This document shows positions 1 through 64,000 of a stretch of DNA of 64,000 nt, in pieces. The number at the start of each line of letters is the position of its first letter. Positions within the stretch are counted from its first letter, which is position 1. The stretch comes from Blasia pusilla. Taxonomy: Eukaryota. The notes under the pieces are model-generated. The model saw only the letters and a program-made list of their open reading frames with translations. It did no database searches and was not told the DNA's origin. Location: contig CM114271.1 of assembly GCA_050084515.1 (NCBI GenBank), positions 48,670,001 to 48,734,000 on the forward strand. The letters are read 5' to 3'. The position numbers were made by a program, and so were the translations under genes.

Positions 1-545
1 CGTTCTACCAATAGAAGTTTGCCAATCCCATGAATGCGCGAACACGGCTCATATCTGTAGGGCATAAAATGCGTGAGATAGCCTTTACCTTCGTCTGCTA
101 GACACCAAGGTCCCCTGGGTATATCGTATGACCCAAGTACTCAATCTGGTCATAGAATAACTTGCACTTGCCTGGATATAGCTTCAGCCCATGTAATTGC
201 AATCGTCGAAACACCTCCTCTAGATGTCGATCATGCTCCTCAACCGTGGCGCTAAACTCTACGATATCATCAATATAACACCTAGCAAAATCCAGACCAA
301 CCAATATCCTATCCATGACCCTCTGGAACTCAGCCGGGGTGTTCTTTAACCCAAATGGTAAGAACCGCCACTAGTACAAACAATCCTTCCAGTGAGGATC
401 GATGCCCCAAAATGTCGTCTTCTGCCTGTCCTCCAATCTGATAGGTAGCTGATGGTATCCGGCTCGCAAATCAAATGAACTGAAGACCTTTGCATGACCA
501 ATCGCATCAAAGATCTCCTCAGGGGTGGGCATGGCATACCCATCG

Positions 546-1547
546 TGTCGCGACCCTCATGACCAAACAAGTGCCAAGCGGAACATCGGAACATTAGCGG
601 GCTCACGCTAAGATGGTTTGCGCGTTGGAGTTGTCTCAAAGAGGAGACAAGAGATGAGACGCGAGCGAGGAGTCGCGTTTCAGATGTTATGGTCGCGATT
701 GAGAAACCTGGACCAAACACGGAATGAGACTTGAAAGAAGTCGAGTCTAGGAAGTGGGTTGCCAAAGGAAAGATCCGGATTTGGAACGCCACTAGCGTTT
801 GAGAGTTTCCGACTGTATTTATGGCCATAACTTTTATCTCCAAGATGCGTTTGGAACAAATAAGGATGCGTTGGAAAGCCTATGGAGAGCCAATCCAAAC
901 GCATTAAAGATCGCTCCAAACGCATAAGCAGCGGCTGAGAAACAACCCAAAAACGATTGTAAGTGGAGTCGGGTTGAGGGCCACAATGAAGGGCCCGACC
1001 CTCTTTTCCCAAAGGGGAGGGGTTATTGGAGAACCCCAGAAGTACTAGTAAGGGGGAAGGTCTCCGAGAGTGCTTGGAACCCAAACCCCACTTTGGGCGC
1101 CGCGAGGCGGCTCAAGGGCATGGAACGAACGCGAGTTTGGGGGTTGGGTTGGAAAACCTGCACCAAGTCCATTAAAGGGATTTTAGACATCCCTCTTGGA
1201 TTCCACCCCGCGACTCAATTACTTGGGTCTCGGTTCGGAACTCACCCGAGAACCGTTGAACAGTTGGGATCGCTAGGCGCGCAAGTGCCGTTTCAGATCC
1301 CTGGACTAACCAGGAAGTCTGTTCCAAGTCTTGAAGGACTTGCCATGTGTTGGAAACTAGGAACTAAGGAAGGTTGAGCTTGATGAGACGCCAAGTTGAG
1401 GACCCGGTGGGTTGGAACGCTGGTTGGCCCAGACCCGACTAACGAGAGTGCGTGTTTGGGTGCAGATCGGCGATGAGTTCGTGACCTACTGAACGTATGT
1501 TTCCGCAACACTAAAGATTGACATTCAAGGAGAGTAGGGGCGCGACA
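546..1547. mobile_element. Solo LTR of a different LTR-retrotransposon family inserted in the RT gene
   Basis: TGTCGCG...CGCGACA termini; 5-bp TSD CATCG at 541-545 and 1548-1552; RT sequence resumes after removal. Confidence 0.9.
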
Positions 1548-2688
1548 CATCGGACTTCGTCTGCCGATTGATGGGTCGGTAATCTCCACACATCCGCCTA
1601 TCCGTCCAGTTGCCATGCACATCCTTCTTGGCGGGCATGACTATGTCAGATGCATACTCCCCATGCGACATCTCCACTAGTCTTGCTCCGACCAAGTCCT
1701 GGCTCCTACTCGGAATTAGTGCCCTCTCCATATCACTATACCTGTAGGGTCGTCGGAAGATCGGCGTATCACTCAACAACTCAATGCAGATCCTCGGTCC
1801 CTTTGGCGTACCCAAATCCTCCATTCTAAACGCAAAGCAGCTCCTATAAACCAGAGGAACTCATATATTCGGCGCCGCTCTCCTCCTATCAACTTAGGGC
1901 CCATATCTGGCTTCCAAGTCTCCATCGTGACTACGGTAGGACTCTCCTGCGCGGATATTGGTTGTTGCTATGGTGCAACCCCATTTCGAACAACGACACT
2001 CGACCGCTCTCCTGCAACCAAGTGCAAACTCTGATCTCCTCCACCTACCGTGCCCGGAACCACGCTCGATGTTGTGGCTATTCACACAATAATTCGGGAA
2101 AACATAGGTGTAACTGCGCCACATGTCGTACTAAGACACGCCTTGCAACATCATCACTCTCCACATACAGGTACTCCTACACTCGCACTCCTGCCTGCAA
2201 AACATCCGCTAACCCTACTCCAACCAAGTCGAGGCTTCTACTCTGAATCAGATCCCTCTCCATATCATTGTACTTCTGAGGTCGTCGGAAGATCGGAGTA
2301 TTACTTGACAACTCAATGCGGATCCCCGGTCCCTTCAGCGTACCCAAATCCTCCATACTAAACACAAAGCAACTCCTATAACTCCTGAGGAACTGATGTA
2401 TCCGGCGCCGCTCTCCTCCTATCAACTTAGGGCCCATATCTGGCTCCCAAGTCTCCATCGTGACTACCGTAGGACTCTCCGGCGCGGGTATTGGTGGTTG
2501 CTATGGTGCAACCCCATCTCAAACAACAACACTTGGCCGCTCTTCTGCAGCCAACTGCAAACTCTGATCTCCTCCACGTGTAATGTCTGAAACCATGCTC
2601 GATGCTGTGGCTATCATCTCTTAGCGTACCTCCAAAACATCCCAAGAAGTCCAAGGGTGTCTCTCCCAATCTCCCCTCGAGTGTAGGT

Positions 2689-5034
2689 TGTGCGCCCCTT
2701 CATGAGTGGCTCCCATGTGTGTTAGATACTTTTGGGACTCTAGTTAGGTGAGTAGAAGGAGCTAGAACAACAATCTGCAATTTAAATGGGATCATTGGTG
2801 CCATTCGGACCAAGATGGTGGCAGCTCACACATCAGATTGGGATAGGAAATTAGCTTCACCTGTCCATGCTTACAACACAGTTGAGAAGAGCACCACAGG
2901 GAAAAGTCCCTACTTCTTGGTGTATGGGCAGAACCCTCTCTCGGTAGTAGAGTTGGAGTTGAAGACTGATCATACTCTAGAAGGGCACTTCCAACCTGAA
3001 GGTGGCATAGATAGCAGGCTGGATATGATTGATGCCCTAGAGGAGGAGAGAAAGGCAGCATTAGAGAAGATCAAGGCCGTTCAGCAACAAAGGAAGATGA
3101 GGTTTGATAACCGAATACAGCATGATCCAGTGAAGGAGGGGGACATGGTGCTGATGTATGATAGTGGACCCCAAAAGTTTCCAGGAAAGCTACACATTCG
3201 ACTACTTAGGCCTTATCAGTGAGGAGCAGCAGGGAAGTAATGAGATCAGGTGAGATCAGGTGAGGAGCTGAGGAGCAGCAGGGAAGTAATGAGATCAGGT
3301 GAGATCATGTGAGGAGCATCCAAGGGAAGCTCGAACCAGCTTGAGAAGAAGCAAGCTTGGGAAATGCTAGTTAGAACAGGTTCAGAAGTAGATGAGGTCG
3401 AAATTTCAGGCAGTAGATGCCTTGGAGTAGATGCTTAGGGGGAGGTAGATTTGTAGGAAGGTAGGAACCCAGAGAAGCCCAAGGAAGAAGAGGGCTCTCA
3501 ACTTCACTTATAAATACTCTGGTGGGTTTGCTTGAAGGCGGGCATAGACATGTTGTTGGCTAGTAGACACTCGATCTCTTGAGCCAAGCTAACCAGCAGA
3601 GTTATGTGCTCCCAGGTCTAGGTAGTGTGTAGTCTGCTTGAAGGGGGCTGAGAAGAAGAAGGTCTCTCATGTACTCTATGATTTTGTGATACAGGAGGTA
3701 GCCCTGTGAAATGAGTTCACACCATTGCCCGGTATCGAGTATGTGCATGATTGAGTGATGAGTTGGGGAGGGCTTGATGAAGGAGATTCTTGGAGATGAT
3801 TCAACTAATCATTCAAAAGTGCAGGAGAGGACAAGAGGTCAGACAGTAGAGGGGAGGCAAGCTTGGGTTCCAAGATTGTGCTCCACCAAGGTGTGCGTGG
3901 AAAGCTTGCATTCGCCCACCTAAGCTTGGCCTTTGACACCAATCACATGATTACTTCAGGGTGTGACAACCTGGACTTCGTGTCCAGTAAGTGATAAGAG
4001 TTAGTGAGTGGAGAGAGAGAGGGTCATGCTTGAGCTCCCCTATAGGTAGAAGACCATGGGCTCATCTGTTAAGTCTCCTACTACTTGAACAAGAAGGAGA
4101 ACAGCGGATCAGCAAGGTACGAGGAGAAGAAGAAGGTGATTGCACTACGATCGGTTAGGAGTTGGGTGTACTTTAGAGGATGCCTTGGTACATTCAACTA
4201 GTCCAAGGCAAGCGACACATTGGAGGACCTTATGCTGCCCTGGTCATCCTTGACTGTGAATTCTAAGTAGAGTGTGCTTGTTGGGTTCCACTGGCCACTC
4301 CACTCAAAGCACTCAAGAGGAAGGAAGGAGTTTTGGTTAGTAGGGTGAGGATAGGATTGTGATATTGAAGTGGAGAGAGTTCCTTCAGCCTCTTAAGGTA
4401 AAGAGGTGGGGTTTACAGTAGTTAAGGAGTACATCTTGTAGGTCTTGATCTTCTGATCTGGCCCTAAGCTCTTACATGGGACCGAACTGGTGGAACTAGC
4501 ACCTGGGTTGTGTGCTGGCCATGTATTACCTGGTGAGACATTTTGGCGCCGCTTCCGGGGATCATGCAACAGCACCAGGTCCCCATCCTTCACTGGATCA
4601 TGCTTTATTCGGTTATCAAACCTCATCTTCCTTTGTTGCTGAACGACATTGATCTTCTCTAATGCTGCCTTTCTCTCCTCCTCTAGGGCATCAATCATAT
4701 CCAGCCTGCTATCTATGCCACCTTCAGGTTGGAAGTGCCCTTCTAGAGTATGATCAGTCTTCAACTCCAACTCTACTACCGAGAGAGGGTTCTGCCCATA
4801 CACCAAGAAGTAGGGACTTTTCCCTGTGGTGCTCTTCTCAGCTGTGTTGTAAGCATGGACATGTGAAGCTAATTTCCTATCCCAATCTGATGTGTGAGCT
4901 GCCACCATCTTGGTCCGAATGGCACCAATGATCCCATTTAAATTGCAGATTGTTGTTCTAGCTCCTTCTACTCACCTAACTAGAGTCCCAAAAGTATCTA
5001 ACACACATGGGAGCCACTCATGAAGGGGCGCACA
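2689..5034 (+). mobile_element. Athila-like LTR-derived insertion: LTR (2689-4540) + PBS + inverted copy of its first 474 bp
   Basis: TG...CA ends; 5-bp TSD TAGGT (2684-2688, 5035-5039); inverted arms 2689-3162 and 4561-5034; PBS TGGCGCCGCTTCCGGGGA at 4544-4561 after ...GAGACA; TATAAATA near 3508. Confidence 0.85.
2815..3222 (+). pseudogene. Integrase C-terminal fragment (Athila-like), mirrored at 4561-4908 on the minus strand
   Basis: DWDRKL..AYNT..KSTTGKSPYFLVYG..VELE..GDMVLMYDS..KFPGKL..PY resembles the end of a Ty3/Gypsy integrase core plus the GPY/F region. Confidence 0.75.
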
Positions 5035-7049
5035 TAGGTCTCCTCGGGTCTAGCCCCCAACCACTGCCTCCACCGTCTCAGTAGGCATGGGGCTCACCCA
5101 GGCAACCGCTGTGATCTATCTCGTCGGCGTTGGGCTCCACCAACCGCTGAACCTGGTCATCCCAAACCAAGCCAAGACTGGCCTTCTTGAACTCACAAAC
5201 GTGGGCAAGGCTGCCCGCGGCTTGCCTACCCTGTTGACCATAGTCAACGGTGGTTGATCATCGTGCCTCACTGCCTGTGATCGACGACCTGGATCCAGAA
5301 TGGAATCCACTAACAAATTGGAGGGGCGCTCCACTCTTGCATACGCCCTCCGTAACACCGCATGGGGTACCAAGTTGGTCCACCATAGACGTGGGCAATG
5401 GGCTCTAGAACCTACACTCGTCGCATCTAAGAACACTGCTGGGCCAATCCAGGCACGCACCTGATGAGCACTCGTCACCACATGTGACCTGGAGTCTCCT
5501 AAGATCGGCACATTCTCCAGAATGTAGGTTGGAGAATGAGAGTGATGCTCCTCCAACTGCCATAAGACCCTCAACATCTCCCAAAACAACCTAGACTGAG
5601 TGTCAGCCAACCCGCTGCCTCGTCCAGCACTCGATTGGCCCTGACATGGCCAATCGGAAATGACCAAATCATTGGTCCCTACCCGCTCTAAGTCCTACGC
5701 CCCCAACAACAAAATATCCCTTGGTAGGGAGCTCTAATACCCTGTACCGCGGACGCAGACAATAAGTCCGGAAAATGTAGGCGTAAATCCGCCACATGTC
5801 GTAGTGAGACGCGACTCACAACATCATCACTCTCCACATACTTGCGAGTACTGCTATACTCGCACTTATGCCTGCAAAACAATAGCTAACCGGGTGCTAA
5901 TCCCTCCAAAGAGATCTAACACTTGAATACCCTCCTCCGGGGTACACCACACAATGGGTGTGGTATCCAAGGGTGTCATCGTAGCACTCCCTGCTACATC
6001 GGGTTCCTCAGACCCGTCACACTTTGGTGCAAACGCCTCGCTCTACGCGGTCTACACGTGCTCATCCGCCAATCGTCGAAGCTCCTTAGTCAAGCCCCAC
6101 ATTGGCACCTCTCCTCCACAGAATGATGCGGCTACCATAACACTCCTCTCCATAGAATGTCAAGAATGGGAGTATCCTCTACATGGACATGTCCCTCAAT
6201 CAAATCACTAGGCCAAGTGATGGCACTGCTAAATGCTGCTAAGGTCGCCATCTCTCCTGGCTGTTGCTCGATCACTACATATGTGAATCGAACGGGTAAT
6301 GAGCTAAGGCGCCCATCACATGACTGCCATCCTGGTTTGTAGGACGCTGACTCCTCCCAGTAATCCAGCGCAAACCCCATTGGGAAAAACACTACTCCAC
6401 CAACCAAGACGTCGTAGGACTCTACATCAATCACTATCGCCTTGGCTCGTACCACGGACTCATCTGTAGGATGTCCTGGGCGAATCCTCACCATGACCTC
6501 ATGTCGGGTGATTTACTCGCTCCACCCAAGGATGTTTGTATCCGGAATGGACAACGCTCCACATCGGCTCTCGTCAAGCCCAATCCTCTGAATGACGCTT
6601 TCCCCAACATCAAGTGTTGCGCTCTTGAATCCAACAAGATACATTGCGGACTAAAAGCTCTACCTCAGGACTCACCAACTGGAAGACATCTCCTCAATTA
6701 TCCAGCAACACAACACCAAGAGAAGCCATGGCAAGCTCTATCGCAGGTCTAGCGGGCATCTCCGCCATCCTAGCAGCGGCAACCTGCCATGAATCTGACG
6801 TGGACCACCCAAGCATCCGCTCCAAGGGCAGGTCCATTACCTCCTCTTCAATCACCTCTGAACGTGATGCAGGAACTCCAACTCCATGCTCACATAGCAT
6901 AGCGACCAGCCAAAAAGCCTCGCGGGCGTACCCCCTAATGTCATAACATCGGAAGCACAAAATAAAGGAGCGCGGTACACAATGGTGGCCATTTCTCCAA
7001 GAGCTCACGATGCAAGTGACCCCTCCTAAAAAGTCACTAGTGGAAGAGG

Positions 7050-8049
7050 AGTCAAGAGAGGCTACTTCCTCTTCCACTAGTGATGGTTTATGAGGGGTCA
7101 CTCACACTGGAGCAGTTGCACCATTTAGTCGGGTTCGTCCCAAGTTCAACCCCATGGTTGAGTTCTTCGCTGAGTTGACGGCCAGCTACCAAGGGGTACG
7201 GACGGAGTAGTTGCGAGCATCCACCACTTCCAGAGGCATCCGGGTGAGAGTTTACGTGAGGCTAACACTCGCTTTTGTCGGTTGATCAACGTCTCTCAGG
7301 GAGTGACAGAGGCTCAGGCTATCCAGTCATGGTACGCGATGATGGACCGGACCCTGCAGACACGGGTGCGGGAGGGGGTGCTTCTTATGAACACCTCCCC
7401 TACATTGAGAGATGTTTTTAGGACCGTCAAGAACATTGAGCACAACCATTGTGTACCGCGCTCCTTTATTTTATGCTTCCGATGTTATGACGTTGGGGGG
7501 TACGCCCGCCGAGGCTTTTCAGCTGGCCGCTACGCTATATGAGCGTGGAGTTGGAGTTCTTGCATCACGTTCAGAGGTGATTGCAGAGGAGGTGATGGAC
7601 CTACCCTTGGAGCGGATGCTCGGGCCGTCCACGTCAGATTCATGGCAGGTTACGCTGCTAGGATGGCGGAGATGCTCGCTAGATCCACGATAGAGCGTGC
7701 CATGGCTTCTCCTGGTGTTGTGTTGCTGGATAACTGAGAAGAGGTCTTCCAGTTGGTGAGTCCCGGAGGTAGAGCTTTTAGTCCGCAGCGCATCTTGTTG
7801 GATTCAGGAGCGCAACCCCTGATGTTGGGGAGAGCGTCATTTAGAGGATTGGGCTTGACGAGAGCCGATGTGGAGCGTTGTCCATTCCGGATACAGACAT
7901 CCTTGGGTGGAGCGAGTACCACACAGTATATCATCCAATAGGAGGTTGTGGTGAGGATTCGCCCGAAACATCCTACAGATGAGTCCGTGGTGCAAGCCAA
8001 GGCGATAGTGACTGATGCAGAGTCCTACGACGTCTTGGTTCGTGGAGTA
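7050..8049 (+). mobile_element. Gag + protease fragment of the MTase-Gypsy family, head-to-head with the preceding copy
   Basis: Gag sequence shared with 15230-15620; protease motif ILLDSGAQ (ORF 7753-7941); 7446-8050 is the inverted counterpart of about 6390-6985. Confidence 0.8.
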
Positions 8050-11000
8050 CACTAGTACAAAAACCCCCTCTGGATGACTTAGAAAAATGACTAGATGTTA
8101 CTCAAACCGGGCCGGTGTGACTAAGTAATTACTTAACCAGACTTTAATAATAAAAATTACTCATATTTGTATAAGTTGTTACTAAATTTGAGGGTAGTCG
8201 TATGTGAGTCTCTTTTTTGTTACTCAAGATAGTCACTAAATATGACTTCACCTAGTCATTTTGTATGACTAGGTTAAGTCATAAGAAATGACTAAACGAG
8301 TCATAAAGAATGACTAGACAAGTAATAAAGAATGACTAGAGGAGTCATAAGGATTGACTAGACTCTTCATTAAGAATGACTAGACGAGTCATTAACTGTG
8401 ACTACTCAGAGTAATAAATAATGACTTTATGCGTCACAAGAGAATGACTTATCCATGTCATTTACAATCCTAGTCATTGACAATATCCAAATAACTATAC
8501 TAGTCATTATGTATAACATATTGCTTTATGATTGAGAAAATATGTACAGGAAATTAGCATTTGAGTCCATTTTGTATCCATGAATATGAATTACTCCTTC
8601 CTACCTATCCTCCCTATGCCTATCACTACTTCTCTTACATCCATGCAATGGAGATGTGATTATATCTGTTGTACAGTCCTAATGCTACCAACATCGTATG
8701 AAAACATACAAGCACATTACTCCTATACCAACCCATCCATTTTGTAGCATATGATCAGATCAGTTTTTCACAGTTAAAAATCCTCATCTATTGAAAGATA
8801 CAGCTAGCAAATTTTTTCTTACATCCAATTGTGGCCATAAGTCCAAAGCATATCGAGAAATATGTATGGCAATACATATTTCTTCTTGCAGACCTCTCTC
8901 AAATGGAGAACAGAATGCCCATCTGGAATGTCACGTCCATGGAAGGTAGAACAACCATCATGCAAGGTGCCATAACCTACAACCACAAAGGGGTTCTCAT
9001 CTGATATCAACTACTGCAACGGAGGCACAACAAATTTCAACACCGTCTTGGTAGCCTCTCGGGTCCTCTTCTTGAGTGTCGCTCTTCTCACCACCATTGG
9101 CTTTTGCAGAAGATCCAACTAATCCAACTCCATGGGTCCATCACTCCCCAACATCCCTACACTATCCTCATTCTCCTCTGAAAATACCGTGGCCTCCAAA
9201 TTACATCTCCGCGATGTCCTCACTTGGCGTTTGCCTATAACGGCCGGGGCCTCATCCGTGGTCTCTACAATCACAATCAACAAGAACGTCTCACTGCCCT
9301 TTCAAATAGATCATGATTTTCAGCAACTTCAAAGTAAAATGCACAACATCACTCTAAACTCACATACATGAACTCAAAGGGTCACCCGCAAACACAGTAG
9401 CATTAACCTCTCTTGTGCCTCCCTTTTTCTTTGGACCAATTGATGCAATGCCAACATACTTATCTAGCCCTCTTATTGTATGAACGCCCTTGGCAACCTG
9501 TGGAAGAACCGGAGGCGAAGGCACAATAGTGACCAGCTACGGAGAGGGTGCACTCTCCCTTGAAGGTGGTCCCGTAATTGGGTGAGGAGAGGATACACTC
9601 AACCGCATAGAGGCAAGTGCTCCACTAGGAGCAGGGTCTCGATCACTAACTCCATGAGAAGAGGAGACAACTCTTGGATTTTCCGATCTCTCCTTGGAAC
9701 CCCTTATGTCCTCATGGTCCCTTCTCAAGCTCATGGAAATCAATTCCATCAACTTTGTGAAGTTCTCTTGTTGATTAGCAACAACAGTCTTTATGCTTGC
9801 CTCTAGCACGTCCATGCTGCTGGAGAATGCATCCATGTGATCAATTATATAAGTCACAAACCCGGGCAACAACTCCTCCATAGACTTTAATCGGGCTCAG
9901 ATCTCTGTCAGCTCAGATGTTCCCAGCGCTTGAAATACAAGACCTGGATCTCAGTCTATATCAATAGGCATGTACTAGAAATACACTAGATTCACCTCTA
10001 CTCTAAAGCAACCAGATGCAAATACTTGCTTTGACACTGTACTTGTACCATAACTCCTTTGGTTCTTTGCCTTCTCATGCACCTGCGCCTTAGTAGGGGT
10101 TTGCCCCTTCTCTTTTCTCTACAACACATGTTACACCGACCAAGTTCAATCTACCAAACACCAATTTCCAAATTATATGCATGGTGGTAATAGAAATTAA
10201 AGATGGGTCCTTCAATATTATTCATACTAGGCGCTCTGCAATTGGTGCATTTCCTTTTCTTCCTACAGGGTTTGGATTGGTCACCGCTGCCCGTGCTTTG
10301 GACATCTGCTCACTCTTTGTCTTTGCACTCTCGCTCATGAAGTGCGTAAGTAATCTCCCCCATTGGTTGGGGTCTACATGAGGTGGTGGGGCCACCTTCT
10401 TGCCTCCTCCAGCTTCTTTCCATGTTTGACGCAATCTAAATCTCTCAGTCTTCACCATTCGTTGTGCATATTCCTCCAAACATGGAACAACCACTCCATT
10501 GCCATTGTTTCCAACATACTCCCATCTAGCAAAAATATCACTCAACACCAAATTCCAATCCCCTGAGTGTTGGTCTCAAAAATTCACAATGGAGATGTCA
10601 ATCCATTGCAACGCCTCGGCTCTAAAATCTGCATGCCACCTATTCTTTCCTTCTGAAGTTGTGGTGATCCAACCACAATTATTCACACCCACTTTTTCGA
10701 CCTTTACCCCCTCGCCTTGCACACTGCTCTCAATCACTGAGTTTGGTGTGTATGTTGTCCCTATGCTTGCCCGTCGCAAGCCTAGAGTCGTATAGTTTGC
10801 TGCACACATGAATATCTTCAGTCAAGACTGCTGCCCACTTTGCAAGTCTTTATGCCTACAAACAGACTCTATGCATCGATGTCAGGTCACTAGTTAGTGA
10901 AAGCACGAGGAAGAAATTCTCCAAATAGGGATGATACTTCTCTATATATATGTGACTTGCTATTACCTGCAACCTTTGTCATTTGAAATCCTTGAGTGGG

Positions 11001-12569
11001 TCCTAGCCCCAACCATTGAGGTTGTCCATACATTTCTGGAGTGCTATCATTAAGTCCATAAAGGCATTGGCTACTTCCAAACCGATGTTGACTATTTGGC
11101 ACCGCATGATAGGGTCCCTCGGTGTAGTTGGAGAATCCACCTTGCATAGAGTCTACACATCACATATATGTTAGTGTAGTACAGACACATCACACAACCT
11201 TCCCACCATCATCCTATGATGTATAATGAAAGAGAAATTTGAGATTGCAAATCGATAGATTCGTACTATTCCACCCTTGCCCCGTTGGAAAATATCGGCC
11301 GTATAGCAAACTTGGCTTGGAGTTCTGTGCATAGGGTCCATCTCTACTGCCTTGAGACATGTTTTCTTGTCCCTCTCCACTACATTGTACACCCACTTGC
11401 TGTTTGAGAGGAATACGACTTTCAGGTATACGCCCGGGTGCAACATCCATTGCCCAAGTAGCTTGCACCCCAACTGTCCCTTTTTGCCAATGCAATGCAA
11501 CCCACCAATTAGAGACAATTTCTTTCAAATGCCACTAACCTTGAAACACAATTGTAGACACACATCCTATCTAATTGATCAAAAAAATTACCTGCTTCTT
11601 CTTTCCCCCAATAGTTGATGGACAGGGTTCCTTAGGAGTCGGAAGCTCATATGAGCCTGATTGATCCTCTTCACCAAAATGTGCAACAAACTCTGGATCA
11701 CAAGTGGGAGATTCTTTACCTCCAGTCCGAGCATCAATGTCATTAGTAGATTCTGCCATCACTGCTAATACCTTTCCAAGGAATCGAGAGCTCCTCCGCT
11801 TCGGTCCAAGATTGAGAGGCTCCCTCTTTGCAGGTTGTGGGGCACGTACTTGCTTAGAACAAGCCTCCGCCCTACACATGAGGACAAGTTTTTCAAGAAC
11901 ATGAATTATGCACAATGCTTCTGATTCATTCATAAAGGCCCAGACCTGAGTGCTCAATATGTCAAAGCTTACAATTCAACGCCTCTCTGTTTGAGTTCTT
12001 CCGCCAATTCCTTAAGGCATCTGTTCACATAAGCCGTGCGGGCCTCAATACGGTCACACATTTCATTCACATTTTCCATCAAATACCTTAAAAAACAAAC
12101 AACTTGCATGTCCCATGAACCCATGCCCAATGACAGACCACACAAAAATTTCTTTAAGAACCCATGGCATCATTAAGTTCCTCTGCAATCTCAATGTTGC
12201 CTTCCCATCTTTCTACCCTTATTAATGGTACATACTGACTTCCCACAGCTGTGAGAGGTTGAACCGTTCTATTGGGAGCTTCAAAAGCCCCGTGGTCATC
12301 TAAACTGAACTCCAAAGTATTACTTGATACCCTACGATTCCTCGCCTGCTTGTGGCACACTACTCGCCATCCGGGCGATTCCTCCACATCTACCAAGAAA
12401 GCCTGTTCAACCTTACTAGAGAATACAAAAGGTTCAGACCATTCAGGTTGCATTTTCTTGAAGTTTGCTAGTAAGAATCCATCACTATCACGCTTCATTG
12501 TAGCCCTAGCCCCACGCCAATCTGGTCATACCCAAGTCCCTTTCATGAGAATGATTGGACTGGATATGT
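8050..12569 (-). mobile_element. CACTA (En/Spm) DNA transposon, 3' portion, truncated by a retrotransposon insertion at 12570
   Basis: Terminus CACTAGTACAAAAA at 8050; subterminal ATGACT...AGTCAT repeats; DGFLLANF..EPFVFSSKVEQAFLVDVEESPGWRVV (12154-12498) resembles the TnpD C-terminal DUF4216 region; KSEQMSKARA..NPVGRKG (10222-10551) resembles TnpA/Ptta. Confidence 0.8.
8250..8510. repeat. CACTA subterminal array of about 22-bp units (AATGACTAGACGAGTCATAAAG-like)
   Basis: About ten tandem degenerate units, each with an ATGACT/AGTCAT inverted pair, 200 bp inside the CACTA terminus. Confidence 0.85.
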
Positions 12570-15500
12570 TGTCACGACTGTTAGGATAGATCGGTGGGAT
12601 CTAGCAGAGCGTCTGCACGAGTAATGGAGGATAGGCCCACGAGGTTCAGAATGACCAGTTGAGGCCCCGGGAAACCTGAGAGAGCAGGTTTCCCCTTCGT
12701 TTTGGCTCATTTGGAGCCATATTGAGAAACTTACTATTTTAGGTAAGTACCATTTTGAGTATATGACCGACTTTATATTTTTGATAAATGGCCCTTGACC
12801 TCCTACATCAGGTCAAGAGCCAAGAAGGTGACTTGGGAGAATATGTTACCATGGAGAGAATTTGGGAGAGGGGACGGGGTATACCTCAAGGAGAGAGAGC
12901 TTGAGAGCTCATTCTCTCTTTGTTGAACCTCTTGGCATGAGGCGAAAGAGCTATGGTCCCTTGCCTTGTGAGTGTAACCCAAGCCTCTCGTTAGGAGAGT
13001 GGGTTTGGTTTGACATGAGGGAGAATGCACACCTTGACAGTTATGGTGTGAGATGGTGTAGAGAGAGATTGGATCTTACTTTACAAAGAGAGAATGAGAG
13101 AGTGAGAGAGCTTCATGGGGGGAGCTCGCTGGTCACTCGTTGTTTATGCCAGTTGGGGACGGTGTTTCCCATTCAGCGGCTCATGGGAGTGTTCACCGGA
13201 GCAAGGGTTTCTTTGATTGTTCTTTGCATTTGCCGATTTTTCGTGTAGAAGAGTGGCGCGCGGAAGCGCTGCCCAATTTCTGATAGAGATTGATTATGGG
13301 GGCGCATTGCCCCATGCCGATGCTCTTGAGAGCACCATGTAACTTTTTGATTTGTATTTCTACAGGTTTTACATTTTTGTTGGGAGAAATCAGTGCGGAG
13401 TGCTGCCAAATTTTGTATAGGAGAAAGAGACATGGGGCTTTACAACAGTCCCCGTCACTTTTTACTGAAATATCCAATTGCAAATATTTTTTGATTTTGT
13501 CGTAGATCATGAAGCTGTGCATGTTGTGCAACAAATAGTGTGCAATTTTAAGATACGAGAAAAAAGTTATGGTCAATCTTGCAAAAATACCATTGTTAGG
13601 CGATTTTTAGGGTTAAATTGTTCAAACCCTAAATCAGCCGCCACGCCGGCGGCGGCCGTCGCCATCATAGTCACCATCAACGGTCAATCATCATTGTCAC
13701 CGTCATCGGTCAACTGCCATCGTCACCGGTCAACCGCCATCGTCACCGGTCAACCATCACCATCACCAGTCGGCCGTCACCATCAACGGGCAACCATCAC
13801 CATCAACGGTCCACCGTCCGTTGTCCACCCTTTGGTTGCCATTGCCGCCGTTACGGAGTGGAGGGTCTTCCACAACGTTTGTTGATTCTCTGACTTGCCT
13901 CGCCACCACGTACTTTGTTTTAGCCGTCACTATCATCGAAATTTCGTCATCAAGCAATGATGGCAGATGACCTCCGATTATGGTGTTTGAGTTTTGATTT
14001 CATGCTGCTACTTTTTGATTGGTAGCCGCTAAACAACGATCGAGTAACGTGCCATGACGCTCGTAGCCGCAACGCGCTGCTGATTGCCGCGCCGTGCCGC
14101 TTGTGGCCGCACCGCATCGTCTCGATCGCGGAGCCGCACCGTCATTGTGGAGCAGAGTGTGGGTTTATTGTTGATTGAGGAGGGTATGCCACTAAGTGCC
14201 GCATCCCACCATCAAGGGTCGTGCCGTTCGTAGCCATTTTGTGCCGCCTGCAACGCCGCATTGTTCACTAGAACCGCACTGTCTATCGAGGAGTTTTGAG
14301 CAGCGTCAGTACAGGAGGAGTATGACTTGCTGATTGGAGGAGTTGTCTCCACAACCGAGTTGGGGTTGAGATTTGCAATTGCTGAGGAGCGACATTGACA
14401 TGTGTTCACGTTACCCATTCTGGTCCTTTACACTACACGTGTGAGGGATTATGGGATTTGGGTAGTTTATTTGGGGATATTGGGTGTGTGGATGATGAGA
14501 GCATCATTTATGTATGTGTTTTAGGAGACATAGACCTGTGTGGGATGTCCGGAGCTGAGGGTAGGTTGTCAATGAGATGATAACCTGGTCGATTTTCCGC
14601 ACCACGCCGCTTGTTGCCGCACGTTACACGTCTCGGGGAGGGAGAGTGTAGATCGAGTGCCGCATTTTTGGGATGAGTGATTGAGGGATTACTGGGGAGG
14701 TGAGAGTGATTGGGTGAGAGGTGCACGAGGATCATCACGGCGTTTGTTTGGGACTTTGAGAGGCGAGGTGGTGAACCCGAGAGTAGCTCTAGAGGTTTTA
14801 CGCGGAGTGGCGCGAGATTCCAAGGGTCTCCACGTGAGGGACCACCTTGATCTCCTTCTGTGTCATCGTCAGAAGAGGGGGAAGGTGTAGAGGAGTTTGT
14901 GAGCACATCGCCATACATTGTGAGTGGTCCTACTAGTTGGGCATACGAGATGGACAACTGGAGTAGAGGACCGCGTAGGTTTTCATGTGTAGTAGGTACG
15001 ATTTCATAGAAGAGTTTAGGAGTTGGTGCGATTCCCAACGGGCTAGGAACTCTACAGAGTTCAACCCGTTTACAGTATGGAACGGTATGTTCCAGCATTT
15101 AGAGTGGGCGCCCATGGACGATTACCATGAGTTCTCTTAGAGATATGCACGTGAGATCGAGGCGTGGAGGCTCTACTATGACCCACATTATGTGTCATGG
15201 ATGGAGCCGTTCCCAGATGAGGAGGAGGAGTTAGGAGAGGCTACTTCCTCTTCCACTAGTGATGTTTAGAAGGGGTCACTCGCACGGGAGCAGTTGCACC
15301 GTCTAGTCGGGTTTGTCCCAGGTTCAACCCTATGGTTGAGTTCTTTGCTGAGTTGAGGGCGAGCTACCAAGGGGTATGGACGGAGAATTTGCGGAGCATC
15401 CACGACTTCCAGAGGCGCCCAGGTGAGAGTTTGCATGAGGCTTACACTTGCTTGCGCCAGTTGATCAACGTCACTCAGGGGATGACAGAGGCTTAGGCTA

Positions 15501-18500
15501 TCCAGTCATGGTACGCGATGCTGGACCGGACCCTGCAGACACGGGTGTGGAAGGGGGTGCTTCATATGAACACCTCCCCAACATTGAGAGATGTTTTTAG
15601 GAGTGTCGAGAACATTGAGCGCAACATGGCGGAGGAGAGCGTAGCCACCATGGGTTCTGGGCGAGAGCAGTCGCGATTGTATGCACCACCTATGTAGCAA
15701 TGTGGACTCCGAGATAGGTCGACTGTGGCACCACAAGCTCAGGGAGGATACCACATATGCGAGAGTGGAGCGCCCCTCCAATTTGTTAGTGGATTCCATT
15801 CTGGATCCAGGTCGTCAATCACAAGCAGTAAGGCACGATGATCGACCACCATTGACTGTGGTCAACATGGTAGGCAGGCCACGGGCAGCCTTGCCCATGT
15901 TTGTGAGTTTTCCCACTTCCTATGCATACAAGGAGGTTGGTCTTGGCTTGGTTTGGGATGACCAGGTTCAGCGGTTTGTGGAGCCCAACGCCGATGAGAA
16001 GAGCGAGCAATGGGATTTCCCAAAGGAGTGACGGCAGTATCGTTAGTGTCAGAGGCATCACGACGCCATGTCTTGGGTCAGGCGATGGACATGAACTGCT
16101 TGACATGGATCCTCAGCTTGGGAGCGGCAGAGCAGCGCCGTATGAGATCACGATAGATCACAGCGGTTGCGTTGGTGAGCCCCATGCCTACCGAGATGGT
16201 GGAGGCAGTGGCTAGGGGCGAGACCCGAGGAGATCTACACACCAGGGGAGATCGAGAGAGACACCCTTGGACTTCTTGGGATGTTTTGCAGGTACGCAAG
16301 GAGATGATAGCCACAGCATCGAGCGTCGTTCCGGGCATTGCACGTGGAGGAGATCAGAGGTTGCAGTTGGCTGCAGGAGATCACCCGAGTTTTGTTGTTC
16401 GAGAAGGGGTTGCACCATAGCAACCATCGATACTAGCGCCGGAGAGTCCTACGGTAGTCACGATGGAGACTTGGGAGCCAAATATGGGCCCTAAGTTGAC
16501 AAGAGGAGAGCAGCGTTGGATACATCAGTTCCTCATGAGTTGTAGGAGCTCCTTTGTGTTTAGCATGGAGGATTTGGGTACGCTAAAGGGACCGGGGATC
16601 CGCTTTGAGTTGTCGAGTGATACGCCAATCTTCCGAAGATCCTATAGGTGGAGTGATATGGAAAGGGCTCTGATTCAGAGTAGGAGCCAGAAATTGGTCG
16701 GAGCATGACTAATGGAGATGTTGCATGGGGGAGTATGCATGTGCCACTATCATGCCCGCCAAGATGGATCTGCATGGCAACTGGACGGGTTGGCAGATGT
16801 GTGGGGATTACCGACCTATCAATCGGCAGACGAAGTCCGATAGGTATGCCATGCCCACCACTGAGGAGATCTTTGATGCGATTCTTCACCCAAAGGTCTT
16901 CAGTTCATTGGATTTGTGAGCCGGATACCATCAGCTGCCTATCAGATTGGAGGACAGGCAGAAGACGACATTTTGGGGCATCGATCCTCACGAGAAGGAT
17001 TATTTGTACTAGTGGCGGTTCTTACCATTTGGGTTAAAGAATGCCTCGGCGGAGTTTCAGAGGGTCATGGATAGGATCTTGGCTGGTCTTGATTTTGCTA
17101 GGTGTTAAATTGATGACATCGCAGTCTTTAGCGCCACGGTTGAGGAGCATGAGCGACATCTAGAGGATGTGTTTTGACGATTGCAATTACATGGGCTGAA
17201 GCTACATCTTGGCAAGTGCAAGTTCTTCTACGACCATATTGAATACTTGGGTCATACGATATACTCAGGGGACCTTGGTGTTCAGCAGACGAAGGTAAAG
17301 GCTATCTCACGCATTTCACGCCCTACACATATGAGCCGTGTTCGCACATTCATGGGATTGGCAAACTTCTATCAGCAGTACGTCAAGGGATTCAGTTTGA
17401 TTGCAAAGCCGCTAACCTTGTTGGCCAAGGTGGATCACGAGTGGCACTGGGGGGATGAGCTAGAGTGAGCATTTTAGTTGCTCAAGGACAAGTTGACGAT
17501 TGCGCCCATCTTGAGGAGACCGATCAAGGGGCGTCCTTTCCAGTTGAACACAGATTGGAGCATCTTGGGGCTTGGAGCAATGCTCACCCAGCATGATGAT
17601 GAGGGTTGAGAGTTCGTGGTGGCTTATGCTAGCCGCTCGGATAACGCTGCAAAGGCGAAGTACAGCTTGTATGAGGGTGAGTGTTTGGTTGCGGTGTGGG
17701 TTGTCGCGCTTTTCAAGTGTTACTTATTCTACAACCCCTTTACTATCATCACTGATCATCAACCACTTAAGTGGTTGATGGAGTCCGACAAACTTACTAA
17801 GAAGCTTAAGAGATGGGCTCTGTTGTTGCAGGAGTATGATTTTCAGGTGGTACATAGACCTGGGATGCTCAACCAAGATGCAAATGGGTTGAGTGGTAAC
17901 CCATGCCCAAGTCAGCGAGATGCGATTGGAGCTCGATGGCATGGAGAGAGTGATGAGGAGTTAGTATCAGGATGAAAAGCGTCAGCCTATTTAGGCATGT
18001 TGGCTATGGAGAGCCAAAGTGTGGAGACTTTGATGGCGAGGTCTAGTGGAGAGTCCTTGGATCCCAAGGCCAGTGAGGAGACGACAGGTGGCTAAGATAT
18101 TCATGATGATGGAGTACTCTTGGAGTACTTTCGTACTCGCAGCGTTGCGAGCACCGTGGGTGCTAGAGAGCGGGATCGGATCCTACAGCGGGCCAGACGA
18201 TTCCGTTGGGAGGGGGGCACATGTTTTGAGGGTTTGAGAGGATGGCAGAGTACGCGTAGTGTTGCATCCTTTGCAGAGAGCATGACTAGTGTAGCATGCC
18301 CACGAGGAGTTGGGTCACTTTGGGATGAAGCGAACGTATAACTTGCTCCAGATTTAGTATTGGTGGCGAGGCATGCAGACTGACGTTCACCAATTTTTTG
18401 TCAGGTGCATGGTGTGCGATCGGGTCCGAGCATCATTCAATGCTCCGACTCCAGAGTTGCATCCATTACCAATCATGGGCTTAGGAGATAGATGGAGTTT

Positions 18501-19785
18501 GGATTTTGCAGGACCTTTGCCTTTGACGGAGCGTTACAGTCTTTATGTGTTGGTGATGGTCGAGCACTTCTCGAAGTGGATCGAGTTGGTTGCATTTCCT
18601 GACAAAGCAAGTGAGGGAGTAGCTTATGCCTTCCTTGATAGAGTGTTGAGTCATTATGGCGCACCGGCTAAGGTGTTGACAGACCAGGGTATCGAGTTTC
18701 GTGGTGAGTTCCAGGCCTTGTGTGATCATGCGCTAATCGATCACCGCACAACTTGGCGGAGAGAGTTGTGCATATGGTGAAGAGGGGTTTACACAAGTAT
18801 GGCTTGTAGAGAGTTCACCTAGGAGATTGGAACCTCAAGTTGCCGTGGTTGGCGATGGGATACAGATTCAGCCGGCAGGCATCCTTAGCGTCTTTTTCAC
18901 CGTACTTGCTACTTTATGGCCAAGAGCTAGATTTACCTGCGGCCATTCATCGAGATGCTGGTGAGGTGCTGGACCTTGATGACCCAGATGTATGGGTGCC
19001 AGCATGTTCTCAGAGGGCTGAGTTGTTTCGGAGAGTGATGCCCATGGCGTTCGAGAACTTGGCAATTGCGCATCATCGTGATATGGTGAGGTTTGCGACT
19101 ATTCGGGGTGGTGGTTATCGACTAACTATCCGGAGGTTTCATTAGGGAGATTATGTCTTCTTGCAGCACACGGCACCGACGACGTTGGATGTGACTACAG
19201 GGCACACTATCCTGAGAGTGCGTGATGTTTTGCCCTCCTGGTGTGGAAGGACCATGTGCGTAATTGTACCCCATGTCACCTTCCTAACATTGATGGTATA
19301 TTAGATCCGAGCTCAACAGTAGTTCCTGCAAGCTTGCGTTGTATGTTGTGTGGTTCTGCCCGTGGTGCGGCCACGATGCTAATCTATGATGAATGTTCGA
19401 GAGGTTGTTATATGGCATGTCTGACGCCACCTCTCACTAGGGTTCCTCGGGGAAAATGGATGTGTCCGAGATGTAGATAGAGAAGATACTAGGTAGGTTT
19501 TGATTCCACCTTTTTCTGTGACAGAAGGCGACTAACAATGGGGCCATATGAGCACCCGGCCTTTCTTGCTCTTAGTGTCTGAGAGATGTATGTCATAGTA
19601 GGTAGGGATAGATGGCTATCTGGAGCTAGAGGGACCTAACCACTAGCTAGGGGGGCGATTGGAGTTATTTTAGTACATCTTGTCTCGTTGTTTGGATGCC
19701 ATGAGTTAGCATGGGATGGTGCGTGTTTATGTGTGTGTTTGGTGACAGCAATTTTTGTTGTGTAGCGATGTGTATGCGCACGATA
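12570..19785 (+). mobile_element. MTase-Gypsy family copy with both termini (B - internal - PPT - A), internally deleted between gag and mid-MTase
   Basis: Starts TGTCACG and ends GCGCACGATA; gag about 14900-15680; MTase C-terminal part 15755-16150; RT 16460-17470; RNase H TDHQPLKWL; integrase WSLDFAGPLP, LTDQG; PHD finger 19330-19480; purine tract AGGGGGGCGA at about 19649. Confidence 0.85.
19241..19480 (+). pseudogene. Integrase C-terminal PHD finger (decayed)
   Basis: CMLC..LIYDECSRGCYMACLTPPLTRVPRGKWMCPRC, a C4HC3 pattern with two ligands mutated. Confidence 0.8.
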
Positions 19786-20214
19786 ACCCTCTTGGTTGTT
19801 GCATGATTTCAAGGTTTGTGGACAACCTTTAGTATGTGTCTCGTAGCGTTAATTTTCCACCTCCATCATATATCACGAATATGGGCTTTTATTGTATGTG
19901 AAGGAGGCTGATAGCCATTGGTATTCCTTCCCTATCTCTATGGACAAGTCTTGGTTGTCGATATGCACTTGTTCTCAAGAATTACTTCTTGCTATATTTA
20001 TTGGGTCACTGCTATACATTAATCCCTAGATTTGCTGAAGTCTAATTGTCGAGTTCACTAGTTCTGAATTTGAGCTATCTTACTCCCACCCAATGTTGTG
20101 GGGTACATTGGGATTAAATAAGGTCAAAAAAGGAAAAGTGAAAAAATAATGTTGTAGCTTCTATCTCCCATACTTTGAGGAGAGGAAAGTTTGGAGTTGG
20201 CTATAGGGAAGCGA

Positions 20215-21605
20215 TCGAGTCTTTTTGTTTGAGATAGGATTGCACCATAGCAACCGCAGATATCCTCGCCAAAGAGTCTTACAATAGTCACGATGGAGAC
20301 TTGGGAGCTAGATATGACTCATATGAGCCCTTAGTTGACAGGAGGAGATTAGCGTCGGACACATTAGTGCCTTGGAAGTCGTAGGAGTTCCTTTGCATTT
20401 AGTATCTATGATTTAGGTAGGTTGAAGGATATCCGCATTGAGTTGTCTAGCAATATGATGATCTTCTGATGACCCTACAGGTATAGTGATATGGAGAGAC
20501 CTCTAATTTAGAGTAGGAGCCAAGACTTGGCTGAAGCAAGACTAGTGGAGATGTTGCATGGACAATATGCACGTGTTAATTTCATGCCCGCCAAAAAGGA
20601 TGTGTATGGCAACTGGACGGATAAGCATATGTGTGGAGACTACCAACCTATCAATCATCAAACCAAGTTCGATAGGTATGCTATGCCCCCTCCAAAGGAG
20701 ATCTTTGATGTTATTAGACATACCAAGTCTTTAGTTTGTTGGATCTCCAAGGCAAATACTATAAGTTGCCTACTAGATTTGGAGGACAAGTAGAAGATGA
20801 CATTTTAGGGCATCGATCCTCATAGAAAGGATTGTTTGTACCATTGGAGGTTTTTACAATTTGGATTAAAGAATGCATGGGAAAAGTTTTAGAGGGCCAT
20901 GGATAGGATCTTGGCACGTCTGGATTTTAAGAGGTGTTACATTGATAACTTTGATAATTACAGTTACATGGGTTGAAGCTACATCTAGGTAAGTGCAAGT
21001 TCTTCTACAACCAGATTGAGTACTTGGGTTATACGATATACCTAGTTGACCTTGGTGTTCAGTAGACAAAAGTAGAGGCTATCTCACGCGTTCCATGCCC
21101 TATAGATGTGAGTCGAGTCCATGCATTCATGAGATTGGTGAACTTCTATTGATGGTACATCAAGGGTTTTAGTTTTGTAGGTGCGCAACACTATCCCAAG
21201 GAGGATATATGTATACTAGATCTCTTTGGAGGGATTAGTATAGCGTTGGCTGCACTGTTGCAGGTCGGAGTAAGAGTACAATAGTACTTGCATGTGGAGA
21301 GGGCTGAGACTACACGTAGAGTCTTATTACATCACGTGTCAAGACTAGTCGAGTTGTATCCTCAGTTATTGCCATTGTTTGCAGTCACGGGATATCAACA
21401 TGTACTTCCGATCGATATTTTATTGTTGGGGGCATCAGATCTTGATAGGATTGGTTAGATACACTTGGTGGTGGCAGGGTGGCCATGTTTTGGGAGATAT
21501 TGCGAGTTCTTCAACATTGGCAGACTACCCAACGATGTTCTCCAGCCTACATTTTGGAGAATATCCCATTGTTAGGTGACACTCAAGCCTGAGTGATGGC
21601 GAGTG
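20215..21605 (+). mobile_element. Highly decayed MTase-Gypsy fragments (RT, then MTase motifs I-VI)
   Basis: MCGDYQPIN (20527-20793); LDLFGGIS near 21217; VVAGWPC near 21467; YILENIP near 21548. Confidence 0.75.
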
Positions 21606-23500
21606 TACATAAAAATCTTGTTGTATCCTTTGTCTCCATTACCAACATGTATCTCTAGTCCAAACGAGCATGTATGGTTTTCTTCCTCCCCACAGAATCC
21701 AATTAGAACGTCTTGCTTAGATATCGATTCCCACCTGAAAAACCAATTATCATATGTACGCTCATTAGGCATGTAGGAATAAACCACATATATTTCCATT
21801 CCATGAATGTGGAAAGAAATGATTATGAATGCAATATTCCAAATAGCAATGATCCCCAACTTGGCTCTAGGTTTAATTCGCGTTTCGTCTTCTGCCAAAA
21901 CCACATGCACATCCCCTTGAATCCCAATTTTAGCCTTGGCAGCAGTATATATTCTTGCTATCTCTGAGAATATTTTAAGCCTTACACCCGCTCGGAAAGG
22001 AACCAACTTTGCTCTTTCCCGAGTCAATGTCCTCAATCTTGGACCACATAGGTTCATAGCCATCAAACGGAATACTGGTCTACCTCCATACGGCAACAAT
22101 GTTGGACTTATGGCTTTTGTTCCCCTCTTAAATCAAAATCCCCTCTCTTTACAATTTAGGTTCTTCCCCAAATCAGTCATGAAATCCCACAATGTTGATT
22201 TACCTTAGAAGGCATTTCTCTTCCAGGCTGTAATAATTTTTTGACGGAAAGCAAGGATGTCTCTCCTGTTTGTCAGCTCATACAACATGACATTCAAGAT
22301 TGTATTTCTCGTATTTAAGGCACACAATTTCCAATGAAGACCAAATACATCCTAGCTTTCCTGCCTACGAGCTTTAAGTGTTGCTCTAGTAACATCTCTT
22401 AGCTTTGGGGAAGTCGAATACTCCAATTGTATCTTGGATAGAGTATCCCTACTTCCACATTTGTGTATTGATTTCACACTTCTGCCCACTCTCATTTTAA
22501 AATCATTCATTTTAGGGATGCTAAAACATTGCTCACAACACACATCCTTAAAACCCCCTCATAGGGTGGTGTTATATGCACACTTTCTATGTCTGAAGAT
22601 CCCATCAATTTGAACCTTCTCTTGACTAGTATGGTTATAAACAAGCCAATGTACATGCGGCTCGTAAATCCACTTACTCCCATGTATTTGATCATTCACT
22701 AAAGGCTTCACATTAACATAGACTCCATTGTAACTTGTTGTTTTAAACCCAAATCCCCAACAAACCAAAGACAAGTGGGACTCTACCTCATCATTCTCAC
22801 CTTCTTCACTCTCCCCTCCAATGAATTTGTGGATGGTCCTCTGCCTTTTATTATCTGGTGCATTTGCCTTGGCGGGTCTCCCTGGCCTAGATATCCTCAA
22901 AGCAACAAGTGCCATATTCAGAGACCCTTGAATATTCTTCCCATCCTGATAGGAAGATAAATGCCCTTGTAAGTTACTTTCTAAGTTATTTTGACTTGAC
23001 ACCAACTGGAACTTGCAACCACAATAAACACATCTCACCCTAAACTTCTATGGTTCTAAACTTACATCCTTGGTATCCCCCTCTATTTCAAATGGATTCC
23101 TATCACTAGCGCAATGCTCATTAAGCTTATAGACAATCATACAGCCATAATCAATGGTTGCTCGAGAATTCATAACAAAGGTGTCTTCTCTCCTCCATGG
23201 TGTAATCCTCCAACATAATTTCCTCACTCTACACCAATTTTTATGGTGTTTCTTAGTTTTCACATATTTAGCTCTATGATTCAAGAAGGGTTTGATAATA
23301 CAACTCTTTGATATTGTTCCTTCTACAGTCCCTACCTTCCATTGGCAATCTATACACTCAAGCCAACCTTGAGGAAGATCCCCCTCATCCCATGTCAACA
23401 CTCTCCATCTATGATCTTCCCAACCAAATTTTTTAGCCCAAGTATCAAGCTTCACAATTTTTGATTTCTAGATCTCCAATATTTCACGAGACATGAGAGA
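21606..23500 (-). pseudogene. Decayed DNA-transposase-like gene, possibly P/THAP9-like
   Basis: Removing a GT-AG intron at 21735-21860 gives VVLAEDETRIKPRAKWESISKQDVLIGFCG, similar by eye to the first catalytic-Asp block of P-like transposases; Cys/His-rich fragments lie upstream; many stops. Confidence 0.4.
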
Positions 23501-26500
23501 AGACTTCAGAACTGCTCTCTCTTTAGGAATAGCGGGGATACAAAGAGGTATGGATATACACTCTGATATCATGTGAAGTGAAGATATGGGTTTTGTTGGG
23601 TTCTGATTCTGCTGGTTGAATTGATCCTAAATCATCAACCTCTACTAAGATATTGAGATCACTCTCAAGAGTGGACTTTCAACATGCCCTCCACAAACCC
23701 TTCTATATGGCGTTTCTCAATCATGATTATTCCACTACTAAGAAAATCACTCACCTACATGATGGATTCCATACTTTCATCCACAAGAATATCAAACTAA
23801 GGATCTCAAATCCCCCATCCTCTACCCTCAAAAAGATTTGTTTTATCTATCAATTGTCTGAATCAAGTGAGGGTGCCATCAGGGAGAAACTTAATGGGTT
23901 CCTTGAACATTGGCGCTATTGTCAAACCAGGTTTGACATATGTTTTGATTCTGTTTGTAATAGTGGATGAAGATACTTGCTGACTGTTGTGATGTCCCAT
24001 AATATCTCAACAATTGTCGTCCTACAAGTCAATTCATACATATGCACTCATTACAATCACATCCTCCACATGGCCCAAATTGAAAATACAAACAACATGG
24101 CATATGCTACCTACATAAGCCTACTACAAGGGCTTATGTCCATTAATAAGTTTGTTATGGTTCTGGCCTGATAGCCTACAAAACTCCTCAAACTTCAAAA
24201 CCTTGACCTTTTCTCTTGGCAATTGAAATGAACTATGTAACAAGTTTGGCCTACTCCTTATCTTCTTCTTTATACAATGGTCTAACATGTAACCTCAACC
24301 TAGGTATGTTGTCTTGTCCACACTCCATTATCTTCACACTCGCTCTAGCAACAAGAACATCTCAATTCATCGAACAAGTGTCATCTCCTCGATCTTGGGC
24401 ACACAATTTTCCCAAAATCCTTGGGAAGTCTAGCATGACAAAACTCAATGGAGAGTTGAGTCCTACCACCAGAAGCAACAATGACCTGTGAAATCTGACC
24501 AAAAAAATATTGCATTTCCGTCTGTATATGCCTCTTTGTCTGCCCTCTCTATCGTGGCATATATACATCATACAATTCAACACTAATCCTCCTACACTAA
24601 GCCACGTTGTCGTATAGTAAAATCAACCAATGTGTAAAATCCTCTCTCATTAAGTGTTAGAGAGAGTTTTATTAGTATTGAGTAAATTAGCCTAGAAAAA
24701 TGAAATTCCCATGTTTAAACCTCTTTAGAGTGACTCATTTGTGCGGGCCCAACTTTAGGAAAAGAGGTAATAAATAAAAGATGGGATTATAAAAATAAAG
24801 TAGTGGGGTTGGTGCTTTAATGAAAGAAAAATAAAAGTATTCTTGGTTGGTATCTAGGGTAGTTGGGATAGTTTGGAAGATATGAAATGAGTAAAGGAAG
24901 ATATTTTGGAAGAGATAAGAGGTAATCTACTTGTGTCAAAATGTGATTGGCTAAGCTTTGAGAGGAAGCCATGTGGCACAAGATAAGATTAGTCCCAATT
25001 TTTATTCTTGTGGATCCCTTGTGAATATATAAAGAGGAGGGACCTTCAAGGGTTCATCACCTTCTACTTCACATCTTGAATTTCTCGTGTCACTCTTGAG
25101 TGGATGGCTTTGGCATTGCTTGATCTTCCAATGAGAGTGGATTACCCCTTTTCGGAGAGTAACTTGACCATGGTCTAGTCTTCAAGAGGATTCTAGAGTG
25201 TGGTATGTGTGGAGATGAGAGACTCATCACCTTAGGGGAGTTTAGTCATACTAGAAATAGTGGATGGTTGGGCTTGTTATTTTCCCAATGAAAATGGATT
25301 ACCCCTCTTGGGAGATCAACTCCGCCAAATCCCATTCTATAGGATAGTAGAAGATGTTTATCAAATATGGATAAGGGTGAAGCAGTTACTGTGCTCGATT
25401 TTCCTTTCCTTAATCCATACCACGTCGAGAATCTCTTTATAGATAGGCACTGGTTCACTCACTATCTAGTTTATCACTTTGGAGAGGCGTTCATGAACCA
25501 AGTCATGCAATCTCCAACTCTAGTGATTCTTCCTATTGTCACGTGCAGAAGAAAATGGGATTGTACTTTGTATGTCCTTATATAGCAATCTATGGACGTC
25601 GATAGACATGCTCGAGTAGGTTTTAACACTAGTTGTGCTATTTTTTTGTGTACAAACGTAAAGTCGTTTATATGGACTTCATACTTATGAATTTTGGGAT
25701 TCCATGTTATGAAGAAGTGATAGCCTCGGCACTACCAATCGTGATTCGTGTCATGAGAGAATGGAGGGTTTACATAATAATTTTATACTGAAAAAGGAGA
25801 ACTCATAGAGTTTGACTTGCATCAACCACGTCTACTCCAGCTAGAAGGTCCGCCCTTACATGAAGAAAGACTCCCAACATGAGAACGTCAACAATGTCTC
25901 TTTGGTGCCTAGACCCAAAGACCAATCCTTCCAAGTAAAGTAAATGTGCCTATGTAGATGGTTGTAGCATCAGTTTGGGTTCACCCATCACCATGGAGCA
26001 TCTCTGAAAATGGAGTCCTCATAACAAAGCAAAGAGGATACGTCTAGAGGTAAGGATTTCAAGGAAGAGAGGGTAAAATTTTGAAACTCTCCACGCGGAA
26101 TGACTCGTGGTATGAACCGATCCCAAGAATCCACTTCCATATTTGATGGCCTAAGAGAAATATACTCACCCTGTAACAAATTGTCAATCTCCACAGAAGA
26201 AGATAACCCTCATGACTTAGGGTTGGCAGATGAAACTATGAATCTTGGAACGTGCAATCCATACAAATAAATGTTCCTTGGATCAAAAATTCTTAAACTC
26301 CAAAACTCACCCCTTCCGCAATCCAATGTGCATCTAAATCTGCTGAAATTATGAATCAATACAACAACCTGAGAGATGATCATTATTAGTAATATACATA
26401 CAGACCTATCGCTCTGAGAAGTTCTCTTTGAACAGTTATACTTTGTGAGTTCACATAGGTGGATGGGCCACAATCAAGGAAGAATACAGGTAGTAGATAT

Positions 26501-28594
26501 TGGATAAGCACGATACTGAAACCGAGTTCTCAATTGCAAAGTTTAGCACGGGAGTGTGATGGCACGATTATTGATGTGAGAGAGAGTTTGAAGTGTCCCA
26601 TTTAGTCCTACTACTCACGCCAAGCAGGGTTCTAGTAATAGAATTCAACAATGGGCTGAAGCTCACCGCATTAAAGGAGAAGGGAGACCTACAATAGGCT
26701 GGTCCCCTCTCTCTCTTCTAAAAGATTAGCAAACAAATATGTAGAATCTGCGTTACAAATTCTCCCGAGTAATGTAACTGTGAAAATTCGAGGGAGAGCT
26801 ATGAAAGAAAGACTGAGCAAGCTCTATGGTATTAAGTCTTGCAATGCACAAAGGGAGATTTATTCTTGCAGCGAGTGGAGTTCACTCTCACTTGTGTTGT
26901 CACAAATCACAAGAGCGTCACTATGTCATACCCGCAATCTCGGCCGACTGCACCCTACAGCTGCGTCTTGTATGTCCATCTCAATTTGGCTTCTTATAAA
27001 CTCTCCTACTACTTTTGGAAATGCAGAATATGAAATGAAACAAGTCACATAGCAAGGGGACTCAGAGATTTCTACCATTGCCTCTTCCATGTCTTTTGCT
27101 TTTCAATAAATACACTCGACTACCTACAAGGTAGGTCCTCTCCACTACTTTGTCGAAACTTGTCAATCTCCCCTTTATACTTAATACAATAGCCGAGAGA
27201 GAGAGAGAGAGACTTTTGATCCGATGCATCCAAAGACGGAAAAATAAAGGCCATGCATCCACCGGAAAAAATAAAGGCCATGAAAAAACAGTAAGAGCAT
27301 TTGAACAAAAAAAATGCAAGAATGGGACGTGAATAATTCCTACCTATTGACGCTAAGCAGCAAGGTGCGCATATTGAGATACTCATAAGTTTTGAGAGCT
27401 TCACCGATGATCATTCTTGAGTGGCTCCGGAGGGTCAAGAATCACAAATGGCTCTTTGAAAATTGAAACACCCTTTCTTGTTAAATTCTCTAGTCCAAAC
27501 TGTACCCTCGATCTCCTATCACGGACCCTAGACCTCCTACCGCCATGCACTTGGCCCTAATTGAAGCTGTTACAATCCATTGATATCAATAATCTAATGG
27601 TCCCAAAAAGTTTCACTAATCAATCTCACATGGAGATAGACAAGGGAAATTAAGTGCATGATTTCTAAAGGGCTCTATATAGTTTCCTTTGAGCCCCATC
27701 TCACTTTTCACCATTGGATTTTCCTATAACTTGGAGGATTTTTTCATGTTTGCATTATTAGAGCAATCAACTATTTAGATCTTCTTTTGGAATTTCTTCT
27801 AACTTCAAGTATCCATACACTACCATTAGGGTTACATTATAGAAAATGAATTGTTTATGTATGATGTTATTGCATATTTAATGATGATTTTGTATTTATT
27901 TCTATATTTTTATATTCATTTAATTCTGACCATTAAGAAGATGACACATCGCAACATAGGATACTAAGTTCCCTATAGTAGATTTGTAATTATTTGTACC
28001 GGCCTTCCAATTATTTGGACCCTATATTATAATAGGACCTAAAAAAATTCTTTTAGTCTTTTCGCAACTAATTGCTTAATTATAATTCGCCCCTTTTTTA
28101 AATTAAAAAACCCCTTTCGCCGTACTCACATGAAATACTAATATCCTCATGTGACATCCCCGAGCAATCGAGGTCTAATGCATGTTTGTAGCATTTTGCC
28201 CTAGCCTATGTTTGAGGGCTTAACTCTTGAAATGAGAACTTATCTAAGCCTTCCCTTGAGGTTTATCCCTCTCAAGGCCCCCAAGGCTCCAAAAAGATGA
28301 CCTTTGCACACAATTCATCTCGACCTACACATACAACATTTTCCTACCAAATCAATAACTTGCAAGAAACCTCCAAGAAAGTTCCCAAAGGATGACCTAT
28401 GCACATAGGTCACCAAGGGAGTCCAAAATGTCAATCTTGGCTTCTATTTTGACCCTCATAACCAAATATGTGCCAACAGGGAACATCAAAACTCTAGTAT
28501 ATTCACACTAGGATGGAAGCAAATCGGAGTCTCATGAGTGAAACATGAGTTGCATAAGCAAGACAAGAGCTAGGATAAGAGCCTTAATGGGCAT

Positions 28595-28700
28595 TGTCGT
28601 GCGAATCCACATCGTCATACAACATACATCGATGACATACCATACTCACATACATACATAACATAGACAAGAGCATACACAAACACAAGTGTACCACAAC
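28595..28700 (-). repeat. Terminal repeat A, outer copy
   Basis: Near-identical to 29071-29176 (tgtcgtgcgaatccacatcg...gtgtaccacaac). Confidence 0.95.
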
Positions 28701-29068
28701 TGAAATCCGTGAAAGACCTACAGTCATAAAACACGTATAGAATCACATACAATCGAGCCAAATCCACTCCACGATGGGAGAATCCAAGTCAAAGCTTGCA
28801 GGAACCACCATAGCCAAGAGCTCTACTCACTACCAAGGCTAACTCCCAACACAACAGGCTCAACTCAAAGAACTAACTGTTCTTTGAGTGCACTCCATAC
28901 TATATCCTCCAACCTAAGAGCGGGTCCTACTGGAAAAGTCACCCTCAACTGAGTAACCCCCAACCCTATGTATGAAACCGCATCTCTACCTAGACACTAC
29001 GGCCCTACATAAGGTATGGCCTCTATTAGCACACTATACTCTACAACGTAATCCGTATGGTCATGACT
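28701..29068 (-). repeat. Terminal repeat B, 3' copy
   Basis: Collinear with 38202-38569; differences are mostly transitions. Confidence 0.95.
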
Positions 29069-29070
29069 GC

Positions 29071-29176
29071 TGTCGTGCGAATCCACATCGTCATACAATA
29101 TACATCGCTGACATATCATACTCACATACATACATAACATAGACAAGAGCATACACAAACACAAGTGTACCACAAC
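29071..29176 (-). repeat. Terminal repeat A, inner copy, preceded in element sense by a polypurine tract
   Basis: Duplicate of 28595-28700; the minus strand reads AGGGGGGTGA immediately before it (about 29177-29186). Confidence 0.92.
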
Positions 29177-29349
29177 TCACCCCCCTAACTGGCAGTTAGG
29201 TCCCTCTAACTCCCAGGTAGCCCTATACATCTACTACATGCTATACACCTTCTTGGATGTACGAATCAGAAGGCCGGGTGCTAGGTTGCCCCATCGTTAG
29301 TCGCATATCTGTAATCCATATCACGCAAAGATTAAGTCATCTACCTCTC

Positions 29350-30550
29350 CTAAGTACATCGAGGACAAACCCACCTTCCAGTAGGAACAACATCCATACG
29401 TGGAGTCAAACATATCATGTGCCAACCCCTAGAACACCGATCACACACCAACATACGGGTTGCGTTACCAGCAGACCCACACAACATGCACCTCAAGCTA
29501 GCACGTATCATGGCTAAGCTTGGGTCAACAGTACCATCCAGATTTGGAAGATGACATGGCGCACAATTACGCACATGGGCCTTCCAAACAACTCCATCAC
29601 AACCCTCCAACATGAGAACTCCAAAAGCTAGCACCTCGCGCACTCATAAAATAGTGCGGCCCGCCGTCACATCCAACGTTGTCGGTGCAATCTGCTGCAA
29701 ATAGACATAGTCCCTCACATGGAACCTACGAATCAATGGTCGATAACCTCTACCCCGAATGGTTGCATACCGCAACGTATCCCTATGTTGAGCCATGGCA
29801 AGATTCTCAAAGGCTGTTGGCATAACTCTCCGAAAGAAATCTGCCCGCTGAGAACACACTCTCATCCACATCTCTGGGTCATCAAGGTTCACCACCTCAC
29901 TAGACTCCCGACGAATTGCTGCTGGCAAGTCTGGATCTCGGCCGTATAACAGAAAATAAGGTGAGAAGGAAGCCAAGGATGCTTGGCGACTGAACCTATA
30001 CCCCATGGCTAGCCATAGCAACTGAATATCCCCGTCTCCAAGATGCCCCTTCTGTAGGCTATACTTGCGCAATGCCCTCTTCACCGTCTGAACCACACGC
30101 TCAGCCAAACCATCCGCCTCTGGATGATCTCGAGACGTGGTCCGATGATCAATCAACGCCTTGTCACACAAGACTTGAAACTTACCCTGAAACTTTGTAC
30201 CCTGGTCGGTCAGTACTTCAGCAAGTGCACCAAAATGACTAAGCACTCTATCAAGAAACGCATACGCCGTTCTCTCACTTGCCTTGTCAGGTAATGCCAC
30301 CATCTCAATCCACTTGGAGAAGTGCTCCACCATCACCAACACATATCGATGATGTCGTACAGTCAACGGTAACGGTCCCGCAAAGTCCCCACTCCAACGA
30401 TAATCCAACCCCATAATAGGCAAGGGGTGTAACTATGGTGTAGGGGCATTGAATGATGCCCTCACCCGGTCACAAACCATACAACGTGACACCAACTGTT
30501 GCACCTGAGTATGCATGCCACGCCACCAATACTAACCAAGGAGCAAGCTA
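29350..30550 (-). pseudogene. DDE integrase with C-terminal PHD finger
   Basis: DFAGPLP, LTDQG, GLAERVV (29644-30423); CMLCG..LVCDRCSRGWHMICL..WVCPRC (29350-29643). Confidence 0.92.
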
Positions 30551-30759
30551 TTCCTACGGACCAGTAGGGTGCCAGACATAGTGAATGGCAAGGAGCTAGA
30601 CCGTGTTCTTCAACGTGCTAAGAGGTATCGATTGGAGGGAACACATATTCTCCGTGTGTGGGAGGATGGTAGAGTACGAGTAGTGTTGCATTTGGCTCAG
30701 AGAGAGCGCATTGTGCGACATGCCCATAAAGAGTTGGGACATTTTGGGGTAAAGCGCAT

Positions 30760-32640
30760 CATCATGAATATCACGCTGATCCGTACAACCATCTCCAACC
30801 TTAGGATCTGAAGGCTGGCCATCTACCCTCTGACAAGAGTAAGATGTCAAGTGGTCCTCCATACTAGAGTCCACCCCTAACCAACATAAAAAGGCGGATG
30901 CATGCCAACCTCGCACCATCTCCTCATCAACCTCGCCATGCCATCTGGCCCCAGTTGCATCCTCTTGGCTAGTACATGGGTTCCTACTCAACCCATCATC
31001 ATCAAGGTTGGCAACTTCAGGTCCATGTACCATCTGGAAGTCATACTCCTGTAAGATAAGAGCCCACCGTGCAAGCTTCCTTGTAAGCTTGCAGACTCCA
31101 TCAACCACTTGAGCGGCTGATGATCAGTAACAAGGGTAAACTGTGTGCCAAACAAGTAACACCTAAAGTGTGCCACCGCCCACACTACTGCCAAGCACTC
31201 TCCCTTATATGAACTAAAGCGCAACTCCGTTGCATTATTCGAACGACTTGCATAGGCCACCACAAACTCCATGTGCTCATCATCATGTTGTGTCAACACC
31301 GCTCCAAGTCCCAACGTACTCCAATCAGTGTGTAACTGAAATGGGCGCCCTCTGATAGGTATCCTCAATATAGGCGCCGCCACCAACTAGGCCTTGAGCT
31401 CCACAAAAGCTCTCTCCTGATCATCTCCCAAGTGCTACTCTTGATATGATTTCAGAAATTGGTTCAAAGCCTTTGCCATAGCACTAAATCCCTTCACATA
31501 CCTCCGATAGTAGTTCGCCAATCTCATGAATGCCCGAACTCTACTCACATATACCGGACGCGGAATAAGTGCAATAGCCTCCACCTTTGCTTGCTGAACT
31601 CCCAAACCACCGGGATAGATCACATGACCCAAGTACTCAAAATCCTCATGGAAGAACTTACACTTTCCTCGATGCAAACGTAGACCATGAGCTTTCAACC
31701 GCTCAAACACAATCTGCAAATGTATCTGATGCTCCTCCACCGTGTTACTGAACACCAAGATATCATCAATGTAACACCGAAAAAAATCCAACCCTGCTAG
31801 GATCCTGTCCATCACTCTCTGAAACTCGGCATGTGCATTCTTCAACCCAAAGGGTAAGAACTTACACTTTCTTGGATGCAAACGTAGACCATGAGCTTTC
31901 AACCGCTCAAACACAATCTGCAAATGTATCTGATGCTCCTCCACCGTGTTACTGAACACCAAGATATCATCAATGTAACACCGAACAAAATCCAACCCTG
32001 CTACGATACTGTCCATCACTCTCTGAAACTTGGCATGTGCATTCTTCAACCCAAAGGGTAAGAATTTCCACTTGTACAAACAATCCTTGCCATGAGAGTT
32101 GACACCCCAAAATGTTGTGTTGGCCTTGTCCCTCTCTCGAATCGGCAATTGATGGTATCCTGCCTAAAGATCCAAAGTACTGAAAATATTTGCGTGTCCC
32201 ACCACATGTATAGGCATGGCATACTTATCGGCCTTGGTTTGCCGATTGATAGGACGGTAATCTCCACACATCCGCCTATCCGTGTAGTTGCCATGCATAT
32301 AATTTTTAGCAGGCATGACAGTGGCTGGTGCATACTCTCTATGCGATAACTCCACTAATCCAGCCTCCAAAAGGTCCAACGTCCTACTCTGAATCAGGTC
32401 CCTCTCCATATCACTATATCGGTAGGGACAACGGAAGATTGGCGTATCACTAGCCAAATCAATCCGTATACCGGGTCCAACCAGAGCACCCAACTCCTTC
32501 ATGCTAAAGGCAAAACAACTCCTATAAGCACGTAGGAATTGTGTCAAGCGTCGTTTCTCACCTCCCGTAAGCTTGGGCCCAAGTAATGGCTCCCAAGTCT
32601 CCTCCACTGGCGCACTAGAGGGAGAGGACGATGCCATTGG
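30760..32640 (-). pseudogene. Reverse transcriptase and RNase H
   Basis: RMCGDYRPIN, STLDL, LPFGLKNA, CYIDD (twice), HTDWSTLGLGAVL, TDHQPLKWL. Confidence 0.95.
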
Positions 32641-32899
32641 CTGCTACGTAACCCCCTCACAAGATGGTACACCCTTAGCTACACCATCATCTGAGCAAAT
32701 AACTCCTCCACCAGCATGAGCAACCAACTCCACATGCCCAGCCATTACATCCCATTTACTCCAAGGATGCAAAATACTACTCTCCTCGCCCCCAACCGAT
32801 GCCTGTACGGTCCTGGTAGGCATGGAGCTCATTACAAGGGATGGAAGACCCACAGACATAGTCCGAAGTCGACGCGGCTTGGCCATACCAAGACTCAAA

Positions 32900-33830
32900 A
32901 TCCAAGTCAAACAATTCAGATCCATGGCCTGACCCAACACATGACGTCGTGAAGCCTCAAAAATGGAAACAACCGTTGTCACACCAGTAGCAAATCCCAT
33001 CGCACGCTCTCTCTCATCAGCATTAGGCTCCACCAACTGTCGCACATGAGAATCCCATACAAGCCCGGGACCACCTTCCCTGTAGGCATGTGACGAGGGA
33101 AAACTCACAAATGTGGGTAGTGCCATCCTAGGCTGGCCCACACGGTTCACCACTGCCATGGGTGACCAATCAATAACCCTCACCACTTGAGAAAGTCGCC
33201 AAGATCAAGATACTATCCATCAGAAGGCAAGGATCATTGACGGCATCATATGCTCGATGTAGAACCTCCCTAGGCAACAAGTTTTTCCACCACAAGCGTG
33301 GACGATGTGCACGGGAGCCAACTCGCGCTGCATCCAACAACACCGCTGGTCCAATCCAAGACCACACCTCATGAACACTCGCCATCATCCGGGTCCAAGT
33401 GTCACCCAACAATGGAACATTCTCCAGAATGTAAGCTGGAGCACGTGCTTGATGAACCTGAATATGTCGTAACATCTCCCAAAACAATCGAGACCTAGGG
33501 TCGTGTAATCCCTCACCACGACCAGCACGTGTATGACCCTGACATGGCCATCCAGCAATCACCAAATCCACAGGACCAACCCTCTCAAGGTCCTACGCCC
33601 CCAACAATGCAATGTGTGACGGCAAAGCATGCTGGTACTCACGAACAGCTGATGGCGGAAACAACTCAGGATATCTCCGCATCAACTGACCGATATGTCA
33701 GGATGAGACTCTCTGGACCGTCTCATCTCACTCCACATACATGTATCTCCGCACAGGAATACCGGTCTGCAACACTGCAACCAAACCAATGCTAATCCCA
33801 CCAAAGAGATCTAACACACAAATGCCCTCC
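32900..33830 (-). pseudogene. DNMT3-like C5 cytosine methyltransferase domain inside pol
   Basis: Motif I VLDLFGGISIG..YVE; motif IV DLVIAGWPCQG; motif VI YILENV; motif VIII RAHRPRLWW; motif IX ERERAMGF; motif X RRHVLGQAM; canonical order. Confidence 0.92.
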
Positions 33831-34234
33831 GTCGGATACTGCCATACAATGGGTTTAGTATCCAAAGGGGATAACCCAACTAGACGAGAAGTAGGAGTTC
33901 GCCATGGGGCATCCTCTTCCTCGTGAGATATAATAGCCTCACACCAAGCCTCCTGCACTAGGCGATCAGCCTCCTGCCGTAGTGCACCGCCTGAACTCCA
34001 AAGTGGCACATCCAACAATGAGGATGCCACTGCTGCAAAACTAGGGACCTCCTCTACCTCCTCATGCACAGGAGAATCCATAGCAAAAACATTACCCTCC
34101 AAAAAGTCTCCTGGCCAAGTGACTATTCCACTAAAACTAGCCACAGATGCTAACACCGTTGGGGAAGACCCTCCTGGTCGAGCCCCATAAATAAATCTCA
34201 CAGGAACTTGGCTCATACGTCCATCCCCGGACTG

Positions 34235-34726
34235 TCAACCAGGTCTATAAGACACTGTCTCAGTCCAGTAATCCATCTGAAAACCCATCGGGTACAATAC
34301 TACTCCTCCAACTAGTACATCATACGACTTGGCTGATATGACCATTGCAGGTACTCCCAACCGGGAGCTATCAGTCGCATGATGTGGTCTCAACTGTACA
34401 GAAAACTTCTCCCGTGTCATGAATTGAGACCTATCATTGGCTCCTCCAAGTGATGTTTGAATCTGGAATGGGTAAGGCTCAAGCTCTAACATCCGAATAC
34501 CCAAACCAATACATGCCGCCTTTCCCAACATCAAAGGTTGGGCACCAGAGTCTAACAAGACTCTATCTGGTCTATACACCTGTCTTGTAGGACTCACCAA
34601 TCGGAATATTCCACTTTGGTTGTCCAACATACATACACCAGGTGTAAGCCTCTCACGATCAATGGCTTGCCAGGCTGGTAATGCATCCATCTTCGCCGCC
34701 GCCGCCAAGTAGCAAGTGGTACTCAA
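34235..34726 (-). pseudogene. Retropepsin aspartic protease
   Basis: VLLDSGAQ active-site motif and YDVLVGG. Confidence 0.85.
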
Positions 34727-35419
34727 TGCTACACCGACATAGAGGGTCGCTCCACCGCAACACCCTCATCCACCTCAAAGACGTAGCGATAATACCCCAC
34801 GTTCACACAACGTGGCTGCTAGCTGAAATACAGGAGCTAAGTCAACTCCTAAAGCCATCAGTTCCATGGCCGAAAACAATGGGGATCCCAACACTGAAGT
34901 TGTCATCCGCAATACTGCACTGGATGTTGCATCTGTGTCTACTACACGCGATGTAGATGCCTCAGTCCCCACTGTCACCTCAATAGGCTGCGTAGGAACC
35001 ATGGATGGAGTCCTAAGCACCTTAGACAACAAGAATGACTGGGGAAGCCTAGCCTGCCTCCCAGCCTCACCCCTCTGTGGGTCCAAATCTACAGTAGCAC
35101 CACGTGGCTTTGACGCTTGAGTGGCTCCTCTCGTAACTGCAGCTGATGCCTCAACCTGTGCTGCACTCGCCATATAAGAGAGATCATCCCCTCCATAAGA
35201 GGTGGAAGCCCTTGCTTCCGAACCTGATCTGTGTTGGATACCAGCCATAGTAGCCAACTTTTGCTCCAACTGCTCAATCCTGGCAGCCATAGCTGACTCT
35301 GTCGTAGTCGTAGGGGTAGCCACAGTAGGCTCTCCAACCACTGATCCACCTCTACCATCCCTACCACCTCTACCACCTCAGCCTCTCAGAGCTACTCCAC
35401 CACGGCCGCGGCCTGATCT

Positions 35420-36700
35420 CAACTCTGGATGAAGATCAAAGCAACGCTCTCGAGGAGGACCTGGTCTCCCGCAATGATCACACTGAGTTGGGGCCGACTG
35501 AGGCCCATCCTCCAAAGTCCGTCTCCCATCCTCTTGGGGATAAAACTTCCTAACATGATCACCTCCACATGTCCAACACGACTGTTCTTGCTGCGGGCCG
35601 GTGCAGCAAAGGAAGGCAATGGTCTCTGCGCAAGTGTCCCTCTAGGACCTGACTGAGGTCGTGTGTACCCCCCATGACTCCCACTACTACTACCACCACC
35701 ACTACTACGAGACTGTGAGGTGGGCTACTGAACACGAGAAGTAGTAGTTGTATCCCTACTGAATGCGGATGTCACCACTCTCTCCTTCACCATGTTAAGC
35801 TCAATCTTTTTAGATAGAGCAAACACATGGGTCAATGTGGGTGAATCATCACTCATAAGAGTAGCATCACGTACCCTACGGTGCAACTCTCTGTCCAAGA
35901 TCCTATACTAAAACTGGACTGCCTAAGCCTCAGTCACACCCTAGGTAACTGAAATCAAGCGTCGCATACAAGTGTATGCCTCACGAAGACTCTCACCAGT
36001 CTTTCGCTCAAATTCCTGAAGACTTCTCAACTTCTCTGTCTTCACTCCCTGATAGTTCTTCTTCAACATCTTGAAGAACTCTGCAACCGGGCTAAACGAT
36101 GGTGGGGCACTAGTACCCCCATTGGTACCTCCATCGATACCTCCACTGGTACCCCCACTCCGGCTCGTACTCGTACCACTCAACGTCGGGCTGGCTGGCA
36201 TAGTAGGAGCACTACTACCAATACCACCATAGGTGATAGACACATAGCCTGGAGACCAATATTGTCTCCACGCCTCAATCTCAGCAATATGGTCCTTCCT
36301 AAACTCATGGTAATCTTCCATGGGTGGTCCCTCCAAGTGCTGAAACAACCCCTTCCAAGCCAAGAAGGGTGTAAACAACGTGGCGTTCCGCAACATCTGC
36401 ATATCACACCACGTATCAAACTCCTACATGAAGTCCTCCAACTCAATGGTGCCCACTCCACCCGAGTATCGTCGTGGGCCCTTCATGGCCCCATATATCC
36501 CATCCATGTCCCAAATCAATGGAGCTGCAACACTCGATAACAACGTAGAAGACTCGGTGTTTGGAACATCCTCGTCCTCCTCTTCATCAACCGTCGGAAG
36601 TGGAAAAGGTAGCCGATACCTAAATCCACTCCGTGTGAAACCACCACTATCCGCACCACGGTCCCCAACCAGACCACCCGACAGCTCCGTGATGACCAAC
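35420..36700 (-). pseudogene. Gag-like ORF with two degenerate zinc knuckles
   Basis: LQEFERKTGESLREAY (retrotransposon gag-like); CWTCGGDH and CDHCGR..ERC read on the minus strand at about 35440-35580. Confidence 0.75.
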
Positions 36701-37258
36701 GCCGATGCCGCACCACCACTAAATTACCACCACTAAGTAACCAAGTGACGTCGATGTCGCTGTACTATTCTAGCTCTAATAGCTATGGATGTAGGCAACC
36801 TAACCTGTCAGCACCACAAGAAGCCTCCCACGGTCTACTCGTCATCACTCCACCCTCACTACCGGTAGCACACAGGAGTAACACTACTCTGGAAATCAGC
36901 GTCAACCCTAACAATGGGCGCGCAAGCAAGAAGCAACGATGGAGGGGATCCAAACACAGGAAGTCCAACGACAACCCTCCAATCAAAAATGGGAATCAAG
37001 GTAACACAATCCACCAAACGTGGCGCCCCCTGAATCCACAGAACCCATCCCATTAGTCTAACGCAATAGCTACTCCGCCACAGGTCGATGACGTGCTAGT
37101 CGGACTCACAGCACTTGAAAATATGAACTGTATGGAGAAGCTACACCATACTATGCGCTAGAGGTCCATCAACCAAAAAAATTGAGATGCATAAAGTGCC
37201 TAACACATCTCCGAACAACACCAAATGAGCTACACCACTGTGTACACTGGCATAGTTA

Positions 37259-37311
37259 AGAACTCAGCAGTTAAGCGTCTTCCAGGCAGAATAGCCTAAA
37301 GATGGGTGACC
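37259..37311 (+). promoter_or_regulatory. 5S rRNA internal-control-region-like segment (A box, IE, C box), antisense within the element 5' leader
   Basis: AGAACTCAGCAGTTAAGCGT...GATGGGTGACC aligns without gaps to the plant 5S core as recalled from memory (about 39/53 by hand); A-to-C box spacing is preserved. Confidence 0.7.
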
Positions 37312-38201
37312 AGTTATACAACACGCAAATCACAAATCCTACAAAAATTGCCTCACGCCCAAGCAAGCAAGCTTGCTTTCTTGCTCCTTGCTCCTTGCTC
37401 CGCCTCTCACGCCCACTCGCCCCGAGCTACCACGAGTTGCCTCGAAGCCTCAAAATGCTCGAGATATGCCCTGTTCGCCATGCTTTGCTATGGAGAGAGG
37501 CCCAACCAGGGCGCCCCCAATGGGATAGGCGTCTCCAACAACCAACAAGTCACCAACCAACCAACCCCTCCGATCCGTTGTCCACCATAGCCAGACCTTG
37601 AGCTAGTCCGCAAAATTTCTATCAACAATTACTCCACAAATACTCAACCAAAATTGAATCTATTTTGAAAAATTCAATTGACCACCATAGCTATCTCTCC
37701 CCAAAAAATCAGCTACAACTGAGCTCCGTACTCTGAGTTAAAAATCATACAAACTTGTTGTCCATACACCTCAAGAATCGTAAATCCGACCGCGCTTCCG
37801 CCCAGATTCATGCACGCAGAAATCCGCAATGCTCCACACACTCAAGCAGATAGCTTCACATAAGATCACAATACAAGTAGCAACAGGAACCTCTCACCCG
37901 ATTTGGATGAACTTCAACACAGCTTCCGCACTCCAAGCTCTCCATATCAGAAAACCGTCGAACACGAACCAGAATCTTCAATCCTTGATAACTTCCAAAT
38001 CCCTTGACGAAATCCGGCGATCTAAAGCGCGTTGGAAAGCTCTCAGCAAGGCGCTTCTTTCCCAATCAATCACGCACCAAATTCCTACCTCCAACATAGG
38101 CCACAAGCCACGAACATCCACGGCTGAGTACACAATCAGCCCTAACCAGATCCTACTGATCCACAATCGAAGCTACCATCCATCTACTCTAGTTCTTTGA
38201 G

Positions 38202-38569
38202 TGAAATCCATGAAAGACCTATTGTCATAAAACATGTATAGAATCACATAAAATTGAGCCAAACCCACTCCACGATGGGAGAATCCAAGTCGAAGCTTGC
38301 GGGAACCACCATAGCCAAGAGCTCTACTCACTACCAAGGCTAACTCCCAACGCAACAGGCTCAACTCAAAGAACTAATTGTTCTTTGAGTGCACTCCATA
38401 CTATATCCTCCAACCTAAGAGCGGGCCCTACTGGAAAAGTCACCCTCAACAAAGTAACCCCCAACCCTATGTATGAAACCGCATCTCTATCTAGACACTA
38501 CGGCCCTACATAAGGTATGGCCTCTACTAGCACACTATACTCTACGACATAATCCATATGGTCATGACA
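38202..38569 (-). repeat. Terminal repeat B, 5' copy (promoter-bearing, LTR-like unit)
   Basis: Element sense TGTCATGACC...GGATTTCA; TATA-like GATATAG at about 38401-38407; internal hairpin 38364-38390. Confidence 0.93.
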
Positions 38570-39279
38570 ATATCTTAAATGATGGGGGTTGTGACCTAGC
38601 AAAGAAGGACCAAATGTCAATTGAGACTTGAGAAGAGCTCAACTCTTACAAGAGTTGGACGTCAACGGTACTACGACCTAGCTTGAAACTTGATTAATTG
38701 AGCTTGGTTCTTTATGTTTGACGTCGTCATAATGGCTAGAACCAAGATTCATTTGGGATGAATAAGATGGCATTGGAAAGCTTGCTAGAAATTGATTAAA
38801 ATGCTCTAAAATTCAAAATAAACATATAGAAACCATTTCCCAAACTATCGGAATTATAGTTTGGTTGAGGGCCATAACAAGGGGCCCAAGAGGACTTCCC
38901 TAATTGTAGGGAGGGCTGGGAATCTCTAGAACTATACTTAAAGGGGAGGATCTCCAAAGGGTATTTGGAACTTGAACCCCATCTTGGAAACCATGGGGAT
39001 GAACCAAGGGCACATGATGGATTAAGAGGTTGGCATTAGGGCCAACCTCTCAATCCAAGGCAAGTAAGTTCTCAACACGCACACCAAAATGCTTTGAGCA
39101 TAAGGATGCCCCACATGCAAGTCTTTAGGGGGGCCCTTGGCTCCAAATTCAAATGAGGCGGCACTCTATGTTCAAATGATGGACCTCATGAAGATCAGAT
39201 GCATGTCAGAACAATGACCCAACAAGTAAGTGGATTGCTGAGGTGGAGATGGTTAGAGCATCCGTCTCTAGCAAGAAAC

Positions 39280-40720
39280 TTTTAATCCGATTTTTAAAGA
39301 TGAATTTCCCCACTTCATTCATAGGAATGGGGCATTCATGTAAGGTCAAGGTATTTCTCACCAAATTTCAGCTTTACTTTGAAGTGCAATAGGTAGAGGA
39401 GGAGGATAAGCTAATAGTGGCACTTATGCTTCTGAAGAATTATGCATACCAATGGTGGATGGCCCATTGTGAGGAACTCTAAGGCACCTATCCTCTTTGA
39501 GTTGGGAGGAGTTCAAAGAATTGATTGCAAGGTTGCACAAAAATGGACAAGTCCATCCATTAGACGGACATGTCGGGACATATCGAAGGACACGCCCGAT
39601 CTTTACTAGAGCCCACATCTAAGCCCGCTTGGAGACTGCCGCGTTGACCATGGCTGAAAAATCCTGCGCCCGGTGTGTGGCCCGCAATGAGGCTCGCGCA
39701 AGTCGGTTAGGGGCAAGCTGCCCCGGCCCCAACCCAATGTGCGGGCCCCTAGTCATCCACAAGCCCGCCCTACGGGCTCCATAAGCCCGGGTCAACGCAA
39801 CGGGCTCCTAGCGAGCTTGGATGAGGGCCACGGGTACCCGAGGCCACACAAACATATCCGTCCATAAGATGAACATAAGTCCGCGGACATGGACTTTGTC
39901 CATGTGCAACCCTGGTTGATTGGCAACCAATTTGTGGAGTTTGTGCACTTGAGGCAAGTAGGGTTTCTAAGCACCTATGAGCATGAGTTTAGTGCAAAGT
40001 TGAACTCATTGCCTAAGATGGACGAGTTTACAAAGAAGATCATATTGTTGAGTGGATTTAAGCCAAGTTATGAAAAGACCCTCTTTCAAATGCTTGCATT
40101 ATCAAAGACCTGCACCAAACTCTTGAAACTAGTGGAGCAGATTGGGGACAATGAGGTCTGAGCCCGAAGAACCTTTGAGTAGAAAATTTCTTCAAAGTCT
40201 TAGAAGAACAAGGGGAAGTCCATAGAGTGGGACTAAGTATAGTTGTGGAGAGTCCCTTGTCTTGGAAGCAAAGCGAGTGGATCCCAACATGAAGCCAAAA
40301 GGAGCTCCACACCCAAAGTCTGTATATGGGAGCTAAATTGACTTGTTATAATTGTGGTGAGTTCATCCACATAGTCAAGGGATGTTTGAAGCTTGAGGTT
40401 AGTGATTGGAGCATGATTGCCTTTGTTGCTAAGAATTTTTTGGCAGGTGACCGAGAGATGTCCCTTCAAGTCACTAAGAGGATGCTTAATCTTGTGTACC
40501 CAATAGCCAAGATCTCTAATCTCAATTCTACATTTCTTTCTCATTGATAAAGGTGCTTCACAATTCTTCTTGAGCTGGTGATTAGTGAAGAAGTTGGGTT
40601 TTTCAACCACCAAGGTTGAAAAGCCTATTTGGGTGGGCTTTTCCAAGAGCAAGTCCCATCAAACATTAGATCTAGCTTTGAGGTTAATGTTTGGTTGTGA
40701 AGATGCAAGTTGAAGGAGAA
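39280..40720 (+). pseudogene. Decayed gag/protease of an unrelated Ty3/Gypsy element
   Basis: FVHLRQVG..YEHEF gag-like block; CYNCGEFIHIVKGC zinc knuckle; LIDKGASQFF protease-like motif near 40540. Confidence 0.65.
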
Positions 40721-41224
40721 ATTTACCATTTCCAACATACTCCAATCCGTATGGAATTAGAAAGGATGCCTCATGATAGGTCTCCTCAATATGGGCACAG
40801 ACGTCAACTTGCAATTGTCCTTGAGCAACTGAAATGCTCTCTCTTGCTCATCCCCCTTTTGCCACTCGTGATCCACCTCCGTCTACAAGGTCAATGGTAT
40901 CTACCTTTCAAACCCATATATGTGGTATATATGCTAGAGTAGTGATAGTAAATCCTTTGCATGAGAGATTTCCTAAGCTTGCACTTTGTTGTATTCCTAC
41001 TTGCAATAGGTTTCAAGCTAGTTGGGTGAGAGAGCATTGGCAATTCTTGGAGTATAGAATGTAGAGCGGCGATTGATGCTATAATTGGTCATGCTAGTGA
41101 TGAAGATTCGCGTAGACGAAAATTGATAATGGAAGATTATCTTGGAAAATCTAGAGTAGTCAATAGGTATTGTGTTGGTTGGGACGGAAGTTTTCTTGTA
41201 TAAGTTTAAATCAATCTTTTTTTT

Positions 41225-41825
41225 TAACCATTAGACTCACCTAAAATTTGTAGGTTTTTGAAGACAAATAATCCATGGAGTGAAAATTTTAGATCTATAA
41301 ATTTTTTACTCAAGATAGAAAACTAATCTAAAGTGAGTCAATGATATGCGTAATTTTCATTCAATGTTTGTTTATCTATTGGCCTTGAAAATATTCCCTT
41401 ACTCCCTACTCCTTTATGCATGATAAGGTCAGTGCTAGGATTTATGGATGCTTGGAAGGAATGTCAAGTCATGATGTGAACATAAATAAGAGTCCAACTA
41501 CATGGAAAATAATTGATTGTCTACAACGTAAATTTTTCTCATACAAGTTTCAGCCATTCTATTTTCTCAACCATTAGATGGTCCTTGGATTTGGAGGACA
41601 TGTATGGAAAAATAAGAATCCATAAAGTTAATGATTTGGATCTAAAAGTTTTTCACTCAAGATAGAAAATTGATTTAAAGGGTGTATAATGTTATACCTA
41701 GTTTTCATTGAAGGTATGTTACTCCTTTCTTCTTGGAAACATTTACTCACTCCTCACGAATTAATGATATTAGGTTGAGTTCAAGGAACTATAGGTGCTT
41801 CAAATTAATGTTAGGTCATGATTTT
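41225..41825. repeat. Diverged tandem duplication of about 340 bp
   Basis: AACCATTAGA...ACTCAAGATAGAAAA...TTTTCATT blocks recur at about 41225 and 41568. Confidence 0.55.
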
Positions 41826-43120
41826 AAGGAATTTTAGCAAAGGGGTTGGAAAAAAGGGAGATGCCAACTCTATCACAATTATAACCTTTAAATTTTATTC
41901 TGATTATTTGTATTTTCCCCCCTTTTTTTGAAAATCTTTATAGAAATATATACTTATCAATGATGTATCAACATATGGTATTGGATTTATATTAAACATT
42001 GTATTAAACCCTTTAATAATTTTTCAATTATATGTAAAATGAACCAATACCTAGGACCCTATGTTAATAAGAGCCCAAAATTAACTTTTTGCCCCCTTTG
42101 AATTGTAATTGCATAATTCTAATATTACACTTTTAAGAATTAAAAAAATTCCTTTAGTAGGACTTCATGGTATACTTATATAGGGTAGTGATAACCCTTT
42201 GTCTTGAAACCACTTGGTTTGTGAATCCTTAGGGTCTTTAGAGACTATTGGATTTGGTGTCCGTTCTACTCAAGTTTCACTTGGTGGACATGGACATAAA
42301 TAATTTCCCTTTGGATCTTTTATAGACATGCAGATTTGTCATGCCTTAAGATCTTGTGTCCTTTCCACATAACTTCTATTCATTGTTGTTTCTTGCTCAA
42401 TCATTTCCTCTAGATTCTGAAGAAACAACCTCTAGATCTACTCTTGGCCTCTGGTTTTGTCAAACCTTAGGATCTGATGTCATTTGTACACATCTTCCTT
42501 TTGGTGGACTCTGCGCAAACTTGTTGTCATGGTTAGAGGGAACCTTAACCGACAACTAGTTTTAACATTGTTGTAAGCTCCTGCAATCTTCTGCATACTC
42601 TCGATGGCAATGGTGTCTCTTTCACTTATGTCACATCCTTTGGCTTCCTTGTGTAACACAACTTTCATTGATCATTCCTGGTCTTCTCAAGTTCTCTCTT
42701 CAACCCTGAAATGTGCATACTTTATCGTTTTCAACATGAATCACTCACGTACTTTCTCCACATCGACCCTTGGCTGTTCACCCTTGCTCTAGGTTGAGTC
42801 GTGCCTGCAACTTGCTTTCTTTTAGGCTAACAATCTTGGGAACTTAGATAGCCAAACATATCAATTCTATTTAAGATTTTCTTCCATTCTAGAGGAAAAA
42901 TATTTCTTCTTAGTAGGGCAAAGTTGTCTTGCCCCAAGCTTTTTCCATGGGATGGGACTCTAAGGTTGATCCCACCTTGATCCACGATCATGACTCAATT
43001 CCCAAATTTTTTAGAACGCGGGTAGCATGTGCATCTAAGACTTAGCTACGCACAATGTTTTTTCACGTTCATGTCTTCTCAGGGGAAGGATAACAACATT
43101 AGCTAAAATTGATTCTACAT

Positions 43121-43380
43121 CATGTCCAAGGTCCATCATGTTCAACTTTTTTTGAAGATGTGCAAATCATTAATGGATTGTTGTATCCAACCTTTAAGGA
43201 CGTTGCTATTCTTTGAGTTTTTTTTCAAGATACTAAAGACATCTTCTCTTACTTCCATGAAGTATCGAAGATTCATATTGACTCCTCATTTCGTCAACTC
43301 TTTGCCGCTATTTTAGGCCATAACATTCCTACTTGACGAGAAGCACTATGGGAACAATTTTTCGTGCCACCTAGGGAGGA
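43121..43380 (+). pseudogene. Helitron Rep/helicase linker fragment
   Basis: Hand translation across frameshifts gives HVQGP..FEDVQIINGLLYPTFKDVAI..FRQLFAAIL..ALWEQF, matching the GPTSFEDLRTVNG..PTF..LRQLF..LWEKF block of RepHel proteins. Confidence 0.65.
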
Positions 43381-45824
43381 TATTTTACGGAGACAATGTC
43401 ATGGATTGGTTACTATCACTTCTCCTTTTTACATTTCTTAACATTTTCCCTTCCATTTCTTATTTGTACCTAATTATGCTGCGCATTTTTCTGATTATTC
43501 AAAATATCTCTTTTCCACTCTCACCATCATCGCTTTATTAGAAATGTTTCATCACTTGAAAGATCAAAGTAAATACATGTCCACATATATGTATGAAAAA
43601 TGTGTTGGAGCATGTTCGATGCCCTTCCATAAGGGAAAGGCAGGTGGGTGCTAGCTTGGCGGCCCACATACCATTTATTTTCGTTACGAGATATCCCATT
43701 CCAGCAAAAGGCTTACCTGGCCTGGATTTGAAGGTGGCTGGAATCTCGGATGCTAGAGCTACTAGTTGGGTGGATCATGAGTTCGTAAAAGCTTCAAAGT
43801 GTCACACGAATGGGAATACGACCAGACCACCATATCATTTCCGATTGGCGAGGCCAGAGGAGATGTTGAGTTGGGTGGAAGGAGGAAGTAAAATCCGCAT
43901 GGTGACTTCGCACGATAGGTTTTCGTAAGTGGTTTACAGCACTTGCAATTCGGTTGCACATGAGAGAGCTGATGCGGAGCAGCCAGCATGCATAGTTTAG
44001 ACCGGACGACTGTGGGGAGTAACTGAGAGTGGGGTGCGACAGTGTTCCGAGTATTTTGTGAGGAATCATATTGCATCGATGTCAGGATATTCATCCTTGG
44101 AATGGGTTATCGACCTTGAAAGAGTCGCAGCAGTGGACAGAGATCGTGTCCTCCCATGATGATAGGAAGTAGTATCAAGCGCCAGGTCTTTGGTGACTTC
44201 TGTCCTTGATTCTGCTACATTTCCATGTACTCCCGATGCGTTTTAGATCACCCGCTTTTTATTGAGCCTTCACCACCTTGGGGCGGGGATCGAGACTTCC
44301 AACCGTTCTATGCAAGTTTGGAGGTCAACCTTGCATCGAGGTGAGCGTGAAGTCTCCGAACAGGAGAAAATCGGGCCATGTGAGATGAGTTTCCGAGCTG
44401 TAACGATACCACGTCTATCGTGAAATGGAATCGTAACTAGTCAAATCTAGAGGCGTAGTCCTCAGGGCTAGGATTGGACTCAGGTAGGGTATCTGTCAGG
44501 CCTGCCCAGTGGAAGCCCCAACAATCATCTGTCAGGGCCTATGGAGTATTTGCATCTCCCGCAGCTGCATCTCTACCCTCGGATGACGTTGGAAGATTGC
44601 CTCCAAGAATGTGCAAGTCCTACCCGAAGGAGTGGTGTGCCTCACTCGGTAGAGCAGGCCCTCTCCCATTAGATCCCGAAACACCCGGGAGAAAATCCGG
44701 GAACTCTGGGAAGTAGAGTTCAGCTTCCAGGCTTTGCTGAGAGTGTCGACATCAAAAATTTGGTGGTGAATTTTTATTTTCTTGCTGTGGCTGGATTATG
44801 ACAGCGAATTACCTCACCTCGAGACCGCTAAGCACTGCTGCTGCTAGGTCTCAGACTATTCTACGATTTTGATCATCAATTCGACGGGTCGCGACCTGCT
44901 GGGCCGAGATAAGACGTTCCACAAAGTAACGATCAACAAAGAGGGAGAGATATAACGGCGACCTCCGAACAAGTAAACTCACGCATCGCCTTCTCTTCAT
45001 TCACTGGGTGGTGATTTGAATGACAAGTTTCATATCTCGGATTGTAGACCCTGTGCGTCGGGTGACAGCCATCAAGCCGGGGCAGCTTGCATCAGAAAGA
45101 CTGAGATGGTGATCACGCTCCAATAGATCACCATCTGAAGCTTAACCTTGCTCCGATTTGAAAACCCCACAACCGGTACGTTTTATCATGCTACGCCATC
45201 CCTTTAACACACAGCTGCCACTAGTCAAAGTAGTCTTGCCATTGGCGTCGAACTAAATACTAAGCACTACCTCGCAAAACCCTAGACATCTGAGGGCGTG
45301 TTCCAGTGATTTAGTACTGGCCAACAATATCATTAAGTTGTATATGAGCCTAGACCTGTCAGCTGGCCATGTCATAAGTTTACTATCCCTCCGTTCATGA
45401 TAATTTCCGAAGACTAAGATCCCCAAATCCGAATGAGGAGAGCATGTAAGAAACTGTGGACCGGGGCAATTGTGCGGACATGCAAAAGGGCTGTGCTGCA
45501 AAATATAGGGTACTGTCCAATCCCCTTGTGTGAAGAATTAAAGAAAAACTGGTACAACACGCATCTTCATGCAAAAATACTTCCTCGCCAATTGTCCTTG
45601 ACAGTAACTTCATCACCCATGAAAGATGAACTCGTTTGTGTTCCGACAAGTAGGGGTCTTACCTTCTTTCTCCGATCTTATGTTGTAGACAAGAATTCCA
45701 CATCAATAACTTTGCTTTTCAGTGCACAACTTCTACATATGTTGTGGATCTTAAAAGTCTAACTTCACAGTTTCTATGATTTATAGCAGGCATCCCCATT
45801 CATTGAAGGATGTGATTGGAATTA

Positions 45825-47347
45825 TTATCTTGTTTTCGAAGCAGCTCTTGTTGCCTCTTCTCGAGAAGACGGGAATAGCTCCACGTATCGGCTTCCCAGA
45901 GTCATCTTGTCCTTGCTCATTGCAGCCTTCGATTCCGAAGAAGAGGCAAACTCCACAAAAGCCTCACCCGTCGCTCGCCCATCAGCGTGCGACACTATGT
46001 GCACGTTCTCATCTGTCAGTCCGTACTCTCTAAAGAAGTCGATGATGTCCCGCTTGGATGCAGAGAATGGCAGGCCCCTGAGCTTCAAAACACCTGTGTG
46101 CTCGAGATGATCCTTCTCGGAGGACGGCTTGCCCGGGGGAGTGGAGATGTGACCCCCGTCATCCTTAGGCTCGGCCACATCCGCCGCCACTGCCTGATAG
46201 TAATCGTGCTTCTTGCAACGGAATACCTCTATGTATCGGCGACCCATGTTCTGGCGATTTCTTTGCAGAGCGAAATCCACCTGCATTGGGGCACCAAACA
46301 CCACAAATGCTTCCCCGGAGAAACGTCCTTGCTTGCGCACAAGAAGGACGTCCACCACATCCAGCCCCGCAAAGAACTCGAAAACATCACTCTCGCTGCA
46401 GTTGAAGGGTAGACCCCGCAGTCTCACCACCGGGAAAGGGCGCGGTTGCCCTAAGACTTGAGCGATATTGGAACTTCCATAAGCCAAGCTGGCTTGCGAG
46501 AGCGCAGGGCCCCCGCCAAAATAAGGGCCCGCATCGATTAATCGCTGCCTTTTTGCCCCAACCTCGTATCCATCTGCACCTCCCCCGCTTCCCAAAAGAT
46601 TCCTTCAAAGATACATCCCAGCCCCCCGCCCACAGCCCAACCGTCAATATGTGCGCCCTCCCCTGGGAACCTATGATGCCACACATCAAGCTCTCAGATG
46701 TGTGCCCTCCCTTCATCACTCTCTAAATCCCTCAAGTGCAGTGCAGTGAAGTCATCATACATGTCAGATCTCAGGTAGTAAGCTTTGAAGATCTTAGCTC
46801 AGATGGAAGTGTTCGCTACGTCTGATGTTCGGAGTCTTAGATGACATGCTTAAAGATCCGAAATAGGACGAAATGAGACCAACATCGCTTGCCTATCCTG
46901 ATGAATGAAAACCAAAAGAGCCACTCTAGGAGGTTGCATTGAGAAAAAAATTTCTGCACCAGAAGTGACCTTTACAGGCACAGTTCTTAGCAGATGCGAG
47001 GACATGGTTCATCGGTCACCTTAGGTATTCAAAGTCGACGCTTACATAACCCTAAAGAGATCCCCGTTTATTCCACTCGCAACACGGCGAGCCGTGCAGT
47101 GTCGGTTCTTAATTCAATCATTACACGATGATGATGGACATAAATTCAAAAGTGGTAAATGTGCTACAGCAGAGACTTTTACGTATACCACAGAAAATGT
47201 AAGCTTAGTTACTTGATTACGGAGATTGTTCCTTCGTTGATTCGTTCGTTTCTCTACAAGGAAGAGAAGAGGACAGAGCTGGCTTGACTCGACAGATGAA
47301 ATAGAGTTAGTCCCCTTTCGCTCACTCACTTACCCTCTGGAGAACAT
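45825..47347 (-). CDS. hnRNP F/H-like RNA-binding protein with two quasi-RRMs; exons 47347-47334 and 46602-45825, 263 aa
   Basis: Two LRGLPF...GEAFV.F...MG/LG.RY.E.F qRRM blocks; exon 1 ATGTTCTCCAGAGG followed by GTAAGT splices in frame at AG 46604-46603 to give MFSRGNLLGSGGGADGYEVGAKRQR; no internal stops. Confidence 0.92.
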
Positions 47348-47579
47348 AATGCCGACGATGACACCCACACAATCCCTCCCACCACAGATGTATGCACCCG
47401 GCCCCGCCCCTGTTAGTAGTAATCCACCACCAACCACCACCACCCTCCCTGGACTTTTTCCTCTTCACCACCACCTCCTTCCCGCTCTCCGGCCCACCTC
47501 ACTTACAGTACCTCTCTCCTCCCACACAACCGAACCGAGCGGCCAACCAACACTGAACCGAATCCGCCTGCAGCCAGCC

Positions 47580-47705
47580 AGCAAAGCAACGCAACGCAAC
47601 GCAACGCAACGATACTTTTTTTTCACGAGTCCCACCACAGCATAGCACAGAGCCAGCCAGCACCACAGAGAGGAAGAGAGAGACAGAGACAGAGACAGAG
47701 AAACG
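47580..47705. repeat. Microsatellites (CAACG)n and (AGAGAC)n upstream of the start codon
   Basis: Directly visible at about 47587-47611 and 47675-47700. Confidence 0.8.
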
Positions 47706-48804
47706 CACAGTCTACTACACTACCCTACTCTCCTATCTCTACGACCAGCCTCACAAGGGACTCAAAAGGGTCTGGTGGCTTGGATGGATTGGCAGAAATC
47801 TGCTCACACACACGCAACCACTCGTGCCTGTCTTCGCTGCCTCAGCGAATGCGCCGTCCCCTGCATATATGCTCCCTCTCAAATGCTCCCCCACTTCTTC
47901 AATCCCCCCTCCAAATCCAATCGTCTCCTCCTCTCTCACGGCGTACCAGCAAGAAAACGGTGCGAGGATGCGTCCTCTACCTTTGTCTCATGGATCGATC
48001 AAGAAGTGCATTCTACCGTGATCCTTACGCGAAATTCAACGGCACCGCAATCCTCAACGAACCTCCGGAGCTCTCCCTCTGCCCTCCGCTCTCCTGTGCT
48101 CTGATCTTACGCTCTTCTCGTCTCGTTCCCGACCTCTGAGGGCGCTCGTTCTATAAAGAGCGACGTCGTGAAGAAGGAAGCAACGGCGCTGAGGGCACAA
48201 GTAGAAGGCGAAGGAAAGGAGGCTGGCAGTGGCAATCACAGACGGACAGGCAGACAGTGACGGCGGGGAGGAGGTGGAAGGACGCATGCGGCGACATATT
48301 ACGTGGTAGTGGAGTGACATCGGGTACCAGATCTGACGGTTACGGAGCGTCCAGCGGACCGCTGTGGGCCGTCGGACGCAGTTTACCCCGGATCTGCGCC
48401 GTCCGCGAGAGTAGTTATTGCGGGGCAGCGTGAGTTGGTTAGAGAGCCGTAGAACTGCGGACGCCGGAAAGAAACCCCCATGTCTTTATCCCGTGTATGG
48501 ATGGAGATAGAAACGGAAATACACCACCACTTCGCTGTTTTAGGTTTACTCACTCCCGATGGTGTGGCGTGTTTTTTCTTATTCTGTACGCCCGTTATGT
48601 GGTATTTCAAAATACTTTATTATTGAATAATGAAAAGACTTTCTCTGATTTTGAATTGCTCGTCATTATCATGAAAGTAAATCATGTGAATCATTAAACA
48701 ATTTTATTGATAGATAAAGCAAAATGATCTTATTGATTGAATGGGTCTAGTGTCAATAGGGAAGGAGTTCGAAAATTAAAATGTCATTCTCCAATAATTA
48801 CGTA

Positions 48805-49019
48805 TTAGTAAGGTGTCCGTGCCATGCACGAGGAAATAAAAGAGTGTTTAAGAACCAGTGTATAGTATGGGAAAGGAAGAGATTAATGATGCACTACACA
48901 AATTCAAATTTTTTCTGGATGCCCGTAGCATGTGAAATATTTTCTTACTGCCTAGTTACTACATGTCAAACACATAAGTGTTTGCAAATCAAGAAGGAAT
49001 TCTCCCATAATAATATAGA
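48805..49019 (-). mobile_element. Non-autonomous Helitron (215 bp)
   Basis: Minus strand A|TCTATATTATTA ... CGTGC-ATG-GCACG hairpin ... CTAA|T; inserted at an AT site with no TSD. Confidence 0.8.
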
Positions 49020-50522
49020 TTAGTATATAACTTGTGTGATGCACGAGAGTGAAAGGATTGATAATGTTGCACACAAATTCAAAATATTTTTCTTGTTGCT
49101 CATAGTACGTAAAACATTTTCTTGCTACCCAATTGCCGCGAGTCAAGCAATCAAGTGTTTGCAAATCAAGAAGACACTCTCCCATAATAATATAAATACA
49201 AATCTTTTATATATTACAAAAATCATATTAAATCAATAAATGAGGGAATTGTTAACAAATTGAAATTTTACCTTAAAAATGATGAAATAAAAAAAATTAA
49301 AGGAAGTAGTGGGCAATGAAGATGTTCTCCACTAGTAAGATCCATAACTCTTAGATAGCATAGCAAGGGCATATCACTTTTTATATTACAAGTCTATATT
49401 TATCTAGCTTCTCAATCCCTGTGTAATAAGACTAACGTAAATCACGTGTTATGCAAGAGGCCAATAAAAATACAAATTCTCATCACATAGTCGAAGTCCT
49501 TACACCCCATTTCTCCAACTAGTGGGCAACCCATGGAGTGAAGGGAAAGCGTTTTCTTGTTGCCCGTAGAAGGGGAAACATTTTCTTGATGCCCGACTGC
49601 CACATGTCAGCCAAAGGGGTGTTTGCAAATCAAGAAGGCACGCTCCAATAATAATTTAGATTAACATCTCACACCACCAAAAAATTAAAGCCTCACTCTC
49701 TCATACATAGAAATCCCATTCTTTCTAGCAATTAAAACCTCCCCCAAATTTTGTGTCGCTAATACGGCTAGCTTGAGTTGATGAAGGATCTATTATGAAA
49801 AAATATAACAATGTTCTAATTTATCTGATTATGTTGCTATTTTTTCTTATGCATATGGGATTGCCAATAATAATCTAGAACTTTGGAATTTAGGATCTAA
49901 CCAAAAGTGATTTTGAAATAATAAAACTTGAGAATTTTAATTTTAATGTTGACACATCATAGAGTATTTTACATTCATAACCTCTAACAGAAATTTGTGC
50001 TATAATTCGAGGATGGATTTTATTACAATGCTTCCCCTCATGACACGTGTCTACTTCAAAACTATTTTTTCCACGTGGTAGTCCAATTTACTTTGAAAAA
50101 TAAGTCTTCCAATTGTATTAAAATCAAATTTTAATATTTATAGTTTAGGGAGCTCTAGTTTGACTGTGGCGGGATATTGTATGATAAATGTTTGTACTCG
50201 TCGAAGTTGCTCCTAGTGTATGGTAGGTTTGGTTTTAGATTTTATAGATTTCTACATTGTGTTTGAGATATTTGTATGTTTTTGTGTATGGTCCAATATA
50301 TTGGTTGTATTGTTCGCCTAAAAGTACTGATGAGTAAATCGTGATATGCACGTGATGAATGACTGTTAAATTTTTTAGAAGTCTTCTTCTTGCTAATGTT
50401 ACAAAAGTTTTCTTGTTACAATTACCACCAAAAGATTTTTTTTGCTATCTCACTAACATGGGTTATTCAAAGAAGTGTTTACAAATCAAGAAGTTGCAAT
50501 CGTTCTTCCACAATATTATAGA
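49020..50522 (-). mobile_element. Three further diverged copies of the same Helitron (about 49020-49196, 49431-49660, 50326-50522)
   Basis: Shared GTGTTTGCAAATCAAGAAG...ATAATATAGAT-like block and decayed hairpin ends. Confidence 0.65.
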
Positions 50523-52049
50523 TTTAATTCTAGTCATTTAATTAGTACTTAAAATTTCATTATTTTGCAAGATCAAGCCTCTAAATTAGAAATAAGTTCA
50601 ATACTTCAAACATGCAAAAGTAGATTCCTTTCTTCATTCATGTGTTATTCATAGAATCACTCATAGCTTGAGGGTAAACTCTACAACAATACTTTATTCT
50701 TGCTAATGCCTCTTTCTTTCTTGAGGAACATACATTTTTTCGATAATTTAGTGTGTGTTCATGATACACACAAATACACATATACTGGTTGCTACAAGTG
50801 GACAGGAGCTTCCTATACTTTCAGTTATCTCTACACTTCTCTCCCTTATTTTTCCTCTTCTATAAATACCACAAGTGCTCTAAGAAGATTCCTACTCTAT
50901 ACTTCTTGCTCATATAGAGATATTCCTAGTCAAGTATAGAATGCAAGATGAGAAATCCCTTCTTATGTTACTACAAAATTGTTAAGGATGAACGAGTTCT
51001 TGTCCTTCAAAGATACTACTCCCTCACTCCTACTTTTGGCTTGATCCGTGCCAAGAAAAAAAAGAAAGGTGAATACTCTACTCTAATAATGGCATTCATG
51101 AGAACAACCAAAAAATTAACATAAGACCAGAAGCTAGTAAAAAGACAATACAAAACTCAAACTCATCGAAAAGGCATTACGGAATGAAGGAGGTAAACTT
51201 AATGATATGTGTGTGAAAAACCACATATCTAGCTTCATCACCAAACAACACTGAACCATCTAAAAGAAAACGTTTGTATTCCTTCCTCAATCCAAATAAA
51301 ATCTTAGGACTTGCAACACTAGACTTAGTTCGGAGTTATAGTCCAAGACCTTCAAGTCCATCAAGAAGGCTTCAATAGAGAGGCTATATGTGTAGTTATA
51401 CACGTGTGAGTGGGAGTGAGATCTTAGCATGCATTGGGGACTAGAGGTTTCTTCATTGAGGTGAGTGGGTAATGCTATCTTAAAGGAGTGTCTCAAATTG
51501 GTGGAGCCTAAGGAGATTCTTGGGTGGATAAGAAGAAAGGAATGTGGAATTGTGGTGGTTGCATGGATTGAGTGCAAAATCCGGACATATGTACAAAGTG
51601 GATTGTGACCACTCCAAGAAGTGGATACACAGGGCTTTGGTTACTTGCTAATATTCTTGACTTGGAGAATGACATTCACATCAAAAGAACAACCATTATG
51701 TGACGACGGTAGGGTTTGGGCATGATACGTATGTGAGGATGAATTGAATTGTGGTGTGGTGTGCATGGAATGCGCCACCCTTAGAGGAGGTGAAATTTCT
51801 TGGAAAAAAAAAGGGAAAGACTCAAGAGGGCACAAGAAATAAGGGAGTGCAAAGACCCGTAATAGAATTCCACTCAAGTTTGCGCTCGCCAAGAAATTGG
51901 GTTGGATGTTGTTCTCCAATCCATAAACGTAAAAAAAAACTGAGGAGTGGGCATGAAATGGATGATGGAAATCTCATTGTGAGGATCAAGGAGTGAAGGG
52001 AGTGGGAGAGTGAATGCAAGATGAGTGTTTATATAGTGATTAAGAAGGA

Positions 52050-52677
52050 TGTCACATCTTATTTTGACGTAGGTAGAGTTCTATCGTGTCGACAACATAG
52101 AGAGTCAACGGGTTGTTCGGATGTAACTTCGTCCCGAGATGTCGGATGAGGTTGGCGATAGGTCTATTGCATCGGGAACGCCATTTATGGTGATTTACCT
52201 ATTTTGGTTCAAGCCCATCAGGTGATCCGTTGACCGAGTCAATGGTCATCCGGTAACCTATGTACGCAGGTTACCATTGGTAGAGCTATTTTGGGAAGAA
52301 GAGCCTTCTTGCTCTTCCCAAGGGTATAAGAGTGAGAGAGATGGCTTTCTCAAGCCATCTTTCCCATATTGAGCCTTAGGAGCACCTCTCTTGCATGTGC
52401 GTGTGTGGGTGTGTAGGAGCTAGGGTGCTAGCGTCTTGATCCCCTCATAGCCGAGGGTTGATGTGGTTCGATATGCCGATGTAGATTCATGAGTGGAGTT
52501 GTAGGCTGGGTGAGCCAGTTTTACTACTCTGATTTTGGTTGTGGGGTCTCATTATATATGCGTGACTATATTTTGTTTATGTGTGGATCTATCCGTATGT
52601 TGGGGAAGATCGTTGTTGTGTGGTGTGTAGATGTGACCAACGATGTGGGTTGTGTAGTGATGTGTATGCGCACGACA
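52050..52677 (+). mobile_element. Solo B+A terminal unit of the MTase-Gypsy family
   Basis: TGTCACATC...ATGTGTATGCGCACGACA; the end matches A; flanks AGGA/AAGA (4 bp, one transition). Confidence 0.8.
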
Positions 52678-54332
52678 AAGATGTAGAAAGTAGGTTTGAT
52701 TTGATAACAATGTTTGATCACAACATAAGAAATATCAAACTGCATAAGAGTGACTTGGGTTGCTAGAAGTTGGAGATAAATTAGAGGTGCATGTTGAATG
52801 TTGGGATATCAGTTGATGAGAGGTTGCATAAGAGTTGGGTGGCCTTGATTAGGATATAAACCCCCTCTCCTTATGAGTTCTTGTTAGTTTCATGTGATGA
52901 TGGTGGTGGAAGAAATCATGAGACTATTTTTTTGGAGATGCTAAGACGGATATTGTGAGTGGAGGTAGGTGTAAGTATGCATACGTGCATGAATGTTCAC
53001 CAAGGATGAGCCAACGTAAGTGCATGTAGCAAGGAGATACGAATTTCAATGGAAGTAGAATTCCGACACTACGTGTTCATGGGGAAGTTGCACAATAGTT
53101 GAGGATGGTCATTGTACATATACATATATATCTCCACACAATGTTCATCACTATTACTCATCAAATATATTAACCGTAGACTAACTCAATCATCCACCCA
53201 ATACAATTAGGGAGGCTAATCATCACCAAAACATCTCAATAAAATAGATGAGAAATCTCACATTGCACTCAAAGTGGATCAAGAGCCACTTTTCACAAGT
53301 AGACAGTCAAAGTTCACATAAGTAGGGAACTTACCAATAGTAGTAAGTTCCTCATATGACCTCCAAACATGTCCACATAAAGGGGAAACCTATTATAGTA
53401 GGTTATCCTAGATTTTAGAATCGAACGGGTTATCCATGACCTATTGGACTCAACCTCCAGTCTCTACCAAAGTGTTGCACGAGAACTTATTGTTCCACTA
53501 TCAAAGACTCGACTATGGTTGAGTACCATGACACAACGCCCATAATTGCAACGCGTCGCTGATTCTCGCGTTGTGCTTCTCAGGGTAGCATGCACCACAC
53601 CATCTTGATTACAGATACACATCAATGCGGAGGAGCAGAGCATGGATTTTTCTTAAAGAGGAGGGAATGTTGCTATTTTTTTGCATCTTGTCATCGAGGG
53701 CCATGCCATTTGTAGCCATTCTATATTTCCATTGTTGCATTATACCGCTGTAACTATAACACACATCGAGGAGATTTGAGCATCGTTAGCATTGGGGAGT
53801 GCAACTTGATGATTAGACGAGGTTGTCTCCATGAATGAGTTGGATGCAAGGTTTTCAATTTTTGAGAAGAAATATCGACATTGTGTTCAAATTACCCATT
53901 TTGATATTTTTCCTTGCATATAGGAGGGATTTTTGGGTATCGGGTAGTTGTTGGGGTATAGGGATTTATATAGATGTTGAGAGTATCCTTGATGTATGTA
54001 GTTAGGAGCAAGGTCCGGGTAGTTTTTTCTTGGCAACCCGTAGATATCCGGGGCCTTAGACGTGCAGTCAGAAAATTCGTTTAGGGTTCCGGTAGTAGGA
54101 GATAGAAATAATTTAAGACAGCTAATTTCTGAGATAAAATTTTTTTAAAGGTAAATTTCTGAATTTTTTATATTTTGACCAGTGCATTTCTGGGACTTGG
54201 GTTTGCGGGCCCCCAATTTCGGGCGGCTTGAAAATCTTCCCGGAAATTTTATTTCCGGTTTCCAACTCTTCAACTCTATTTTTCTCTCCATTTTGCACTC
54301 CTTCAAGGCTTCAACTTGGAAATTCCTTTCAC

Positions 54333-54522
54333 ATCCTTGGCAGGATTTGAACCTGGCCAAGCCTCCCACCCTTTGGGAACCAAGGATTATATGCAATTAA
54401 AATTGGGTTCCTTATTGTGAATTTCTTTGCATAGACTGCCCCTATGATCCTTTCACTCTTCTAACATATCCTTGGCAGGATTTGAACCTGGCCAGGCCTC
54501 CCACCAGTTGGGAGCCAAGGAT
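54333..54522 (-). other. Two 55-nt tRNA-like structures (54333-54387 and 54468-54522) downstream of the transposase stop
   Basis: ATCCTTGG/CCAAGGAT closing stem, TCCCA/TGGGA arm, CAGG-TTCAAAT-CCTG T-arm. Confidence 0.6.
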
Positions 54523-54609
54523 CTTACCCCTCCATAATACTTGAAGCTCCATGGAAAGCTCCAAGGTATTACAAAAGGGTCCCCCCCCCTTCTCTCTTCC
54601 ACCACTATC

Positions 54610-56896
54610 TTAAACATCTGGAATAGATGGACTTGCAGCATTCTCAACCTCATTTGTTGCTTCTATTGAAGGATCAACAATATACTTCTCAGGGTTCGAA
54701 TATACATATCTAAAGTTTGTAGAAATTTTCCAAAGTACTATTGATTCAACCAAGAGATCCTCATAATCAGGTACTAGCCCCTCTAAGGAAATCCTAAGTA
54801 CAACATCCAAATGTTTTGTCATCAATCTATTACGACTTTTAGTCTTAATAGTATTCTGAATAGAGAAAGCTCTCTCACAAATAGCTGTACTCACACATTG
54901 TACTCTAGCAATATTAGCTAACACAAGTAGGTTATAAAACTTACATTGCAAAGATGGACTCCAACTTACCATAGCCCACAAGTCTCGAAAGTTTCGGTCT
55001 TTCCACTCAGTTGTGGACATGAGCTTGAATGACTGAAATTCATGTTTCACTGCTCCAGGGTTTATAAGAGCGGGCTGCAAATGACCCCTCAGTGGTAATG
55101 CCACTCCAAAATGTGCACATAACTCATCTACCTCCTTACAACCCCAACTATTCAGCCCTACTTGCCTTGAAGGCATGTCAAGAGAATTCAATACCCTCAT
55201 TGCACCAATTAAATTGTTATCTTTGAACCGGTCATGTAAACCTGCACATACACTCTCTGAAAAATTCTTTTGAAAGGTTAAAGCAGATTCCAAGTCTTTT
55301 CCTGTCTCATCTCTCACCATCTCTATGCTATGGAACTTTCTACCCCTTATCTCAGATTGCAGGCGCTTCAGATATCCTCCAGGGGGGCCAAAATCAGGCA
55401 AAATATGGTACCCTGAATCTTCTGAGAAAGTAGAAGCATTTAAGTCATGGCTTTCCATCACAAAATTCATTGTAATGGAAGCAATTTCACAATTCACTAT
55501 GTTGCCAATAGTACTAACATCTACAAATTTGTATTGAAAAACTTTGCTCAAGTTTGCAAGAATTGACAAAATATCAGCCAGAAAATACAATAGGTAGATC
55601 ATTTGAAATGATCTTAACCTGTTGTATAGATTAGTAGCATTACCATCATCCTCAGAAGGCAAAATATCCCTGAAATACCTAAGAACAGATTCCAACGAAT
55701 CACACAATGTAGTCACTGCTTGCCAACGTGACAACCAACGAATTTTATGATACCTTTTCATAACCCTTTGGGAGTCATTGAGTTTCTCTTGCAATGTTGC
55801 AAGAGCACACTTCCTCTTGGAAGATCTCCTAAAATATCCGACTCTGACAAAGATTCAAGATGGAGTCTATATCTCTTGATGTCTCCTTGCAAGTTGGTGT
55901 TTTGGCTGTTGTCAAAGCAGCCAAATTGATCCTATGTGCTACACAATGCACAAAGAGCAAAAAGGGGTTTACCTTCTGCTTCAGTTGAGAGGCTACCCCA
56001 TTTTGACTTCCAACCATGGTTGAGGCTCCGTCAGAGCCAAAAGCTACCATTTTTGTACTCTCAAGCCCTGAATCCTTTATCAACTCCAAAAGAGTACTAG
56101 TAATAGCATTGGAGCACTTCTCTGGACATTGCATCAATCCTAGAAATGAACTCTGAACCTGGCCCTCTTCTAAGTACGTTACAAATACAACCAAGTGCCA
56201 TGTTACAGAAATATCCGTGGAATCATCTATCATAATCCCGAAAAAAGGAGACTTCTGCACTTTACTAAGGGTCCTTTTGAGAAGAACTTGGCTGATGTAA
56301 AAGCACATATCAGCACAACTCTTCTCATCCTGGTACAACTCTCTAGTCAATGGGGCATTCACAGAACATAACAACTTACACAAATTTGGGAATTTCACAA
56401 AAGGCAAGGCTTCCCTTGCAATGAAAGATGCATACTTAAATAAAGTCAATAAAGCTACATCACAAGTTCGATTAGTAGTTGCAATGGCCTTGGCCATGGA
56501 CCTGTTCCCTATGTTAGCAGCCCAAGAGAGCTTCATATGCTCATTAGATTTGCCATGATCTGTGAAGGCCGAGACCTTACAGTTTATGGCACCGTCCCTT
56601 GCAAACGAGCTCTTACCCTTTCCCTGTCTACAAACTTTGCAGAAAATCCTACCGCTTTCTACATGAAATTCTATCCAATCAAATAGAGAGTACCACATGT
56701 CCTTCCATGCATGTCGATTCTTATTGGCTATGCTTCCCAAAGGTCCATTGGATGTATCTACTTCCTTTCCATCTGATGAGCCTGACCTGCTTGACTCTTC
56801 TGAAAATAATTGACTACAATCTTTGTGTAACATTTCACTCATAGTTCTCTGTCTCTTGGCCATCTGAAGATGATGTCTCACCCTCCCCCCTTCCAC
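54610..56896 (-). pseudogene. hAT transposase (ZNF862/ZMYM1-like), single frameshift near 55850
   Basis: W..W..FDWI..FCKVC..H..H zinc finger; MIDDSTD; SDGASTM; HCVAH; RWLS; CERAFS dimerisation domain; ORFs 55829-56896 and 54610-55794. Confidence 0.88.
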
Positions 56897-57439
56897 TGTC
56901 TATGTCAAGTCACAATCGAGAACCTAACCCTAAACTAGAACAGATACAAGTTCACTACCTTGAACTAAAGAAACATGCGGCCAGGAGACCAAAGGCAACA
57001 AGTAGAGTTGTGGCCTAAAGGCAACCCCTTCTTCTTACAATGATAATAAGTGCAAAAAGAGAACGGCCCTAAACTCTGCTCATGCGAAAAAAAAACTCAA
57101 ATCCGGCTCATGCAAGACTGCAAGTGCACAAATCAGCACTATGCAATCTCGGTTGCTGCTGGAAGATAGTAGTGTAAACCAAGCTGTTGACTAAATACGC
57201 TGAACATTCAAACTCGGTACGAAAGCAACTAAGGCAAGGAAAACCAGCAAACAATGGAGGCCTTGAAGGGAAATGATTCACCCGAGCTATGGGTTTATAA
57301 GCCAAGAACAATACAAAGAAGAATAGAAGAAGACATGAACAAGAGAAGTTCCCAAGAACTATAGCGGCTCTGCAATGTAGACCCCGGGGCGGATTGAAAC
57401 TATGACAGTCCGCGGGCAAGAATATGATGTGAGCCGGGA

Positions 57440-58090
57440 AAAAACTTCTGCAAGCGAGAGTTGTGACAATTTGCAGGCAAGAGTCGCAAGAGACACACTG
57501 TCACAAAGACAAGCAAAAAGAAGTTGAGTCGAGAGTCGCTAGACCAAACTGTCACAAAAAGAGCAGAAAAGTGCCAAAAACGTGAGGAGTCGAGGCCCAA
57601 GAGGACGAGTGAGGCGGGAGCCGCGGGACGTAGGAGGCCGTGTGGTGACACAAAGTGTCACAAACACGAGCAAAAATCAGCTAAATCGAGAGTCGCTACA
57701 CCCAAACTGTCACAAAAAGAGCAAAAAAGTCCAAAAAACGTGAGGAGTCGAGGCCCGAGAAGACGACTGAGGCGGAGCCGAGGCCCGAAAGGACAAGTAA
57801 GGCGGGAGCTGCGGGACGCAGGAGGCCGTGTTGCGACACAAACTCGCACAAAGAGGAGCAAAAATCAGCTGAGTCGAGAGTCACTGGGCCCAAACTGTCA
57901 CATAGAAGATAAAAAAAGTGCCAAAAACGTAAGTCGAGGCCCGAGAGGACAAGTGAGGCCGGAGCCGAGGCCCGAGAGGACGAGTGAGGCCGGAGCCGAG
58001 GCCTGAGAGGACGAGTGAGGCCGAAAGCCGAGGCCCGAGAGGACTAGTGAGGCGGGACTCGGGAGCCGTAGGAGTCAGGACGCTGTGAGC
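57440..58090. repeat. hAT subterminal GC-rich tandem repeats
   Basis: Recurrent GAGGCCCGAGAGGACGAGTGAGGCCGGAGCC units and longer CAAACTGTCACAAAAAGAGC blocks. Confidence 0.8.
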
Positions 58091-59369
58091 CGCAGGACGC
58101 TGCGACAGAAGGTGGAACCGTGGAAATGTCGAATGATGGTCCCGCTGCCTCCCGCAGCTAGGTACCCCCATTCCCCGAATGCCCCAGGCCCCCAGCAGCC
58201 CCCAAGGCCCCTAACAGCAGCCGCTACAGCGGCACAGCCCTACTATGGAGGGAGGAAATTTGTCCAGGGACTCCAGGCCTCTCATCTGACGGTTGCTGCG
58301 GATTGCGTGTTTCCCGGTACCCGAAAGCCCCCCCGGGAACATTCCGACATGCTGAAAACCGTTGCCAGGAGATAACCGACCACTTTGAACCGGGAACGTG
58401 ATATTTCCGCCACGTCTCCGCCATGAACAGGGAAATACGGGCCAGTTTCCGAGCGGGGCGGCAAGTTTCCGAAACCACTATCCATTATCTCTAATAACCA
58501 ATTTACAAATGCTTCTTGATCATATTCTACAAGTAGATATAGTCTCCTTAATAAAACCTGCGGATCATAGATCAATAACTTCTTCCCCGAATATTTGCAC
58601 ACCTCATTGTATCTCAATGTTGTGCGATAGCTAGCTAAGTTCTCTCACATCATAAGGAGGGCTATCCTAAGTGTCTTGGTCCATCGAGAACATGCTCGCA
58701 TCCACATCTCAAGGTTATCAAGGTTCAACATCTCACCAACATCACGATGAGTAGTGTTGCATCTTTAAGCCATACTTGCATAAACACCTAAACGGCAGGG
58801 TTTCCGGCGAGTTCGTCGGAAACCCTGCCGGAAAATCCTTTCAGGGGTCGGAAATTCCTATTTTCAACCGGCCAGGTATACTCGTGGCCCCGGTTCTATG
58901 CGTTCATTGGTTAGGAGACATATATCTATGTGGGATGTCCAAAGCTTTGGATATTCTATGTCAATGAGATTATAGACTAGTATCCAATTTGTCACACCAT
59001 GTCGCTTATTGTTGCATTATACATGTCTTAGTGGGAGGTAGTGTACATTGAGTGCTACATCTTTTAATTTCAATGCTTAAGTAAGGGATTACTCAAGAGG
59101 TTGAGGATGATCATGTGAAGGGGGCATGATGATCATTACGACATCCTTTTGGGACTTTGAGAGGAGAGATGGTGTGCCCGAGAGTAGCCATAGGGGTTTT
59201 ATGCAGAGTGAGGCGAGGTTTTGAGAGTTCACATGAGGGACCATCTTGAGCTCCTTCTTTGTTTTTATCCAATGAGGGCTGAAGAGAGAAGTTTGATAGT
59301 GCATCACCACACACGTTGAGTGATACTACCATTGGGGCATACGTATAAAGGACCGCGTAGGTTTTCACG

Positions 59370-59738
59370 AGCTATGGATACCATAAAGCTGTATGATTTC
59401 ATCGCGGATTTTAGCAATGTAGAAAACTACTAAAGAAGCATAATTGGTGGGAAACGGCTCTCACACTCACACACCACCATGACGAACAAAATTTTGCAAT
59501 GAGAGAATAAGTGGAGGATGATCTCCTTCTCAATTATATGGGGTATGTACAAACAACCCTAACCCTAATCTTAACCAGAGTCTCGAGTTAGACTAACTAT
59601 GATTAACTAACCCTAGTTAAGATAAATGCGCTTAACTGACTAACGAAGATTAAGTTTCCCTACTTCGTGTGAGTACCAAATGTAGCAGTTTAGGTGTCTA
59701 ATGAGCTTGAATGTATCTTAGTCTTCAATACATCCTCT
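59370..59738 (-). mobile_element. Copia-like LTR (about 59384-59727) with an iMet-type PBS on one side and a purine tract on the other
   Basis: Minus strand AGAGGATGTAT-TGAAG...CTTTA-TGGTATCCATAGC; the terminal CA appears mutated to TA. Confidence 0.5.
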
Positions 59739-60408
59739 ATACCAGGATGGTAGTGAGGGGATGGGCGACTTAGCTCATTACTCATTTGATTCACGAGTGG
59801 AGTGATTGAGCAAGATCAAAAGAGGTGGCAACTTTGGCAACATTAAGTAGCACCATCACTTGGCATGAGGATTTGATAGAAAGGCATGCCCATATAGAGG
59901 ACATACCCATGAACAAAACCCCTATGGAGAGGAGTTTTATGGTAGCAACATCATTCCACGGAGGAGAGATGCCTTGGCGGGGTTCAAGTGAGAAGCTTCA
60001 ACGCTTAGCCAATGAGCATGTGGAGATGGCGTGGAGTGAGATGTTTGCACTAGATCATGATGGGTCAGTGAATCTTGAGGTAGCAAGGAGTGCTTGGATA
60101 TCTCCCTTAGACAAGTTAGACACCACGTCGATTATGTATTGCATCCTAAAGGAGGGTATTAGAGTGTTGGATCTCTTTGGAGGGATCAATATTCAGTGGC
60201 TGTTGTTTTGAAAAAAAAATATTTATTAGCATATGACGCATGATGAAGTTGTAAGAAATCTCACTCTAACACTTGGGATAGTTCCGCCTTTGTTTTCCCA
60301 ACTTCTTACTTGCCTTGACCATACAATGTTACTATAATTCCTTACCGAGAAACATTTCCTCGATGGGGATGTAGGACTTGTATTGGATTGGGACCATTCT
60401 TTGGTCAT

Positions 60409-60967
60409 TGTCACACGCATACACATTGCTAGTCACATCTACACACCACACAACATCGGTCTTCCCAATAAATAGATTTATCCATCCATAAAGTATGCAC
60501 GGAGTGCGCGAGGAGCGTGTTTGGGCGAGGGGCCTTGGCCCCGCACATCAATTTTACATTTTACACGCATATACATCGATACCACACAAGAAAATCATTG
60601 TGAAAGTGACTCATATAGCTAATTTCACTTTTGAATTACCATCGACATATCAAGCCGTATCCATCCTTTGCTATGAGGGAATCCAGACGCTAACACCCTA
60701 GTTCCTACTACACACAAAGCAAGAGAGGTGCTCCTAAGGCCCAATATGAGAAGGTGGCTTGGGAAAGCCATCTCTTCCCCTCTAATAGCCTTGGGAAGAC
60801 TAACTAAGACCAAAATAGAGAAATATTCATAAATTTTTTCCCGACACAACGGGCCTGTCGCCAACCTTATCCAACATCTCAAGATGAAGTTATGCTTAAA
60901 CAACCCACTGATCCTCTATATTGTTGACGCGATAGAACTCCACTTGTCGGCTAACAAAGATGTGACA
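60409..60967 (-). mobile_element. Solo B+A unit inserted in MTase motif IV
   Basis: TGTCAC...GATGTGACA; 4-bp TSD TCAT (60405-60408, 60968-60971); homologous to 52050-52677. Confidence 0.85.
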
Positions 60968-61065
60968 TCATTGCAAGTTAGCCATGCTAGGGCTGGTTGA
61001 GTGGTGGATCAGATGATGGTTTTGCTGACTATCCCAGCCTCTATTTAAAAAATACGAAGTATACT

Positions 61066-61120
61066 TGGGAGAGGCAGGATTCGAACCTACGTAGAAAACC
61101 TTCAGCAGATTTACAGTCTG
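61066..61120 (-). pseudogene. trnY: 3' 55 nt of a mitochondrial-type tRNA-Tyr(GTA), probable NUMT
   Basis: CAGACTGTAAATCTGCTGAAGGTTTTCTACGTAGGTTCGAATCCTGCCTCTCCCA: anticodon arm GTA, long variable arm, T arm, acceptor 3' strand; 5' part is absent. Confidence 0.8.
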
Positions 61121-61846
61121 AGGTTATTTGGGAGATGATGATGATCTTGTGGCACTTGCAAGAAGATAAATGCGTTCTCCAATTATATTCTAGAGAATGT
61201 ACTATTTTTGGGTGATTTTATATCACGAGTGATGACGATTGCACATCAAATTTGTGCATGGATCGACCAATCATCATGCCTCATTACCTTTGATTGACAT
61301 TGAGGATCCAAAATGGAATCCACGAAAAACTAGGAGAGATCCTACGACGACAACAGTATATAAGATACGTATGCCACAAGATTTTTTTATTTTTTTTGAG
61401 TTTTCTTGCTTCCTATGCATATAAGAAGTCCGGTGGGAGGACCACATATACTTATTTATGGAGCCCAATGTTGATGAGAGAGAGAGAGTGGATGATGGGG
61501 TTTCCCATATGAGTAACGGAAGTAACATTACTATTAGAGGTGTTTCAATGTCATGTCTTGGGCTAGGTGATTGACTAGCTTGAATTTCTTGATATGGAAT
61601 CTCAACTTAGGAGTAGCTGAGCAGCATCGGTTGTGGTTGCACCAAGTCTCTACTGCACTTGTCAGCCCCTTGCCTACCAAGACGGTTGAGATAGTGGTTA
61701 GGTCGAGATTTGAGGAGATCAAAAATTTAGAGGTGAATGGGAGAAACATCCTTGGACTTCTTGGGATGTGTTGTAGGTACACTGAGAGATGAGAGCCACA
61801 TTAGCAAGCGTGGTTCACAATTTGCATTAAGGAGCATTAGGAGGTG

Positions 61847-62441
61847 TGTTGTGCGGATACATATCGTTACACAACATACATCGCTGGTCACATCTACACC
61901 ACACAACACCGATCTTCCACATATATGGGTCATCTTTCTCAAGTCCTCATCTTTCTCATGTAAAAATAAAGAGTAGTAAAAACGGCACACCCGGCCTAAA
62001 ACTCCACTCCTCAATCTACATCGGCATATCGAGCCTCGTCCACCCTGCGCTATCAAGGAATCCGGACGCTAACACCCCAGTCCTATCTCACACACATACA
62101 AGGAGGTGCTCCAATGGCCCAACATGAGAAAGATGGCTTAGGAAAGCCATCTTCCTCTCTTATATAGGGTTGGGAAGAGCCAAAAGGCTCTTCTCCCTAA
62201 AAATAGCTATCCTCTTGGTAACGTGCGCACACAGGTTACCAGAGGTGGATGACCTGGTCAACAAGTCACCCGGTTGTGAAAGACCTCAACAAGAAAGTTG
62301 TCAGAATCGACATTCCTGACACAATGGACCTATCCTCAACCTCATCCGACACCGTGGGACAAAGTTACACTCAAGATAGTCCGCTGGCTCCTACGCCCTA
62401 TCCACGATAGATCTCGGCCTTTCGGCTACTCAGATGTGACA
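61847..62441 (-). mobile_element. Solo B+A unit inserted in the MTase-RT linker
   Basis: TGTTGTGCG...GATGTGACA; 4-bp TSD GGTG (61843-61846, 62442-62445). Confidence 0.85.
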
Positions 62442-63097
62442 GGTGAGATTTCCAAGTCGATTGTAGAGGAGCAACTAAGTTCTATAGTTTGAGATAGGAT
62501 TGCATCATAATAACCAAAACCACCCGCGCAAGAGAGTCGTATAGTAGTCATGATGGAGACTTGGGAGTTATGTCTTTCACAATCCTATAGGTATAGTGAT
62601 ATGGAAAGGGCCTTGATTCAAACTAGTGGATATCGATTTAGATCAGGAGCCAAAACTTGGTCGAGGCAGGCCTAGTGGAAATGACCCATGGAGAGAAAGT
62701 ATGCATCTACCACTATTATGCCCGCCAAGAGAGATGTGCTTGGAAATTGGGCAGAGAGGCAAATGTGTGGAAATTTCTGACCTAGCAATCAGCACACAAA
62801 GTCACATAGGCATGCCATTCCCACTCTTGAGGAGATCTTTGATCATATTGGGCATGCAAGGATCTACAATTCTTTATATATATCTTCGAGGCGGACACCA
62901 TGAATAGCCTATCAGATTGGAGGGTATGCTGAAGATGGAATTTTGGGGTATCGATCCTTGTGGGAAGGATTGTTTATATTGGTGGTGATTCTTACCATTT
63001 GGATTAAAAATACCTTGGCAGAGTTTTAGAGATCTTGGATAGGATCTTGGCAAGTTTGGATTTTGTTAGGTGTTACATTGATGATATTGTAGTCTTC

Positions 63098-64000
63098 TGT
63101 CACGTCTTTTAGGATAGATCGGTGGGATCTAATAGAGCGCCTTCATGAGTAGTGGAGGACACACCCAGTAGGTTGAGGGTGACCTGGTGAGGCCCTTGGA
63201 AACCTGAGATAGCAGGTTTCCCCTTCGTTTCGGCTCATTTGGAGCAATATTGAGGAACTTACTATTTTAGGTAAGTACCATTTGAGTATATGATCGACTT
63301 ACTATTTTTGGTAAGTGGCCCTTGACCTCCTACATCAGGTCAAGAGCCAAGGAGGTGACTTGGGAGAATAGGTTACCATGGAGAGAGCTTGGGAGAGGGG
63401 AGGGGTATACCTCAAGGAGAGAGAGCTTGAGAGCTCATTCTCTCTTTGTTGAACCTCTTGGCATGAGGCGGCGGAGCTATGGTACCTTGCCTTGTGAGTG
63501 TAACCCAAGCCTCTCATTAGGAGAGTGGGTTTGGTTTGACATGAGAGAGAGTGCACACCTTTGAGAGCTCATGGGGGGGGGGGGGGCGCCCATGGACGAT
63601 TAGCATGAGTTCTCTCAGAGATATGCATGTGAGATCGAGGCGTGGAGGCTCTACTATGACCCATATTATGTGTCATGGACGGAGCCGTTCCCAGACGAGG
63701 AGGAGGAGTCAGGAGAGGCTACTGCCTCTTCCACTAGTGACGTTTTAGGAGGGGTCACTCGCACGGGAGCAGTTGCACCGTCTAGTCGGGTTCGTCCCAA
63801 GTTCAACCCTGTGGTTGAGTTCTTTGCTGAGTTGAGGGCGAGCTACCAGGGGGTACGGACGGAGAAGTTGCGGAGCATCCATGACTTCCATAGGCGCCCG
63901 GGTGAAAGTTTGCGTGAGGCTTACACTCGCTTGCGCCGGTTGATCAACGTCACTCAGGGGGTGACAGAGGCTCAGGGTATCCAGTCATGGTACGCGATGC
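63098..64000 (+). mobile_element. 5' end of another MTase-Gypsy copy (B unit joined by deletion to gag), running off the window
   Basis: 63098-63560 matches 12570-13035; a G-run junction leads into gag matching 15105-15520; inserted just after an RT YIDD motif. Confidence 0.85.

Follow-up and report, generated by a model that had tools for sequence, protein, structure and literature searches.

The retrotransposon described here lies on the minus strand of a 64,000-nucleotide stretch of DNA (the window) and carries its terminal repeats in the split order B-internal-A-B-A, which, to judge from its relatives, is the normal integrated form of the family and not a local rearrangement. The sequence is an old, no longer functional copy of a Ty3/Gypsy retrotransposon that reaches a very high copy number in a bryophyte-like plant. 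It consists of B1 (38569-38202), 9 kb of internal sequence, a G-run, A1, the dinucleotide GC, B2 and A2, which extends to 28595 (Table 1). A repeat finder and blastn both gave 94.8% identity for the two B copies over 367 nt (E 1e-164; 28701-29067/8 versus 38202-38568/9) and 97.2% for the two A copies over 107 nt (E 5e-46; 28595-28701 versus 29071-29177). In element sense, the flank is followed by TGTCATGACC..(B1)..GGATTTCA and then by CTCAAAGAAC and the internal part; the latter runs out in AGTTAGGGGGG TG, followed by AGTTGTGG..(A1)..GCACGACA and GC; and the 3' part reads AGTCATGACC..(B2)..GGATTTCA/GTTGTGG..(A2)..GCACGACA up to the flank. The layout described in the initial annotation is thus real, and its coordinates are correct to within 1 nt.

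Table 1 Features of the element and of related units in the window, in order of position.
Feature	Positions	Strand	Basis or remark
Element X, diverged decayed relative	12570..19786	+	~70% nt identity
A2, 3' terminal repeat	28595..28700	-	ends ..GCACGACA at 28595; B2/A2 join GGATTTCA/GTTGTGG
B2	28701..29068	-	repeat finder, blastn
2-nt spacer GC, A1 end (..GACA) to B2 start	29069..29070	-	sequence reading
A1, repeat adjoining polypurine tract	29071..29177	-	97.2% identical to A2
Polypurine tract AGTTAGGGGGG, then TG	29178..29190	-	..CTAGGGGGG YG/AGTTGTGG conserved across loci
C-terminal PHD finger	29356..29490	-	PF00628 E 3e-11
DDE integrase core (rve)	29644..30432	-	PF00665 E 1.9e-13
~200-nt segment inverted versus family	30552..30754	-	opposite-strand joints 30551/30755, 4/4 runs
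RNase H	30988..31386	-	RT_RNaseH E 6e-30
Reverse transcriptase (RT)	31435..32643	-	RVT_1 E 2e-41
204-nt tandem duplication in RT, private to window copy	31652-32059	-	repeat finder
Dnmt3-like C5 cytosine methyltransferase domain	32644..34234	-	PF00145 E 4.8e-10 on 33170-33592
Protease region	34235..34765	-	by position only; colinear L072 region: Asp_protease_2 E 2e-4
gag-like ORF fragment	35941..36423	-	by position; Pfam Retrotrans_gag E 0.087, under cut-off
Primer-binding position ACTCAAAGAACTA, adjoining B1	38190..38202	-	predicted; complement of B segment
B1, 5' terminal repeat	38202..38569	-	begins TGTCATGACC at 38569, ends GGATTTCA at 38202
Candidate self-primer TAGTTCTTTGAGT inside B	38364..38376	-	exact 13-nt complement of 38190-38202, 174 nt apart
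TATA-like GATATAG in B, predicted promoter element	38401..38407	-	~25-30 nt upstream of candidate self-primer
Solo B-A unit, related subfamily (TGTCAC...GCACGACA)	52051..52678	+	flanks AGGA, AAGA
Second solo B-A unit, decayed	~60564-60968		near solo unit 61847..62441
Solo B-A unit	61847..62441	-	perfect 4-bp duplication CACC both sides

The genes are arranged in the order gag, protease, Dnmt3-like methyltransferase, RT, RNase H, integrase and PHD finger. Pfam bears out the Gypsy pol with a DDE integrase of the initial annotation, which had, however, overlooked the methyltransferase and the PHD finger. The methyltransferase domain is spread over three ORF pieces with visible DLFGG, PCQ and ENV motifs; its homologues are bryophyte DNMT-RT proteins (65-78% identity), and the best PDB matches of the corresponding region in the relative L072 are DNMT3A/3B/3C. 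The PHD finger, also found in element X, L072 and many homologues, takes the place of the chromodomain of chromoviruses. In blastn the gag-like fragment can be aligned to the corresponding regions of X and Z, and the protease region of the window copy is without Pfam match. No tyrosine recombinase domain was found by Pfam in 19 ORFs of the element, in both strands of its leader and gag region or in the near-intact L072, in agreement with the earlier view of the element as having a Ty3/Gypsy DDE integrase but no such recombinase. The best PDB match of the L072 pol is Ty3 Gag-Pol, and the integrase core and zinc-binding domains of L072 are conserved.

The window copy is heavily decayed, with stops or frameshifts in every pol domain. 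The tandem duplication in RT is absent from an X7 contig (read joint 31827>32032); at the inverted segment the blastn match to element X is likewise inverted, and antisense RNA depth shows a spike (bin 30509-30895). Among the related loci only L071 and L072 have an ORF of at least 900 aa, and every copy in the subfamily of the window element is decayed, so that activity is not to be assumed. RNA of run X22 gave 4996 reads on the element and none on its flanks, with first mates almost all on the plus strand. A pile of 22 RNA molecule ends lies at 38408, which is neither the predicted start (~38376) nor an obvious polyA site.

With the integrase ORF of the window (29644..30432) as query, 348 relatives were retrieved and 80 metagenome loci kept. 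Tabulation of layouts and target-site duplications (TSDs) returned the same split layout: the 3' end polypurine tract-A-(2 nt)-B-A is present in 24 loci at 16 independent insertion sites, plus the window, and the layout spans three diverged subfamilies (window type, L030/X type and partly L072). At the 5' ends, of which 13 are independent (12 locus clusters and the window), B is always followed by internal sequence and never by A; no locus among the 80 has the G-run directly followed by B, and none is a conventional copy with two B+A LTRs. Element X itself begins with B (TGTCACG...), continues with the internal part and a G-run and closes with an A-like segment ending GCGCACGATA; there is no A at its 5' end. 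Ten copies have both ends, and 8 of them are flanked by perfect 4-bp TSDs outside TGTCATG...CACGACA (L018 TCTC, L020 CATA, L032 AAGG, L066 AATG, L004 TGTT, L012 TACA, L062 TGTG, L080 ACTA), a chance match being 1/256 per pair; the imperfect flanks are those of L007 (3/4) and of the window copy, which has no TSD (ATAT versus ATGC, 2/4). The relatives' TSDs bear out the start of B (TG) and the end of A (CA) as integration ends, as assigned initially, and indicate integration of the DDE type.

A short form, B-internal-A, occupies 15 clean insertion sites among the loci, and four of the five two-ended short copies have a perfect TSD (L004, L012, L062, L080), the fifth being L007 with its 3/4 match. 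Short L062 and long L064 have flank and TSD in common and represent one insertion, which makes at least L062 a deletion product of the long form; the short forms are evidently secondary, derived from long ones. A1 and A2 of one element carry the same subfamily markers, the two A's of the window copy agree in an 8-nt deletion and in 7 or more substitutions, and no alignment column inside A distinguishes an A1 class from an A2 class. By these sequence comparisons, both repeat pairs are remade in every cycle.

The spacer between A1 and B2 is exactly 2 nt long in all 16 readable junctions (15 locus clusters and the window) and always a purine followed by a pyrimidine (GC 6, AC 7, AT 2, GT 1). With the TG of B1 restored at the start of B, the joint reads GACAGCTGTC: the two element termini abut across 2 nt in a CAG/CTG palindrome. 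This palindrome of abutted termini had been overlooked in the initial annotation. The B/A join is TTTTCAGTTGTGG or a point variant of it in 14 of 16 locus clusters, and 6 of these 14 have A instead of G at the CAG site; the exceptions are L014 with an extra G and L018 with 17 nt of filler and the CG after the G-run retained. It looks as if this join were made anew at each insertion. The claim that it fuses the end of B to the first base after the polypurine tract was mistaken, as 2-3 nt after the G-run are absent from it, namely TG and a shared A, which are present between the G-run and A1.

Directly after B1 lies a Tf1-like self-priming complement, likewise passed over at first. The candidate self-primer doubles as the 3' arm of a hairpin (CTCAAAGAAC-AATTA-GTTCTTTGAG), CTCAAAGAAC follows B1 in all five full-length long-form copies, and the predicted primer-binding position has no tRNA-type TGG motif. 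At a distance of 171-174 nt the complement is matched at 13/13 positions in L032 and the window and at 12/13 in L004, L007 and L055; L062 has two changes, each present on both sides of the pair, and in element X a different pair of sequences, exactly complementary over 16 nt, is spaced 175 nt apart. The best complement is off the expected distance in 2 of 12 copies (L012, L018). The G-run adjoins A in every locus read, and its position together with that of the primer complement supports a role of A+B as the LTR in reverse transcription. At the position equivalent to the TATA-like GATATAG, element X has GTATAC.

TOC1 is counted among the split-direct-repeat retroelements. The initial comparison of the layout with the PAT/Ngaro type agrees with descriptions of PAT-like and Ngaro elements (order DIRS) as X1-internal-Y1-X2-Y2, the same order (PMC8969392, PMC7192593). 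These elements encode a tyrosine recombinase, and according to the literature they have no TSDs (PMC8969392). Members of the window family, by contrast, encode a DDE integrase, are flanked by 4-bp TSDs, end in TG...CA and have a pol that, in L072, is closest to Ty3 among solved structures. The initial annotation knew of no description of the architecture for Gypsy elements, but there is one: in de Mendoza et al. 2018 (Nat Commun, PMC5890265), the legend to Fig. 4c reports DIRS-like repeats with Gypsy domains for a Klebsormidium member, so that the layout is already published. The repeats of this element, KnitGypsy-Dnmt3 of Klebsormidium nitens, are reported as identical in arrangement to the DIRS retrotransposon (PMC5890265), and its polyprotein likewise combines a Gypsy pol with a Dnmt3-type methyltransferase. 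The K. nitens protein KFL_009030040 (DNMT+RT+RNaseH+IN) is 47% identical to L072 pol over 88% of the latter. The host differs, the nearest named proteins of the window element being those of Marchantia, Sphagnum, Calypogeia and Riccia. The window element is a member of the streptophyte Gypsy-DNMT3 lineage and a relative of KnitGypsy-Dnmt3. The legend and the text that go with KnitGypsy-Dnmt3 (PMC5890265) are silent on TSDs, on the sequences of the junctions, on priming sites and on how the layout arises; what is new relative to that printed account is the proposed mechanism. Self-priming is known both from the Tf1/sushi group and, among chromoviruses, from the plant Tcn1 clade (Neumann et al. 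2019, PMC6317226), with which the window family shares the absence of a tRNA-type primer-binding site and a presumed R-U5 stretch ~170 nt upstream that complements the post-repeat sequence. Unlike them, it has a PHD finger for the chromodomain, a DNMT and permuted terminal repeats.

We assume that the transcript would start in B1 and terminate in B2, and that the minus strand would be self-primed in a Tf1-like manner, the 13-nt stretch of B pairing just after B1. Plus-strand synthesis from the G-run before A would then yield the cDNA A-B-internal-A-B, with conventional A+B LTRs. The initial annotation had proposed the same cDNA, which fits the G-run and the self-priming site; the circle postulated with it is presumed. 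The cDNA ends would be joined head to tail, either by formation of a 2-LTR circle or through a template jump from one end to the other, to give the B/A join, and the DDE integrase would bypass the cDNA ends and target the palindrome (..CACGACA-GC-TGTCATG..) that lies within the LTR. The linear DNA released by a staggered cut of this palindrome would be permuted, its CA-3'OH ends would be recessed, and its insertion would produce the 4-bp duplication. After insertion, recombination of A1 with A2 would give B-internal-A copies and that of B1 with B2 solo B-A units. Layout, ends, TSDs, G-run and primer complement can be read directly in the copies, and it is the end joining and the opening of the palindrome that we infer. 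IS3-family insertion sequences likewise form a circle in which inverted ends abut over a spacer of a few bp, and this circle is the substrate of their DDE enzyme; unlike the window family, they are bacterial DNA transposons without reverse transcription. The integrases of PFV (PMC1180852) and, in vitro, of HIV-1 (PMC1905944) cleave the palindromic LTR-LTR junction, with a staggered cut at the abutted ends of 2-LTR circles that gives processed CA ends. In retroviruses, however, it is the LTR-LTR joint that holds the palindrome, and the provirus keeps its unpermuted order, whereas in the window family the palindrome lies within the LTR with a 2-nt spacer, and the LTR-LTR joint (B/A) is retained in the integrated copy.

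As a whole, we consider this joined-ends cycle probable, with reservations. A 2-LTR circle has two identical palindromes, and a cut at the other one would give B-A-B-internal-A, a permutation found at none of the 13 5' ends; the circle model leaves this asymmetry unexplained. The near-uniform B/A join (14/16) is tidier than typical end-joining, and no circular or tandem intermediate was observed among the 15 of 62 read joints listed. The pile of RNA ends at 38408, the off-distance complement in L012 and L018, the missing TSD of the window copy and the decay of its subfamily also weigh against the cycle; the RNA on the element counts in its favour. An almost invariant join and a missing alternative permutation would be expected if the permuted linear DNA were a templated product made directly by reverse transcription, as proposed for PAT, Ngaro and DIRS; no circle would be involved, the internal A-B joint would be a bridging template that rebuilds both ends, and the integrase would insert the product via TG...CA. 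The identical layout of split-direct-repeat elements (PMC8969392, PMC7192593) and the mostly linear cDNA of DIRS-1 (PMC7192593) are in agreement with such a route. However, no purine tract precedes the left end TGTCATG, no detectable primer complement follows the right end CACGACA, the G-run and self-primer site are placed exactly to yield A+B LTRs, and the extra or filler bases in 2 of 16 B/A joins (L014, L018) resemble end joining, so that this route appears possible but rather unlikely.

It is improbable that the integrase acts in the manner of a transposase, nicking both internal sites of an ordinary linear A-B...A-B cDNA and inserting B-internal-A, with the long form as a rarer by-product. 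The 15 clean short-form sites and the perfect TSDs in four of five two-ended short copies would fit, but recombination of A1 with A2 accounts for short forms with TSDs kept, short L062 derives from the same insertion as long L064, and a short-copy transcript would lack the part of B upstream of the presumed start, so that short copies would be unable to restore their own sequence and the family would become extinct. Integration by a tyrosine recombinase acting in trans, with the Gypsy integrase unused, would account for a layout otherwise known from tyrosine-recombinase elements; we regard it as very improbable in view of the perfect 4-bp TSDs in 8 of 10 copies, contrary to DIRS-type elements without TSDs (PMC8969392), the lack of a recombinase domain in the element and in near-intact L072, and the conserved integrase core and zinc-binding domains of the latter. 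The missing TSD, the private 204-nt duplication and the ~200-nt inversion of the window copy might suggest that a conventional element, with a B+A LTR at either end, was rearranged locally or misassembled in such a way that the 5' LTR lost its A and A was duplicated before the 3' LTR. This reading is contradicted by the same layout at 16 independent metagenome insertions and in three diverged subfamilies and by the absence of a conventional copy from all 80 loci, and is hardly credible. The B-genes-A-B-A order of the element and its relatives suggests that their ordinary integrase cuts a DNA intermediate with joined ends and not free ends.

The layout B-internal-A-B-A that the initial annotation had proposed for the minus-strand Gypsy element of the window is real, since a repeat finder and blastn agree on both repeat pairs, and it also generalises to relatives of the element. 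The window copy itself is dead, with stops or frameshifts in every domain, and its 4-nt flanks differ (ATAT vs ATGC). A tandem duplication in its RT is private to this copy and is absent from a contig of sequencing run X7. An internal segment is inverted in comparison to the family, with opposite-strand joints in four of four runs, and a spike of antisense RNA depth coincides with this segment.

Features of the window and of related loci (window positions unless a locus is named; the parts of the window copy are given in sense order)
Feature	Position	Strand	Size and identity	Sequence or remark
Window copy	28595-38569	minus		B-internal-A-B-A between flanks
B1	38202-38569	minus	367 nt, 94.8% to B2	from TGTCATGACC to GGATTTCA, preceded by flank
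Internal sequence		minus	~9 kb	from CTCAAAGAAC to AGTTAGGGGGG-TG
A1	29071-29177	minus	107 nt, 97.2% to A2	from AGTTGTGG to GCACGACA, then GC
B2	28701-29068	minus	367 nt, 94.8% to B1	from AGTCATGACC to GGATTTCA
A2	28595-28701	minus	107 nt, 97.2% to A1	from GTTGTGG to GCACGACA, then flank
Tandem duplication in RT	31652-32059		204 nt	window copy
Inverted segment	30552-30754		~200 nt	window copy
Divergence of RNA reads	29180			window copy
Pile of RNA molecule ends	38408			window copy
Element X	12570-19786			Gypsy-DNMT copy
Gypsy-DNMT fragment	20177-21610			diverged copy
5' end of element Z	63098			TGTCACG
Solo B-A unit	52051-52678
Solo B-A unit	about 60564-60968
Solo B-A unit	61847-62441
Gypsy-DNMT graveyard	1-8000
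Gypsy-DNMT graveyard	12570-21600
Gypsy-DNMT graveyard	58500-64000
Insertion in decayed RT	2689-5034		2346 bp	TGTGCG...CGCACA
Inverted duplication	6393-6986 vs 7445-8049		600 nt	decayed left-end element
22-nt tandem repeats	8255-8404		at least 5 units	AGTCATAA.GAATGACTA type
tRNA-like fragment	61040-61110	minus		..GGTTCGAATCC..CCA-like
Near-intact relative	L072 976-8226
Inverted first part of B	L029 3699-3876; L033 1750-1927		178 nt	one metagenome insertion

With the window integrase ORF as query, 348 related metagenome relatives were obtained, from which 80 loci were kept and sorted by self-comparison and by searches with A and B. A long 3' end, consisting of the G-run (the polypurine tract), A, 2 nt, B, A and flank, is present in 24 loci that represent 16 insertion sites with distinct flanks, the A copies beginning about 470 and 925 nt past the integrase match; one cluster of this type (L030) is a diverged subfamily with a B of 465 nt. 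A short 3' end, in which the G-run is followed by a complete A and then by flank, occurs at 15 more insertion sites and with a truncated A at three others, while in one cluster the contig breaks off inside B and another cluster (L027) stops 1 nt past A. At the 5' end, B leads directly into internal sequence without an adjoining A in 13 of 13 cases (12 independent locus clusters and the window copy). Two identical B+A LTRs, the canonical arrangement that would have spoken against the initial annotation if most copies had it, are ruled out by the absence of A from all of these 5' ends. The conventional succession of G-run and B was found in none of the 80 loci, and no joint from G-run to B or from A to internal sequence is among the 15 of 62 read joints listed, which counts as weak evidence. 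A plasmid collection gave no match to the repeats, which says little about the family. Element X, another Gypsy-DNMT copy of the window, has a 5' B without A, and its G-run is followed by an A-like segment.

The integrated ends read TGTCATG...CACGACA. Both ends are visible in nine metagenome copies and the window copy, and a perfect 4-bp target-site duplication (TSD), with a chance of 1/256 for each copy, is present in eight of these ten, the window copy not being among them. The long forms concerned are L018 (TCTC), L020 (CATA), L032 (AAGG) and L066 (AATG; its B1 has suffered damage in the first bases), and the short forms, B-internal-A, are L004 (TGTT), L012 (TACA), L062 (TGTG) and L080 (ACTA); the short form L007 has GGTT vs TGTT. 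One solo B-A unit of the window is flanked by CACC on each side. From the matching flanks it follows that the inserted unit was exactly TGTCATG...CACGACA and that its insertion was of the kind performed by a DDE integrase; the TSDs thus abut the integration ends that had been predicted at the start of B and the end of A. The short form L062 and the long form L064 share the same flank and duplication and therefore represent one insertion in two states, so that short forms can arise from long forms by recombination between A1 and A2; solo B-A units can arise by recombination between B1 and B2. The flanks of these two metagenome contigs are 95-99% identical and the element body only 91%, which may reflect much faster mutation of the body than of its surroundings or conversion by other copies. 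Summed contig depth in sequencing run X1 is 16,000-110,000 on the element vs 5-100 on its flanks, which reveals a family of extremely high abundance in the source organism. The family was also detected in air metagenomes and in runs whose labels name four other organisms. Tabulated across the relatives, terminal layouts and TSDs show that a widespread plant retrotransposon lineage of very high copy number replicates in this layout and still makes classical 4-bp TSDs.

Pfam searches of the window copy gave the order RVT_1, RT_RNaseH, rve, which bears out the Gypsy RT and DDE integrase of the initial annotation. Two features that it did not mention are a C-5 cytosine methyltransferase (PF00145, with visible motifs DLFGG, PCQ and ENV) between protease and RT, and a PHD finger, also present in L072, at the integrase C-terminus in the place of a chromodomain. 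This locus is the sole near-intact relative among the 80 loci, and no copy of the window's own subfamily among them has an ORF of at least 900 aa. In L072, a 1369-aa ORF comprising gag, protease and DNMT is followed by one stop and, in the same frame, by a 1047-aa ORF with RT, RNase H, the zinc-binding and core domains of the integrase and PHD; the Pfam order is Asp_protease_2, RVT_1, RT_RNaseH, Integrase_H2C2, rve. Against PDB, its DNMT matched DNMT3A/3B/3C best (E about 2e-7) and the bacterial M.HaeIII and M.HhaI less well, and its pol region matched Ty3 Gag-Pol best (7q5b, E 4e-98). The nearest named proteins to the window DNMT piece come from Marchantia, Sphagnum, Calypogeia and Riccia (65-78% identity), and several of these homologues fuse DNMT with RT and RNase H; DNMT and RT occur together in Marchantia homologues, too. 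The pol region of L072 further matches Klebsormidium nitens KFL_009030040 (47% identity) and Closterium proteins, all of DNMT+RT+RNaseH+IN composition. These matches place the element in the streptophyte Gypsy-DNMT3 lineage, and it is a bryophyte-type addition to this known kind. In the element, one polyprotein unites a DNA methyltransferase of the de novo type with a chromatin reader, the PHD finger.

The surrounding window contains at least four further diverged and mutually nested Gypsy-DNMT copies (Y, X, a fragment and Z); the 5' end of Z lies inside the YIDD motif of the RT of another copy. The decayed RT of a Gypsy-DNMT relative is interrupted by an insertion with TG...CA tips and a perfect 5-bp duplication, TAGGT. 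Its terminal inverted repeats measure 474 nt and are 98% complementary, and it could belong to the foldback type of elements. In the same part of the window, 22-nt tandem repeats form an array that adjoins an inverted duplication in the decayed left-end element. Between two solo B-A units lies a fragment resembling the T-arm and acceptor of a tRNA; ARAGORN found no tRNA gene in the whole window.

A conserved G-run (..CTAGGGGGG, then CG or TG) adjoins A in every locus read. Directly after B1, no tRNA-type primer-binding site was detected, and all five full-length long-form copies compared have ACTCAAAGAACT at this position, which is the exact complement of a stretch within B that lies a constant 171 nt away in the loci and 174 nt away in the window. 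The complement is matched at 13 of 13 positions in L032 and the window copy, at 12 in L004, L007 and L055, at 11 in L016 (at 158 nt instead of the usual distance) and at 10 in L020, L062, L066 and L080; in L012 and L018 the best match lies elsewhere. Element X has a distinct pair of like geometry, CTCATTCTCTCTTTGT and ACAAAGAGAGAATGAG, 175 nt apart, and in L062 two changes are mirrored on both sides of the pair. The primer complement co-varies between subfamilies. In a shuffle control, an inverted pair of the minimum word length was obtained in 49/2000 cases for X (11-mers) and in 63/2000 for the window (10-mers); the real pairs are longer than these minimum words and fixed in position. A TATA-like motif precedes the complement within B by ~25-30 nt in both subfamilies. 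Inspection of the junction sequences by eye revealed neither a second polypurine tract before B nor a primer complement after A. One metagenome insertion, seen in two loci, continues from B2 into an inverted copy of the first part of B and has no A2; its breakpoint lies exactly at the self-primer hairpin, and the join accordingly resembles the primer-binding sequence. Either a snap-back in the course of self-priming or a rearrangement may have produced it.

PMC6317226 describes such an arrangement for elements that are self-priming, namely Tf1/sushi and the Tcn1 clade of mosses. With a Tf1-like arrangement the transcript would start inside B and the cDNA would have an A+B LTR, A-B-internal-A-B, and the G-run and the primer site indeed bracket such a conceptual LTR. 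As in Tf1/sushi-Tcn1 elements there is no tRNA-type site, and the candidate self-primer complement would correspond to theirs if the transcript starts where predicted; the family differs in that the integrase C-terminus is a PHD finger and not a chromodomain. In a stranded RNA run, 4996 reads mapped to the window element at a likeness of at least 85% and none to its flanks. The first mate was almost always on the plus strand, which we take to be element-sense RNA as in the usual library type. Reads that diverge from the window copy just before A1 run on into the X-like start of A, and the G-run is therefore followed by A in expressed relatives, too. A pile of 22 RNA molecule ends within B1 can be read neither as a start nor as an end.

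The consensus sequences of A1 and A2 are the same except for one column that is variable in both sets, and subfamily markers are common to both A's of an element. The two A's of the window copy have an 8-nt deletion and at least seven substitutions in common that are absent from the metagenome copies; by nearest-neighbour comparison of A1 and A2, all copies are about equally distant from each other. A2 is, in view of the markers held in common, not an independently inherited segment. At the A1|B2 joint, exactly 2 nt separate ..GACA and TGTC.. in all 16 readable junctions (15 locus clusters and the window copy; L040, with a truncated A1, was left out). These spacers are GC in six, AC in seven, AT in two and GT in one case, all purine-pyrimidine, and presumably all go back to GC, altered by C>T or G>A at a CAG/CTG site, as with plant CHG methylation. 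With GC as spacer the joint reads GACAGCTGTC, which is the two element termini abutted as a palindrome. Of 16 locus clusters, 14 have ..TTTTCAGTTGTGG.. at the B2|A2 joint, either exactly or with a point change, which in six of them is G>A at another CAG site. The window copy reads GGATTTCAGTTGTGG; L014 retains one extra G, and L018 has a 17-nt filler with CG kept. Compared with the G-run context, YG and one of two A's are missing, so the end of B is not fused to the first base after the polypurine tract, contrary to the initial annotation. The joint has the appearance expected if the end of B had been united head to tail with the start of A.

Layout, TG...CA ends, TSDs, G-run, primer complement, homogenised repeat pairs and palindromic joint are all documented at the level of sequence, and a probable route to them is the following. 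A linear A-B...A-B cDNA would be joined end to end, and of its two LTRs the one that adjoins the primer site would be cut by the integrase, in a staggered way, at the palindrome. This would free B-internal-A-B-A, whose CA ends would be recessed and whose overhangs would measure 2 nt. The integrases of PFV and HIV-1 can cut LTR-LTR palindromes in this way, according to the accessible parts of PMC1180852 and PMC1905944. The circular cDNA of the initial annotation, cut at an A|B junction, is broadly in line with the evidence, although unproven. A 2-LTR circle would contain two equivalent palindromes, yet the other permutation occurs at none of the 13 5' ends; this and the very uniform B|A join are weak points of the joined-ends model, of which no intermediate was seen. 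Alternatively, the reverse transcriptase could jump from end to end, using the shared A as an overlap of 1 nt; this would explain both the uniform join and the missing permutation.

The main rival is a templated route like that of DIRS/PAT. The DIRS order (PAT/Ngaro) and the present family both have split direct repeats, X1-internal-Y1-X2-Y2, but the former uses a tyrosine recombinase and produces no TSD, whereas the latter has a DDE integrase and 4-bp TSDs; as first annotated, a tyrosine recombinase is missing, with no PF00589 match in 19 ORFs of the window copy or in the two long ORFs of L072. Returning to the head-to-tail cDNA, we tentatively propose, at somewhat less than even confidence, that this streptophyte Gypsy lineage (Klebsormidium, Closterium, liverworts, mosses) integrates obligatorily via such a cDNA, that its DDE integrase cuts an intra-LTR palindrome and not the cDNA termini, and that every provirus is a circular permutation of the cDNA.

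The family fits Ty3/Gypsy (Metaviridae) in its protease-RT-RNase H-integrase order with a DDE (rve) integrase and in its short TSD and TG...CA ends, but has B-internal-A-B-A instead of two identical flanking LTRs. Its closest described counterpart is Gypsy-DNMT3 (KnitGypsy-Dnmt3) of de Mendoza et al. 2018 (PMC5890265), which also has a Dnmt3-type methyltransferase inside the Gypsy polyprotein and to which one sentence of a legend ascribes DIRS-like repeats. The architecture was thus not undescribed for Gypsy elements, contrary to what had been supposed; junctions, TSDs and a mechanism are not given in the main text of that paper as far as it was available. KnitGypsy-Dnmt3 was not found by name in the literature outside PMC5890265, a 2026 preprint mentions 'streptophytes (Gypsy-DNMT3)' in passing in its accessible part, and the portions at hand of the literature on split direct repeats, Gypsy and integrase (including PMC8969392 and PMC7192593) contain no other apparent Gypsy case. 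So far as the searched literature shows, no mechanism has been published, and the TSDs, the palindrome of abutted ends, the self-priming pair and the series of long, short and solo forms appear to be new.

If LTR-finding programs were applied, B1 and B2 would be taken for the LTRs, no TSD would be recognised and the 3' end would be set at the wrong place. Many bryophyte and charophyte genomes probably contain elements of this kind under a wrong annotation. Since the layout replicates and is accompanied by classical TSDs, it poses a testable question, namely which DNA form a retroviral-type integrase can use. If the proposal is true, the lineage would be a natural retroelement on the circle-junction route, whose use by retroviruses has been debated for a long time and mostly dismissed, and would represent a DDE counterpart to the DIRS/PAT strategy.

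What the first reader, a model, noticed from the sequence alone, without database searches (positions are those of the whole stretch)
32900..33830. Retrotransposon-encoded DNMT3-like cytosine methyltransferase between protease and RT
Seen: C5-MTase motifs I, IV (PCQG), VI (ENV), VIII (RxR), IX and X occur in order inside pol. ICVLDLFGGISIGLVAVLQTGIPVRRY and SRAHRPRLWW.NL resemble DNMT3 (IRVLSLFDGIATGL..LGI.V.RY; AAHRARYFWGNL). The domain recurs in copies at about 5116-5930, 15755-16150, 21190-21600 and 60150-61570, so it is a family trait and not a one-off capture. Established: DNMT-bearing retrotransposons have been reported in dinoflagellates and charophyte algae (de Mendoza and colleagues 2018, cited from memory). 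Inference: an abundant family in a probable land-plant genome may methylate its own cDNA or its insertion sites. All copies here are pseudogenised.
Basis: partly seen in the sequence, partly recalled or inferred. Interest (0 to 1): 0.85.

Follow-up and report, generated by a model that had tools for sequence, protein, structure and literature searches.

The report
Liverwort jumping gene carrying a DNA methyltransferase
A decayed copy of a liverwort retrotransposon family carries its own DNMT3-type DNA cytosine methyltransferase, a kind of element so far described in a green alga, and relatives of it are common, sometimes intact and transcribed in bryophytes.

Summary
Window 32863-33853 (minus strand) encodes a complete C5 cytosine methyltransferase domain. 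It is broken by 3 stops and 1 frameshift. It passes Pfam PF00145, and its closest solved relatives are DNMT3A/B/C, by sequence and by predicted fold.

The domain lies between protease and RT in a 9.97-kb Ty3/gypsy-type element (28595-38568). Five further decayed DNMT pieces lie in the window. A host gene 99% identical to a Marchantia polymorpha protein places the window in that liverwort or a very close relative.

Relatives are numerous:
- 15 annotated Marchantia proteins, plus Calypogeia and Sphagnum proteins.
- 407 of 598 pattern-matched metagenome stretches encode a relative.
- One metagenome copy (L027) has both reading frames open.

Details I found in no paper:
- The DNMT is the C-terminal domain of ORF1 (Gag-PR-DNMT). 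ORF1 ends at a conserved in-frame UAG in a tobamovirus-like context, followed in frame by RT-RH-IN-PHD.
- The termini are split direct repeats (A1...B1-A2-B2).
- A sister clade carries the DNMT between RNase H and integrase.

RNA-seq reads from sister copies cover the element, most likely in sense. Enzyme activity and substrate remain untested. This is a new member of a known kind (KnitGypsy-Dnmt3 of Klebsormidium, de Mendoza 2018), now in a land-plant model.

The parts
28595..38568 (-). Whole primary element, 9974 nt, sense on the minus strand: A1 - leader - ORF1 (gag-CCHC-PR-DNMT) - UAG - ORF2 (RT-RH-IN-PHD) - G-rich tract - B1-A2-B2
   Evidence: Repeats; domains
38202..38568 (-). A1, the 5' terminal repeat (367 nt). 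It is 94.8% identical to A2 (19 differences, 16 of them transitions)
35941..36507 (-). gag N-terminal part. The start MDGIYG at 36507 matches the start of Marchantia ORF1 proteins. An in-frame stop lies at 36424-36426
35378..35641 (-). CCHC zinc-knuckle region (CWTCGG at 35561-35578). Pfam did not score this decayed piece; the relative P0021 hits zf-CCHC
34235..34765 (-). Aspartic protease region (LLDSGAQ at 34538-34558)
   Evidence: Pfam Asp_protease_2 hits only in the relatives P0021 and L027; there is no hit on the window piece
33854..34234 (-). Linker between PR and DNMT, conserved in relatives, with no known family. It is mostly low-confidence in the fold model apart from one helix
32863..33853 (-). 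DNMT3-type C5 cytosine methyltransferase domain (motifs I-X). It has 3 in-frame stops and one frameshift near 33190-33200
32647..32862 (-). C-terminal tail of ORF1 after the DNMT domain
32638..32646 (-). Conserved in-frame stop with its context, UAG CAG CCA, between ORF1 and ORF2 (candidate leaky stop)
   Evidence: motif from PMC3542737
31435..32643 (-). Reverse transcriptase (RVT_1 E 2e-41). It contains a 204-nt tandem duplication at 31652-32059 that doubles YIDDIL, and an in-frame stop at 32164-32166
30988..31386 (-). RNase H (RT_RNaseH E 6.4e-30)
29644..30432 (-). Integrase core (rve E 1.9e-13). Its H2C2 zinc part lies inverted on the + strand at about 30552-30754
29350..29643 (-). PHD finger at the C-terminus of the integrase (PF00628 E 3e-11)
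29180..29186 (-). G-rich polypurine-like run (AGGGGGG) directly upstream of B1
29071..29177 (-). B1 repeat (107 nt; 3 differences from B2)
28701..29067 (-). A2 repeat
28595..28701 (-). B2 repeat, the 3' end of the element (ends ...GACA)
5191..5961 (-). Second DNMT copy (domain positions 1-256, 6 stops), 55% identical to the Marchantia domain. It is cut off from its RT by an insertion
15753..16147 (+). Third copy: only the C-terminal third of the DNMT. PR and the N-terminal part of the DNMT are deleted. It continues into RT-RH-IN-PHD up to 19468
21189..21613 (+). Fourth copy: the N-terminal half of the DNMT only, in a rearranged context directly after an RT piece
2087..2233 (-).
60150..61633 (+). 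Most decayed and most divergent copy: motif I remnant and weak C-terminal pieces

Best explanation
Identity. The segment is the decayed DNMT3-type C5 cytosine methyltransferase domain of a Ty3/gypsy-type retrotransposon family of the liverwort Marchantia polymorpha, or a very close relative.

Gene layout in intact relatives. The domain is the last part of ORF1 (Gag - zinc knuckle - protease - linker - DNMT). ORF1 ends at a conserved UAG in a tobamovirus-like context (UAG CAR YYN). RT - RNase H - integrase - PHD finger follow in the same frame. Every ribosome would therefore make Gag-PR-DNMT, and only a read-through fraction would make RT and integrase.

Most likely mechanism (inferred). The protease frees the methyltransferase in or near the virus-like particle. 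The enzyme then methylates cytosines of the element's newly made cDNA, or of DNA at the integration site. New copies would enter the genome already bearing the host's heterochromatin mark. The PHD finger on the integrase would read histone tails to choose the site.

Shown here: domain identity, complete fold, conserved catalytic residues, family-wide presence, constraint on the coding sequence, intact relatives, and transcription of sister copies.

Inferred: read-through, processing, enzyme activity, substrate, and benefit to the element.

My odds: identity and family trait 0.97; intact members catalytically active 0.7; DNA of the element itself as main substrate 0.35-0.4.
For: Identity:
- PF00145 hits at E 4.8e-10.
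- phmmer against the PDB, 43 distinct sequences at E <= 0.01: DNMT3A 5.5e-9, DNMT3B 2e-7, DRM 4e-4, HaeIII 9e-4.
- A 40-sequence family profile (54 PDB sequences at E <= 0.001): DNMT3A 8e-24, DNMT3C 6e-22, DNMT3B 1e-20, tobacco DRM 3e-13, DRM2 1e-9, HhaI 8e-9. No DNMT1 or chromomethylase was listed.
- AF2 model of the Calypogeia relative: pLDDT is mostly above 90 over residues 300-640. The best Foldseek hits are DNMT3A/B/C catalytic domains, E 5e-16, TM 0.78-0.83 normalised to the target.
- In the 40-sequence alignment the key motif residues are invariant or at least 90% conserved: F321/G323 (motif I), C408-Q409 (PCQ), E451-N452 (ENV), R491/R493 (RxR) and E589-R592.

Family trait:
- Six DNMT pieces lie in the window.
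- 3047 library proteins hit at E <= 1e-3 and 528 at <= 1e-10.
- Of 132 near-full domains among stored proteins, 108 lie beside PR, RT, RH, IN or PHD; 24 have no neighbour detected.
- All 80 fetched metagenome loci show PR and/or RT-RH-IN-PHD around the DNMT.

Constraint: dN/dS between window copies is 0.17-0.20 for the DNMT, against 0.14-0.27 for the RT N-terminal part and 0.10 for IN in comparable pairs.

ORF1/ORF2 stop:
- 6 of 6 window copies have an in-frame stop at the same place.
- Two Marchantia ORF1 proteins end there.
- 17 of 31 loci at >= 55% identity, and 2 of 3 at 45-55%, have TAR-CAR-YYN as the first stop after the domain. In 14 and 2 of these, RT follows in frame.
- L027 has ORF1 of 1369 aa and ORF2 of 1047 aa, separated only by UAG CAG UUA.

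Transcription: three RNA-seq runs laid 1598-1916 reads each on the element. 98-99% of them were only 95-99% alike, so they come from sister copies. First mates lie almost all on the + strand, which in most stranded libraries means minus-strand (sense) RNA.

Precedent: in yeast, the DNMT domains of both tested SymbioDIRS-Dnmt3 copies methylated CG de novo, and self-methylation of cDNA was proposed (PMC5890265, sections 10-11 read).
Against: - No activity has been measured for any member of this family. The algal counterpart (KnitGypsy-Dnmt3) gave no methylation in yeast, which the authors called inconclusive (PMC5890265, section 10).
- Every copy in the window is dead, so nothing can be said about this locus itself.
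- dS is saturated (>1.5) in the DNMT comparisons, so the ratios are rough.
- Strand assignment of the RNA rests on the usual library convention and was not checked on a host gene.
- At most 8-26 reads per run were at least 99% alike, so this copy may be silent.
- Only 3 of 6 window copies and 2 loci fit UAG-CAR-YYA exactly. The 17 close loci have C or T instead of A at the last position. Read-through was not tested.
- In the group below 45% identity, 0 of 37 loci show this context.
- No PWWP or ADD reader domain of host DNMT3 was found by Pfam in ORF1.
- No tree with host DNMT3/DRM was possible, so 'DNMT3-type' rests on similarity ranking and fold, not on phylogeny.
Confidence: 0.6

Rival explanations
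1. The domain is an active methyltransferase that works on RNA (m5C on the element's genomic RNA or on a primer tRNA), not on DNA. It would act like DNMT2, and as was suggested for the dinoflagellate LINE-borne DNMT.
For: It is made in the Gag-containing ORF1, at the level of the RNA-packaging protein. The KnitGypsy-Dnmt3 domain did not methylate DNA in yeast. The authors raised RNA methylation for the LINE-borne DNMT, SymbioLINE-Dnmt (PMC5890265, sections 10-11).
Against: Similarity and fold rank DNMT3, a DNA enzyme, far above DNMT2: 8e-24 against 9e-4. The top Foldseek hits are all DNMT3.
Confidence: 0.12
2. The enzyme acts in trans on host chromatin rather than on the element's own cDNA. 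Together with the PHD-bearing integrase it would mark the surroundings of insertion sites or other loci. That would build or spread heterochromatin where the family can persist, or disturb the host methylome.
For: A PHD finger is fused to the integrase in this family; 57 of the 72 type B proteins; many loci. The window is a nest of at least six copies of the family. de Mendoza 2018 discusses effects on the host epigenome (section 11).
Against: There are no methylation data here. Nesting may just reflect poor purging from repeat-rich regions. What the PHD finger binds is unknown.
Confidence: 0.15
3. The domain is a catalytically dead or non-enzymatic module, a DNA- or SAM-binding scaffold kept for a structural role in the particle.
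For: No activity has been shown. An earlier unchecked scan note (e1-2850094) reports a dead methyltransferase fold between RNase H and integrase in a diatom element.
Against: The catalytic Cys (PCQ), ENV, RxR and the SAM-binding motif I are invariant or at least 90% conserved across 40 relatives that are 28-65% identical to the first sequence. These residues are also present in this decayed copy.
Confidence: 0.07
4. It is a one-off capture of a host DNMT3 exon by a single copy, an assembly chimera, or bacterial contamination.
For: None beyond the general possibility.
Against: There are six pieces in the window at 30-80% identity to each other or to the Marchantia domain. There are 15 annotated Marchantia proteins and proteins of two other bryophyte genera. 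407 of 598 metagenome stretches are confirmed relatives. The position between PR and RT is the same throughout. Sister copies are covered by RNA reads.
Confidence: 0.01

Closest known systems
KnitGypsy-Dnmt3 of the charophyte Klebsormidium nitens (de Mendoza et al. 2018, PMC5890265; sections 9-11 read)
   Same: An intronless DNMT3-type domain with un-rearranged motifs inside the polyprotein of an LTR Gypsy element. Key catalytic residues are kept. Ka/Ks is below 0.2 between copies there, and 0.17-0.20 here. The Fig. 4 legend says the repeats are laid out as in a DIRS element while the domains are Gypsy, which fits the split repeats A1...B1-A2-B2 seen here.
   Different: The host is a land plant (a liverwort, with kin in Calypogeia and Sphagnum). 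The paper speaks of an acquisition 'in the K. nitens lineage' and of few copies. The position of the domain in the K. nitens polyprotein, any leaky stop and any PHD finger could not be compared: the figure and supplements were not visible, and no K. nitens sequence was obtainable. Direct kinship is therefore untested.
SymbioDIRS-Dnmt3 and SymbioLINE-Dnmt of Symbiodinium (same paper)
   Same: Retrotransposon-borne cytosine methyltransferases under purifying selection. The SymbioDIRS-Dnmt3 DNMT domains methylate CG de novo in yeast.
   Different: They belong to other retrotransposon classes (DIRS with tyrosine recombinase, and LINE) and another host kingdom. The authors regard them as independent acquisitions.
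Host DNMT3A/3B/3C (animals), plant DNMT3 and DRM2
   Same: The catalytic fold and motifs I-X are in DNMT3 order. These are the best sequence and structure matches.
   Different: Pfam finds no PWWP or ADD reader. The domain is embedded in Gag-PR. Identity to DNMT3A is only 22-24% in the structural alignment. Unlike DRM, the motifs are not permuted.
Sister clade found here: RT-RH-DNMT-IN-PHD polyproteins (72 of 132 stored domains; metagenomes, with a partial hit in the chlorophyte Monoraphidium neglectum)
   Same: The DNMT domain is homologous (33-42% identity) and the integrase-PHD fusion is the same.
   Different: The DNMT lies between RNase H and integrase. On the DNMT tree the two layouts fall on either side of one branch: FastTree SH-like 100 and one change on 134 rows; IQ-TREE SH-aLRT 98 on a random 44-row subset.
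Tobamovirus type I leaky stop, UAG-CAR-YYA (Firth and Brierley 2012, PMC3542737; passage read)
   Same: A UAG is followed by CAA/CAG and a pyrimidine pair at the ORF1/ORF2 border. Exact matches occur in 3 of 6 window copies and in L027 and L028.
   Different: The 17 close metagenome loci end the hexamer in C or T, not A. Read-through is untested. The stop lies between DNMT and RT, not between gag and pol.
Arthropod Copia elements with a captured methyl-CpG-binding domain (de Mendoza 2019, PMC6673714; abstract in a search listing only)
   Same: A retrotransposon that has taken up a part of the host's DNA-methylation machinery.
   Different: It carries a reader domain, not a writer, in a different superfamily and host.

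Membership tests
C5 cytosine methyltransferases (Pfam PF00145) | Score above the curated Pfam threshold | tested here: met
   39.8 bits against a cut-off of 22, E 4.8e-10. The intact relative L027 ORF1 scores 51.1 bits.
C5 cytosine methyltransferases (Pfam PF00145) | Motif I (FxGxG), motif IV (PC with the catalytic Cys), VI (ENV), VIII (RxR), IX and X, in that order | tested here: met
   All are seen in the translation of this copy. In 40 relatives the key residues G323, C408, Q409, E451, N452, R491 and R493 are invariant or at least 90% conserved.
DNMT3 subfamily | Closest to DNMT3 catalytic domains among all methyltransferases, by sequence and fold | tested here: met
   Profile against the PDB: DNMT3A 8e-24, DRM 3e-13, HhaI 8e-9, DNMT2 9e-4; no DNMT1 or CMT was listed. 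Foldseek top hits are all DNMT3A/B/C, TM 0.78-0.83.
DNMT3 subfamily | Un-permuted motif order (in contrast to DRM) | tested here: met
   Motifs I, IV, VI and VIII lie at residues 141, 228, 270 and 308 of the read-through. Motifs IX and X follow downstream.
DNMT3 subfamily | Placement inside the DNMT3 clade on a tree with host DNMT3, DRM, DNMT1, CMT and bacterial enzymes | not tested
DNMT3 subfamily | N-terminal chromatin-reader domains (PWWP, ADD) of animal DNMT3 | tested here: not met
   Pfam finds only the protease and the DNA methylase in intact ORF1, and no reader in P0021. A PHD finger exists, but on the integrase in ORF2.
DNMT3-bearing Gypsy retrotransposons (KnitGypsy-Dnmt3 kind) | DNMT3-type domain inside the polyprotein of an element with Gypsy domain content | tested here: met
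   The order is gag-CCHC-PR-DNMT-RT-RH-IN.
DNMT3-bearing Gypsy retrotransposons (KnitGypsy-Dnmt3 kind) | Terminal repeats arranged as in DIRS-type elements | tested here: met
   A1...B1-A2-B2 is seen in the window copy and in L034 and L040. L022 shows the B1 and B2 repeats at the matching spacing (its 5' end is off the contig). L003 has A1/A2, but its contig ends before B2. The comparison with K. nitens rests on one sentence of a figure legend.
DNMT3-bearing Gypsy retrotransposons (KnitGypsy-Dnmt3 kind) | Sequence kinship with the K. nitens copies (DNMT and RT) | not testable with these tools
   No protein named Klebsormidium appeared among 22 and 73 hits (word-index searches that scored only 8000 candidates). 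No eukaryote genome search is on hand.
Canonical Ty3/gypsy LTR retrotransposon | Two identical flanking LTRs and a 4-6 nt target duplication | tested here: not met
   The 5' end has A only and the 3' end has B-A-B. No abutting 4-6 nt duplication was found in 3 of 3 complete copies.
DIRS-like retrotransposons | Tyrosine recombinase instead of a DDE integrase | tested here: not met
   An rve integrase core and an H2C2 zinc domain are present. Pfam gave no recombinase hit in either long frame of L027.
Type I programmed stop-codon read-through | UAG followed by CAR-YYA, with downstream coding in frame | tested here: inconclusive
   The stop is in frame in 6 of 6 window copies. The hexamer matches exactly in 3 of the 6 and in L027 and L028. 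It is CAA-CCC or CAA-CCT in 17 close loci. Read-through itself was not measured.

The most novel reading that the evidence does not exclude
An old, bryophyte-wide (and probably green-algal) lineage of retroelements combines four features. It has split-repeat termini with a DDE integrase, and a PHD reader on that integrase. It also has a DNMT3-type writer made at Gag stoichiometry upstream of a plant-virus-like leaky UAG. In living Marchantia the element-coded enzyme would be active and would pre-methylate its own cDNA. It could even contribute measurably to de novo methylation of the host genome, so that part of the liverwort methylome is written by a transposon.
Probability: 0.12. Interest if true: 0.85.

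Novelty: new member of a known kind. Interest (0 to 1): 0.55.

Why it matters
Transposon-borne DNA methyltransferases turn the usual picture upside down, because the silencing mark would be written by the element that the mark is meant to silence. In the papers I could search, the only plant-lineage case described is in the alga Klebsormidium, where the activity test was inconclusive.

Marchantia polymorpha is a genetic model with mutants in every host methyltransferase and with good methylomes. In it, the family is diverse, partly intact as annotated ORFs, and transcribed. That makes three questions directly testable:
- Is the enzyme active?
- On what substrate does it act?
- Who benefits?

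The placement of the domain in the Gag-PR reading frame before a conserved stop, and the single switch of domain position between two sister clades, give concrete handles for such tests.

The annotated Marchantia 'genes' with PF00145 (for example Mp_4g09160) should be read as transposon ORFs, not as host methyltransferases.

Tried and rejected
Searches that gave little or nothing:
- Whole-genome search of the window's own assembly: no genome is held.
- Earlier scan notes near the place: none.
- Index of sequencing runs: no RNA holder listed. I laid the raw-read RNA runs of the same species label instead.
- Protein atlas: only generic PF00145 clusters, one of them streptophyte.
- Cluster look-ups for taxa of the metagenome relatives. 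They gave only Calypogeia fissa, Monoraphidium neglectum and one record labelled as a Spirochaetia MAG. I take the last for a mis-binned eukaryotic contig.

Sequences I could not get:
- Klebsormidium: none was named among the hits.

Weak or negative results on the window itself:
- Pfam gave no hit on the window's own motif I piece, C-terminal DNMT piece, protease, gag or RT N-terminal pieces, nor on its CCHC piece. Relatives supplied those assignments.
- blastn found the ORF1/ORF2 border in only one other copy. The border was located by protein frames instead.
- A 4-6 nt target duplication abutting the element ends was not found in 3 of 3 copies.

Literature. These searches found no paper naming a methyltransferase-bearing retrotransposon in Marchantia or any bryophyte: plus passages read. 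The supplements of PMC5890265 and PMC12344493 could not be seen and may list such sequences.

Readings rejected: a DRM-type enzyme (motifs are not permuted), a bacterial or phage methylase (ranked 15 orders of magnitude below DNMT3), and a one-off capture.

Natural intact relatives were used instead.
Full report
**What is at the coordinates**

On the minus strand, 28595-38568 is one retrotransposon copy. Stop-to-stop frames and Pfam give this order:
- gag, starting with MDGIYG at 36507
- a CCHC knuckle (35561-35578)
- an aspartic protease with DSG (34538-34558)
- a linker
- a C5 cytosine methyltransferase
- RT (RVT_1 E 2e-41)
- RNase H (E 6.4e-30)
- an integrase core (rve E 1.9e-13)
- a PHD finger (E 3e-11)

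PF00145 hits the middle piece of the methyltransferase at E 4.8e-10, 39.8 bits against a curated cut-off of 22. Read through with X at the stops, the frame 33170-34234 shows motifs I, IV (PCQ), VI (ENV) and VIII (RxR) in order. Motifs IX and X follow in the neighbouring frame.

tblastn with an intact Marchantia domain covers positions 2-336 of 336 at 32863-33853, at 70-79% identity. That stretch has three in-frame stops and one frameshift.

**Which methyltransferase**
- phmmer of this decayed copy against all PDB chains ranks DNMT3A first (5.5e-9). DNMT3B, DNMT3C, plant DRM (4e-4) and bacterial HaeIII/HhaI follow.
- A profile of 40 relatives sharpens this: DNMT3A 8e-24, DNMT3C 6e-22, DNMT3B 1e-20, tobacco DRM 3e-13, DRM2 1e-9, HhaI 8e-9, DNMT2 9e-4. 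No DNMT1 or chromomethylase is among the 54 hits.
- An AlphaFold2 model of a Calypogeia relative is confident over the domain (pLDDT mostly above 90 for residues 300-640). Its best Foldseek matches are all DNMT3A/B/C catalytic domains (E about 5e-16, TM 0.78-0.83 of the target).
- The motif order is not permuted, so it is not DRM-like.
- I could not obtain host DNMT3 or DRM records, so no tree with host genes was made. 'DNMT3-type' rests on ranking and fold.

**Host and relatives**

A host gene in the window, an hnRNP F/H-type RRM protein at 45825-46604(-), is 99% identical over its full length to a Marchantia polymorpha protein. The next best hits are 75-77%. The window is thus M. polymorpha or a very close relative.
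- The word-index search for longer proteins gave 22 hits at E <= 1e-10. Fifteen are annotated M. polymorpha 'hypothetical proteins', one is from Calypogeia fissa, one from Sphagnum fallax and five are unnamed.
- The exhaustive search of cluster representatives found 3047 proteins at E <= 1e-3 and 528 at <= 1e-10.
- A scan of metagenome contigs matched 598 stretches, of which 407 encode a relative. The best 80 were kept. All 80 show the domain next to PR and/or RT-RH-IN-PHD.

**Copies in the window**

Besides the primary copy there are five more DNMT pieces:
- 5191-5961(-): 6 stops
- 15753-16147(+): C-terminal third only
- 21189-21613(+): N-terminal half
- 61108-61633(+): weak

None is intact.

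Between window copies, dN/dS of the DNMT is 0.17-0.20. For the primary-copy pairs it is 0.14-0.27 for the RT N-terminal part and 0.10 for the integrase. Synonymous sites are saturated (dS above 1.5), so the ratios are rough. Still, pN of 0.26-0.40 against pS of 0.66-0.74 shows that the domain was constrained while the subfamilies diverged.

Across 40 relatives that are 28-65% identical to the first sequence, the SAM-binding and catalytic residues are invariant or at least 90% conserved.

**Reading-frame layout**

All 6 of 6 copies of the DNMT-RT border in the window carry an in-frame stop at the same codon:

| Stop at | Context |
|---|---|
| 32646(-) | TAG CAG CCA |
| 16418(+) | TAG CAA CCA |
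| 2503(-) | TAG CAA CCA |
| 1970(-) | TAG CAA CAA |
| 20248(+) | TAG CAA CCG |
| 62508(+) | TAA TAA CCA |

- Two annotated Marchantia proteins of 1278 and 1248 aa run from the gag start to exactly this point.
- Among loci at least 55% identical to the Marchantia domain, 17 of 31 have TAR-CAR-YYN as the first stop after the domain, all 75 codons after the end of the aligned DNMT segment. Fourteen of these have RT following in frame. The other 14 of the 31 have earlier stops or frame breaks.
- L027 is intact. ORF1 (1369 aa) holds the protease and PF00145. A single UAG CAG UUA follows. ORF2 (1047 aa) holds RT, RNase H, H2C2, rve and PHD.
- UAG-CAR-YYA is the tobamovirus type I read-through signal (PMC3542737, passage read).

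I infer that the DNMT is translated with Gag and protease, and that RT and integrase are made only by read-through. This is not shown. The hexamer ends in C or T in the 17 close loci, and the group below 45% identity lacks the context in 0 of 37.

**Termini**

The 5' end is a 367-nt repeat, A1. The 3' end is B1 (107 nt) - A2 - B2.
- A1 and A2 are 94.8% identical: 19 of 367 positions differ, 16 of them by transitions.
- The same layout recurs in L034 and L040. L022 shows the B1 and B2 repeats at the matching spacing. L003's contig ends before B2.
- A G-rich run stands directly before B1. B ends in ...GACA and A begins ...TGTCATGACC.
- The layout equals a two-LTR circle opened at the B|A joint.
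- It fits the remark in de Mendoza 2018 that the Klebsormidium element has DIRS-like repeats with Gypsy domains (Fig. 4 legend). Here, however, a DDE integrase is present and no tyrosine recombinase.
- No abutting 4-6 nt target duplication was seen in 3 of 3 complete copies. Imperfect 9-14 nt duplications lie a few bases outside the ends. This is unexplained.

**Two architectures**

Of 132 near-full domains among stored proteins:
- 36 lie after the protease or before RT, as here.
- 72 lie between RNase H and integrase; 57 of these (the four layouts ending in PHD) include a C-terminal PHD finger.
- 24 have no detected neighbour.

On the DNMT tree the two layouts need a single change. The FastTree run had 134 rows and SH-like support of 100. 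The IQ-TREE run used a random subset of 18 + 24 + 2 rows and gave SH-aLRT 98. Three long-branch rows were on that run's exclusion list, but none had been drawn into the random subset. The root is unknown, so which layout is older cannot be said.

**Expression**

Three RNA-seq runs with the same species label as the best DNA holder laid 1841, 1598 and 1916 reads on the element. Only 26, 9 and 8 of these were at least 99% alike, so the reads come from sister copies at 95-99% identity. First mates are almost all on the + strand, which in most stranded libraries means minus-strand, sense RNA. DNMT bins have depths of 3-44. The three runs are from one study. The strand convention was not checked on a host gene.

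**Decay of this copy**
- It has stops and frameshifts in gag, DNMT, RT and RNase H.
- It has a 204-nt tandem duplication in RT.
- It has a small inverted segment holding the integrase H2C2 part.
- CpG observed/expected is 0.61, with TpG in excess.

**Literature**

de Mendoza et al. 2018 (sections 9-11 read) describe KnitGypsy-Dnmt3 in Klebsormidium as an acquisition in that lineage. Ka/Ks there is below 0.2, and the yeast assay was inconclusive. [quoted passage not shown] Six searches found no paper that names such an element in Marchantia or another bryophyte.

**Verdict**

The finding is real and correctly read. It is a new member of a known kind, not a new kind. Its value lies in three things: the host is a land-plant genetic model, relatives are intact and transcribed, and the layout details (ORF1 placement before a conserved stop, split repeats with an integrase, PHD fusion, one switch of domain position) are new to the papers I could search. 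Function remains inferred.

Noticed in passing
window 28595-29177 and 38202-38568; L034 1676-2017 and 10238-10805; L040 7056-7399 and 15702-16270: The element ends are split direct repeats (A1 ... B1-A2-B2), not two equal LTRs. A G-rich tract lies before B1. The layout looks like a two-LTR circle opened at the B|A joint, yet the element encodes a DDE integrase and no tyrosine recombinase.
   Followed up: partly
flanks of the window element, L034 and L040: No 4-6 nt target duplication abuts the ends in 3 of 3 complete copies. Imperfect 9-14 nt direct duplications lie 5-15 nt outside A1 and 3-11 nt outside B2. This may be chance in AT-rich flanks.
   Followed up: partly
window 32638-32646, 16418, 2503, 1970, 20248, 62508; L027 5083: A conserved in-frame stop with a UAG-CAR-YY(N) context lies between the DNMT and RT. 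The methyltransferase therefore belongs to the Gag-PR reading frame, and RT-IN would need read-through.
   Followed up: yes
loci L035-L080 (below 45% identity to the Marchantia domain): Other recurrent first stops lie at fixed offsets after the DNMT: TAG TTG GAT and close variants at +80 (or +74) in six loci, TAG/TAA CTC ACC at +112 in four, and TAG CTT CTG at +66 or +69 in four. They could be further leaky stops or lesions shared by descent.
   Followed up: no
window 29350-29643(-): A PHD finger is fused to the integrase C-terminus, where chromoviruses carry a chromodomain. It is shared with the sister clade that has the DNMT between RNase H and integrase.
   Followed up: partly
window 30552-30754: A small segment holding the integrase H2C2 zinc part lies inverted on the + strand in this copy. 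RNA reads from sister copies switch strand at both edges.
   Followed up: partly
window 31652-32059: A 204-nt tandem duplication (97% identical) inside RT doubles the YIDDIL active-site stretch.
   Followed up: no
window 45825-46604(-): A host gene exon encodes an hnRNP F/H-type protein with RRM domains. It is 99% identical to Marchantia polymorpha MPTK1_6g00920 and is surrounded by nested transposons.
   Followed up: yes
window 54610-56899(-): Two adjoining frames (356 and 414 aa) carry a C17orf113-type zinc finger, DUF4371 and a weak hAT dimerisation hit. This is a hAT-related transposase, or a gene derived from one.
   Followed up: partly
window 2689-3162 and 4561-5034: A 474-nt inverted repeat, 98% identical, brackets an insertion. 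The insertion separates the second DNMT copy from its RT.
   Followed up: no
window 29822-30811 (RNA joints): 10-27 reads per run join 29822 to 30811 with 9 other letters in between. They are transcripts of a sister copy that lacks about 1 kb of the integrase region.
   Followed up: no

Follow-up and report, generated by a model that had tools for sequence, protein, structure and literature searches.

KnitGypsy-Dnmt3 of Klebsormidium nitens is an element with Gypsy domains, a C5 DNA methyltransferase (DNMT) and DIRS-like repeats in the order A-coding-B-A-B (de Mendoza et al. 2018, PMC5890265), and its type has been named streptophyte Gypsy-DNMT3 (bioRxiv 10.64898/2026.05.21.726589). The element analysed here has the same combination of Gypsy pol, C5 DNMT and A-coding-B-A-B repeats (PMC5890265). 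The main text of that paper mentions neither a primer-binding site (PBS) nor a target site, and the word 'primer' refers there to PCR only; it contains no account of priming, target duplications or a hairpin. The literature searched, which was thin on subscription papers including the primary ones on the Tf1/sushi group, yielded one paper that names KnitGypsy, but neither priming in the DNMT Gypsy clade nor an upstream masking arm; supplementary data of Neumann 2019 (per-element PBS tables) and of de Mendoza 2018 may matter for how new these two points are. The element type is already known, as KnitGypsy-Dnmt3; the proposed priming in the clade and the putative masking arm would be the new part.

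To our knowledge, self-priming has been proven only in yeast elements of the Tf1 type. In Tf1, the PBS pairs with the 11 bases at the start of the RNA, which RNase H then cuts (PMC7175516). The Tf1 group has a pretzel RNA structure and a terminal CA (bioRxiv 10.1101/2022.12.06.519325), in Tf2 the choice of start site decides whether a transcript can prime, and a start further downstream may prevail under silencing (PMC5341516), and Tj1 is among the self-priming elements of the Tf1/sushi group (PMC4600332). In plants, self-priming has been predicted in Tcn1 and in the TAR clade of Ty1/copia (Houba, Osr-1) (PMC6317226), and it is reported as not found in SM-Tcn1 (PMC2864245). Priming by a hairpin is discussed in PMC3601003.

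The window, by which we mean the whole stretch of 64,000 nt of Blasia pusilla DNA that was analysed, contains an element that is, judged from its sequence, a Ty3/Gypsy retrotransposon akin to KnitGypsy-Dnmt3. Pfam searches of 11 frames of this element, a copy of what we call family 1, found a C5 DNA methyltransferase (PF00145, E 4.8e-10), reverse transcriptase (RT), RNase H, an rve integrase and a PHD finger; six of the 11 frames have no Pfam match or are gag- or protease-like without one, and none matches a tyrosine recombinase. The best solved-structure match is Ty3 Gag-Pol. The PHD finger, which close relatives also have, follows the integrase, and no chromodomain is present there. Named relatives come from liverworts, Sphagnum, Klebsormidium and Closterium. 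In an RT-RNase H tree of 114 rows, the relatives form one clade of 79 rows (SH-aLRT 100). This clade holds three K. nitens rows, which may not be KnitGypsy-Dnmt3 itself, and stands apart from seven chromo/SH3-type rows in a tree without named Tf1, sushi or Tcn1 references.

The copy at 12570 belongs to a separate family 2, whose RT-RNase H region is 72-77% identical to that of family 1, and a third family is also present within the window. The genome in which patterns were searched comprises 390 Mb in 26 contigs. Among the 10 and the 20 best pol loci, families 1-3 were the only ones wherever a B repeat was found, and the repeats were gone from one distant copy. When other junctions, which might have revealed further families, were sought by pattern, there were 123 matches versus 68 for the control, which is little excess. 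Several other features were seen along the way: a 204-bp tandem duplication within the RT of the family-1 copy (31652-32073), pieces of a hAT-type transposase (54610-56899), a piece of an RRM-containing host gene (45825-46604), a 22-bp tandem repeat (8255-8404) and an A-rich repeat of ~157-188 bp (57490-57996), all in the window, and an abundant chromodomain-bearing Gypsy with a long LTR (L356-L379; 1503 candidates).

Table 1. Features of families 1, 2 and 3 in the window.
Feature	Position	Strand	Basis
Family 1: 5′ repeat B1 (U3 part, R, U5); starts TGTCATGAC, the putative integrase end	38203..38569	-	30/30 loci start here
Family 1: TATA-like box; other family-1 copies have TATAAG; 30 nt from the first T of the box to the A at 38375	38398..38405	-	sequence; function inferred
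Family 1: U3 arm ACTCAAAGAAC, a direct repeat of the PBS; forms an 11-bp hairpin with the primer; masking role predicted	38380..38390	-	sequence, folding
Family 1: predicted self-primer at the start of R; transcription predicted to begin at 38376 or 38375	38364..38376	-	complement and TATA spacing
Family 1: short predicted helix stacked after the primer, TGAGCC (38363-38358) with GGCTCA (38260-38255)	38255..38363	-	folding
Family 1: PBS ACTCAAAGAACTA, directly after B1	38190..38202	-	sequence
Family 1: coding region, broken; gag-like and protease-like frames, DNMT, RT, RNase H, rve integrase, PHD	29353..36423	-	Pfam (gag-/protease-like frames without match)
Family 1: polypurine tract (PPT); AGGGGGGCG in most copies of all three families	29178..29186	-	sequence
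Family 1: repeat A1, 107 nt; begins at the PPT edge, ends GCACGACA	29071..29177	-	sequence
Family 1: A/B junction; GACA-GC-TGTC palindrome in intact copies, one base altered here; putative integrase cut site	29063..29076	-	sequence
Family 1: repeat B2; second arm copy 28889-28879, second primer copy 28875-28863	28702..29068	-	sequence
Family 1: terminal repeat A2; joined to B2 at the point where B1 has the PBS	28595..28701	-	sequence
Family 2: B1; TATA-like 12880, arm 12888-12901, primer 12908-12923	12570..13082	+	sequence
Family 2: PBS	13083..13098	+	sequence
Family 2: PPT and single A repeat; copy without B2-A2 and without target duplication	19649..19785	+	sequence
Family 3: solo B-A unit, CACC target duplication; TATATAAG 62166, arm 62160-62146, primer 62135-62122	61847..62441	-	sequence
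Family 3: 14-nt PBS copy at the B/A junction of the solo unit, before a partly deleted A	61961-61948	-	sequence

Read on the minus strand, the family-1 copy has the order B1, PBS, coding region, PPT, A1, GC, B2, A2 (Table 1). All 30 family-1 5′ loci start at a sequence like TGTCATGAC, with unrelated flanks and no A repeat within 1.5 kb. B ends at 38203 without a CA, the A at 38202 being a base of the PBS, and the 5′ repeats of the four lineages discussed below end in TC, TT, TT and TC. Since A starts at the edge of the PPT and B ends at the edge of the PBS, the LTR of reverse transcription is A+B; the integrated element opens with the start of B and closes with the end of A. One locus (L095), and possibly a second (L107), has PPT-A-GC-B-PBS between two internal regions, which is an ordinary LTR in tandem and thus also indicates an LTR of A+B. 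The junction palindrome GACAGCTGTCA has 911 matches on both strands versus 39 for the control, and its 2-nt spacer (n=33) is GC in 14 cases, AC in 12, GT in 6 and TC in 1. Perfect 4-bp target duplications flank 5/8 complete elements of family 1, 7/11 of family 2 and 3/6 of family 3, from 20, 20 and 8 loci fetched, respectively; the window's own family-1 element has no clean duplication (ATAT vs ATGC).

Shorter forms were observed as well. Solo B-A units have a perfect 4-bp duplication in 5/8 cases (L137, L141, L145, L148, L157; L253/L243; L261/L251, the solo and single-A set), and so do 2/2 elements with a single A (B...A), which either recombined or are integrated one-LTR circles. A 1036-bp tandem in L191 that could be read as a TRIM was ruled out as such, being a local duplication that includes flank. 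A2 is on average closer to its own A1 than to others (mean distances 0.035 vs 0.058, 0.040 vs 0.066 and 0.058 vs 0.066), and its own A1 is its nearest neighbour in just 2/28, 2/19 and 2/18 cases, with no separate A2 lineage.

Split direct repeats are also found in Ngaro, PAT and TOC1, and we know of no target-site duplication in the DIRS order. SymbioDIRS-Dnmt3 is a further DIRS-order element with split direct repeats (PMC5890265). Our element shares with that order the A-coding-B-A-B layout, which is equal to an end-joined two-LTR circle opened within one LTR, but differs from it in having a DDE integrase and 4-bp target duplications, and no tyrosine recombinase was found here. From these sequences, we infer that B...A-B-A is the product of an end-joined AB...AB circle opened at the A/B palindrome, and integration by way of such a circle seems fairly probable. 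A precedent is the foamy virus integrase, which cleaves the palindromic junction of two-LTR circles (PMC1180852). In both systems, an integrase would cut a palindrome made of two joined att sites, but the palindrome proposed to be cut here lies inside the LTR, away from the ends of reverse transcription.

How reverse transcription starts is suggested by the sequence that follows B. An earlier note on this DNA had proposed that a self-complementary site takes the place of a tRNA PBS, and both pairs that it named are present: TAGTTCTTTGAGT at 38376-38364 with ACTCAAAGAACTA at 38202-38190 on the minus strand in family 1, and CTCATTCTCTCTTTGT at 12908-12923 with ACAAAGAGAGAATGAG at 13083-13098 on the plus strand in family 2. 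Its further observations, that the primer segment lies about 25-30 nt after a TATA-like box and that no TGG-type PBS follows B, also hold, as 29 nt separate the first T of the box (38405) from 38376 and there is no TGG within 5 nt of the end of B. Anchored at the PBS, the complement is 13 nt long in family 1, 16 nt in family 2 and 14 nt in family 3, and none of 2000 dinucleotide shuffles of B reached this length in any family (best, 10). Pairing is perfect at 24/30 family-1 and 22/30 family-2 loci, proportions biased upward by queries that contained the PBS; with a family-3 query that did not, 14/30 loci carry the PBS and 11/14 are perfectly paired. A two-part pattern with both family-1 halves occurs at 788 places in the genome versus 0 for a reversed control. 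In a blind scan of 959 kb, composed of loci enriched for these families, the three family pairs were the three commonest long-range complements. In the commonest form of each of the three families, the predicted helix after the primer has 6/6 pairs, and one of them has changed on both sides.

It might be argued that reverse transcription is primed by a host RNA, such as a fragment of a tRNA or a small RNA, with the self-complement being secondary. In a screen proposed in the earlier note, against 43 tRNA genes that represent 16 anticodon types, none of them for Met, Ala, Asp, His, Leu, Ser, Tyr or Val, the longest shared stretch was 5-6 nt and no 3′ end matched. The restriction to 16 anticodon types leaves some room for a tRNA primer, and an LTR-derived small RNA would share the sequence of the self-primer. 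However, each of four distinct PBSs matches its own LTR, in addition to the lack of a TGG and, in the tRNA genes screened, of any shared stretch longer than 6 nt, and we consider a host primer very improbable.

The claim that the two segments covary between subfamilies was borne out when it was checked in four lineages, three of them here and one in contigs from another organism, whose different PBSs of 13-16 nt each match their own B. Between families, the PBSs differ at 7/13, 8/13 and 7/14 shared positions, and every difference is mirrored in the primer. Cognate primer:PBS duplexes have energies of -17.3, -23.6 and -19.9 kcal/mol, and non-cognate ones about -3 to -8 (-2.6 to -7.6) kcal/mol. 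Family 3, which is absent from the earlier note, was found by a junction search; its 3′ repeat showed TATATAAG and a hairpin, and its PBS was predicted from this repeat before any PBS-bearing loci were seen. The fourth lineage (L272/L273, in a clade of ~60% amino acid identity) has a TATAG, a 13-nt primer and PBS, and a spacing of 176, and the 13-nt complement of L272 was reached by 0/2000 shuffles. The spacing between primer and PBS is thus 174, 175-176, 175 and 176 in the four lineages, and the distance from TATA to the first A is 30, 31 and 32 nt in three families. All primers end in GT and all PBSs start with AC. A family-1 relative on a metagenome contig (L194) has 10 perfect pairs at a spacing of 170, which 2/2000 shuffles reach.

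These four lineages are few as independent points. A more distant contig (L274, 4611-5072; 46% identity) keeps the junction palindrome and has a 12-nt complement at a spacing of 350 that overlaps a TATA-like word, with no clear arm of the kind described below; no usable repeat-PBS pair was found in L275-L281. Within family 1, the outermost pair in the first 50 of the 788 places is T-A in 14, C-G in 22, T-G in 12 and C-A in 2 (Fisher p 0.0007, or 0.002 when the copies of a local tandem count as one), a covariation that weighs little because the copies are related and the base may lie at -1. The contigs L272, L273, L274, L275, L276 and L277 are eukaryotic retrotransposon contigs in bacterial genome bins, probably through contamination, and in L276 and L277 a DNMT motif lies in a frame overlapping pol.

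The junctions between B and A would record where the cDNA ends. The earlier note had taken the end of B to be the true U5 boundary, and in all three families the PBS indeed starts at the point where the 3′ B passes into A. This junction is exact in 19/26, 18/29 and 16/23 cases in families 1, 2 and 3, and the longer inserts are PBS prefixes of 3-14 nt: ACA in two neighbouring copies in L145, ACAT in L137 and, at a true 3′ B/A junction, 14 nt in L182. The junction of the family-3 solo unit in the window has 14 nt of PBS, a partial repeat of the PBS and a shortened A, within a perfect CACC duplication, and an internal deletion could be an alternative source of this remnant. Both 14-nt remnants (L182 and 61961-61948) stop at the end of the complement or at most 2 nt from it. 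Inserts of a single A (2/26 and 7/29) are ambiguous, and exact as well as +A junctions occur in two family-2 subtypes, which fits a junction that forms afresh in each cycle. The remnants fit a primer pairing of about 14 nt from the first base after B. By the core-promoter rule of TATA-to-start distance, the TATA spacing favours the A that lies one base deeper in the primer, so that the start is uncertain by one base; the predicted starts are 12910/12911 in family 2 and 62135/62134 in family 3.

A complement in this place might also be an inherited inverted duplication, or a structure for translation or packaging apart from priming; structures in 5′ UTRs are common, and priming is here predicted from sequence. 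However, the complement starts exactly at the cDNA end defined by the B/A junctions, its spacing is fixed, and its change across lineages is fully compensated, and we regard an origin apart from priming as extremely improbable. The covariation in four lineages, the fixed spacing and the PBS remnants at junctions together make self-priming, as proposed in the earlier note, the best reading. On this evidence, the Gypsy family probably uses the first 12-14 bases of its own RNA as the primer of reverse transcription.

Upstream of the primer, we noticed an arm that the earlier note had not described. Such an arm, a near copy of the PBS, is present in all four lineages, and each family's arm pairs best with its own primer. 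The resulting hairpin is 11 bp long in family 1 (38390-38364, which includes the primer), ~14 bp in family 3 and 12 perfect bp in L272, whereas in family 2 the stem is bulged. The hairpin has a folding energy of -8 kcal/mol or lower in 48/48, 64/65 and 52/53 copies with an intact primer in families 1-3. In family 2 the hairpin is modestly above shuffles (6-78/300), as it is in L272 for the sequence window used (31/500). The TATA box of family 3 abuts the arm, so a TATA-driven start must lie in the loop or the primer. At L196 (start) and L135, a family-3 element is inserted in the arm/primer hairpin of family 2, with an AGCT duplication.

We then predicted how the arm affects pairing, by folding 30/63 copies in four sets (9/24, 3/3, 9/26 and 9/10; sense only). 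For RNA that starts at the primer, the median primer:PBS probabilities are 0.96, 0.97, 0.86 and 0.71. They are 0.00, 0.00, 0.12 and 0.00 with 100 nt of real U3, and 0.77, 0.77, 0.41 and 0.68 with shuffled U3. The corresponding values for L272 are 0.87, <0.001 and 0.81. When only the 25 nt of the arm were shuffled, pairing was not restored in family 1 (median 0.01; 0.71, 0.34 and 0.50 in the others), and other U3 sequence thus also competes in the fold model. We also considered whether the arm keeps plus-strand strong-stop DNA from snapping back, but this was not supported, as the arm wins in 2/5 folds with DNA parameters. On the RNA models, we lean towards the view that the arm masks the 3′ primer copy and read-through RNA.

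Alternatively, self-priming could be correct and the arm a by-product, for example a further copy of the PBS made by template switching or snap-back in the course of reverse transcription, or a promoter feature without a role in priming. As a direct repeat of the PBS, the arm could be made by copying errors at the U3/R border, and the failure of the arm-only shuffle to rescue family-1 pairing, the mixed DNA folding and the lack of a clear arm in L274 are also in line with a by-product. However, the arm differs among the four lineages and pairs best with its own primer in each family tested; it is an inexact copy of the PBS, with mismatches, G-U pairs and a different loop; and metagenome relatives (L193 and L194) keep the pairing despite changed bases. 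We thus find a by-product possible, though doubtful.

RNA reads were available from three stranded runs with the same species label. Reads over the element are mostly sense, and two variants each of the primer and the PBS are expressed. Coverage is strong over U3, where reads enter from A; it fades across R, and where B ends it has come down to that of the internal region. Among the loose ends listed for these runs, none reads through from B into A. The three runs have no pile of RNA 5′ ends at 38376, and reads of the 3′ copy exceed those of the 5′ copy several-fold. A small rise in depth from 38390 to 38354 (79 to 92, 155 to 163 and 81 to 101) could also result from a dip in coverage at the hairpin. 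Because the RNA 5′ end was not located by RNA-seq, we infer self-priming rather than observe it. In all three runs, some reads jump back 289 nt within B, from 38540 to 38252, and come from a rearranged expressed copy or a circular RNA. In 2/3 runs, RNA fragment 3′ ends pile at 38408, 18 nt upstream of the arm (31 and 26 molecules).

This pile, near the hairpin, could be taken to suggest that the hairpin itself is the primer, such that an RNA ending at the B2 hairpin folds back and primes the minus strand, as proposed for DIRS-like elements. The stability and conservation of the hairpin and the DIRS-like repeat layout would agree with this idea. However, it leaves the PBS without an explanation, and the B/A junctions lie at the PBS edge, with PBS prefixes kept. 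Moreover, read depth runs on through R past the hairpin, and the pile at 38408 lies upstream of the arm. We therefore think priming by the hairpin highly unlikely.

Self-priming with a masking arm could proceed as follows. RNA polymerase II would start ~30 nt after the TATA box, in the hairpin loop (38376/38375), and the RNA 5′ end would thus be without the arm and could pair with the PBS, which lies 174 nt further downstream. If Tf1 is a guide, RNase H would then cut after ...GU, and RT would begin at the last base of B. Both the 3′ primer copy, which lies in B2, and RNAs started further upstream would carry the arm and fold the hairpin, and a primer folded in this way could not occupy the PBS and be cut, a cut that would lose R. 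Ordinary strand transfers would then give a linear cDNA from PPT to PBS with LTRs of A+B. Its ends would be joined, sometimes with the primer left on, and the integrase would open the GACA-GC-TGTC palindrome within one LTR, yielding B...A-B-A.

This scheme resembles that of the Tf1/sushi group in several respects. As in Tf1/Tf2, Tj1, Tosmo1-3, Tf1/sushi elements and Tcn1, the PBS directly follows the 5′ repeat and is the complement of the start of R, and as in the Tf1/sushi group, the primer lies about a TATA distance downstream of the promoter and extra helices are predicted to flank the primer duplex; as in Tf2, the choice of start site would decide which transcripts can prime. Of the Tf1 pretzel features, the predicted folds contain the central duplex, a helix that follows the primer and a stem in U5, but no LTR duplex with sequence downstream of the PBS. 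On the other hand, our element has a PHD finger instead of a chromodomain, a 5′ repeat ending in TC/TT instead of CA, a permuted B...A-B-A structure instead of two full LTRs and a primer of 12-14 nt instead of 11, as well as a putative upstream masking arm that is unmentioned for the group in the literature examined. The earlier note's comparison with Tf1-type elements is apt for the way the priming would work, whereas the lack of a chromodomain, of a terminal CA and of two full LTRs speaks against membership of the Tf1/sushi group. The TAR clade is similar in that a plant element has a tRNA-free PBS matching its own LTR, but it belongs to another superfamily and has ordinary LTRs.

We tentatively extend this reading to the streptophyte DNMT/PHD Gypsy clade, which may self-prime outside the chromoviruses. 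In such a clade, the hairpin at the start site would be an anti-primer switch, so that only correct 5′ ends prime while the 3′ copy and read-through RNA are silenced, and integration would occur from an end-joined circle cut at an internal palindrome, so that the ends of reverse transcription are freed from recognition by the integrase. A large streptophyte Gypsy clade, whose DIRS-like repeats had been noted once and left without explanation, would thus be added to the self-priming elements. The arm suggests how an identical primer in the 3′ R is kept off the PBS, which is a problem of any self-priming element. Finally, an LTR of A+B makes clear why thousands of copies would be misread by standard LTR finders.
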